Of a stretch of 37,263 nt of DNA, positions 1 through 37,263 are shown piece after piece (position 1 is the stretch's first letter; the number at the start of each line of letters is the position of its first letter). The stretch comes from Novosphingobium sp. (GTDB lineage: Bacteria; Pseudomonadota; Alphaproteobacteria; Sphingomonadales; Sphingomonadaceae): assembly GCA_043732365.1 (NCBI GenBank), contig JAYTHT010000210.1:1-37263 (forward strand). The letters run 5' to 3'. Under the pieces are notes generated by a model that was given only the letters and a program-made list of their open reading frames with translations, was not told where the DNA came from and ran no database searches. Made by a program: the position numbers and the translations under genes.

Positions 1-458
1 TGATCGGCAACCGCTTGTCGCTCCACCACGGCTTGGCGCAACGCGTGTCCAGTGATCTGATTGGTGGCATCGTCAATCGCCGGGCCCATCTGCTGGTCAT
101 AGGCCGCGATCATCCCCGGCGTGGCCAGCCTGGTCTGGCCATTCGCCTGGATTTTCGCCAATTCGTCCAGCGCTTGCGGCTGTGAAGCCACGGCGTCACC
201 GCCGTTCAGGCCAGCGTGCAGATCGACCAGGTTGGTCAGTGCTGCCCTGTCCTGCAAGGCGCGGGCGCGTCCGGCAGTGTCATCGGTGATCGCCTGAATG
301 GCAGAGTGCTGAGCTGAAAATTGGTTCAGAGTTGCACTGCCCAAGGCCAACGCGCGTCCAATGGTACTCCCCAACGGCGATGTCCCGGGCCCCAAAAATC
401 GGGCCTTGTACGCTTCGACCGGGTTCAGCGGTGCGATATAGGTTGGCGCGCGCATCAT
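1..458 (-). CDS. Phage internal virion/ejection protein (5' part only, truncated by the window edge)
   Basis: Not in the ORF track. ATGATG at 458-453 overlaps the upstream TGA. Frame is open to the edge: MMRAPTYIAPLNPVEAYKARFLGPG...DDTAGRARALQDRAALTNLVDLHAGLNGGDAV.... Position after the gp14-like gene suggests a gp15-like ejection protein. Confidence 0.65.
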   Translation of the reverse strand, partial: MMRAPTYIAPLNPVEAYKARFLGPGTSPLGSTIGRALALGSATLNQFSAQHSAIQAITDDTAGRARALQDRAALTNLVDLHAGLNGGDAVASQPQALDELAKIQANGQTRLATPGMIAAYDQQMGPAIDDATNQITGHALRQAVVERQAVAD

Positions 459-1042
459 AGCCCGATCCCCGCCTTGAACGGACCATACTGGCTGGCACCA
501 CCCAGCGCCGTGCTGAATGCGCCGGATCCCGACGAAGTCAATCCGCTGGCCATCCCCCCGCCCATTCCCCCGCCCATTCCCCCGCCCATCCCACCGCTCA
601 TCAAACTGGTGCCCAGATTGACCAGACCACCAACCAACGCGGTCGTGCCCCGATTGTTGGCTGCTGCGGCCTGGCCCAGATCATTTGCGACCGAGATGTC
701 TGATCCCATCAGGTTCTGGTTGCCTTGGGCATAAATGCGCGCCAGATTTTCTTGGCCCAGGATTTGTGTATCCTTCAGTGCATTGGCTGCGGTGCCATAA
801 CCGACCGCGTCGCCATTTGCCGCTGCCGTTAGATTCTGTTCGCCGCTGACCGCTGCCATTTGCCGGTACTGCTGCAACGCGGCGTCGCGCATGTTCTGCT
901 GGCCAATCTGGGCCGCGTTACTTTCTGCAGCGGCATTGGCGTCGGCCGCGGCAGCCTGGGCTTTGGCCTGGCCTATCGCGGAGGCCGTACTGATCCCGGT
1001 GCCGATGGCTCCAAGTCCTGCGGCGATAGCTGGCGCACACAT
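455..1042 (-). CDS. Internal virion protein B-like ejection protein (T7 gp14 positional analogue)
   Basis: MCAPAIAAGLGAIGTGIS N-terminus, Ala/Gly/Gln-rich, ATG in a TGATG overlap with the upstream gene, follows the gp13-like gene. Confidence 0.7.
   Translation of the reverse strand: MCAPAIAAGLGAIGTGISTASAIGQAKAQAAAADANAAAESNAAQIGQQNMRDAALQQYRQMAAVSGEQNLTAAANGDAVGYGTAANALKDTQILGQENLARIYAQGNQNLMGSDISVANDLGQAAAANNRGTTALVGGLVNLGTSLMSGGMGGGMGGGMGGGMASGLTSSGSGAFSTALGGASQYGPFKAGIGL
551..601. repeat. 4x 12-bp imperfect tandem repeat encoding MSGG-MGGG-MGGG-MGGG-M
   Basis: CATCCCCCCGCC / CATTCCCCCGCC / CATTCCCCCGCC / CATCCCACCGCT read directly. Confidence 0.9.
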
Positions 1043-1515
1043 CACATGATCTCCCGGATAAAACGCCGAAACGCGACAGAGCGCATGACGACAGGCTCAT
1101 TTTCCACAGTAAATCCCCAGTGTTCGAGCAAGCGAATCGCCTGCCGATTGTCCGAGGACACAAAATTGCGCAGGCGTGCGCCATGGTGATGCATGGCGGT
1201 GATCATCGCCGGGCCTTGTTCAATCAGCGCGCGGCCATGGCGGGCGACCAGGCCGCTACCTAAAAACCACGGGACAGCATCGCCGCCTGCAACGCTCTCG
1301 ACCACGACTCCGAACATTGCATGGGGTTCACCATCAACCAGCGCTGTCCATGTCTGCGCACTGGCAGCCAGGCCGTGGTGGAGGGCCTGGTTGGCGGTGC
1401 GACCCATCGCTTCGCATTCGATATGATCGATCGGGCGCAAACGACGCGCCAAGCTGGATACATGGCCATAATGGCCCGGTACCAGGCAGACCGACGACGG
1501 GTTCATGCGCGTCAT
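1042..1515 (-). CDS. T7 gp13-like / GNAT-like virion assembly protein
   Basis: LRPIDHIECEA...AMFGV...PWFLGS...LRNFVSSDNRQAIRLLEHWGF pattern typical of podophage gp13-like proteins. ATG at 1515 overlaps the tail B stop (ATGA). Confidence 0.75.
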   Translation of the reverse strand: MTRMNPSSVCLVPGHYGHVSSLARRLRPIDHIECEAMGRTANQALHHGLAASAQTWTALVDGEPHAMFGVVVESVAGGDAVPWFLGSGLVARHGRALIEQGPAMITAMHHHGARLRNFVSSDNRQAIRLLEHWGFTVENEPVVMRSVAFRRFIREIM

Positions 1516-3314
1516 CCGTCGATCACCGGATCGACCGCGACGCCGAGCAGGGTAAAGGGCATCGGCAGTGTCTGATTGATCCACACAGTGCATTCGGTGC
1601 GCACCTTGTTGTCCATCGTGACGATATACGTGCCGTCGAACAGCGCATCGGGATCGTCGGTCGGCAAAGGCCTGATGGGAAACAGATCCGCGCTGCCGAT
1701 CCCGGCATTGATGGGCCCGGTGTCGTGCAAAGTCAGCACCGCCTGCGCCGGGTTCTGCACACGTGCGATGTTTGACCCAGAGCCAGGCACTGTGATCCGC
1801 AACGGCAACGTCTCGACATCCACATCATAAGGTAACCCGAACGACACGTTCGATGCGGTGCCAATCGTGACCGGCAGCGTAACCGCGCCATTGGTTACGG
1901 TCAGCCCGGTGACGGGCACGCCGTCGACCAACCCAGCCACATTCGTACATCCCTCGAGATGCCACAGGCCTGAAAAGCTTGATTGTGGCGTGGTAAAACT
2001 CGCCGACACAGCGCAGTCGAGAAAACAGCATTCGAACGGCGCATCCCACAAATGCGATACCATCCGCTCGACGAGGGTCTGGGTCTGGCCCGCAATCGTC
2101 CGCTTGACCGTCAAATAAACCCGGTCCTCACCATTCTCGGTGATCGAACACACCGACTGGACGGTCCCTGCGGTCTCGCACATCGTCCAGCCCCAGACAT
2201 TCTGTTCCTGTTCCCAGGTAAAGCACAGCAATGCGCCGTCATCGCGCGCCGCCCAGATCAACGACCGGGGTTCCTGGCTGTAACACCACGAAACGATCGT
2301 ATGGCCCTCGAAGAAGTGCGGCGAAAAGATCGTGATATCGTTCGCGCGCAGTCCGTTGATCGCAAAGTCATAACCCAGGCTGCGGATCGAACAGCCAATC
2401 GACGGCACGTAAAAAACGACATTGTCGACCACCAGCGGCGGCAAACGCGCCGAACCGCGACCGACCTGGCGCTGGATCGCTGGCGGAATCGTCCCGTTAA
2501 GCGGTCCGCCACCGACAGTGCCGAGGATATCGAACACGCTGTCGCTGGTCAGCGCCAGCAGCGCCCTGGTCGATGTCAACTGGTTCACCGAATTGACCCG
2601 CCCAGCCATGATGGCAAAGCTCATGCCGTCATCGGCACGCAAGGGCGTCGAATAGTCCATATTCTCGATCAGCCCGGATTTTGAAGTCCAGATACCGTGC
2701 GGTACATTCGTCGATCGTGCCCAAATCGAACGCTGCTGAAACAGCGTTACGGTCGACGGATAATTGCCCGCTGTCGCAAACGGATTGTTGGCCAGCGGCG
2801 GCGCCTGATCATACGACGGACCGATATTGTCATCGATAAAGGTCACGCTCGTCGTCGTGCCAATATAGCCATAAAACTGCGTGTTGTTGGCTTTATAGAC
2901 TTTGTAACGCGTCGCGCCGGAAACCGCTGGCCACGCCAGACTGTTGTAATTACGTTTTAATGTCAGGTCGTTGTACGCGCTCGTAGTCAATGATGCGCGA
3001 CTTTCCTCGGTGGTATTGTCGTTCACCGCGGTGATGCAATATTTGGCCGTTTCGGGAAAAAAGTTCAGACCATTGTTGGCAGAATCCGTATCGGACACGG
3101 TGGCGCTCACACTGCAACTCGCGGGCGCCGCAATCGTCGGCGTGAACTGCACGGTCTGGAACGCCCAACTGGTATTGCTTGCGCGCACCAGCTTGGTGGG
3201 CGGATGGCTAAGATGCGCCAGGTAAAGGGTATCAGCGGTCTGTTCGTAATCGATATCGGCCAATTCGACGCCATTGTAGGGCGAACCGACCACACACACG
3301 CGAGAAGCTCCCAT
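1512..3314 (-). CDS. Tail tubular protein B (nozzle), C-terminal part, 600 aa
   Basis: SPYNGVELADIDYEQTADTLYLAH, YPSTVTLFQQR, YSQEPRSLIWAARDDG, FLDCA and PMPFTLLG motifs. Own RBS (GAAGGA) upstream of ATG 3314. The track start at 3884 gives a nonsense extension. Confidence 0.85.
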   Translation of the reverse strand: MGASRVCVVGSPYNGVELADIDYEQTADTLYLAHLSHPPTKLVRASNTSWAFQTVQFTPTIAAPASCSVSATVSDTDSANNGLNFFPETAKYCITAVNDNTTEESRASLTTSAYNDLTLKRNYNSLAWPAVSGATRYKVYKANNTQFYGYIGTTTSVTFIDDNIGPSYDQAPPLANNPFATAGNYPSTVTLFQQRSIWARSTNVPHGIWTSKSGLIENMDYSTPLRADDGMSFAIMAGRVNSVNQLTSTRALLALTSDSVFDILGTVGGGPLNGTIPPAIQRQVGRGSARLPPLVVDNVVFYVPSIGCSIRSLGYDFAINGLRANDITIFSPHFFEGHTIVSWCYSQEPRSLIWAARDDGALLCFTWEQEQNVWGWTMCETAGTVQSVCSITENGEDRVYLTVKRTIAGQTQTLVERMVSHLWDAPFECCFLDCAVSASFTTPQSSFSGLWHLEGCTNVAGLVDGVPVTGLTVTNGAVTLPVTIGTASNVSFGLPYDVDVETLPLRITVPGSGSNIARVQNPAQAVLTLHDTGPINAGIGSADLFPIRPLPTDDPDALFDGTYIVTMDNKVRTECTVWINQTLPMPFTLLGVAVDPVIDG

Positions 3315-3319
3315 CGGGT

Positions 3320-3964
3320 TCAATCCTTCAAACGATTTTGGCCAAGACCACCACCATACGATACGATCGGCACAGCGACCGTTGTGGCAGGGGGCGGGAC
3401 AGTTGGCACAGGCACAACGATCGGCGGTGACACATTTGCGGTTCCGCCGGTGCAGCCTGAAAAGGCCGGGCAACCGGACGTGTCGGCATTGATCGTCAGC
3501 GTGCTCGCATCGATCACTGCCATGACGGTCCAGGTGCGGTAATTCAGCACGGCGCCCATCCCGCCGGCGGCTCCATCGATATAGATCAGGTCGCCGACCG
3601 CAAAACCGTGAAACGCGATCGTCAATTGCGCATAGGAGGCATTGGCAATCGCGGTAATCGGCTGTGCAGCTTGGAGAATCCTGCCGCCGAGGGCTGATGG
3701 CACCATATAACCCTGGCCCATTTCCAAAATATACGTCTGGGTCAACGAAAATTGGAACGGAATTAACCGGGTTGGCACACTGGCGTTGATCACATTGCCG
3801 ACCAACCGGGTGCCTGGGCGCTTGGTCACGCCGCCGTATTTCATAACAATCACATTGCGCGCCTGACGCAGCGCCGACTGCCACGTGTCGACGTCAAACC
3901 GGCCATAAAGTTCCGGGGCAAGCTCACCCTTGCTGAAATTGACCTGTGGAATGCGCACCGTCAC
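3320..3964 (-). CDS. Tail tubular protein B, N-terminal part (with FCCH-like beta domain)
   Basis: QVNFSKGELAPELYGRFD...NVIVMKYGGVTKRPGT...RLIPFQFS is the usual N-terminus of this family. GTGA overlap with tail A. Confidence 0.85.
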   Translation of the reverse strand: MTVRIPQVNFSKGELAPELYGRFDVDTWQSALRQARNVIVMKYGGVTKRPGTRLVGNVINASVPTRLIPFQFSLTQTYILEMGQGYMVPSALGGRILQAAQPITAIANASYAQLTIAFHGFAVGDLIYIDGAAGGMGAVLNYRTWTVMAVIDASTLTINADTSGCPAFSGCTGGTANVSPPIVVPVPTVPPPATTVAVPIVSYGGGLGQNRLKD

Positions 3965-4602
3965 AAATCGCTCCCAATTCCGGCGCGCGCAAAGGCGGCT
4001 TCACTTATATAGCTGGCCGGTCGTCTGACCCGCTGGTTGTAATCCTCGGCGATTGCGCGCGCGCGGGCGAGTTCGGCGGCCGCGCCGACTTCGCGGGCAA
4101 GGCCGCTGTCCTTGCGGATCGGGATCGCGATGCGCGCTGCCAGTTCCAAGGCAAAAGCCCGCTTCACCAATGGTGGCAGCAATGTCGGATCGGTCAGTGT
4201 CGCGACATAGACCAGCGTTGCGCCGCACACATTGGCATAAATCAGGCCACCTTCATGCAGGAACGCCAGCGGAACGCTATCTTGCACCGGGAAAGGGTAT
4301 GGTCCGCCCTGCGGCAAATGACGGGCATCATCCTGCGCCTGGCGTATCGCCAACGGCCGGGCGCAGTTCGTCGGAACCCTATAGGCATCGGTCCATTCGG
4401 CCGGACGGTCATTGGCAGTTTCGGTCAGCGCGGCCCGCGCCACCGCCCAGCTCCAATCCGACCACAATGACACTTCGGCAAGCAAGGGCGCCGCAAAGCG
4501 GGTCACTTCGCGCGCTTCGATGGAATTGTCGGCCATGTCGGTGATCGGACCGGCGGCAATTTCGGCCAAGGCCATGTTGCAGATGTCGTCAAGCGTTGCC
4601 AT
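3961..4602 (-). CDS. Tail tubular protein A (T7 gp11-like adaptor)
   Basis: MATLDDICNMALAEI...WSWA...AYRVPTNC...LELAARIA pattern. AAAGGG RBS before ATG 4602. Confidence 0.8.
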   Translation of the reverse strand: MATLDDICNMALAEIAAGPITDMADNSIEAREVTRFAAPLLAEVSLWSDWSWAVARAALTETANDRPAEWTDAYRVPTNCARPLAIRQAQDDARHLPQGGPYPFPVQDSVPLAFLHEGGLIYANVCGATLVYVATLTDPTLLPPLVKRAFALELAARIAIPIRKDSGLAREVGAAAELARARAIAEDYNQRVRRPASYISEAAFARAGIGSDL

Positions 4603-4726
4603 GCCGGAATGCCCTTTCGGAAATGCGCGAATGGAGCGACCCGCTTGGGGTTCCACCGCTGGTCATCAGCCGAGACGATGCGGGTTGCCAAACCAGTCGG
4701 CACCCCGCATCCCTCTAACACAACGA

Positions 4727-4903
4727 TCATTTTGTAGGCGGAGCCGATGTGCGCCGTGCAGCTGTAGCCACCTCGGGCGGCGGTGTTTCCATGGGAATCC
4801 ATGCACGCCCAGGAACTTCTTCGCTGGTGAAGATATCGCCTTCCGCAATCAGCCGACACTCATTGCTCAGATAGATCGCTTCACTGGCGCGATAGCTTGG
4901 CAT
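4727..4903 (-). CDS. Small phage protein, 58 aa (below ORF-track cutoff)
   Basis: MPSYRASEAIYLSNECRLIAEGDIFTSEEVPGRAWIPMETPP.... ATG in a TGATG overlap with the cement gene stop; fills the operon gap. Confidence 0.7.
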   Translation of the reverse strand: MPSYRASEAIYLSNECRLIAEGDIFTSEEVPGRAWIPMETPPPEVATAARRTSAPPTK

Positions 4904-5340
4904 CAGATGGCACCGCTGGCGATGTTGGTCTGGCGGCTGGCAACAATCGCTGCGCTGATTGCACCTTGCGTCGCGGTCCCGATAACCGAGTAATACAGGC
5001 GCAGATACCGCGCAGGTGCGTTCTGCACGAGGTTTGGAACGCGGAACAGATATCCCGCAGCGAGTGACGCTGCAGCAATCGGCGCACCGGTGTCGACGCT
5101 CGTCCAGCTCACGTTGTCGGGCGATGTCTGCACCGACACCTGCAACGAAGTAAGGCCTGCAAAAACCTGGCTTACCGAAACCGACAGGTCGAGCCGGTCA
5201 CCCCGGCCGATATCGCGGACGAGTGGGTTCGTGGCCGCAAACGGCGTGCCGGTTGCGCCAAGGTCAATGGTGTTGGTGGATGGTGCCGAAACGGTCACCA
5301 GCTGCTGGTCGCTGAACACAAGCGTAGTGTCGATGATCAT
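4903..5340 (-). CDS. Bbp16-family capsid cement/decoration protein
   Basis: MIIDTTLVFSDQQ...STNTIDLG...RYLRLYYSV...GAISAAIV. AAGGA RBS; follows the MCP. Confidence 0.8.
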   Translation of the reverse strand: MIIDTTLVFSDQQLVTVSAPSTNTIDLGATGTPFAATNPLVRDIGRGDRLDLSVSVSQVFAGLTSLQVSVQTSPDNVSWTSVDTGAPIAAASLAAGYLFRVPNLVQNAPARYLRLYYSVIGTATQGAISAAIVASRQTNIASGAI

Positions 5341-5414
5341 AAAAGAATGTCCTTTTTGAAAGGTGACAGGATCACACGCGCGGCATACGATCCTGTCCAC
5401 CGCAGCAAATTTGG

Positions 5415-6431
5415 TTACGAAACCAGTGTCTCGGTGGTCAGCAGCGCGTCGGATTCGCGCACAGGAATGCCGCGCCAGGTCATCACTTCCTCGCCCTGGA
5501 TTTCCATCGGCGTCAGGCGCACAAAATTGTCGACGCCCGAACGGCTGTTGGTGCCTTCGGCGTCCAGCGCCTCGAGCAGGGTGCGGTTCATATAGATCAC
5601 GCTGCGACCCGGGCTGATCTGCCCTTCGGCTTCGACGCGATACGCACGGCGGCCCTGCAATTTGTAATAAGCGTGCCGCATTAGCGGGTTGAGTGCGACC
5701 GAACCGGCAAGCACACTGGGCACGTCGATATTGCAGACACGCGCGTTGTAACGCCAGTCCTTCACACACAGCCCGACATGCTGGGTGAACTTTTCCTCTT
5801 TGACATAAAACGGATTGCCGTTGCCATCGAGCACCCGCTGGCGGCCCATGTCCTCGCGCTGAATGCCGCCAGGGATGTGGTCGGGTACGACAATCGATGT
5901 TTGCGCGTCGCCGTGCGTGACAAACCAGATCGAGGTGTTGTTCGAACTTGTCGCGCCGGCGCTGACCACGTTGGGGTTCTGCAACGAATTGAAACGCGGC
6001 CCCATGCCGTGGAACTGTTTCCCGTTCACTTTGACATCGGAATACCAGATCGCGCTTTCAATGGTCTGGGCGATGGCTTCGAGAAAGCCCTGGCCTTCGA
6101 CCAGGCGCAGCTTGGCCGCTTCGGCTGGCTTGAGGTTGAGCAGGCGTTCATCGACGCTCGACAGGCCTTCGACAAAACCGGTGGTGTCTTTGACTTCGGT
6201 GTAATTGCCCTTGGATTGCGCAATACCCTGGTACAGCGCGCCCCACGAAACCGAAGGCAGGCCGGTGCGGATCGATGAACGGTGTTCGGTCCCGCTGTTG
6301 CAGTTGATGACGTTGGCATCTTTCATGAACGGCGTCAGCTGAGTCAGCGCTTCGACCACATCGCCGATGCCGTCGCTGCTGGATTTCAGAACGTCGATCA
6401 GGTTCCAGTACGTGCTGCCAAGAATGGCCAT
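5415..6431 (-). CDS. Major capsid protein (BPP-1/epsilon15-like)
   Basis: 338 aa with HRSSIRTGLPSVSW, NTSIWFV, GLCVKDWRYNARVCNID and WRGIPVRESDAL motifs. TAAGGAG RBS. Confidence 0.9.
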   Translation of the reverse strand: MAILGSTYWNLIDVLKSSSDGIGDVVEALTQLTPFMKDANVINCNSGTEHRSSIRTGLPSVSWGALYQGIAQSKGNYTEVKDTTGFVEGLSSVDERLLNLKPAEAAKLRLVEGQGFLEAIAQTIESAIWYSDVKVNGKQFHGMGPRFNSLQNPNVVSAGATSSNNTSIWFVTHGDAQTSIVVPDHIPGGIQREDMGRQRVLDGNGNPFYVKEEKFTQHVGLCVKDWRYNARVCNIDVPSVLAGSVALNPLMRHAYYKLQGRRAYRVEAEGQISPGRSVIYMNRTLLEALDAEGTNSRSGVDNFVRLTPMEIQGEEVMTWRGIPVRESDALLTTETLVS

Positions 6432-6433
6432 GC

Positions 6434-6520
6434 TTAGGTCTCCTTAGGGAATTCCCGCAAGACTGCGGGGACGGATGGCGCCGGCAAATGCGGGGGTAGA
6501 GGGCGCGATGCGGCCGGCAT
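6434..6520 (-). CDS. Putative 28-aa leader ORF upstream of the capsid gene
   Basis: AAGGAG, 6 nt, ATG, then MPAASRPLPPHLPAPSVPAVLREFPKET*. Stop lies 2 nt before the MCP ATG. Confidence 0.3.
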   Translation of the reverse strand: MPAASRPLPPHLPAPSVPAVLREFPKET

Positions 6521-6535
6521 CGTTCGCTCCTTGGG

Positions 6536-6576
6536 GCGTCGGTGCGCCCGCCTTGATCAGGCAGGCGCGCCGACGC
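6536..6576. other. Long GC-rich hairpin between scaffold and capsid genes
   Basis: GCGTCGGTGCGCC-C-GCCT-TGATC-AGGC-A-GGCGCGCCGACGC, about 17-bp stem with one mismatch; no U tract. Confidence 0.6.
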
Positions 6577-6612
6577 GTAATTTCAAATCAGCGTTGGGAT
6601 ACCTGAGGCGTG

Positions 6613-7314
6613 TCAGTGCCCATCGTCGGGATAAAGCCGTTCCCAGACCGGCCGCGTACGGTTGCTGGCGGTCATCGGACGGACAAGTCCGCCATCTTCA
6701 CCCACCAGTTCGCCCAGACGGCGGAACGCGCGGATCATATCGGGGTGATTGCCAAATCCACTGGCGTTCAGCGCATTGCGAAACGGATGCCCGTCGCCAT
6801 AACCCAACGCATCGAGTGCCTTTGCGGCAAAGTGCTCGGTCTCACCTCGCCGCGCGCCACCAATTTCGGGGTCAACCAGAAAGGCGTCGTACCATTCCTT
6901 TTTCTGGACGGCAGCAGCATCCTCGATCTGGCGCACCAGACTTTCCTGCGTGCGCGCCATGATATCGCGCGCCACCGGCATCAGCTTGTTGGCATCGTCG
7001 TTACTCAGCCCCAGATCGCGCAGCACGGGATCGGCGTTCCGCACCAGCGTCGGATCGATCGAAAACCCTTCGAGAGCGAGCGTGTAGCGATCGGGTACGA
7101 CAGGGGCAAAAGACGGGGTTTGCGATACGTCCACCATCAGCGTCGATGCGGTCGGTGGCAAAACGGTAGGCGCGGGTACGGTCGGCGTGCTGCCAGCGGC
7201 CAAAACCGTTGGCTGGTCCTGCACCGGCACAGCGGCGACATTCACCGGTGCGGGGCTAACCGGTATGGGGGAGCTCGTCATAACGGGCAACGTCGCGGGA
7301 ACGGCTTCGGTCAC
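6613..7314 (-). CDS. Capsid scaffolding protein
   Basis: Pro/Ala-rich N-terminus, PDRYTL, LGLSNDDANKL, DPEIGG, GFGNHPDMIRAF and terminal RLYP. Lies just upstream of the MCP; AAGGA RBS before GTG. Confidence 0.75.
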   Translation of the reverse strand: MTEAVPATLPVMTSSPIPVSPAPVNVAAVPVQDQPTVLAAGSTPTVPAPTVLPPTASTLMVDVSQTPSFAPVVPDRYTLALEGFSIDPTLVRNADPVLRDLGLSNDDANKLMPVARDIMARTQESLVRQIEDAAAVQKKEWYDAFLVDPEIGGARRGETEHFAAKALDALGYGDGHPFRNALNASGFGNHPDMIRAFRRLGELVGEDGGLVRPMTASNRTRPVWERLYPDDGH

Positions 7315-7600
7315 TTTGGCTTTCCTTGCAATTGAGCGCCTCTGTCAGGCATTGGCCAAGCGTTGTGATCCCGTCGGGATCACTGTGCCGCACGGCCTCG
7401 CTTTGGCCGGCGTGCACCATCATCAGCATGTCGAAACCTAGGGCCCGGCGGCCTTCGAGATGGCCCAGATCACGGGTGCCTGCGCTGCTGGCAGAAACGG
7501 TTTGCACCAGAATTCCCGAACTTTGGATCGCAACAAACAAAAACCGGCGAAATTCTGGCTGCGTCAGCAGGAACTCGGCATCTTTCGCTTCGAATGTCAT
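7256..7600 (-). CDS. Bbp19-like conserved phage protein
   Basis: LLTQPEFRRFLF...SGI...EGRRALG pattern; position right after the portal. Confidence 0.65.
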   Translation of the reverse strand: MTFEAKDAEFLLTQPEFRRFLFVAIQSSGILVQTVSASSAGTRDLGHLEGRRALGFDMLMMVHAGQSEAVRHSDPDGITTLGQCLTEALNCKESQSDRSRSRDVARYDELPHTG

Positions 7601-7673
7601 GCGCAAACCCCCAAAAATCATCTGCCGGTGCTGACTTCGAAACGCGCTCGTTCGCGAGTTTCGTCGCAGCGTC

Positions 7674-9341
7674 TCAGGCGGGCGGCAACAACCGCGCCAA
7701 CAGGCTGTCGCCATTCCCCACGTCTGTCGCGGCAAGCAGTCGCGCTGCATCGGCGCCGGCTTTCATCGCGGGCATCGCCGCCAAAGTCTGGGCCGTGGCC
7801 GCTTGCTCGGTACGCGCCTTGCGCAGCGCAGCGACTTCGCGCGCAGGGCGGATCAAACGAGCCGGCGCCCCCGCGCGATAGCCATATTCATCAACGGCCT
7901 CGTCAAAGTCGATTTTGTCCAGCGCATCGGGATGAACCGCAGCCAGGTTCCCGACAAAACCGACCACGCGCTCAATCTGGCCGAGCCCGACCATCCGCTG
8001 CATCTGCTGCAGGATCGACACGAATTCGACATTGAGCTGTTTGTCCGACAGTGCGGCCGGAACCGGCGGTAGAAACCCGCCCCGGCGCAAAATGCCAAAT
8101 GCGCGCTCGATTGCAACTTGCAGCTTTTCATTGGCGACACGCTCGATCACGGGGCCCAACTGGGTCAGCTTTTCCTCATTGCGTGCGGCGATTTCCTCGA
8201 CCGTGCGCGGCTGGATCCCGGCCATATTGGTGATCGCGTTGAACAGATCGGCAAACGCCAGGGAATCAATCTGTTGCCGGCACTTGTCCATTTCCTGGCC
8301 GATTGCGGCGACCGCCTGATACGGCATCTGATACGGGATAAATATCTGATCGCGGTCAACGCCGGTCGCAACCACCACGCGCCCCGGTTCCCCGGTCAGG
8401 CGCACATTGGGCGGCGCGATTTTTTCGGGTTTGACCATCTGGTCGATCGCTTCATTTCGGCGCTTGGCCTGCATCTGCAATTCGCGCAAACTGGGCAACG
8501 CCTCCATGCCTGGCGAAACACCATACGTATCGCCGCCGACAACGTCCCAGCGCGGCGCCCAGAACGGTTGTTCGCTATACCCTGACAGGCGCAGCAAAGT
8601 GTCCGACCGATCGCACGGATCCCAATAAATCGATCGCCACGGCTTGGCGCCAAACTTCATCGGATCGTAATTCGGATCGGGCTCGATCGCGTGATAAATC
8701 TCGATCGGCAGTTCGTACTGGCTGCGATCGTACAGCCCGCGGATAACCGGAGAACAGGCATCGCCAAACGTCTCGATCGCCTGCTTCACACTCATCGGGC
8801 ACACCCGGTACAGTGTGTCGGGGACCAGCGCGTCGGACAGCCCGATCCAGTATTCGCCAAAAGTCAGCGCGTGGCACACGGCGCCTGCGACTGGATGCTC
8901 GACCATCACGCACGCTTCGGTGCCGAACAGCCCCATCTCGCCATAGCCCGATTTGGCCGCAGCATAAAAATTGATCGACCCGAAAAAGGCATACAGTCGC
9001 CGTTCCACATCCGACAGCCAGGCGCGCACGCCATTGGCCTCCATCATCGCTGCATCGGCCAGGTTCAGCGTGAACCAGGGCCGCGATGCGCTCGACAGCC
9101 CGCTGGTCATGCCATTGGTCAACGTGCGAAACGCCTCGATCCCATGCGGATCGAACAGTGTCTTGTTCCACATCCGGCGGCGTCCACCGTTCTGGTCTTT
9201 ACTGCCGCGCAGAAACCGCGATCGCGCCGGCTGCGCAAACCGCGCAATCTGCTCGGTCTCTGACTCGTAATCGGTGCGTACGGATTTCATCAGCGCCAGC
9301 CGCGCTTCGCAGTGGCTGCGGATATCTGCGTTTGCGGTCAT
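7674..9341 (-). CDS. Portal (head-tail connector) protein, 555 aa
   Basis: GMTSGLSSASRPWFTL, GLFGT, PRWDVVGGDTYGVSPG and TVEEIAARNEEKLTQLGPVIER motifs. GAGGAG RBS. Confidence 0.92.
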   Translation of the reverse strand: MTANADIRSHCEARLALMKSVRTDYESETEQIARFAQPARSRFLRGSKDQNGGRRRMWNKTLFDPHGIEAFRTLTNGMTSGLSSASRPWFTLNLADAAMMEANGVRAWLSDVERRLYAFFGSINFYAAAKSGYGEMGLFGTEACVMVEHPVAGAVCHALTFGEYWIGLSDALVPDTLYRVCPMSVKQAIETFGDACSPVIRGLYDRSQYELPIEIYHAIEPDPNYDPMKFGAKPWRSIYWDPCDRSDTLLRLSGYSEQPFWAPRWDVVGGDTYGVSPGMEALPSLRELQMQAKRRNEAIDQMVKPEKIAPPNVRLTGEPGRVVVATGVDRDQIFIPYQMPYQAVAAIGQEMDKCRQQIDSLAFADLFNAITNMAGIQPRTVEEIAARNEEKLTQLGPVIERVANEKLQVAIERAFGILRRGGFLPPVPAALSDKQLNVEFVSILQQMQRMVGLGQIERVVGFVGNLAAVHPDALDKIDFDEAVDEYGYRAGAPARLIRPAREVAALRKARTEQAATAQTLAAMPAMKAGADAARLLAATDVGNGDSLLARLLPPA

Positions 9342-9354
9342 TCGATTGCGCTCC

Positions 9355-9537
9355 TCAACCCAGCGTGGGCTTGGCGACGCTCGGTGATCCGAGCACGCCT
9401 TGTGGCCCTGTGACCATGCCGGCCAGAACGGTTCGTTGCCAAGCTTCGGGATCAACGGGTCCTGCAGGCGCACCCTGATCGGGCAATTGTACTGGTTGTC
9501 GAACCGGAATTGTCGGGATCGTCGGGGTGCTGCACAT
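9355..9537 (-). CDS. Small virion protein, 60 aa (MC-start, precedes portal)
   Basis: MCSTPTIP...TGPQGV...KPTLG. AGGAGG RBS; typical position before the portal. Confidence 0.7.
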   Translation of the reverse strand: MCSTPTIPTIPVRQPVQLPDQGAPAGPVDPEAWQRTVLAGMVTGPQGVLGSPSVAKPTLG

Positions 9538-9645
9538 CGTCGCCTCCTGTGGTTGACGATTTCTGCCTAGACGCGTGGCGAACCGGTTTGGATCGCGACA
9601 CGGCCGATTTTTCGACTTTGCGAAACGAAGTTTCGGGTCAGCCAC

Positions 9646-11160
9646 TCAGTCCAGCTCGGTATATCGATCGTCGTCACGCATCGCCGCTACCCGATCGGGA
9701 TCGAGCCAGTTCGGCACGCTGCGCGGCAACACAACCTCGGCAAAAGTACAGGCAAGTGCATCGGCCCAGTCGGGGCTGGGCAGGCCACGCCGCTTCATAT
9801 CGACTTTGCGTTCCAGGCGCACCCGCGTGTCATCGGCCGCAAAACCATACGTCGGCCCGGCCAGATCATCGCGCAATCTCGGCACGTCCGGAATGGCCCC
9901 GCGCCGCAACCAGGCGCGCATCCGCGTCCAGATTTCGGCCCGCTTGTTCGCGGTGTGCACCGCAATTCCGGGCTCCAGCTCGGCATCGCGGCCCTGACCG
10001 CCAAACCAGACTTCGATTACTGGCACGTCGCCGACCAGTTGGCGCAACCGGTCAACAATGGCGGCGCCGATATTGCCGGCATCGACCATGATCGCATCGG
10101 GTTGCCAGCGTTGCGCGGCGACCGCGATGTCCCCTGCCAATTGCATCGCATCGGTGGCGCGCCACGACTGCCAGGCCCGCGATCGCGCGTCATTGCCGCA
10201 ACGGATCGCCAACACACTTTCATCATCGCCATACCGGGCGCAATCGACGCCAAACACGACCGGCTCGCCGCCTGCCATGACCGGAATGGCGCGCGTCAAG
10301 GCTCCTTCAATATCCCGCTGGCCAATGAATTGCATATCGCTGGACGACGGAAACTGACCGCGTACGCGCACCCGGGCGACATTCGAATCCTCGCCAAATG
10401 TGCGCACCAGCTCATCGAGATAGGCCTTATTGGTGCCCTCGACATCGCGCGCATCGATCTGCGCCGTGTGCCACAGCGCACGATGGCGACCAAAACATTC
10501 GCGAAACGCACCGCTGGCATGCGTTGGATTACCAAATGCCAGCCAGATAATTTCAGTATCGGCATCGGTCAGCGCGCCCAGCGCAACTTCCCACACTTTG
10601 TCGGCAATGCCGGACGCCTCATCGAACACGAGCATGATCCGCTTGCCCTGGTTATGCAGCCCGGCAAACGCCTCGGTGTTGTTCTCGCTCCAGGTTACAA
10701 GATCGCAACGCCATGATTTTTCGCGCCCCGCCATCGTCGAATTCATAGCCGTCGCGCTTTGGCGAAACCACGCCGATGTCAGCGACAGCCGTGACCATTT
10801 GCCCAATTCAGGCGCCGTTTTGGTGCGCAACTGCGCCTCGGTGTTGGCGGTTATAATCACCCGGGTATCGGGGCACGTGTCGAGCGCCCACTTGGTCAAC
10901 ATCGCGATCAGCGCCGACTTGCCAATCCCGTGGCCCGACGCGCGGGCGATCCGCAACGGCTGAAACCGCCGCGCCGGATCGGATAAATGCTCGTGGATTT
11001 CCGCCATGACCGCTTGCTGCCAGTCGCGTGGCCCGGTCATGCCCGCCAAATCGCTTTCGCCCCACGCAAACGCATAATGGGCATACCCCAGTGGATCGGC
11101 CGTAAACGCGCCAATGTCATCTGCCAGCGTCAGCACCGGATCGGTCGCGGCACTATCCAT
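9646..11160 (-). CDS. terL: Terminase large subunit
   Basis: Walker A ASGHGIGKS, Walker B LVFDEAS, coupling FGNPT, nuclease GVDCARYGDD and SPDWADAL. ATG 11160 overlaps the upstream stop by 8 nt. Confidence 0.93.
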   Translation of the reverse strand: MDSAATDPVLTLADDIGAFTADPLGYAHYAFAWGESDLAGMTGPRDWQQAVMAEIHEHLSDPARRFQPLRIARASGHGIGKSALIAMLTKWALDTCPDTRVIITANTEAQLRTKTAPELGKWSRLSLTSAWFRQSATAMNSTMAGREKSWRCDLVTWSENNTEAFAGLHNQGKRIMLVFDEASGIADKVWEVALGALTDADTEIIWLAFGNPTHASGAFRECFGRHRALWHTAQIDARDVEGTNKAYLDELVRTFGEDSNVARVRVRGQFPSSSDMQFIGQRDIEGALTRAIPVMAGGEPVVFGVDCARYGDDESVLAIRCGNDARSRAWQSWRATDAMQLAGDIAVAAQRWQPDAIMVDAGNIGAAIVDRLRQLVGDVPVIEVWFGGQGRDAELEPGIAVHTANKRAEIWTRMRAWLRRGAIPDVPRLRDDLAGPTYGFAADDTRVRLERKVDMKRRGLPSPDWADALACTFAEVVLPRSVPNWLDPDRVAAMRDDDRYTELD

Positions 11161-11578
11161 CTGCGGGCGTAGTTTTTGGGTCCGTTGCGCCATCGGTTTT
11201 GCCAGCTTTCCCATGTGTTGCATCGCGGTGTCGATGCACGCGCAGACGGGCACGTTGGATCGCGGCTACCGCATCTCCAGCGCTCGAAAATTCAAAATCC
11301 TGGCGCGGTTTTCCCCACGCGCGATCAAGCACGGCATTGGCCGCACTGACGCGAGCGGTAGCGGGCGCATCGCTATTGCCCATGATCGCAACCAGCGTCG
11401 CCAGCGCATCGCCGGTATGCGCACGCGCCATCGCCGCATCGCCGCGACCTTGACTTGGTAAAGGTCGCGGCGTCGGTGGCAGAGCTGCGGTTTTGCACGG
11501 TCGCGGTGTGGCAGCAGCTGTGGTCGGAGCACGCTTGGGCGCGACTGCGGGTTTACCCGCCGGTTCAGCGCGCGGCAT
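11153..11578 (-). CDS. Terminase small subunit-like protein
   Basis: ARAHTGDALATLVAIM...ARVSAANAVLDRAWGKPRQ helical core, immediately upstream of terL. Start uncertain. Confidence 0.65.
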   Translation of the reverse strand: MPRAEPAGKPAVAPKRAPTTAAATPRPCKTAALPPTPRPLPSQGRGDAAMARAHTGDALATLVAIMGNSDAPATARVSAANAVLDRAWGKPRQDFEFSSAGDAVAAIQRARLRVHRHRDATHGKAGKTDGATDPKTTPADG

Positions 11579-12005
11579 AAGGCTTGCGATCACTTGGCAA
11601 ACCCATGGCGGATGCGGACCGCGCGCCGCGCCGCACCAACGGCCGGTCAGCATGCATCGACGGATGGCGTGCAGTCCGCTTGCCGGTCGCCACGATTTCG
11701 ACCAGACGAAACCGCTGAAACCGGCTAACCCGGATCAGGCCCCGGCTTTCCAGTTTGCGCACCAATTTTGGCCCCATAGAGCTTGAATTGAACCCGGCTG
11801 CGACCTCGATATCGATATTGACCGGGCAGGGACGCCCGGTTTCGGCGGCGTGGTTGATCAATTGATAGGCGATCCGTTCCGCCGTGCCGAGTTCATCGGC
11901 ATGGACGTGGGGCGGCATGGGCAGGATGACTTGGCCGCATGCGGCTTCGTCGTCCCAGAACGCGTCGAGACAATCGCTTGCCTGCTTCATGGGGGCCTGT
12001 TTCAT
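11565..12005 (-). CDS. Winged-helix DNA-binding protein resembling a LexA N-terminal domain (no peptidase domain)
   Basis: ERIAYQLINHAAETGRPCPVNIDIEVAAGFNSSSMGPKLVRKLESRGLIRV parallels the LexA DBD pattern. GGAG RBS before ATG 12005. Confidence 0.65.
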   Translation of the reverse strand: MKQAPMKQASDCLDAFWDDEAACGQVILPMPPHVHADELGTAERIAYQLINHAAETGRPCPVNIDIEVAAGFNSSSMGPKLVRKLESRGLIRVSRFQRFRLVEIVATGKRTARHPSMHADRPLVRRGARSASAMGLPSDRKPYAAR

Positions 12006-12243
12006 AAACGGTGCAATCTCCCAAATGTGGCGCTTGGTCTGGTAAGGGGGCAAAAGGCGGTGGGGCGCCACGATGACACACCCACCGCCAGGGTTTGCAA
12101 ACGCCGCTGGGGGACGCGCTCGTTCGCATATGCAGCCGGGCCGGCGATCGATTTGCCAGCGTCGCCACCGTCACTCACCAGGGGGCGCCTTGTGGGGAAG
12201 GGGGCGACTCGGTGGTCTGGACTGCATGAGAACGAGCTATCGC

Positions 12244-12321
12244 ATAATCTGATTATCCGATATATAAATCGATACGAAAATGGATACAATTCGCTTTTCA
12301 GATTAACCTTAATCTGATAAT
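12244..12321. promoter_or_regulatory. Putative repressor operators
   Basis: Palindromes ATAATC-T-GATTAT (12244-12256) and TCAGATTAA-CC-TTAATCTGA (12298-12317) share the core TAATCTGA. Confidence 0.65.
12261..12289 (-). promoter_or_regulatory. Putative sigma70 promoter for the phage operon
   Basis: TTGTAT-N17-TATATA on the minus strand in an AT-rich gap. Confidence 0.5.
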
Positions 12322-12354
12322 GCAATGAAACACATTTCCAACAGGGGCCGCTCA

Positions 12355-13017
12355 ATGCGCGCTTTCGATGCCATTCTCGTGCGCCAGGCTATGAAGGCGC
12401 GCTCAATCAGCCAGTCCGATCTGGCCCATGCGCTTGGCTTTACCAGCCAATCTGCGGTGTCTGCGCTGCTCGCAGGAAAGCGCCGTGTCACAGTCGATGA
12501 AGCTGCGGCGATTTATGATTTGCTCGGGCTGGGCGGGTCTGTGCAGGCCACACCGTCGTCAGCCTTTACATTTTCGTCGTTTGAACCGGCTTCTGCGCGT
12601 CTTCGCGAATCCGTTATTGCTGATGACGCGCGCGATTACGGCATTGTTCCGGTCATCGGCATCGCCGGTGCAGGGCGCTGGCGCGAAGCGGTCGAAGTGC
12701 CGCTGGGGCATATGCCCGTCCCTGGCCGCATGGCCGGGCGTGGCGTATTCGGCATAGAAGTCAACGGCGATTCGATGGATCAATTGATTGAAGACGGCGG
12801 CTTGATCCTGGTCGATCCGGGTCAAAAAGAATTGTTCCCCGGCGGCGTTTATCTGATTGCCAACAGCGGCGGCGAAGCGACGGTCAAACGGTACCGCCGC
12901 GAACCCGCTCGTTTCGAACCCTGTTCCAGCAATCCGATGCACCAGTCCTTCTTGATCAGCGACGATGATTTTTCGGTTCTTGGCAAAGTCGTGTGGAAAA
13001 GCGCACCAGTTGCCTGA
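12355..13017 (+). CDS. CI/LexA-type repressor (Cro/C1 HTH + S24 peptidase)
   Basis: SQSDLAHALGFTSQSAVSALLAGKRR HTH, Ala-Gly site (IAGAG), GDSM Ser and TVKR Lys. Alternative start at 12325. Confidence 0.9.
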   Translation: MRAFDAILVRQAMKARSISQSDLAHALGFTSQSAVSALLAGKRRVTVDEAAAIYDLLGLGGSVQATPSSAFTFSSFEPASARLRESVIADDARDYGIVPVIGIAGAGRWREAVEVPLGHMPVPGRMAGRGVFGIEVNGDSMDQLIEDGGLILVDPGQKELFPGGVYLIANSGGEATVKRYRREPARFEPCSSNPMHQSFLISDDDFSVLGKVVWKSAPVA

Positions 13018-13106
13018 CTGCGATCGAGCCCAAACAGACGCGATTGAAATAATCTGAATTTCGGATATTTCTTGTGGTGATTTGCTACAAGAGAGATATC
13101 AGATCC

Positions 13107-13487
13107 ATGCTGCCCCCATTGTTGTCCTATCCTTGCCGCAATTGGCATCAGTCATCGCCCGCACGCGCTTTGCTTGACCAACTGGCCCCGACTGATCTGC
13201 GCCTGGCTTTGGCTCGCGGCTGCCCTGGCCCTGATGGCCTCGTCTGGTACCCTGCCGGCCAATTTGGTGCTGCGACCTTCGAAGCGCTGGGGGTATTGCG
13301 TGAAACGGCGATAGGCCCGGCATTTGCGATGGCCCGCGACGATTACGCCCGCGCCGCCGCGCTGGCCGTGGCGCAACGCGCGCCCAGCGTGGTAGGCGCG
13401 ATCGCAGCGCGTTTCGGTGATCCGGATCGGTGGCTTGGCTATGACGTGATCGATGCGACCCGTCGTTTCCGCGCAAATTACCAGTAA
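13107..13487 (+). CDS. Hypothetical protein
   Basis: 126-aa ORF filling the gap. Preceded by TTGAAA and a copy of the operator core ATAATCTGA (13049-13057). Confidence 0.5.
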   Translation: MLPPLLSYPCRNWHQSSPARALLDQLAPTDLRLALARGCPGPDGLVWYPAGQFGAATFEALGVLRETAIGPAFAMARDDYARAAALAVAQRAPSVVGAIAARFGDPDRWLGYDVIDATRRFRANYQ

Positions 13488-13570
13488 TTTACGCGGTCAA
13501 AGGAGTGATTTAAGTGGTCAAAGGAGCGATTTACACGATCAATGCATTGATTTACCGGATCAAAGGAAAG
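13487..13570. repeat. 4x 21-bp imperfect tandem repeat
   Basis: ATTTACGCGGTCAAAGGAGTG / ATTTAAGTGGTCAAAGGAGCG / ATTTACACGATCAATGCATTG / ATTTACCGGATCAAAGGAAAG. Confidence 0.85.
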
Positions 13571-14012
13571 TCCGCGCCAGACCGATAATGCCCATCAGAA
13601 CCAGCGCCCCCCCGATGCGCCTGCGCCAGTTCCGCGCCCGGTGTGTCGCGCCCCGCCGACGTGGTTTTGGCCTGATCAGTTTGCCAGGGCCCCGTCCATT
13701 GAATGTCAGTGTGCCGCAGATAATCAGGATGCCGCTGATCACCGCGACGATGATTGGACCAACGCTCGTCGGATCGGATATAGGATGCGGTGCGCAAAGT
13801 GGAGAGACCGGCGCGTGGACGCGTGCGCTGACATGACCGCATTCGTCGTCAACACGCGCTAGTGGCGCACGTTCGATCACCTGGCCCGCCATATCACGCT
13901 GTACGATGTGAACCGCTGGCTGGGTCGCGCCAGCCAATGGGGTGCCATCTGAGACCGCTCTATCCGGGCTTGGTGGCGCAGTCGCGGTTTGGGTTTCCAC
14001 AGGACTTTGCAT
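13560..14012 (-). CDS. Hypothetical membrane protein (two predicted TM segments)
   Basis: Hydrophobic stretches VGPIIVAVISGILIICGTLTF and IGGALVLMGIIGLA flank a basic loop. Confidence 0.5.
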   Translation of the reverse strand: MQSPVETQTATAPPSPDRAVSDGTPLAGATQPAVHIVQRDMAGQVIERAPLARVDDECGHVSARVHAPVSPLCAPHPISDPTSVGPIIVAVISGILIICGTLTFNGRGPGKLIRPKPRRRGATHRARNWRRRIGGALVLMGIIGLARTFL

Positions 14013-14254
14013 CGCTCGGCGGTCTCATTTGGGCAAGGCGGGGAATGAAGACGCATCTTGATGAAGCGGCCGATAGCACGCAATCGCGCTGTGCAAGTGC
14101 ACAATGTCCAACTGGGACGAGTCAACCCGGGAAGGGGGTGAACCGGGACGGGTCGAGTTGGGATCATCATGCCGGGCGATGTTAACCTTGCGCAATGCTA
14201 TCCGCCCGCAGCGAACTGGCATTTGTCACGCGTCTGGCGTAGCTACCGGCGGTC

Positions 14255-15424
14255 ATGTCCGAAACGAACCCGCCCCCCCCGACTCACAGCCCGACGGGCC
14301 AGCCCCAAACCAGCGAGCCGATCCAGCCTCCCGGCACATTTATGCGCAACCGCGCAGACCCATGGACGCCGGGTCAGCGCCGCGCGGGGTTGGTTGCCCT
14401 CGCGCTGTTCGCTTTGCTCGGGTTGTGGACGCTGCGGGTGTTCCTCCCGGCGATTGGCTGGGCGCTGATCCTGGCAATCTCGCTGTGGCCTTGGCGCAAT
14501 CGGGCAGTGGCATTCTGGCCCGCCGGCGCTGGTTTTACCTGGCCCGCGCTATTCACGCTGACCGTGGCGCTGTTCTTCGTGATACCATTGCTGATGGTGG
14601 CGCAAGCGGTCGCGCTGGACGGACGGTTTGCTTTGCAATGGGTCATCGATGTCCGCTCCCACGGCCTGCCTGCGCCCGATTTTGTCGCGCATCTGCCCGC
14701 TGGCCCGGCAATTGCGGCCTGGTGGCAGGCGCATCTGGCCACGCCGCAGGCTTTCGGCAATTTGCACCTGCCCGGCGAGACCGGCAGATCCCCGTTTGGA
14801 GAAGGGCAGCACCTGATCGGTCTGGTACTGCATCGGCTCGTGATTGCGGTATTCCTGTTGCTGATACTGTTCTTCCTGCTGCGCGATGGCGAACGCGTCG
14901 GGGACAGCTTGTGCACGGGGTGTGAACGCTTGTTCGGCCGGGCCGGGGTCAATGTCGCGATGCAGGCGCTGCGCGCGGTGCGCGGTACAGTCAACGGGCT
15001 CGTCGTCGTCGGGTTTGGAGAGGGTGTTTTGCTTGGTCTGGTCTACGGCCTGTGCGGCGCGCCCCACGCCGCGCTGCTTGGACTGCTCACCGGCTTGCTC
15101 TCGGTTATTCCGCTCGGCTCCGTCATCGCTGCGGCGGTTGCAGCAGGCTTGCTCGCCGCTGCAGGACATATGGCTGCGGCCGTCGTGGTCGCAGTCGTTG
15201 CGGCCGTGGTGATTTTCATAGCCGACCACTTTGTGCGGCCGGTAATGATCGGCGATGCTACTAAATTGCCCTTCCTGGTCGTCCTGCTGGGCATCCTCGG
15301 CGGCATAGAGGCGTGGGGGCTGATCGGGCTGGTCGTCGGGCCGGCGCTGATGGCAGTGCTGATGCTGTTGTGGCGCGAATGGATCGGATCCCAAAAGGGC
15401 CCGCTCAATCCTCCTGCCGCGTAA
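14255..15424 (+). CDS. AI-2E family transporter
   Basis: Multi-TM protein with LFFLLRDG, DHFVRP and GILGG..WGLIGLVVGP motifs. Confidence 0.88.
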   Translation: MSETNPPPPTHSPTGQPQTSEPIQPPGTFMRNRADPWTPGQRRAGLVALALFALLGLWTLRVFLPAIGWALILAISLWPWRNRAVAFWPAGAGFTWPALFTLTVALFFVIPLLMVAQAVALDGRFALQWVIDVRSHGLPAPDFVAHLPAGPAIAAWWQAHLATPQAFGNLHLPGETGRSPFGEGQHLIGLVLHRLVIAVFLLLILFFLLRDGERVGDSLCTGCERLFGRAGVNVAMQALRAVRGTVNGLVVVGFGEGVLLGLVYGLCGAPHAALLGLLTGLLSVIPLGSVIAAAVAAGLLAAAGHMAAAVVVAVVAAVVIFIADHFVRPVMIGDATKLPFLVVLLGILGGIEAWGLIGLVVGPALMAVLMLLWREWIGSQKGPLNPPAA

Positions 15425-15465
15425 GCGACGGACTTTACGGGCAACCTTCCGCGTAAGCGGTGATT

Positions 15466-16095
15466 TTAAAGGGGGCGGAGCCCGGACACGAAAATATGCG
15501 CGGCGTGCCGGGCCTGCCGTTCGATCTCGGTCGCGTCCGGCGCGGGCAAAAGTCCGACCGAAAAACGCAAGTGCTGATCACCGCGCAACATGCCCAGAAA
15601 CTGGCTTGCCGCCAGCACCGTGTCATCGCACGCGATCTGCCCGGCAACTTGAAAGCGCTCGAGCGTGGCGCGCAATTCTTCAACCACAGCATTAGGCCCA
15701 GACCGGAAAAATGCCTGCCCCAATTCGGGGAAGCGCATGCCTTCGCTCTGGATCAAGCGATGCACATCGAGTGAAACGGTTTCATAGATCTTGGTCAAAA
15801 AGGCCGCGCCAAACGCGGTAAGCAGCGATTCGAGGTCATCTTCATCACTACTGCGCAAATCACGCAAAGGCGCCAGAACTCGCTCGCACAACCAACGCAT
15901 GACCGATTCAAACAAATGTTCTTTCGACGGGAAGTATTTGTAAAGTGTGGCTTTTGATCCACCGACCCGCTTGGCAATTGTCGACATCGAACTTGCGCTA
16001 TACCCCTCTTGCGCAAACACTTCTGCCGCGACGGCGATGATGTGATCGCGCCTCTCATCGGGGTTGGAGCGGAACAATCTACACTTAGTGACCAT
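15466..16095 (-). CDS. TetR/AcrR family regulator
   Basis: AAEVFAQEGYSASSMSTIAKRVGGSKATLYKYFPSKEHLF HTH; divergent from the efflux operon. Confidence 0.92.
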   Translation of the reverse strand: MVTKCRLFRSNPDERRDHIIAVAAEVFAQEGYSASSMSTIAKRVGGSKATLYKYFPSKEHLFESVMRWLCERVLAPLRDLRSSDEDDLESLLTAFGAAFLTKIYETVSLDVHRLIQSEGMRFPELGQAFFRSGPNAVVEELRATLERFQVAGQIACDDTVLAASQFLGMLRGDQHLRFSVGLLPAPDATEIERQARHAAHIFVSGLRPL

Positions 16096-16164
16096 TGTGT
16101 ACAGATAGGAGTTGACAGCCACGGGTCAAGCATGTGATTTCGCTAGTGACCGATCCGTACAGAT
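16086..16164. promoter_or_regulatory. Divergent promoter region with two TAGTGACC-N5-GTACAGAT putative TetR operators
   Basis: Copies at 16086-16106 and 16144-16164 flank TTGACA (+, 16112) and TTGACC (-, 16129). Confidence 0.65.
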
Positions 16165-16180
16165 CCCGAGCGGAGCCCTG

Positions 16181-17635
16181 ATGAATTTCGATACCTCATC
16201 TTTGCCAACTCGCGCACGTCAAGCTGCGCCTGTCATTTTATTATCTTTTTTGCTCGGCGCCTGCGCGGTGCCACCGCCCATGGGCAAAACGCCGGTTTTG
16301 CGCGACGCCAATTCAATCGCATCGGACAGCCTCAACGGGATCTCAGTGACTGAACCTGCCGACGCGATCTGGCCCCATGAAAGCTGGTGGCGCGACTATG
16401 ACGATGCGCAACTGACGTCTCTGATCGAAGAAGCAATCAGGGGATCACCGACACTCGCACAAGCGCAGGCACGACTGCGCATTGCGCAGGGCTACGCCCG
16501 CACTGCCGGTGCCACATTGTTGCCCGTGGCTTCGGCCTCTGGCAATGCGGGCGGGATCAAGCAAAGCTACAATGAAGGGATCCCTGCGGATTTTGTGCCA
16601 AAGGGCTGGCACAGCAATGGCTCGGCGCTGTTGAATGCTGGCTTTGATCTTGACTTGTTCGGCCGCAACCACGCGACTTTGCGTGCAGCGACATCCGAGC
16701 GCATCGCCACCGAAATTGAGGCACGCGCCGCACGGCTGGCGATCGCGACAGAGGTGGCCAGCGCTTATGCCGATCTTGGGCGCTATGCCGCGTTGCGCGA
16801 TGTCGCTGCCGCTGCGCTGACCGTGCGCAAGGAAACCGCTGCACTGGTCGCCAAACGCGTGATCAACGGGCTCGATACGCTGGCCGAACAACGCCAGGCA
16901 GAGGCCGACGTACCAGTAGCCCAATCCGATCTCGCCGCCGCCGAGCTGGTGTTGGCGCTCTCCCGCAATCGGCTGGCCGCGCTGCTTGGCGCTGGACCTG
17001 ATCGCGGCGCAAACATCACCCCGCCAGCGCCAGGGCAGTTTGCTCTGATCCCCCTGCCGCCGCGCCTCGCGCTCGATCTGGTTGGGCGCCGCGCCGACAT
17101 CGCCGCTGCGCGCGCGCGGGCCGTGGCCGCCACAGCGCGGGTCGGGGCTGCACGGGCCGCATACTTTCCCGATATCAATCTTATGGCGTTTATTGGCGCG
17201 CAATCGCTCGGCCTCGCCAATCTGACCGCAGTCGGGTCCGAAGTGGGCCAAGGCCAGGCCGCAATCAGCTTGCCGCTATTTTCCGGCGGAGCACTCGCCG
17301 GCAATTATAACGCCGCGCGCGGTGCTTATGATCAAGCGGTCGCGCAATACGACGACACACTCGTTCAGGCAGTGCGTCAAGTTGCCGATGCCGCCGCCAG
17401 GCAACGGGCGCTGGCGATCCAACTGGCCTCCGCACAAGAGGCTGTCACGCGCAGTCAACAAGCATGGGATCTGGCCAAACGCCGCTATTCCGGCGGCCTG
17501 TCACCCTACCTCTCCGTGTTGTCCGCCGAAGAGGCGCTGCTGCGCAACCGTCAATTGCTGGCCGATTGCCAGGGCCGCGTGCTGGCGGTGCGGGTCGATC
17601 TGATCCGCGCGCTAGGCGGCGGCTTTCAGGCCTGA
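16181..17635 (+). CDS. Efflux outer membrane factor lipoprotein (NodT family)
   Basis: Lipobox LLGAC, WWRDYDD, FDLDLFG, RRADIAAA and LIRALGGG motifs. Confidence 0.92.
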   Translation: MNFDTSSLPTRARQAAPVILLSFLLGACAVPPPMGKTPVLRDANSIASDSLNGISVTEPADAIWPHESWWRDYDDAQLTSLIEEAIRGSPTLAQAQARLRIAQGYARTAGATLLPVASASGNAGGIKQSYNEGIPADFVPKGWHSNGSALLNAGFDLDLFGRNHATLRAATSERIATEIEARAARLAIATEVASAYADLGRYAALRDVAAAALTVRKETAALVAKRVINGLDTLAEQRQAEADVPVAQSDLAAAELVLALSRNRLAALLGAGPDRGANITPPAPGQFALIPLPPRLALDLVGRRADIAAARARAVAATARVGAARAAYFPDINLMAFIGAQSLGLANLTAVGSEVGQGQAAISLPLFSGGALAGNYNAARGAYDQAVAQYDDTLVQAVRQVADAAARQRALAIQLASAQEAVTRSQQAWDLAKRRYSGGLSPYLSVLSAEEALLRNRQLLADCQGRVLAVRVDLIRALGGGFQA

Positions 17636-17674
17636 TCCCGACATTCCCCCGTTCCTTCAGTGCATGAGACCCCC

Positions 17675-18838
17675 ATGGCCGACACCGACGCCACCAATCC
17701 GCAAAACGCTGCTGTCAGCGATACCCCAGCGCAAGAACCTGTCGCCCAAAACAACACGCGTCGGCGCGCGTTTATCGTGCTCGCCCTCGTGCTGGTGGTC
17801 ATCGCAATCGTCTTTTTCGCTTATCAATGGATCGAAGGCGGACGCTACGTTGAAACCGATGACGCTTATGTCAACGCCGAAGTCGCTGCCGTTACCCCGC
17901 TCACTGGCGGCGCCGTTGTCCAAGTGTTTGTCACCAACACGCAATCGGTAAAACAGGGTGACGTGCTGGTTGTCATCGATCCGACCGACGCGCGCATCGC
18001 GCTTGCCGCCGCGCAAGCCGAATACGCCAGCGCCGTGCGCAAAGTAAACCAGACCATCGCGACCGGCAGCGCGCTTGGCGCCCAAATTGGCGAACGCGAC
18101 GCCGATATCGGCAAAATGAAAGCGCAAATGTCGATCGCCGAGGCAGATCTCGCCCGCGCGCATCTCGACCTGACCCGGCGAGAGGCGCTGGCCACCGACG
18201 GCGGTGTCTCCGGCGAAGAACTGTCGAGCGCCAGAAATGCCTTTGCCACAGCGCAGGGCAACCTCGCTGCTGCGCGCGCTGGCCTGGCGCAGGCCCAAGC
18301 CGCGCGCGGGGCCGCCAAAGGCCAGGATGCCGCCAACAATGCGCTGATCGTCGGCACCACCACGCAAACCAATCCCGAAGTGCTCGCCGCCAAAGCCAAA
18401 ATGGATCAGGCGCGCATCGACCTTGATCGCACTATCGTGCGTGCACCGGTCGCCGGGGTCATCACGCAGCGCGCGGTCCAGATCGGCCAGCGCGTACCCG
18501 CCGGCACGACGCTGATGACTGTGGTTCCGGTGACGCAAGCTTATGTCGACGCCAATTACAAAGAAGGCCAGTTGCGCATGGTGCGCCCGGGCCAACCGGT
18601 CGAACTGACCGCGGACATTTACGGCGGAAAAGTCGTCTATCATGGTCATGTCGTGGGCTTTTCGGGCGGCACTGGCTCGGCGCTGGCGGTCATTCCGGCC
18701 CAGAACGCCACCGGCAACTGGATCAAAGTGGTTCAGCGTCTGCCGGTGCGGATTGCGCTCGATCGGCATGAACTGGCCGATCACCCGTTGCGGCTCGGCC
18801 TGTCCGTCGTCGCCACGATCGACACCCGCGCAAACTGA
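17675..18838 (+). CDS. emrA: EmrA-like membrane fusion protein
   Basis: ETDDAYV and IPAQNATGNWIKVVQRLPVRI signatures. Confidence 0.9.
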   Translation: MADTDATNPQNAAVSDTPAQEPVAQNNTRRRAFIVLALVLVVIAIVFFAYQWIEGGRYVETDDAYVNAEVAAVTPLTGGAVVQVFVTNTQSVKQGDVLVVIDPTDARIALAAAQAEYASAVRKVNQTIATGSALGAQIGERDADIGKMKAQMSIAEADLARAHLDLTRREALATDGGVSGEELSSARNAFATAQGNLAAARAGLAQAQAARGAAKGQDAANNALIVGTTTQTNPEVLAAKAKMDQARIDLDRTIVRAPVAGVITQRAVQIGQRVPAGTTLMTVVPVTQAYVDANYKEGQLRMVRPGQPVELTADIYGGKVVYHGHVVGFSGGTGSALAVIPAQNATGNWIKVVQRLPVRIALDRHELADHPLRLGLSVVATIDTRAN

Positions 18839-18851
18839 AGGGGAACGCATC

Positions 18852-20363
18852 GTGGCCGGACCCGCACCCGCTTTTGCTCCGCCAACGGCAGAACCGCTGA
18901 CCGGCGCGCGCATGATGTTTGCCGCATTTGCGCTCGCCCTTTCTAATTTCGTCGTTGTCCTCGATATCACGATCGCCAATGTCTCGTTGCCGCACATCTC
19001 GGGCAATCTGGCGGTCGCCCCGTCCCAGGGCACGTGGGTGATCACCTCTTACGCCGCGGCAGAGGCGATCTGTGTGCCGCTGACCGGCTGGCTCGCGTCA
19101 CAGTTCGGCGCCGTACGTGTGTTCATCGTGGCGCTGCTCGGGTTTGGCCTGTTTTCGATGCTATGCGGGCTATCACAAAGCCTGCCTGCGCTGATCGCGT
19201 TTCGGGTCATGCAGGGTCTGTTTGGCGGCCCGATCATGCCGATGTCGCAAACGCTGCTGTTACGGATATTCCCCCCGAAAAAGGCTTCGGTCGCGCTCGG
19301 CTTATGGTCGATGACCACAGTCTGCGCGCCAATCGCCGGCCCGATCCTGGGCGGTCTGATTTCTGACGACTGGAGTTGGCATTGGATTTTTTTCATCAAT
19401 CTGCCAATTATCATCCTGTGCGCGGCCGTAACGCGCGCGCTCACCACCCGGTATGAAACCCTGACGGTAAAGGCCCCGATCGATTACGTCGGACTGGGCC
19501 TGCTCGTGGTCTGGGTCGGCTCCTTGCAGATCATGCTCGACAAAGGGGGAGAGGAAGACTGGTTTTCCAGCTCCTTCATCATCATTTTGGCGATCGTTGC
19601 GGCAATCGGTTTCGTCGCGTTCCTGATCTGGGAATTGACCGAGCGCTATCCGATCGTCGACCTCAATGTATTTCGCCATCGCGGCTTTACTGTCGCGCTG
19701 GTCACGCAATGTTTGTCGTATGGCGCATTCTTTGCGATGGTCGTGTTGATCCCGTTGTTTCTGCAAACCAACCTTAATTATACCGCGACCGTCGCAGGCC
19801 AGGCGATGGGCTTCATGGGCATACTGGGAGTGGTTATGTCGCCGGTCGTCGCCAAACTGACCACCAAATTCGACGTGCGTCTGTTGATTAGCTTTGGCGT
19901 GGCGTGGATGGCCTGCATGGCGTTTTTGCGCACTGATACAATCACCGGGATTGATTTCTTTCACATCACGCAGCCGCTGTTTCTGCAGGGTTTTGGCATG
20001 CCGTTCTTCTTTGTTGGCACCACTGCGCTGGCGATGGGTTCGGTCCTGCCCCGCGAAACCGCATCGGCCGCCGGGCTGCAGAATTTTGCACGCACGCTTT
20101 CGGCCGCCTTCGCTACGTCGATTTCCAACACCGTATGGGATCATGACACGAAACATGCGCACGCCGAATTGTCCGGCCTGATCCATCCGCCTGCCGCGTT
20201 AATGCAACAGGGCATGGTGGGCCGTATGATGCTGGATCGGCTGGTCAATACAGAGGCAGTGACGCTGGCAACCAATGCCGTGTTTATGGACTGCGTGGTC
20301 GTCCTCGTTTTCGCTGCGTGTTTCGTCTGGTTGGCACCAAAGCTAAAACCGCGCTCGGTGTAA
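18852..20363 (+). CDS. emrB: EmrB-like DHA2 MFS efflux permease
   Basis: VLDITIANVSLPHISGNL...QGTWVITSY and WHWIFFINLP motifs. GTG start after a GAAGGGG RBS. Confidence 0.92.
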   Translation: MAGPAPAFAPPTAEPLTGARMMFAAFALALSNFVVVLDITIANVSLPHISGNLAVAPSQGTWVITSYAAAEAICVPLTGWLASQFGAVRVFIVALLGFGLFSMLCGLSQSLPALIAFRVMQGLFGGPIMPMSQTLLLRIFPPKKASVALGLWSMTTVCAPIAGPILGGLISDDWSWHWIFFINLPIIILCAAVTRALTTRYETLTVKAPIDYVGLGLLVVWVGSLQIMLDKGGEEDWFSSSFIIILAIVAAIGFVAFLIWELTERYPIVDLNVFRHRGFTVALVTQCLSYGAFFAMVVLIPLFLQTNLNYTATVAGQAMGFMGILGVVMSPVVAKLTTKFDVRLLISFGVAWMACMAFLRTDTITGIDFFHITQPLFLQGFGMPFFFVGTTALAMGSVLPRETASAAGLQNFARTLSAAFATSISNTVWDHDTKHAHAELSGLIHPPAALMQQGMVGRMMLDRLVNTEAVTLATNAVFMDCVVVLVFAACFVWLAPKLKPRSV

Positions 20364-20386
20364 AGTTGTGACAGGTGCGGGGGGGC

Positions 20387-21310
20387 TCAGGGTTTTCCCG
20401 CCCCGCCAGACGCGCCATAGACTGCGCCGGTCGTAAAACTGGAAGATTCTTCGGCCAACAGGACATAAATCCCCGCCAGTTCGCCCGGCTGGCCGGGCCG
20501 ACCAAGCGGAGTCTGCCCACCAAAGGCGATCAGCTTTGCCATCGACGCACCGCCGGACACTTGCAATGGTGTCCAGATTGGTCCTGGCGCCACGCCGCAC
20601 ACGCGGATCCCGCGGGGCGCCAGTTGCTTGGCCAAGCCCCGCACATAATTGGATGTGGCGGCTTTGGTCATCGCATAATGGTATATATCGGGTGTCGGAT
20701 CCTCGGCCTGTTCAGACGTGGAGCCAATAATCACCGACCCCGGCCGCATATACGGCACAGCCGCGCGGATCAGCCAGAACGGCGCATAGATGTTGGTTTT
20801 CATTGTCGCGTCGAATTCTTCGGTCGTCAGATCCAGGATCGAATCCACGCTCTGCTGACGCCCGGCATTACTGACCAGGATATCAATCCCGCCCAGCGCA
20901 GCGACGGTTTGTTCGATCAGGCTGGTGCAAACTGTTTCATCGCGCAGATCCCCTGGGATGCCCACGCCGCGCGCACCGGCTTCATGGATCAGGCGCAGCA
21001 CGCCATCCGCATCGCTTTGTTCGTCCGGCAAATAGCTGATCACAACGTCGGCGCCTTCGCGCGCAAAGGCAATTGCCGCCGCCGCGCCCATGCCACTGTC
21101 ACCACCGGTGATCAGCGCCCGCCGCCCGCTCAACCGGCCAGACCCGCGATAGCTGGCTTCGCCATGATCGGGTCTGGGATCCATCTGCGCAGCAAGGCCT
21201 GGCCACGGCTGGTGTTGTTCGGCAAATGGCGGCGCAGGAAATTTGTGCCGTGGATCATCCAACGCAACAGTTGTATCCGTCGGGGTCTGGTTCGAGGGGG
21301 CAGTGCTCAT
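20387..21310 (-). CDS. SDR oxidoreductase (YghA / general stress protein 39-like)
   Basis: PDHGEASYRGSGRL, TGGDSGMG, YAMTK and APGPIWTPLQ motifs. AAGGAG RBS. Confidence 0.92.
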   Translation of the reverse strand: MSTAPSNQTPTDTTVALDDPRHKFPAPPFAEQHQPWPGLAAQMDPRPDHGEASYRGSGRLSGRRALITGGDSGMGAAAAIAFAREGADVVISYLPDEQSDADGVLRLIHEAGARGVGIPGDLRDETVCTSLIEQTVAALGGIDILVSNAGRQQSVDSILDLTTEEFDATMKTNIYAPFWLIRAAVPYMRPGSVIIGSTSEQAEDPTPDIYHYAMTKAATSNYVRGLAKQLAPRGIRVCGVAPGPIWTPLQVSGGASMAKLIAFGGQTPLGRPGQPGELAGIYVLLAEESSSFTTGAVYGASGGAGKP

Positions 21311-21391
21311 CGCGAAAACTCCTTTGTCCGTGGACAATCTTGGCTATGCCGACATCTGCGCGCGGAACGACCGCCTTGTGCTATCTAGCAA

Positions 21392-21416
21392 AAGCAACGG
21401 CCAGACGTCCTGTTCC
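21392..21416 (-). promoter_or_regulatory. Possible EcfG promoter (SDR gene)
   Basis: GGAAC-N16-GCTT, degenerate -10. Confidence 0.4.
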
Positions 21417-21461
21417 GTGTGGCCGTCTTTTCTACCTTTGGAGAAGACTACAAGGGGTGCC

Positions 21462-21953
21462 GTGGTCGACCAGGCCTTTGATCTTGTTGCCAATACGCAC
21501 TGCCGCCTCCTGCTCCTGGGCAGTTTTCCGGGGGTTTGGTCTTTGCGCGACCGGCAATATTACGCCAATCCGCGCAACCAGTTCTGGCAACTGCTGTCAC
21601 CCGTGATCGGGATCGATCTGGTGCCGCTTGGCTATGCCGACCGGCTGGCTACGGTTTTGGCACATGGTATAGGATTGTGGGATGTCGTCGCCACCGCGCG
21701 ACGCGTAGGCAGCCTCGATTCTGCTTTGCGCGATGTCGCCCCGCGCGCTCTGCACTCAGCCGCAGCAGGCTTGCCGGATTTGCGCGCCACGGCGTTCAAC
21801 GGCGCGACCGCGTTCAAAATCGGCCAGCGTCAGATGGCAAAATGCCCAAAGGTAAAATGCCTGCTGCTACCATCCAGCAGCCCGGCACACACGATCGGCC
21901 TTGCTGCCAAGGCCGAACAGTGGCGCCATCTTGCCAGCTATCTGGCGCATTAG
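21462..21953 (+). CDS. DNA-deoxyinosine glycosylase (UDG superfamily, family 6-like)
   Basis: LLGSFPG..SL...QYYANPRNQFW, GIGLWDV, FNG and LPSSSPA motifs. Confidence 0.88.
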   Translation: MVDQAFDLVANTHCRLLLLGSFPGVWSLRDRQYYANPRNQFWQLLSPVIGIDLVPLGYADRLATVLAHGIGLWDVVATARRVGSLDSALRDVAPRALHSAAAGLPDLRATAFNGATAFKIGQRQMAKCPKVKCLLLPSSSPAHTIGLAAKAEQWRHLASYLAH

Positions 21954-22321
21954 TCGTAGTCGCCGGATAGCCCGAGCGCGCCGTCTTCATCATCATCGTT
22001 GCGTTCATCGCGAAACGCACCCATGTCGATCCGGCCCGACCGCACCATGTCCTGCATATGGTCGACCAGATCCTGCACATCGTCATCCGGATCGCCCGAT
22101 GACACTTTGGTGCTGTCTTCCAACCCAAAATTGTCAGAACTACGGCTCGATGCGCCAGTCGCTACGGTCTGCGCCTGTGCATCTTCGTCTTCCTGCGGCA
22201 TATTCATCGTTTCAGGTGGCAGAACCGCCTCAGGTTCGATCGGCCGATCCGGCGATGGCTCATCACCAAGCGGAGGCAGGGGGACTTCGGGCTGCTGGGG
22301 GGGTTCAGGTGAGGTAGCCAT
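21950..22321 (-). CDS. Acidic, Pro-rich hypothetical protein
   Basis: 123 aa with DLVDHMQDMVRSGRIDMGAF core. GGAG RBS; GGAAC-N16-GCTT upstream (22392-22368). Confidence 0.7.
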   Translation of the reverse strand: MATSPEPPQQPEVPLPPLGDEPSPDRPIEPEAVLPPETMNMPQEDEDAQAQTVATGASSRSSDNFGLEDSTKVSSGDPDDDVQDLVDHMQDMVRSGRIDMGAFRDERNDDDEDGALGLSGDYD

Positions 22322-22507
22322 GGGTAATTTCTCCGGTGCGACACGCGGTGCGCGGGCATATCTGAGAAAGCGCTGACCCGCAGGTCTGTTCCGCTTTCGT
22401 GCGTCCAGCTGCGTGATTACTTCGGCTCAACCGATCTCGAGCTCGACGAAGGATCATTTCTGCCCCGGCGTTGTTACTATGACACCACCAAACGATGGAG
22501 ATATATC

Positions 22508-22900
22508 ATGGCTTTGGATACATATTCCGCCACGCATGATGGCCTTGAAACACGCGAAACCGGTGACACCATCTCATCGCGCAAAGTCGAAGGCACCGCA
22601 GTCTACGACCGCGCCGAACAACGGCTTGGCAGCATCGAAAGCTTCATGGTCAACAAACTTTCGGGACAGGTCGAATATGCCGTGCTGCAATTCGGCGGCC
22701 TGTTCGGAATAGGCAGCGACTATTATCCGATTCCCTGGAATCAGCTGCGCTATTCGCGAAACCTCGGCGGGTATGTCGTCGATCTTGACCGCAGCATCCT
22801 GGAAAAAGCACCGCGCTATGCCCAGGCCGAAGATCGTGCTTTCGACAGCAGTTACGGCCGCGAAATCAATGACTACTATGGCACGTTCATGCCGCTCTGA
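22508..22900 (+). CDS. PRC-barrel domain protein
   Basis: ISSRKVEGTAVY...GQVEYAVLQFGGLFGIG..YYPIPW. GGAG RBS; GGATC-N16-TGTT at 22451-22475. Confidence 0.9.
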   Translation: MALDTYSATHDGLETRETGDTISSRKVEGTAVYDRAEQRLGSIESFMVNKLSGQVEYAVLQFGGLFGIGSDYYPIPWNQLRYSRNLGGYVVDLDRSILEKAPRYAQAEDRAFDSSYGREINDYYGTFMPL

Positions 22901-22912
22901 CGGTATTTGAGC

Positions 22913-22936
22913 CGGGGCGGCCCGCGGGTCGCCCCG
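22913..22936. terminator. Hairpin between convergent genes
   Basis: CGGGGCGGCC-CGCG-GGTCGCCCCG. Confidence 0.55.
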
Positions 22937-22939
22937 ATC

Positions 22940-23359
22940 TTACCGCCGGTCGATAAAGCCCATGAACCGCGACCGCGTCGTCCGCCGCACACGGCTGCGA
23001 ATAATTTCGACGAGTTCTACCGCATCATAGGGCTTGACCGCCAGGATTCCCATTTCGGCGATTTTGGCGGGAATGCGCTCCGGCGATCCAGTGGCAAACA
23101 CCACCAACGGCATTCGCGTAAAAATCTGCTGGGCTAGCTCCGCCATCTGCCAGCCATCGTCGCCATCGGCCAGCCGCACATCCAGAATGATTACCCCCGG
23201 TGAATACCCGGTCAATTCGGCCAAAGCCTCGGTCGCTGTGGCGCAACACCTGACTTCGCTGGCTCCACCGTCCAGCAAGGTGCTGGATAGAAGATCGGAC
23301 TGGAATACGTCATCTTCGACGATCAGCACGCTGCCCAGGCCAGATATTTGTCGCGACAT
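22940..23359 (-). CDS. Single-domain response regulator with FATG motif (SdrG/MrrA-like)
   Basis: LIVEDD, ILDVRL, VVFATGS and VKPY motifs. Confidence 0.85.
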   Translation of the reverse strand: MSRQISGLGSVLIVEDDVFQSDLLSSTLLDGGASEVRCCATATEALAELTGYSPGVIILDVRLADGDDGWQMAELAQQIFTRMPLVVFATGSPERIPAKIAEMGILAVKPYDAVELVEIIRSRVRRTTRSRFMGFIDRR

Positions 23360-23426
23360 GGGTTTCTTGCACTCGGTGCCGGAGGATCGACAATCCGCCG
23401 CGCGGACGCCTTTGGTCACTTCAAAC

Positions 23427-23453
23427 GGAACGATCGGCCCTCGCCAGTGTTCC
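23427..23453. promoter_or_regulatory. EcfG promoter motif on both strands
   Basis: Minus: GGAAC-N16-CGTT (23453-23429). Plus: GGAAC-N16-TGTT (23427-23451). Confidence 0.7.
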
Positions 23454-23558
23454 ATATTTTTGCATTGTTCCATATTTGCCAAATGGGCTCAAGCGACGTG
23501 TAGTGGTGGCCCAGCTTTCGCACGCAACATCAATTGGATCGTTCATAAACCAACAACC

Positions 23559-23587
23559 CGCCCGATGCGCAGTTTGTGCATCGGGCG
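23559..23587 (-). terminator. Intrinsic terminator-like hairpin
   Basis: CGCCCGATGCGC-AGTTT-GTGCATCGGGCG, followed on the minus strand by GGTTGTTGGTTT. Confidence 0.6.
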
Positions 23588-23615
23588 CGCCATGACTATG
23601 ACGGTTGTTGTCAGC

Positions 23616-24080
23616 TCAAACCGATCCTTCCGCGTAATGGCCTGCCTCATCGGGTTGGATCAATGTGCCGGTAAACAAGTGATACAGGCCGGTAACGGTC
23701 ATGTCGACTTGCCAGACATGGGCATCGGCAATGTCAAACCGCATCAGCCGGATTGACGGACTATCCTTGCCGCCTTGGAACCACGCCCCAACTTTGTCCG
23801 ACCACAATTTTTCAAACACCGCGCGATCGGTTTCCTCGGACAAGGTGCCCGTGACCGCGGCAAACAGCTTGTGTCCTTTAGCTGACACATCGAATTTGGC
23901 CGGGCCGCCCGGAGCCAAAGCGTTGTCCCGGTTCATGAAAAACCAGATTTTTTGATGCGCATCGACATCCAGCATGGCCCGCATCGGCTGGCCGTCAGCC
24001 GTGGCCTGGTTCAGCCGAACCATGACATAGGGGCTGTCGGCCAGCTCTTTCCAGAACGCTTTGCGGATTTCGGGGTCCAT
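23616..24080 (-). CDS. General stress protein, pyridoxamine 5'-phosphate oxidase-like FMN-binding family
   Basis: QPM...IWFF...LWS..VGAWFQGGKDSP pattern. AAGGA RBS; GGAAC-N17-CATT at 24177-24152. Confidence 0.85.
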   Translation of the reverse strand: MDPEIRKAFWKELADSPYVMVRLNQATADGQPMRAMLDVDAHQKIWFFMNRDNALAPGGPAKFDVSAKGHKLFAAVTGTLSEETDRAVFEKLWSDKVGAWFQGGKDSPSIRLMRFDIADAHVWQVDMTVTGLYHLFTGTLIQPDEAGHYAEGSV

Positions 24081-24227
24081 GGTCAGTCCTTTCATGCGCA
24101 GCCAAGCGCTGCATTTGAAATGATCGCGGGTAAACCGCATGCTGGGCCGTCAATGGCTGAGAACCATCACTTGTTCCCCCGCGCACGCAACGCGATGGCC
24201 CGATGGGCATTATTGGGGGCGGGGCAG

Positions 24228-24252
24228 GGAACCGTGCCCGCATCGGCGCGTT
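24228..24252 (+). promoter_or_regulatory. EcfG promoter (ferritin-like gene)
   Basis: Perfect GGAAC-N16-CGTT. Confidence 0.8.
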
Positions 24253-24327
24253 TGATCGGAGGCAACACCTTGCGCGCAACCCGGGCGCGGTCCTCGATAA
24301 TGCCCCAAACTCCAAAAGGAACCCGTG

Positions 24328-24876
24328 ATGGTAACGCAAACCAAAGAGGCGGCCCCGACTTTTACGTCCACCACAACACTGCGGGCGCAGGCGCGCAAAC
24401 ATATCGAGAAAGGTCCGGTTACCATTTCCTACCCGGCGGATCGGGACGTCATTGTTGAACAGCTTAACAAATCGCTCGCCACCGAATGGGTGTGCGTGCT
24501 GCGCTACATGCGCCATTATTACACGATCACCGGTGTCGTTTCCGAACCGATCAAGGCGCATTTCCTGGAACACGCGCGCGAAGAACAGGGCCATGCGGGC
24601 AAGATCGCCGAACGGATCGTGCAACTGGGCGGCCAACCTGATCTCGACCCTGCAACGCTGGCCCAACGCTCGCACGCCGAATACCAGACAGGCACATCGA
24701 TCAAGGACATGATCCGCGAAAACCTGATCGCCGAACGCATCGCCGTCGAGTCATACCGCGAATTTATCCAGTTCCTGGGTGATCGCGATCCGACGACGCG
24801 CACCATGCTCGAAGGCATTCTGGCGCAAGAAGAGGAACACGCCGACGAACTGCGCGACTTGCTCGAAGAAGGTTGA
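24328..24876 (+). CDS. Ferritin-like / bacterioferritin-related protein
   Basis: Di-iron ligand pattern ATE..CVLRY, EEQGH, AERIA..Y, EEEH. Confidence 0.9.
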   Translation: MVTQTKEAAPTFTSTTTLRAQARKHIEKGPVTISYPADRDVIVEQLNKSLATEWVCVLRYMRHYYTITGVVSEPIKAHFLEHAREEQGHAGKIAERIVQLGGQPDLDPATLAQRSHAEYQTGTSIKDMIRENLIAERIAVESYREFIQFLGDRDPTTRTMLEGILAQEEEHADELRDLLEEG

Positions 24877-24975
24877 ATCAAGCCCAATCATCACAGGCTC
24901 TTTACCGTCAAGTCAAAGCAATCGCCCAACCGGGTCACCACTACGACGGCCCATATTTTTTCCCTTGATTGCCAT

Positions 24976-25000
24976 GGAACAAGGGGTTTTGTGCACCGTT
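24976..25000 (+). promoter_or_regulatory. EcfG promoter (csbD)
   Basis: Perfect GGAAC-N16-CGTT. Confidence 0.8.
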
Positions 25001-25047
25001 ATGCCCAAATGAAGGACGACCTTCATAACGCAAGCAGGAGAGCTGAC

Positions 25048-25224
25048 ATGGGTTCCGTTTCTGATCGCGTCGCAGGCACAGTAAATTCTGCAGTTGGCAA
25101 AACCAAAGAAGCCATCGGCAAGGAAACTGGCGATGCCACCCTGGCCGCCAAAGGCGCTGTCCAGGATACTAAGGGCAAAGCACAGACTGCTGTCGGCAAA
25201 GTCAAGTCCGCGCTTGGCGACTGA
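25048..25224 (+). CDS. csbD: CsbD family stress protein
   Basis: DRVAG...GKTKEAIGKETGD..L...G..Q..KG..Q...GKVK. AGGAG RBS. Confidence 0.88.
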   Translation: MGSVSDRVAGTVNSAVGKTKEAIGKETGDATLAAKGAVQDTKGKAQTAVGKVKSALGD

Positions 25225-25316
25225 TGGTCTGACCAGCCTGATGATGGCCTCGCTCGAAAGGGCGGGGCCATTCTCGCGTTGGTGCACGTGAAATCCCCAG
25301 GCCAAAGGCTTTAACG

Positions 25317-27383
25317 GTGAACGACACGACGATTGCACAAAACCAGTACGGCGCAGACCGATTGCCGCGCCGCACCCGCATATTACGCTGGGTGGCAGGC
25401 ATCGTGCTCGCGCTGATAGTGCTCGTATTCGGCGTGTGGCTGGTGCTGTTCATCACCAAAGGACGGTTCCTGAAACCGTACTTTGAAAAAATTGCATCGT
25501 CCCGGCTCCACCGCCCGGTCAAAGTCACTGGTGATTTCAATCTGTATTTCGCCCCGTTCAATGTGGCGTTTCTCGCCGATGGCCTGGGTGTCGCCAATGT
25601 CTCCTGGGCGCCGCAGTCCGATTTCCTCGACGCGCGCCACATCGCGCTGACCGTCCGCACCTGGCCGCTGCTGTGGGGACAACACAAAATTGCGGTGGCG
25701 GACATCGACGGCGCGAATGTTGCACTCCTGTGGGACGCGGACCATCTCCATAACAATTGGACATTCGACGATCCCAACGCTCCGCCAAGCCCTTTCGAAA
25801 TGCCCAATATCGAACGCGGCACGATCACCGACACTCATCTCAGCTACGCCGATCCAAAAGCGCAGTTGGCGCTCAAAGTCGACATTCACCCGGTCGCCGC
25901 AGTCAATTCGCAAATCGACCGTGCGGTCGGTTTTTCCGGCACGGGCAGTCTACGCCGGAAACCGGTACGCTTTTCCGGCCGCGTCGATAACGCCGATCAA
26001 ATGCTGCACGCCGGATCGTCAAATGTAGTGCTCCACGGCGAGGCTGCGGATACGACGATCGATGCCTCTGGGGAAATGCCCGGGATCAGCGACATTTTTG
26101 CAGGCCATTACCATCTCGCGGTGCGCGGCGCGAACATGTCAAACCTGTTCGATTTCATCGGCGTGGTGGTCGTTCCGACACGCAAATACCATTTGGTGAC
26201 TGATGTCGCGCGCAACGCTGGCACTTGGGTTTTTTCGGGCATCAAAGGTGTGTTTGGCGACAGCGATCTGGCCGGTCAGATGGAACTGGCGATGGTCCAC
26301 GACCGCCTGCGCCTTGGCGCCGATCTGCACACCAGATCGCTTGATCTGCTCGATGCTGCGCCGTTCATCGGTTACGATCCCAAACGGCTGGATGCACTGG
26401 GCACAAAGGGCCTCATCATGCGCGAAAATGGGCATCCCCGTATTTTGCCCGATGCGCCCTTGCGCTCGGAAGCATTGCGCGAGTTTGACGCCGATGTGCG
26501 CTATCGGGTCGGCGAAATTTCGACCAAAGGCTTTCCCGTCGGGCAAATCGATCTGACTTTGCATCTCGATCACGGCGAGATGACTCTGAAACCGGTCTCG
26601 GCGGTGGTTGCAACGGGCAAACTGGACGGCAGCTTTGTGCTCAATGCGCGCGCGGCAAATGTGATCACCGACTATCAATTGCGCCTCCACCCCACCCCGA
26701 TGGGCAAGCTGCTGTCTCGGTTCGGCGTCGAAGAGGCTGGCACCAACGGCACCGTGTCTGCCCGTGTCGCGCTGCACGGCGTGGGCAACAGCTTGCGCGA
26801 AAGCCTGGGCCATGCCGACGGCCGGATGGTCGCGATCATCCCGTCTGGGACGATGTGGGCGCGCAATATCCAATTGGCCGAACTCGATATCGGCACGTTC
26901 ATCCAGCGCATGTTCCAGAAAAAGCTAAAGGATCCGGTGCAGATCAATTGCGGTCTGGTTGGCTTCACGGTCCGCAATGGTATTTCTACCGCAGATCCCA
27001 TTCTGATCGACACCAAAAAGAACGTGATGACCGGGCGCGGCGACTTCAGCTTTCGCGATGAATCGATCGATCTCTCGATAAGAGCCAAAGGCAAGACGTT
27101 CAGCCTGTTTTCGCTGCAATCGCCGATCGGCGTGGGCGGCTATCTGGCCGAACCCCATCTCAAGCTGGTTTCGCCGCAATTGGTCGAACGCGGCGGCGCC
27201 GCTATTGCGCTGGCCGTGGTGGCAACCCCGGTGGCAGCACTGCTCGCCTTCATCGATCCTGGCAATGGCAAAGCTGCGGCGTGCGGCCCGGTTCTGGCGG
27301 GCGCCAACGCCGCGGCCCAACGCACCACAAAGGGCCAACCGCGCAAGGATGTGGAAACGCCAAGGCATCGAGTAAAGCATTGA
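25317..27383 (+). CDS. AsmA family protein (YhjG-like)
   Basis: N-terminal TM anchor, NNWTF, G..GDSDLAG, INC and ILIDT motifs; 688 aa. Confidence 0.85.
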   Translation: MNDTTIAQNQYGADRLPRRTRILRWVAGIVLALIVLVFGVWLVLFITKGRFLKPYFEKIASSRLHRPVKVTGDFNLYFAPFNVAFLADGLGVANVSWAPQSDFLDARHIALTVRTWPLLWGQHKIAVADIDGANVALLWDADHLHNNWTFDDPNAPPSPFEMPNIERGTITDTHLSYADPKAQLALKVDIHPVAAVNSQIDRAVGFSGTGSLRRKPVRFSGRVDNADQMLHAGSSNVVLHGEAADTTIDASGEMPGISDIFAGHYHLAVRGANMSNLFDFIGVVVVPTRKYHLVTDVARNAGTWVFSGIKGVFGDSDLAGQMELAMVHDRLRLGADLHTRSLDLLDAAPFIGYDPKRLDALGTKGLIMRENGHPRILPDAPLRSEALREFDADVRYRVGEISTKGFPVGQIDLTLHLDHGEMTLKPVSAVVATGKLDGSFVLNARAANVITDYQLRLHPTPMGKLLSRFGVEEAGTNGTVSARVALHGVGNSLRESLGHADGRMVAIIPSGTMWARNIQLAELDIGTFIQRMFQKKLKDPVQINCGLVGFTVRNGISTADPILIDTKKNVMTGRGDFSFRDESIDLSIRAKGKTFSLFSLQSPIGVGGYLAEPHLKLVSPQLVERGGAAIALAVVATPVAALLAFIDPGNGKAAACGPVLAGANAAAQRTTKGQPRKDVETPRHRVKH

Positions 27384-27411
27384 GCAAAGCATTGATATCG
27401 CGCGCGTGAAC

Positions 27412-27436
27412 GGAACCTTTGCGGCGCCGGCGCATT
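27412..27436 (+). promoter_or_regulatory. EcfG-type promoter
   Basis: GGAAC-N16-CATT. Confidence 0.6.
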
Positions 27437-27502
27437 CATTAGCAGAGGTGAATGGGCCGCACCTGCACGGCGCGATCAAGCCCGCTTCCTCAGGAGCATC
27501 TT

Positions 27503-27841
27503 GTGAACCAACCGACCGACACGCAACCCGGTGTGACAACACAACAGGATAGCCTCGCGCAAACGGCACCCGACCCGCGCGCGCACTACGACAGCCCGGA
27601 AAGTTTGGCCGAAGATAGCACGCTCAATATCGAACAGCGTGAAGTGCTGCTTCGCGAATGGAAATATGATCTGGAACAGCGGCTGGGCGCCGTGTCCGAG
27701 GGCATGGCTGCATCGACCCCGGGACACGCGCCCGATCAGGCACAACTGTCAGCGGAACTGCGCCGCGCAACGCAGGCGTGGGACACTGTCGCCGGCGAAG
27801 TAAAGCTCGCCGCAGTCACAAACCCGACCGGGCGATCATAA
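27503..27841 (+). CDS. Hypothetical (stress-associated) protein
   Basis: AGGAG RBS plus GTG; YDSPESLAED..L....REVLLREW core. Confidence 0.65.
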   Translation: MNQPTDTQPGVTTQQDSLAQTAPDPRAHYDSPESLAEDSTLNIEQREVLLREWKYDLEQRLGAVSEGMAASTPGHAPDQAQLSAELRRATQAWDTVAGEVKLAAVTNPTGRS

Positions 27842-27871
27842 ACTGAGCTTAAGCATATCAAGGATTTGGCA

Positions 27872-28117
27872 ATGACAAAGATGATGCAGGCGTTTGTGGC
27901 AGTGCCGATTTCGGAAGCCATTGGCAGGGCATTTGGTGGTAATACGATGTTGGGTGTTGGCGCGGCACTCGTGACCGCCCGGCTGGTCATGCGATCATTT
28001 CCCGGAATGCTGTTACTTGGCGTCGTTGCTGGCGGGCTGAATTATATGCACACCAAGAAAATCGCTGACGATGCCGAAAAGTCCAAATCTTTAGACAAAC
28101 CCCCTATAACGGTGTGA
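27872..28117 (+). CDS. Small hypothetical membrane protein
   Basis: AAGGA RBS; Gly-rich hydrophobic segments with a charged tail. Confidence 0.6.
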   Translation: MTKMMQAFVAVPISEAIGRAFGGNTMLGVGAALVTARLVMRSFPGMLLLGVVAGGLNYMHTKKIADDAEKSKSLDKPPITV

Positions 28118-28398
28118 CAACACGCCGCAACAACCTTGCAGAAATACGCGGGCGTCGGGTTGCGCAGCAAACGATTTCGGCGCGCAGCCCGATTGCATAT
28201 GTGAATCTTGTGCACAACGCCGCAACGCGGGTTGTCACGCGGCCGGTATTTCGCGACCGTTTTAATTTACTAAAGCGCAAAACGCAAAGACACATATAGC
28301 TTGAGTGGTATAATAAGTATTTACGTAACAGATACTTGCTATCAAGGCCGGGTGGGTGTTCCACCAAAGGTTTGATACGCAAGGTCGCAGGAGGGAGC

Positions 28399-28791
28399 AT
28401 GGGCAGTCAGATCATCTTGGTGGTCGAAGATGAGGTGCTAATCCGGATGCTGATGGCCGAAATCCTGCGGGACAAGGGCTATCAGGTGGTCGAGGCGGCA
28501 TGCGGCGACGAGGGGATCGCAATTCTGCTTTCAGGGCAAGTGGTCGACCTGATCATCACGGATGTGCGCATGCCGGGACAAATCGATGGCGTGGCCTTGG
28601 CGACTTATTCAAAAACGGCGAACCCGGTCCGCCCTGTGGTGATCATGTCCACACACCTGCCAGCAACAGACGCCGCCATCGCCGACGAATTTATTTCGAA
28701 GCCCTACGTCCCATCGATGTTACTACGGGCGATCGACAAATTGATCGGGCAACCATGGCATACTCCACCACGCAACCAGTCAGCATTATAA
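28399..28791 (+). CDS. Single-domain response regulator
   Basis: LVVEDE, ITDVRMPG, IMS and SKPY motifs. GGAGGGAG RBS. Confidence 0.9.
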   Translation: MGSQIILVVEDEVLIRMLMAEILRDKGYQVVEAACGDEGIAILLSGQVVDLIITDVRMPGQIDGVALATYSKTANPVRPVVIMSTHLPATDAAIADEFISKPYVPSMLLRAIDKLIGQPWHTPPRNQSAL

Positions 28792-29150
28792 TCGCCGATA
28801 GCGAAGTTATCATTCGCAATGTGCTGTCAGACTATCTGCGGCAATGCGGCTACAAAGTGATCGATGCAGCCAGCTCGGACGAAGTCGTTGAAATCCTCGT
28901 CGACCGCGCCACCTCGATCAGCGCAATTTTGAGCGATTCCGATCTTGGCGGATCAATGAACGCCTTTTCGCTGCGCTTTTGGGTGCGAGAGAAACGGCCC
29001 GATATCGAATTCGTTCTGGCTGGTAATGTCGATGTCGCGGCCAAAGCGGCTGGCGAATTGTGCGACGTCGGCCCGCATCTAAAACGTCCCTATGATCCGC
29101 AACTGGTGCTCGCCCACATCAAACAACTGCTGGCCGCCGCCCGCAAATAA
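28755..29150 (+). CDS. Atypical single-domain receiver protein
   Basis: IIADSE, ILSD, VLAG (no Thr/Ser) and LKRPY; overlaps the previous gene. Confidence 0.75.
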   Translation: MAYSTTQPVSIIIADSEVIIRNVLSDYLRQCGYKVIDAASSDEVVEILVDRATSISAILSDSDLGGSMNAFSLRFWVREKRPDIEFVLAGNVDVAAKAAGELCDVGPHLKRPYDPQLVLAHIKQLLAAARK

Positions 29151-29165
29151 CTGCCTCCCCAGATG

Positions 29166-30485
29166 CTATCGCATCAATGCCAGCAGATCATCGACCCGCG
29201 TCGTGGCAAATCCTACTGCAATATCGGATATGCCATACGGAATCAGTAGCCTGTCGGTGCCCAGCTTCATCGCCCCGCACGTATAAACGACGTTGGGCAC
29301 ATACCCCGCGCGGTCGGCATCTTCGGCGGTCAGGATCGGTTCGGGCGTGCGTGCGATCACACGGCTGGGATCATCGCGATCCAGCAGTGCACAGCCAAGC
29401 GCATATTTGCGCATCGCACCCACGCCATGCGTGATCACCAGCCAGCCGGCATCGGTCAGGATCGGGCTGCCGCAATTGCCGATCTGAATCAATTCCCACG
29501 GATATTTCGGCCCCATCAGCAATGTGCCGTCATCATCCCAGCTATCCAGGCTATCCGACCGCAGCAGATACAGGTTTTTGCCGTCCTGTCGCCCGATCAT
29601 CATATATTGACCATCGATTTTCTGCGGGAACAGCGCCATGCCCTTGTTGCGACCGGCGCGGCCCTTGATCGGCTCGAGCTCGAATGTGATGAAATCGCGC
29701 GTGCGCAGCAATTCCGATCGGATCGAATGGCCCGAATAGGCGGTGTACGTGCCCAACCATTCATAATCGCCATCGCCATGGTCGAACTGGACCAGACGCA
29801 GATCTTCCAGTCCGTTGGCCTGCTGGTCGGTAATCGGGAAAATCACTGTGTTTGACAGGCTGCTTTCCGGGTGACGCTCGACCACCACAGTGCAATCCTG
29901 ATCGTCGCGCTCACACGTGTCCGATCGCTGGACGCTGGTCGCAAACGCGGTTTCCGGCCACAAGTCAAAACTGCCATCGATATTGGCAATGCCTTCGCGA
30001 AACGCGATCGAACTGATGTGACCTTCGCCAACCGCGCGCAGTGACAGAATAAACCGCACCGACCCGCCCTCCATGCCCGACTGGTCGGGATGTGGAACGA
30101 TCGACGGGTTCATCAATGCCGCAGCGGCATACGTGTATTCGTGGCAGAAATAGGCGCCGATCAGTTTACGCCGCTGCGCCGAAAAATTGCGGCTTGCCAG
30201 ATTGAGACTGACCTCGACTTCGAGATAGCGCGTCTCGAAAATATGTTCGGTCTGCCAATGCCGGTTCTGAAAATCATGCAGCACAACGCCATATTCGTGC
30301 ACCACTTGCGCATCACTTAGCGCCGCAATGTCGTTGACCAGGGCCATTGCGCGGTTTTGCGGGGCTGCTGCGGCCTGCCAGCCGAGGTGGAATGGTCGTA
30401 TTACGACTCTAGACGGATCTGCGCGCAATCTCTGGGGCAGAATGCGTATCGGGTTTTGGGTCTTGCCCTTCAGCTTGGTCGCCAA
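29166..30485 (-). CDS. Glycoside hydrolase family 130 protein
   Basis: AALMNPS, GLEDLRL, NKGMALFP, IGNCG and GYVPNVVYTCG motifs. TTG start inferred. Confidence 0.88.
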   Translation of the reverse strand: MATKLKGKTQNPIRILPQRLRADPSRVVIRPFHLGWQAAAAPQNRAMALVNDIAALSDAQVVHEYGVVLHDFQNRHWQTEHIFETRYLEVEVSLNLASRNFSAQRRKLIGAYFCHEYTYAAAALMNPSIVPHPDQSGMEGGSVRFILSLRAVGEGHISSIAFREGIANIDGSFDLWPETAFATSVQRSDTCERDDQDCTVVVERHPESSLSNTVIFPITDQQANGLEDLRLVQFDHGDGDYEWLGTYTAYSGHSIRSELLRTRDFITFELEPIKGRAGRNKGMALFPQKIDGQYMMIGRQDGKNLYLLRSDSLDSWDDDGTLLMGPKYPWELIQIGNCGSPILTDAGWLVITHGVGAMRKYALGCALLDRDDPSRVIARTPEPILTAEDADRAGYVPNVVYTCGAMKLGTDRLLIPYGISDIAVGFATTRVDDLLALMR

Positions 30486-32805
30486 GTTCCGTCCTCGTAG
30501 AAATCTCAAATCGCGTTGTGCGCAATAGCGCGGATAAACTGTAATGGCCAAGTTGAAACGCGAGAATGGACTCCGCGCCGGTATTTTCATTGCGCCCGCG
30601 CGGCGTGATCCCGTCGCGGCACCGCCCTGTGGTCAGGTCGGCCAGGACAACACCGCGATCATTCGCGCCGAAAAACCACTGATACGTCTGTTCGGCCAGT
30701 TTGATCCACCGCACATCGCGCGTCGCAATCCACGCGCTATATGACGCTTCGATTGCGGCTTGCGCTTCCAACGGTTGCTGGTCGAACGGCTTCCATTCGC
30801 TGTGCAGATCAAAGCTTTCCGAACCGATCGGGCGGAATGTGCCCAGCGCACTCGTCTGGCACTGGCTGATCCACGTCAGCGTTTCAATACCGGTTGCAAC
30901 CCAGGCTTTTTGCCTCAGCTGCGTGCCACCCTCGATCAGCGCCTGGCACAGCCGCGGATTGTCATAGCCAAGCACGGCCTCAAACCACGCCCAACCAGCC
31001 CGGCACCGGGTCTTGACCAGATTGGCCAGCATTTCGCAGCTGTGCATAATAATATCGCGCGCAACGGAAATCGCATTCGCGGCTTGCGGGTGATCCGATC
31101 GCATGACGGCCAGCGCCCCCAGCGCGGCAAATGCCATCGAGCGTGGGCTGGTCAATTCCTCCATCGCGCCCGCGACTTCGCTAAACAAACGCAACGCCCA
31201 ATCGCGCATTTCGGGCAGTGGGCTGCGCTCGATCGTATGGCCCAGCGCCCATAGCGCGCGACCATTGGAATCCTCTGATCCCACGTCTTCGCACCAGGTC
31301 CGGTCGAACCGCATAAAGTTCCGGAACCGGCGTTCATCCGGGTTCCAGGCATATTGGACAAACGACGCATACGTCGTTGACCAGCCCAGAACCTCGGCTT
31401 CGCTCAACCCGCTGGCAACATTCATCAGCATCAGCGCGCGCGCGTTGTCATCCAGGCAATAGCCGTGGCGCCGGTCGGGCACCACACCTATCGAATGTTG
31501 AAATATGCCGGTGGCATCGCTCATCGCCCACACGGCATTCAGCCCAGGCAATGCTGTGGGTGAAACCGGCTTTGGCACTGGCGTATACGTGTTGCGCACC
31601 AGTTGCGCGCTGGCTTGCGCAAAATGCGTCCAGATCGTCCGCCGACCGCGCGCATAGGCCCGCTTTTGCGTCGCAAATAGCGTTTCGGGATTGTCCAGCA
31701 AACCATTGATCGCATCAGCAATCGCCTGCGGCGAATTCGCCTCGATCAGGCAGCCAACACCGTCGGCCAGCAATTCGCGCGCATGGACGTATGGCGTCGA
31801 AACGACAGCCTTGCCTAATGCTACGGCATAACTGAGCGTTCCCGACGTCGATTGATCCATGTTCAGGTACGGCGTCACGTAGATATCGCAGGCTTCCAGT
31901 TGCTGAAGCAGATCGTCGATGCCCAGAAAGCTGTTTTCCCAAACGATATGTTCGCCCACGCCCAATGCATCGGCCTGCGCGATCAGTTGTTCGCGATAAC
32001 ATTCGCCTTCGCGCGCCCACAGCACAGGATGCGTCGCGCCTAGAATGCGATAAACCACTTCAGGATGCTGTTCGATAATCGCCGGCATCGCGGCAATCGC
32101 CTGTTCGATCCCCTTGTCGGGACCGAGCAAGCCAAATGTGGTCATCACTTTGCGCCCGGCCAGCCCCATGCGCGCTTTGGCCGCCTCTGCGGTGCCGAAC
32201 GGACGCTCTGGCGCACCATGTTCGATGATTTCGATGATCTCAGGATTGGCGCGATAGTTTCCCACCATCAGGTCGAGCCCGTGCTGTGACATGACCATGA
32301 TCCGCGCAGAACGCGACACCAGATGATCGACGATCGCGCGCTGGCCCTGCGACGGGGAAGACAAAACGGTATGGAATGTCGTGACAACCGGCGCCGCTAC
32401 GCGATCGATCAATTCGGAAATAAACGCGCCATCACGCCCGCCATAAATCCCGAATTCATGCTGGACCCACACAACATCTGCGGCGCTTTCGTTGATCGTG
32501 CGCGCTATTCGGCAATAATCTTCGACATGTTCGGCACGGATAACATTGATATCGCGGTCATAAATCAAGTCGGACCCTTCGACGTCCATCGCGTAAACGT
32601 CGATCTGGATCTCGGGAAAATACATGGCCAGCTTTTCGCGGATATCGGCGGTGAATGTCGCAATACCGCAACTGCGCGGCGCGTAGCTGCCGATCAGGGC
32701 CACCCGCAATGCGCTGGCGTCGTTGCCACCTTCGCCAAATAGTCGGACAACCACGTTTCCGGCTGGAGTAGGCGCGCTGCTTGTAAGGTCTATTTTGCCA
32801 TTCAT
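30409..32805 (-). CDS. GT4 glycosyltransferase with C-terminal glycosidase-like helical domain
   Basis: PRSCGIATF, QHEFGIYGG, FGLLGPDKG and SGTLSYA motifs; C-terminal GYCLDDNARAL, YDN, FDQQP and GAES. Confidence 0.88.
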   Translation of the reverse strand: MNGKIDLTSSAPTPAGNVVVRLFGEGGNDASALRVALIGSYAPRSCGIATFTADIREKLAMYFPEIQIDVYAMDVEGSDLIYDRDINVIRAEHVEDYCRIARTINESAADVVWVQHEFGIYGGRDGAFISELIDRVAAPVVTTFHTVLSSPSQGQRAIVDHLVSRSARIMVMSQHGLDLMVGNYRANPEIIEIIEHGAPERPFGTAEAAKARMGLAGRKVMTTFGLLGPDKGIEQAIAAMPAIIEQHPEVVYRILGATHPVLWAREGECYREQLIAQADALGVGEHIVWENSFLGIDDLLQQLEACDIYVTPYLNMDQSTSGTLSYAVALGKAVVSTPYVHARELLADGVGCLIEANSPQAIADAINGLLDNPETLFATQKRAYARGRRTIWTHFAQASAQLVRNTYTPVPKPVSPTALPGLNAVWAMSDATGIFQHSIGVVPDRRHGYCLDDNARALMLMNVASGLSEAEVLGWSTTYASFVQYAWNPDERRFRNFMRFDRTWCEDVGSEDSNGRALWALGHTIERSPLPEMRDWALRLFSEVAGAMEELTSPRSMAFAALGALAVMRSDHPQAANAISVARDIIMHSCEMLANLVKTRCRAGWAWFEAVLGYDNPRLCQALIEGGTQLRQKAWVATGIETLTWISQCQTSALGTFRPIGSESFDLHSEWKPFDQQPLEAQAAIEASYSAWIATRDVRWIKLAEQTYQWFFGANDRGVVLADLTTGRCRDGITPRGRNENTGAESILAFQLGHYSLSALLRTTRFEISTRTELGDQAEGQDPKPDTHSAPEIARRSV

Positions 32806-32840
32806 GGAATCGTGCCCCTTTGTTGGGATCCGGAATTTGA

Positions 32841-32865
32841 AATGGCTCAAACCGGCTGATGTTCC
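32841..32865 (-). promoter_or_regulatory. EcfG-type promoter (GT4-GH130 operon)
   Basis: GGAAC-N16-CATT, ending 36 nt before ATG 32805. Confidence 0.65.
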
Positions 32866-33123
32866 TTAGCGACCGCCATATTGCGGGACGCAAAACGGCA
32901 TATGAGTCGCCGGAGCAAAGCCAACTTGCTCAATTACCACACTATGCGCGAGGCTTTTATCATTTTGTTATTAATAGGGTTTTTTCAAAACCTGCCGTTG
33001 GGAAACTTGCGCTTGTGGCCTGGTGGGATCGCAATCTATTTGCGCTGCACTGCAAACATTTGCAGAAATCGCATTGTTGCAGGCTTGCACCGACAAACCA
33101 ATCCGGCGCAATGAAACGCGAAT

Positions 33124-33315
33124 TTATTTACGCACGGCCTTTGCCAGCGTCGCCATCAATTTCTTGATTTCATCTGGAATCGGCTCGGCCGCGATGGAAT
33201 TATAATAGGCCTTGATATCCTTGTTCCATTCGGTCTTGTCCGGCCGGCCGCAATTTTTCTGATCAGGCCGCTTTTCCGGAAGCGGTTTGAGGGGATCAGA
33301 CACTGATAAATCCAA
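33124..33315 (-). CDS. nepR: NepR anti-sigma factor
   Basis: W...IKAYYNSIAAEPIPDEIKKLMATL matches the NepR core. Adjacent to phyR; GGAAC-N16-AATT at 33406-33382. Confidence 0.78.
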   Translation of the reverse strand: MDLSVSDPLKPLPEKRPDQKNCGRPDKTEWNKDIKAYYNSIAAEPIPDEIKKLMATLAKAVRK

Positions 33316-33458
33316 TCGCTAGAATATGTTGCATATTGAATACCTGTCAGCTTGGTTGGTCAGTCCAAGGTCGCCGAATTTAATTGCCGTAGATGGGGAA
33401 TGTTCCTGCGGCCTGCTTGGCGTGACACAGGTGTCGTCGGTTGGAACAGTCCACAAAA

Positions 33459-34238
33459 TCACTCGACCAAATTTGCGCCAAAGAACAGTGCCTGACTGAT
33501 TGTAGTTTTAACAGTATCCTCGCGAAAAGGTTTCGTTATCAGGAACGCCGGTTCGTGACCTCCGCCCGTCAGGAATTTTTGCGGGAAGCCCGTGATGAAA
33601 ATCACCGGTACGGTTTCTATCCGCAAAATTGCATCGACCGCATCGATTCCCGAACTGCCATCGGCCAACTGGACATCGCTCAACACCAGCGTGGGCCGAT
33701 GCTGTTCATACAGGGCGCGCGCCTCGGTCGCGGTCGTAGCATTGCCGACAATCTCGTGACCGCTTTGCCTGACGATGTCTTCCAGATGGCTGGCAATCAA
33801 CGGCTCGTCCTCGATAATCAGTACCCGCGCCGGCGCTTCGCGCGAAATGTCGTCGAGCGCTTCATTGACCAGATCGCCGGCTTCAGCCTCGCTGACATTC
33901 AAAATCTCGGCAGTCTCCGCCAACGAAAATTCTTCCAACTGGTTCAGCAGCAGCGCCTGGCGTTGAAAGCTCGGTACGCGCGCCAATTGCGACACGCTCA
34001 GCTGCGACAAAGCGGTTGGCGATGTGTCTCCCTGCGGATCGACCGAACTCCACATTGCCGAAAACGCACGAAACAGCCCGGTCTGGTTGGCCGAAATCTG
34101 ATCCAGCGTCTGCTTGTCTTCCAGCGCGGCTTCCAGCGTGGCGCGCACGAGCGCGTCGCCGGTCGTCTGCGACCCCGTCGCGGCCCTGGCATAACGGCGA
34201 AGGAATGGCAGTATTTCCGCCAGACGATTGGCGCTCAT
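33459..34238 (-). CDS. phyR: PhyR anti-anti-sigma response regulator
   Basis: Sigma-like LPFLRRYARA..G....GD plus C-terminal receiver IIEDEPLIA, DVQLADGSSG, FITGFP, EPAFLITKPF. Start could be as far upstream as 34355. Confidence 0.92.
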   Translation of the reverse strand: MSANRLAEILPFLRRYARAATGSQTTGDALVRATLEAALEDKQTLDQISANQTGLFRAFSAMWSSVDPQGDTSPTALSQLSVSQLARVPSFQRQALLLNQLEEFSLAETAEILNVSEAEAGDLVNEALDDISREAPARVLIIEDEPLIASHLEDIVRQSGHEIVGNATTATEARALYEQHRPTLVLSDVQLADGSSGIDAVDAILRIETVPVIFITGFPQKFLTGGGHEPAFLITKPFREDTVKTTISQALFFGANLVE

Positions 34239-34451
34239 CTGGTCACCGGCGCCCTGATCGCTTGCTGAAAGGTCCATTTGGGATTGGGTCATCTGGGCCT
34301 GCTTGGAAGATGCTGAATCCGTAGGTGACTGATTGGAAATCGGTAGCATCAACATATCCTAGGACTGCGGAAAAAACCATTCGCGCAATGAGTGGGCCGG
34401 GCGTATAAACAACGCATGCCATACCTGCCTTACGGGCTAGCTGTCGAATCG

Positions 34452-34476
34452 AATGCATGAGGCGGACGCCAGTTCC
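34452..34476 (-). promoter_or_regulatory. EcfG-type promoter (phyR)
   Basis: GGAAC-N16-CATT. Confidence 0.65.
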
Positions 34477-34579
34477 AAACGCCAGGTAAAAAAATTTTCG
34501 CCTTCATGATGTCCGACGATTGTGAATCCAGCGAATTTGATCAGAGCAAAAATAATTTGAAGTTTTTTCGTCGCAGCGT

Positions 34580-34604
34580 GGAACTAACGATTTGTTGAGG
34601 CATT
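34580..34604 (+). promoter_or_regulatory. EcfG-type autoregulatory promoter (ecfG)
   Basis: GGAAC-N16-CATT. Confidence 0.65.
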
Positions 34605-34649
34605 TCGGCCCACGCAAGATAGAATTTGCAACGCACCGGAGAGAAAACC

Positions 34650-35300
34650 ATGGCGTCGTTTAGCAATCGCAAGGTAGACAGTGTCCGTCCGCAGGGTGCA
34701 CCCCTGTCCGACATGGACTTCCATGTAAAGTTGACCGCTTCAATCCCACACCTGCGCGCATTTGGCCGCTCGTTGTGTGGCTGCCGCGATATGGCTGACG
34801 ATCTTTCGCAGGAAACGCTGCTTAAGGCATGGGCAGCACGCGAACATTTCGTCGCCGGGACCAGCTTCCATGCGTGGACTTTCACCATCTTGCGCAACGT
34901 TTATTTCGGCCAGATCCGCCGTCAGCGGTTCGTAGGCGACTACGACGAAGTAGAGGCGGAACGACTGCTCAACACGCCCGCGACGCAGCAGAGTGGGTTG
35001 CAGGCCACCGACGTTTTGCGCGCGCTGGCCACATTGCCGGCCGCTCAACGCGAAGTTCTGATCCTGGCCGCAGTCGGCCATGTAAGCTACGAAGAAATGG
35101 CCGAAATCTGCAACGTTGCGATTGGCACGATCAAAAGCCGTATTGCCCGCGCCCGCGCTGCGCTGTCGGCAACGCTCGAAAGCGGAATTATGCCCGATTT
35201 CCGGCACAATTTCGTACTCAAGGGCGAAGTGCTTGATGCATTCCTTGACGAATTGCGCCTGATCGCACCCGAACATATCATTGCACGCCTGGCGGCTTAA
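34650..35300 (+). CDS. ecfG: EcfG (ECF15) general stress sigma factor
   Basis: IPHLRAFGRSL, ADDLSQETLLKAW, AWTFTILRN and GTIKSRIARAR motifs; divergent from phyR. Confidence 0.88.
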   Translation: MASFSNRKVDSVRPQGAPLSDMDFHVKLTASIPHLRAFGRSLCGCRDMADDLSQETLLKAWAAREHFVAGTSFHAWTFTILRNVYFGQIRRQRFVGDYDEVEAERLLNTPATQQSGLQATDVLRALATLPAAQREVLILAAVGHVSYEEMAEICNVAIGTIKSRIARARAALSATLESGIMPDFRHNFVLKGEVLDAFLDELRLIAPEHIIARLAA

Positions 35301-35394
35301 CGCCCCGACATCGATCTAACGCTCTTAAGATACAATTTGGCGTGAAGCGTGGCCCTTTCGGATTGCACTTCACGCCGCTCGTCGGTTTGCGCGA

Positions 35395-36918
35395 TTATTC
35401 GGCGTGCAACTGACGCAGTGGTATCTGCGCGGTCGCCTGCAATCCACCGGGCTGCCAATCCATCGTCAGCGTTCCGCCCAACTGGCGCTCGATTGTCAGC
35501 CTGGTCAGGCCCAGCCCGAATGCTGGCACGGGCGGCGCTGCGATCACAGGCCCCAGGCTTTCGCGCCATTTCACAGTCACGCCATCACCCACTGAAAGCG
35601 CAATCTGCAATCGGCCCTGCGGTGAACTCAACGCGCCAAACATCGCCGAATTGATCGCCATTTCATGGAAAAACAGCGCGAGCGGTGTTGCTGCATGTTC
35701 ATCGATCACCGTGTCATCACCTGCGATTTCCAGCCGGGTCGGGTCATCCTCGATATATGGCAGCGTCAGAATGCGAACCAGGTCGCGTAGTGTAGTTTGC
35801 GACCGCATGATCGCCCCCTCGGCAAAACGCGGGCGCACCAGATCGTGCGCGCGGCCCAACGCTACCATGCGCAATTGTAGCGATTGGCTGACTTGCGCCA
35901 TCCCGTCATGTTTGCGTAGCGCCATCGAGATCAGCCCTTGCATCACCGCAAACATGTTCTTGATGCGGTGGCTCAATTCACGCGACATGAATTCCAGCAA
36001 GTCCGCGCTGCGGACCCGTTCATCAATATCGGTGCATGTGCCGATCCAGCGTGTGATCGCGCCGGAATCATCGATTACCGGCAGCCCGCGCGCCAACATC
36101 CATCGATACGTGCCATCGGCCTTCAGCAGCCGGAATTCAACAATATAGGGTTCGCCCGACTTGATCGCGATGGCCCAGGCTTCATCCGCGGCCGGCACAT
36201 CTTCGGGATGCACGAAGTTCAGCCAGCCGGTGCCATAGCTCGCGCTTGCTGGGGCCCCGGTAAATTTGCACCATTGGCGGCTGAAATAATCGCTCAGCCC
36301 ATCATTGGGCGTGGACCAGACAAGTTGGGGCAGGGCATCGGCTAGCGTCTCAAACCGCCGGTTGATCCGCTGCGGTTCGGACCCGGCCGTTAATTCCGAT
36401 CCAGTCGGGATCGGCGCCGCATCCCAATGCGCCATTTCGGCCTGCTGAATGGTGGCGACTGCGGTTTTCGCCATGGTTCGCAGATCACCAAGCAGGTCTG
36501 CGCTCAACGGCCCGCGCGGGGCAGTGTCCATCACGCACAACGTACCGACCGCTGCGCCGGCGCCGTTGAGCAGTGGCAAGCCGGCGAAAAAACGTACCGA
36601 TGGATATTCGGCGAAACGCGCGTCTATACCCGCATCGAGAACGACCAGACCGTCGGGATCGGCCATGACCGCTGTGAAAACAGAACTTTCACCCTCGATT
36701 TCACAATCTATTTGGCCGAAACGTCTTTGATCGCTCACAGCCGCTGAAATGGGATCGGCCAGCCAAATCAGCGCAGCCTGCCCTCCAAACAGTTTGCCCG
36801 CAATCCGCGCAATGTTGTTGAGCTGCGCACAGGCGGCTGGCGGATGAGCACGATCGCTCGCTTCACGCGCAAGATCGGACCAGCTTTGTGGCATAAGCGT
36901 TGCAATATTCCTGGGCAT
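35395..36918 (-). CDS. Cytoplasmic GAF-PAS-HWE histidine kinase
   Basis: GAF (RFFAGLPL..GTLCVMD), PAS (VHPED, DGTYRW), H-box ELSHRIKN, HE...N and WRE motifs. Confidence 0.88.
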   Translation of the reverse strand: MPRNIATLMPQSWSDLAREASDRAHPPAACAQLNNIARIAGKLFGGQAALIWLADPISAAVSDQRRFGQIDCEIEGESSVFTAVMADPDGLVVLDAGIDARFAEYPSVRFFAGLPLLNGAGAAVGTLCVMDTAPRGPLSADLLGDLRTMAKTAVATIQQAEMAHWDAAPIPTGSELTAGSEPQRINRRFETLADALPQLVWSTPNDGLSDYFSRQWCKFTGAPASASYGTGWLNFVHPEDVPAADEAWAIAIKSGEPYIVEFRLLKADGTYRWMLARGLPVIDDSGAITRWIGTCTDIDERVRSADLLEFMSRELSHRIKNMFAVMQGLISMALRKHDGMAQVSQSLQLRMVALGRAHDLVRPRFAEGAIMRSQTTLRDLVRILTLPYIEDDPTRLEIAGDDTVIDEHAATPLALFFHEMAINSAMFGALSSPQGRLQIALSVGDGVTVKWRESLGPVIAAPPVPAFGLGLTRLTIERQLGGTLTMDWQPGGLQATAQIPLRQLHAE

Positions 36919-37081
36919 TTTTTGCGGGCCGTGACAGCCAAACAGAAGATCTGAGAACGAAGCACGTATTTCAACCTCTGCCGTAGTGCGGTCAATCCTG
37001 TTTAGCCAGAATCCGGCCTGTTTTTACAGAATCCAGCGAATTTCTGGGTAATCTGACCCGCCTCACGCAAACAGCGCACAA

Positions 37082-37111
37082 AAAAAGGGCTGGATTGCTC
37101 CAGCCCTTTTT
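37082..37111 (-). terminator. Intrinsic (bidirectional) terminator downstream of the OmpA gene
   Basis: AAAAAGGGCTGGA-TTGC-TCCAGCCCTTTTT. Confidence 0.9.
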
Positions 37112-37128
37112 CCCGATTTGCCGTTGGA

Positions 37129-37263
37129 TCAGTTGCCCGAGCCAGGACCGTATGTGATTTCCACACGACGGTTCTGCAGTTCGCGCACACCGTCTGCGGT
37201 GGGCACGCGCTGGTTGGCTTCACCATATGCATGCGACGAAATCGCTGCAGCGGCAACACCATG
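37129..37263 (-). CDS. OmpA family protein, 3' end (truncated by the window edge)
   Basis: Not in the ORF track. Frame reads HGVAAAAISSHAYGEANQRVPTADGVRELQNRRVEITYGPGSGN*, containing the OmpA-C NRRVEI motif. Confidence 0.88.
   Translation of the reverse strand, partial: HGVAAAAISSHAYGEANQRVPTADGVRELQNRRVEITYGPGSGN

What the first reader, a model, noticed from the sequence alone, without database searches (positions are those of the whole stretch)
1..13487. Streamlined podovirus-type particle operon wired directly to an autocleaving repressor: candidate new gene transfer agent / domesticated phage
Seen: a packaging-head-tail-ejection operon with no visible disabling lesions, strong RBSs and ATGA/TGATG coupling. 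Only one wHTH gene separates terS from the repressor. On the other side of the repressor are two hypotheticals and then host genes. Known: temperate phages normally carry cro, replication and late-control genes between repressor and terminase, with recombination and integrase genes beyond the repressor. The typical alphaproteobacterial RcGTA is siphovirus-like. Inference: this looks like a replication-less, possibly immobile, inducible particle factory that might package host DNA. Alternatives are a recently deleted prophage, or early genes lying beyond the left edge.
Basis: partly seen in the sequence, partly recalled or inferred. Interest (0 to 1): 0.85.

Follow-up and report, generated by a model that had tools for sequence, protein, structure and literature searches.

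The report
Tamed podovirus particle locus in Novosphingobium
A 23-kb set of short-tailed-phage head, tail, DNA-packaging and lysis genes, with its own repressor but no replication or integration genes, sits intact at one chromosomal spot in eight related Novosphingobium genomes that have lost the genus's usual gene-transfer-agent-like cluster, so it is likely a host-owned particle system that would package host DNA when the cell is stressed, though no particle or gene transfer has been shown.

Summary
Observation confirmed. Window 1-13487 plus 9.25 kb on a second contig (joined by one 23,394-bp public contig) form a 22.7-kb BPP-1-type podovirus module: repressor, wHTH, TerS, TerL, head, tail, lysis. 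It has no integrase, replication genes or att repeat. Eight genomes of one Novosphingobium clade carry it between the same flanks, stop-free, with dN/dS 0.08-0.35 and a tree broadly matching the host's. It is domesticated, not a recently deleted prophage.

Compared with full prophage relatives it has lost the 2,000-aa third ejection protein, the M23 catalytic motifs of the second, and the TerS N-terminal motif. The genus's RcGTA-like cluster is cleanly deleted in this clade, and also in a second clade that fixed a different podovirus module. That suggests replacement, but rests on only two events.

Best reading: a DNA-damage-inducible GTA-like particle that delivers host DNA to the periplasm (0.45). 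Rivals are a PBSX-like killer particle (0.25) and a lysis or decoy device (0.15). No particle was shown.

The scan noted similar tamed podovirus clusters in other taxa, none matching this sequence. FpGTA is a published podovirus-like precedent.

The parts
1..458 (-). 5' part of second ejection protein ej1 (about 609 aa, gp15-like by gene position; continues on own contig C121); its M23 domain lacks both metal-binding motifs
   Evidence: join shown
455..1042 (-). internal virion protein, T7 gp14-like by size and position (predicted outer-membrane pore)
   Evidence: phrog_418 E 1e-16; role from PMC8954989 passages
1042..1515 (-). T7 gp13-like internal virion protein
   Evidence: phrog_308 E 7e-29; weak PF11090 hit
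1512..3314 (-). tail nozzle (tubular B), C-terminal ORF
   Evidence: phrog_376 E 1e-131
3320..3964 (-). tail nozzle, N-terminal ORF (split shared with most full prophage relatives)
   Evidence: ortholog hits phrog_376 positions 4-107
3961..4602 (-). tail tubular A / adaptor
   Evidence: phrog_394 E 4e-36
4727..4903 (-). conserved 58-aa ORF coupled to Bbp16
   Evidence: dN/dS 0.21
4903..5340 (-). Bbp16 capsid cement protein
   Evidence: PF21190 E 2e-21
5415..6431 (-). major capsid protein, BPP-1/epsilon15 GP7 type
   Evidence: PF20911 E 2e-107; dN/dS 0.075
6613..7314 (-). scaffold protein by position (PHROG label 'protease')
   Evidence: phrog_458 E 1e-33
7256..7600 (-). Bbp19-like small head gene
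   Evidence: ortholog weak PF25181 hit
7674..9341 (-). portal
   Evidence: PF12236 E 6e-136; dN/dS 0.079
9355..9537 (-). conserved 60-aa ORF before the portal
9646..11160 (-). terminase large subunit with intact ATPase and nuclease motifs
   Evidence: phrog_2 E 5e-40; dN/dS 0.098
11153..11578 (-). terminase small subunit: near-invariant helical core; N-terminal DUF5681-type motif replaced by a length-variable P/A/R-rich linker
   Evidence: core dN/dS 0.09
11565..12005 (-). winged-helix protein; homologs precede TerS in the full prophage relatives and in both fixed elements; likely late regulator
   Evidence: MarR/LexA-like fold, no hit at E<=1e-3
12056..12089 (-). conserved 14-bp leader hairpin followed by a U-rich run, upstream of wHTH; possible attenuator
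   Evidence: 13 of 14 pairs kept in all 14 sequences; only 1 pair with a two-sided change
12247..12261 (.). operator-like palindrome ATCYGA-N3-TCRGAT (1 mismatch) before the repressor
12298..12317 (.). perfect inverted repeat of the same half-site upstream of the repressor
   Evidence: sequence
12355..13017 (+). CI/LexA-type repressor (HTH + S24) with Ala-Gly site, catalytic Ser and Lys motifs in 8 of 8 clade copies
13052..13066 (.). perfect operator-like palindrome; the only perfect copy in the 3.13-Mb assembly
13074..13487 (+). conserved orphan ORF behind the second operator, in the position of a first early gene
   Evidence: 10 homologs at 57-98% identity, no family; no Atlas hit; dN/dS 0.22
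14342..15424 (+). AI-2E family transporter: host gene marking the repressor-side flank

Best explanation
This is a former temperate podovirus that a Novosphingobium clade inherits with its chromosome and keeps under purifying selection, and it likely works as a DNA-damage-inducible gene transfer agent whose particles would carry host DNA only as far as a recipient's periplasm. Shown: fixed locus, intact genes, no integrase, replication genes or att pair, loss of the third ejection protein and of the M23 catalytic motifs, a degenerate TerS N-terminus, and clean deletion of the RcGTA-like cluster. Inferred steps: (1) the repressor binds the palindromes on both sides of its gene; (2) activated RecA triggers its self-cleavage; (3) the orphan early gene and the wHTH protein switch on the operon past the leader hairpin; (4) TerS without its N-terminal motif lets TerL start headful packaging at many chromosomal sites of an unreplicated genome; (5) holin, GH108 endolysin and spanin-like genes lyse the cell; (6) variable tail spikes bind kin, the gp14-like protein opens the outer membrane and DNA enters the periplasm; (7) host ComEC imports it, as for RcGTA. 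Confidence is about 0.92 for domestication and 0.45 for the gene-transfer function.
For: Same layout and flanks (AI-2E on one side; intron-bearing tRNA-Leu, LOV-LuxR, folE on the other) in G000, G392, G127, G128, G061, G332, G334 and G337; G127, G334 and G337 are split over contigs. 7 of 8 genomes in the 100%-supported host clade carry it (G337 is not in that tree). The element is monophyletic with matching sub-groups such as (G000,G392),G127. dN/dS 0.075-0.35 over 22 element genes with dS 0.7-1.6, versus host genes 0.05-0.15 with dS 0.75-1.9; no stops in structural genes. No homolog of a related full prophage's integrase, replication, large ejection or fibre genes in G000. Depth is flat across element and flanks in 5 DNA runs. 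17 of 55 IMG/VR portal hits are >=88% identical; none shows extra early genes and none is on a contig over 22.2 kb. [quoted passage not shown] HK97 capsid absent in 14 of 14 clade A+B genomes and G000, present in 10 of 11 neighbours. The neighbours' cluster is RcGTA-like and its site is empty in G000, 5 of 5 clade A and 4 of 4 clade B genomes tested. RcGTA delivers to the periplasm and uses competence proteins (PMC7296036); a ComEC domain is in 5 of 5 genomes tested.
Against: No particle, packaged DNA or transfer has been observed. Podovirus ejection proteins are required for infectivity (PMC8954989); here the third is missing in 8 of 8 copies and the M23 motifs are lost in 5 of 5 aligned, whereas RcGTA keeps a virion peptidase. 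TerS N-terminal loss is not specific: 60 of 150 homologs have short N-termini and 19 of 90 long ones lack the motif, and DNA binding by that motif is not established. The second fixed element (B) keeps a different, full-length TerS. RcGTA loss is common: 65 of 185 near-complete genus genomes lack the hub gene, the coincidence rests on two events, and G274 lacks both systems as assembled. The GafA/GafZ domain was found in 1 of 10 genomes and not in two that keep the RcGTA-like cluster, so that cluster may not be a working GTA. The cheaper-amino-acid bias is clear only in TerL (4.84 vs 4.94 carbons per residue), not in portal or capsid. Element-host distance correlation in clade A is weak (rho 0.62, 68 of 720 permutations). 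Capsid and scaffold are the same size as in 47-kb prophages, so a particle could probably hold the whole element, unlike classical GTAs.
Confidence: 0.45

Rival explanations
1. PBSX-like killer particle: induced by DNA damage, it packs host DNA as ballast, does not deliver it, and kills related strains by binding through its variable spikes and opening the outer membrane with the gp14-like protein.
For: It lacks the inner-membrane ejection protein and an active virion peptidase. Tail-appendage genes belong to at least four unrelated groups among seven genomes while the core is conserved. PBSX packages 13.4-kb host fragments, does not inject them and acts as a tailocin (PMC12946183). The repressor, few-regulators, head-tail-lysis layout resembles PBSX (recalled).
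Against: No podovirus-derived killer particle was met in the papers read. The packaging motor and head are under the strongest constraint, which a pure killer need not keep. Loss of the RcGTA-like cluster is not explained.
Confidence: 0.25
2. Stress-triggered lysis or decoy device: selection keeps the locus because a sub-population bursts to release DNA, vesicles or non-infectious capsids that help the biofilm or block incoming podoviruses; gene transfer is incidental.
For: A lysis cassette is kept in all copies whose end was seen, and G274 shows only a lysis end, with a different endolysin, at the site. Related full prophages circulate in the genus.
Against: Lysis genes are less constrained (0.23-0.35) than capsid, portal and TerL (0.08-0.10). 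Lysis alone would not need 15 intact virion genes.
Confidence: 0.15
3. Helper-dependent relic: the element borrows replication and ejection proteins from co-infecting BPP-1-type phages and is maintained as a satellite or as an immunity module.
For: Full prophages of the same family coexist with fixed elements in G030, G072 and G334. The repressor is intact.
Against: No integrase, origin module or att pair; vertical tree; no amplification in 5 runs; the operator motif does not flank the repressor in the full prophage loci scanned; most carriers have no helper.
Confidence: 0.1
4. Recently deleted or decaying prophage, or early genes lying beyond the contig edge.
For: The own assembly is in 677 contigs and 93.7% complete; G274 lacks most of the element.
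Against: The left part is assembled and joined. Four relatives carry it on single contigs with both flanks. dS is near 1 with dN/dS near 0.1 and no stops.
Confidence: 0.03

Closest known systems
BPP-1 / epsilon15 / BcepC6B-type temperate podoviruses, and their full prophages in Novosphingobium (e.g. G030:C1 about 2.127-2.174 Mb)
   Same: GP7 capsid, Bbp16, portal, tail tubular A/B, gp13/gp14-like proteins, same gene order; 60-81% identity of the main structural proteins to the nearest full prophage; best isolated-phage capsid hit 52%.
   Different: No integrase, recombination, replication or cro-region genes, no att pair, no 1,850-2,290-aa third ejection protein (present in 9 of 9 full prophages whose region was fetched), dead M23, different tail appendages, fixed locus.
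FpGTA of Faecalibacterium prausnitzii (PMC12946183)
   Same: Domesticated, podovirus-like particle genes conserved across a host group; TerS without an obvious DNA-binding domain; delivery unproven there too.
   Different: Gram-positive host, two operons, about 9-kb fragments shown. This element is one locus with its own cleavable repressor in a Gram-negative host; sequence kinship was not tested.
RcGTA / CcGTA (Rhodogtaviriformidae)
   Same: No replication genes, vertical inheritance, TerS N-terminal loss, proposed periplasmic delivery with ComEC uptake.
   Different: Unrelated virion lineage (short-tailed GP7 type versus HK97/siphovirus type); own repressor rather than host GafA control; probably a much larger head; the true RcGTA-like cluster of the genus is deleted in these genomes.
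PBSX of Bacillus subtilis
   Same: Fixed defective phage with its own repressor, inducible by mitomycin C, packages host DNA (repressor Xre from a reference title).
   Different: Long contractile tail (recalled), Gram-positive host; killing is shown for PBSX and untested here.
Dd1 GTA of Desulfovibrio desulfuricans
   Same: TerS lacks a detectable DNA-binding domain; short-tailed morphology and BPP-1 kinship are recalled only.
   Different: Not compared by sequence; searches gave no passage that I read confirming the recalled kinship.

Membership tests
Gene transfer agent (functional class) | No replication or integration genes of its own | tested here: met
Gene transfer agent (functional class) | Vertical inheritance at a fixed locus under purifying selection | tested here: met
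   distance test weak for clade A
Gene transfer agent (functional class) | [quoted passage not shown] | tested here: inconclusive
   DUF5681-type motif lost in 18 of 18 copies, but such loss is common among homologs and the motif's role is unproven
Gene transfer agent (functional class) | Particles package random host DNA without preference for their own genes | not testable with these tools
   needs induction and sequencing of protected DNA
Gene transfer agent (functional class) | Packaged DNA is shorter than the encoding gene set | tested here: inconclusive
   capsid and scaffold lengths equal those of a 47-kb prophage, so capacity likely exceeds the 22.7-kb element; head size not measurable here
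Gene transfer agent (functional class) | DNA is delivered to and recombined in recipients | not testable with these tools
   ComEC domain present; ejection apparatus reduced
RcGTA family (Rhodogtaviriformidae) | HK97-type capsid and g12-g15 baseplate genes | tested here: not met
RcGTA family (Rhodogtaviriformidae) | GafA/GafZ-type activator (DUF6456) | tested here: not met
   0 of 7 carriers tested
Active BPP-1-type temperate prophage | Integrase and att repeats | tested here: not met
   (control prophage has a 46-bp tRNA repeat)
Active BPP-1-type temperate prophage | Replication and recombination genes beside the repressor | tested here: not met
Active BPP-1-type temperate prophage | Three ejection proteins | tested here: not met
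   third missing in 8 of 8 copies; not found elsewhere in G000 or in 4 of 5 relatives, with only a 120-aa domain hit in the fifth
Active BPP-1-type temperate prophage | GP7 capsid, Bbp16, portal, tail A/B module | tested here: met
PBSX-like defective phage bacteriocin | Own cleavable repressor and no replication module | tested here: met
PBSX-like defective phage bacteriocin | Particles kill related strains without injecting DNA | not testable with these tools
   needs a killing assay

The most novel reading that the evidence does not exclude
Gene transfer agents can be swapped out: twice within one genus, a lineage deleted its ancestral RcGTA-like cluster and tamed a circulating podovirus in its place, each time discarding the inner-membrane ejection protein so that the particle hands DNA to the host's competence machinery. 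With near-intact ancestral prophages and cultured strains at hand, this would be GTA birth by non-orthologous replacement caught in the act.
Probability: 0.3. Interest if true: 0.88.

Novelty: new variant of a known kind. Interest (0 to 1): 0.7.

Why it matters
How GTAs arise and whether hosts need them are open questions, because the known GTAs are ancient and far from their phage ancestors. Here the tamed element sits beside full prophages whose main structural proteins are 60-80% identical, so the losses can be listed: integrase, replication, att, the third ejection protein, the peptidase active site and the TerS N-terminal motif. The coincidence with deletion of the RcGTA-like cluster in two clades makes a sharp, testable prediction of functional replacement. 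Named cultured strains carry each element (N. acidiphilum DSM 19966, L014; N. capsulatum NBRC 12533, L025/L027), and the self-cleaving repressor suggests a simple mitomycin C experiment. Such loci are also filed as viruses in IMG/VR (17 contigs).

Tried and rejected
Early genes beyond the left edge: rejected. Split nozzle gene as a lesion: rejected, since most full prophage relatives share it. Missing ejection or fibre genes placed elsewhere in the genome, as for RcGTA: not found with these queries.

GTA_TIM PF13547 as an RcGTA marker: 0 of 37 genomes, including cluster carriers, so it is uninformative here; the hub protein was used instead. GafA/GafZ control: DUF6456 in 1 of 10 genomes. Alphaproteobacterial LexA box (pattern recalled) in 11500-14300: none. 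Sigma-70 promoter scan: 0 sites, and the conserved hairpin was not called by the terminator scan. att remnant: the best match is 13 of 14 bp at window 14139-14152, E 0.35, at chance level.

Expression: two metatranscriptome contig sets (X19, X20) cover 27 and 28 of 30 bins over element and host genes alike, at 90-99% identity; they cannot show transcription.

Structures: p188 (C121) is a hairpin-helix-jelly-roll with no PDB hit at E<=1e-3 and one viral hit of unknown function. wHTH gave only weak MarR/LexA-type hits. The large ejection protein has no solved relative, and ej1 hits only M23 domains, so gp15/gp16 names rest on gene order. The orphan ORF has no Atlas hit.

Single origin of elements A and B: the tree is unresolved (support 69); independent origin is preferred because loci, TerS family and endolysin family differ and the host clades are not sisters. 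The tree left out 3 of 26 rows (one long branch, two gappy). Literature searches found no report of this element.
Full report
Observation. The window is the whole of contig C210 of a 3.13-Mb, 677-contig assembly. Pfam and PHROG scans confirm a minus-strand operon of the BPP-1/epsilon15 podovirus type: TerL, portal (PF12236), scaffold, GP7 capsid (PF20911), Bbp16, tail tubular A and B, and internal virion proteins. A divergent HTH+S24 repressor follows, then host genes from AI-2E onward. One winged-helix ORF separates TerS from the repressor. Named records with 90-98% capsid identity are Novosphingobium or unassigned Sphingomonadales.

The missing left part. Proteins from relatives located it on own contig C121:1-9250: the rest of ej1, a 187-aa jelly-roll protein, variable spike-like genes, holin, GH108 endolysin and a spanin-like gene. 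After these come a tRNA-Leu(UAA) with a group I intron and the host genes LOV-LuxR, folE, purA and hisZ. In public run X3 one 23,394-bp contig covers C121:1-9468 and window 1-13949, so the element is about 22.7 kb. No homolog of the integrase, phage replication or recombination genes, the 2,248-aa ejection protein or the tail fibre of a related full prophage exists in the assembly (its SSB and a methylase gave hits on other contigs). Four integrase-family hits lie on other contigs. The tRNA 3' end faces the element but has no duplicate at the other end, while the control prophage has a 46-bp tRNA-Val repeat at both ends. Depth over the element is close to that of the flanks in X3 (176 vs 137-195), X10, X1, X5 and X11; these runs may include the source of the window.

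Distribution. The capsid is found in 23 of 376 genus genomes and 12 of 401 sampled from the order. Eight carry this layout between the same flanks: G000, G392, G127, G128, G061, G332, G334 and G337. Six carry a second reduced element, B. Eight others carry full prophages and one has only a weak hit; G030, G072 and G334 also hold a full prophage. A purA+rpoB tree of 29 genomes, chosen by purA similarity and capsid presence, puts seven of the eight A carriers and G274 in one clade with 100% support (G337 had no usable marker). G274 shows only a lysis end at a contig start and no capsid, TerL or ej1; loss and mis-binning cannot be told apart. Element trees make A and B each monophyletic, with sub-groups that match the host. 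The distance correlation is weak for A (rho 0.62, 68 of 720 permutations) and strong for B (0.91, 1 of 720). dN/dS is 0.075-0.35 over 22 A genes at dS 0.7-1.6, similar in depth to 8 neighbouring host genes, with no stops in structural genes (the two stops counted in one small lysis gene were not inspected). Of 55 IMG/VR portal hits, 17 are at least 88% identical; 11 of these show the repressor-wHTH-TerS-TerL junction, none shows extra early genes, and the longest contig is 22,136 bp.

What was lost. All nine full prophages whose region was fetched have a 1,850-2,290-aa gene after ej1 (one is cut at 971 aa by a contig end); all eight A copies go straight to the 187-aa gene. By the gene-order rule in PMC8954989 (passages) this is the gp16-like inner-membrane component; no structural proof was obtained. 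ej1 is about 100 aa shorter, and its M23 domain lacks the metal-binding motifs in 5 of 5 aligned A copies, while two full prophages keep the HxH motif. TerS keeps a near-invariant helical core, but its N-terminus is a variable P/A/R-rich linker in 18 of 18 copies, whereas a full phage with the same TerS family begins with the DUF5681 motif. Among 150 homologs, 71 of 90 with long N-termini have such a motif and 60 have short N-termini, so this sign is suggestive only. Loss of the TerS DNA-binding domain is a proposed GTA hallmark (PMC11841831, PMC6854486; passages).

Control region. The repressor keeps the Ala-Gly, Ser and Lys motifs in 8 of 8 copies. The palindrome ATCYGA-N3-TCRGAT lies on both sides of the repressor gene in the window and in 8 further loci; 3 more loci show it on one side, and one scanned locus lacked the region. 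With up to one mismatch it occurs 20 times in 3.13 Mb, and perfectly once, so it is element-specific. A 14-bp hairpin with a U-rich tail precedes wHTH in 14 of 14 aligned sequences, but only one pair shows a two-sided change. I infer a minimal lambda-like cascade (repressor, early orphan gene, attenuator, late regulator); CcGTA also uses anti-termination (PMC11150451, title and start of abstract only).

RcGTA-like cluster. No HK97 capsid was found in G000 or in 14 of 14 clade A+B genomes, against 10 of 11 neighbours. The neighbours' cluster matches TIGR02215, TIGR02217, TIGR02218 and the megatron model. Its two flanking genes are adjacent in G000, in 5 of 5 clade A and in 4 of 4 clade B genomes tested, and separated by the cluster in G006 and G187. 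The hub gene is in 120 of 185 genomes at least 98% complete; six of eight full-prophage carriers keep it. Shakya et al. place RcGTA-like clusters in the ancestor of Sphingomonadales (PMC5721377, two passages). So gain and loss map to the same branch twice, but 35% of the genus lacks the cluster anyway, and its activator domain is missing even in two keepers.

Element B. It runs wHTH-TerS-TerL...gp14-like-fibre-lysis between DUF4440/HD-GYP and glyoxalase genes, with no repressor, ej1 or third ejection protein; dN/dS is 0.08-0.38. The six best matches to its flank among 376 genomes are exactly the six carriers.

Mechanism. RcGTA ejects DNA into the periplasm and relies on competence proteins (PMC7296036, passages); a ComEC domain is present in 5 of 5 genomes tested. 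A podovirus stripped of its inner-membrane channel fits that route, which is my best reading (0.45). The same anatomy fits a PBSX-like particle that never injects (PMC12946183, passages), especially as the spike-like genes fall into at least four unrelated groups among seven genomes.

Novelty. Searches found no paper on this element; PMC12486242 and PMC8987985 (passages) add nothing specific. Supplementary tables of GTA surveys were not read and could list these loci. FpGTA is a published podovirus-like GTA-like element. This scan has noted tamed podovirus clusters in other taxa, none by sequence likeness to this one. The element is a new variant of the domesticated-phage kind, not a member of the RcGTA family and not an active prophage. 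Its special value is the recent origin, the apparent double replacement and the cultured strains.

Noticed in passing
L004:8376 to L005:5672 (G030:C1 about 420.4-437.7 kb); also L017, L019, L020, L025/L027, L050/L051: A second, likely independently fixed podovirus module (element B) in 6 of 6 genomes of another clade, lacking the repressor and both large ejection proteins, under purifying selection.
   Followed up: partly
L046:9302-9623 (own contig C121, minus strand): tRNA-Leu(UAA) with a group I intron (RF00028) abutting the element's lysis end in 9 of 9 clade A genomes; absent beside the LOV gene in 12 other genomes checked.
   Followed up: partly
own contig C182:1550-1899; L254-L261, L263: Empty site of the RcGTA-like cluster: its flanking genes are about 350-450 bp apart.
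   Followed up: yes
L046:9698-10288: LOV(PAS)-LuxR light-sensor-type regulator next to the element; any regulatory link is untested.
   Followed up: no
L046:1521-2084 and 5308-6171: Two genes share an N-terminal module; the 187-aa protein has 46 full-length homologs at 54-97% identity and a jelly-roll C-terminus, possibly a spike adaptor.
   Followed up: partly
L096:131-2118 (G274:C25): A lysis end with a different endolysin and holin next to the same tRNA, at a contig start; the rest of the element was not found.
   Followed up: partly
L024 (Croceibacterium xixiisoli): Head-only remnant: portal to Bbp16 without terminase or tail nearby.
   Followed up: no
L052:12832: Prophage in G074 with a truncated TerL and no portal in the fetched region.
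   Followed up: no
window 33459-36918: PhyR and HWE-kinase general stress response genes 20 kb from the element, with Dps/ferritin-like and PRC-barrel genes nearby; ordinary host cluster.
   Followed up: no
window 13560-14012: Second hypothetical ORF is only partly conserved; several relatives have a CHASE4-GGDEF-EAL gene in this interval, so it is probably outside the element.
   Followed up: partly
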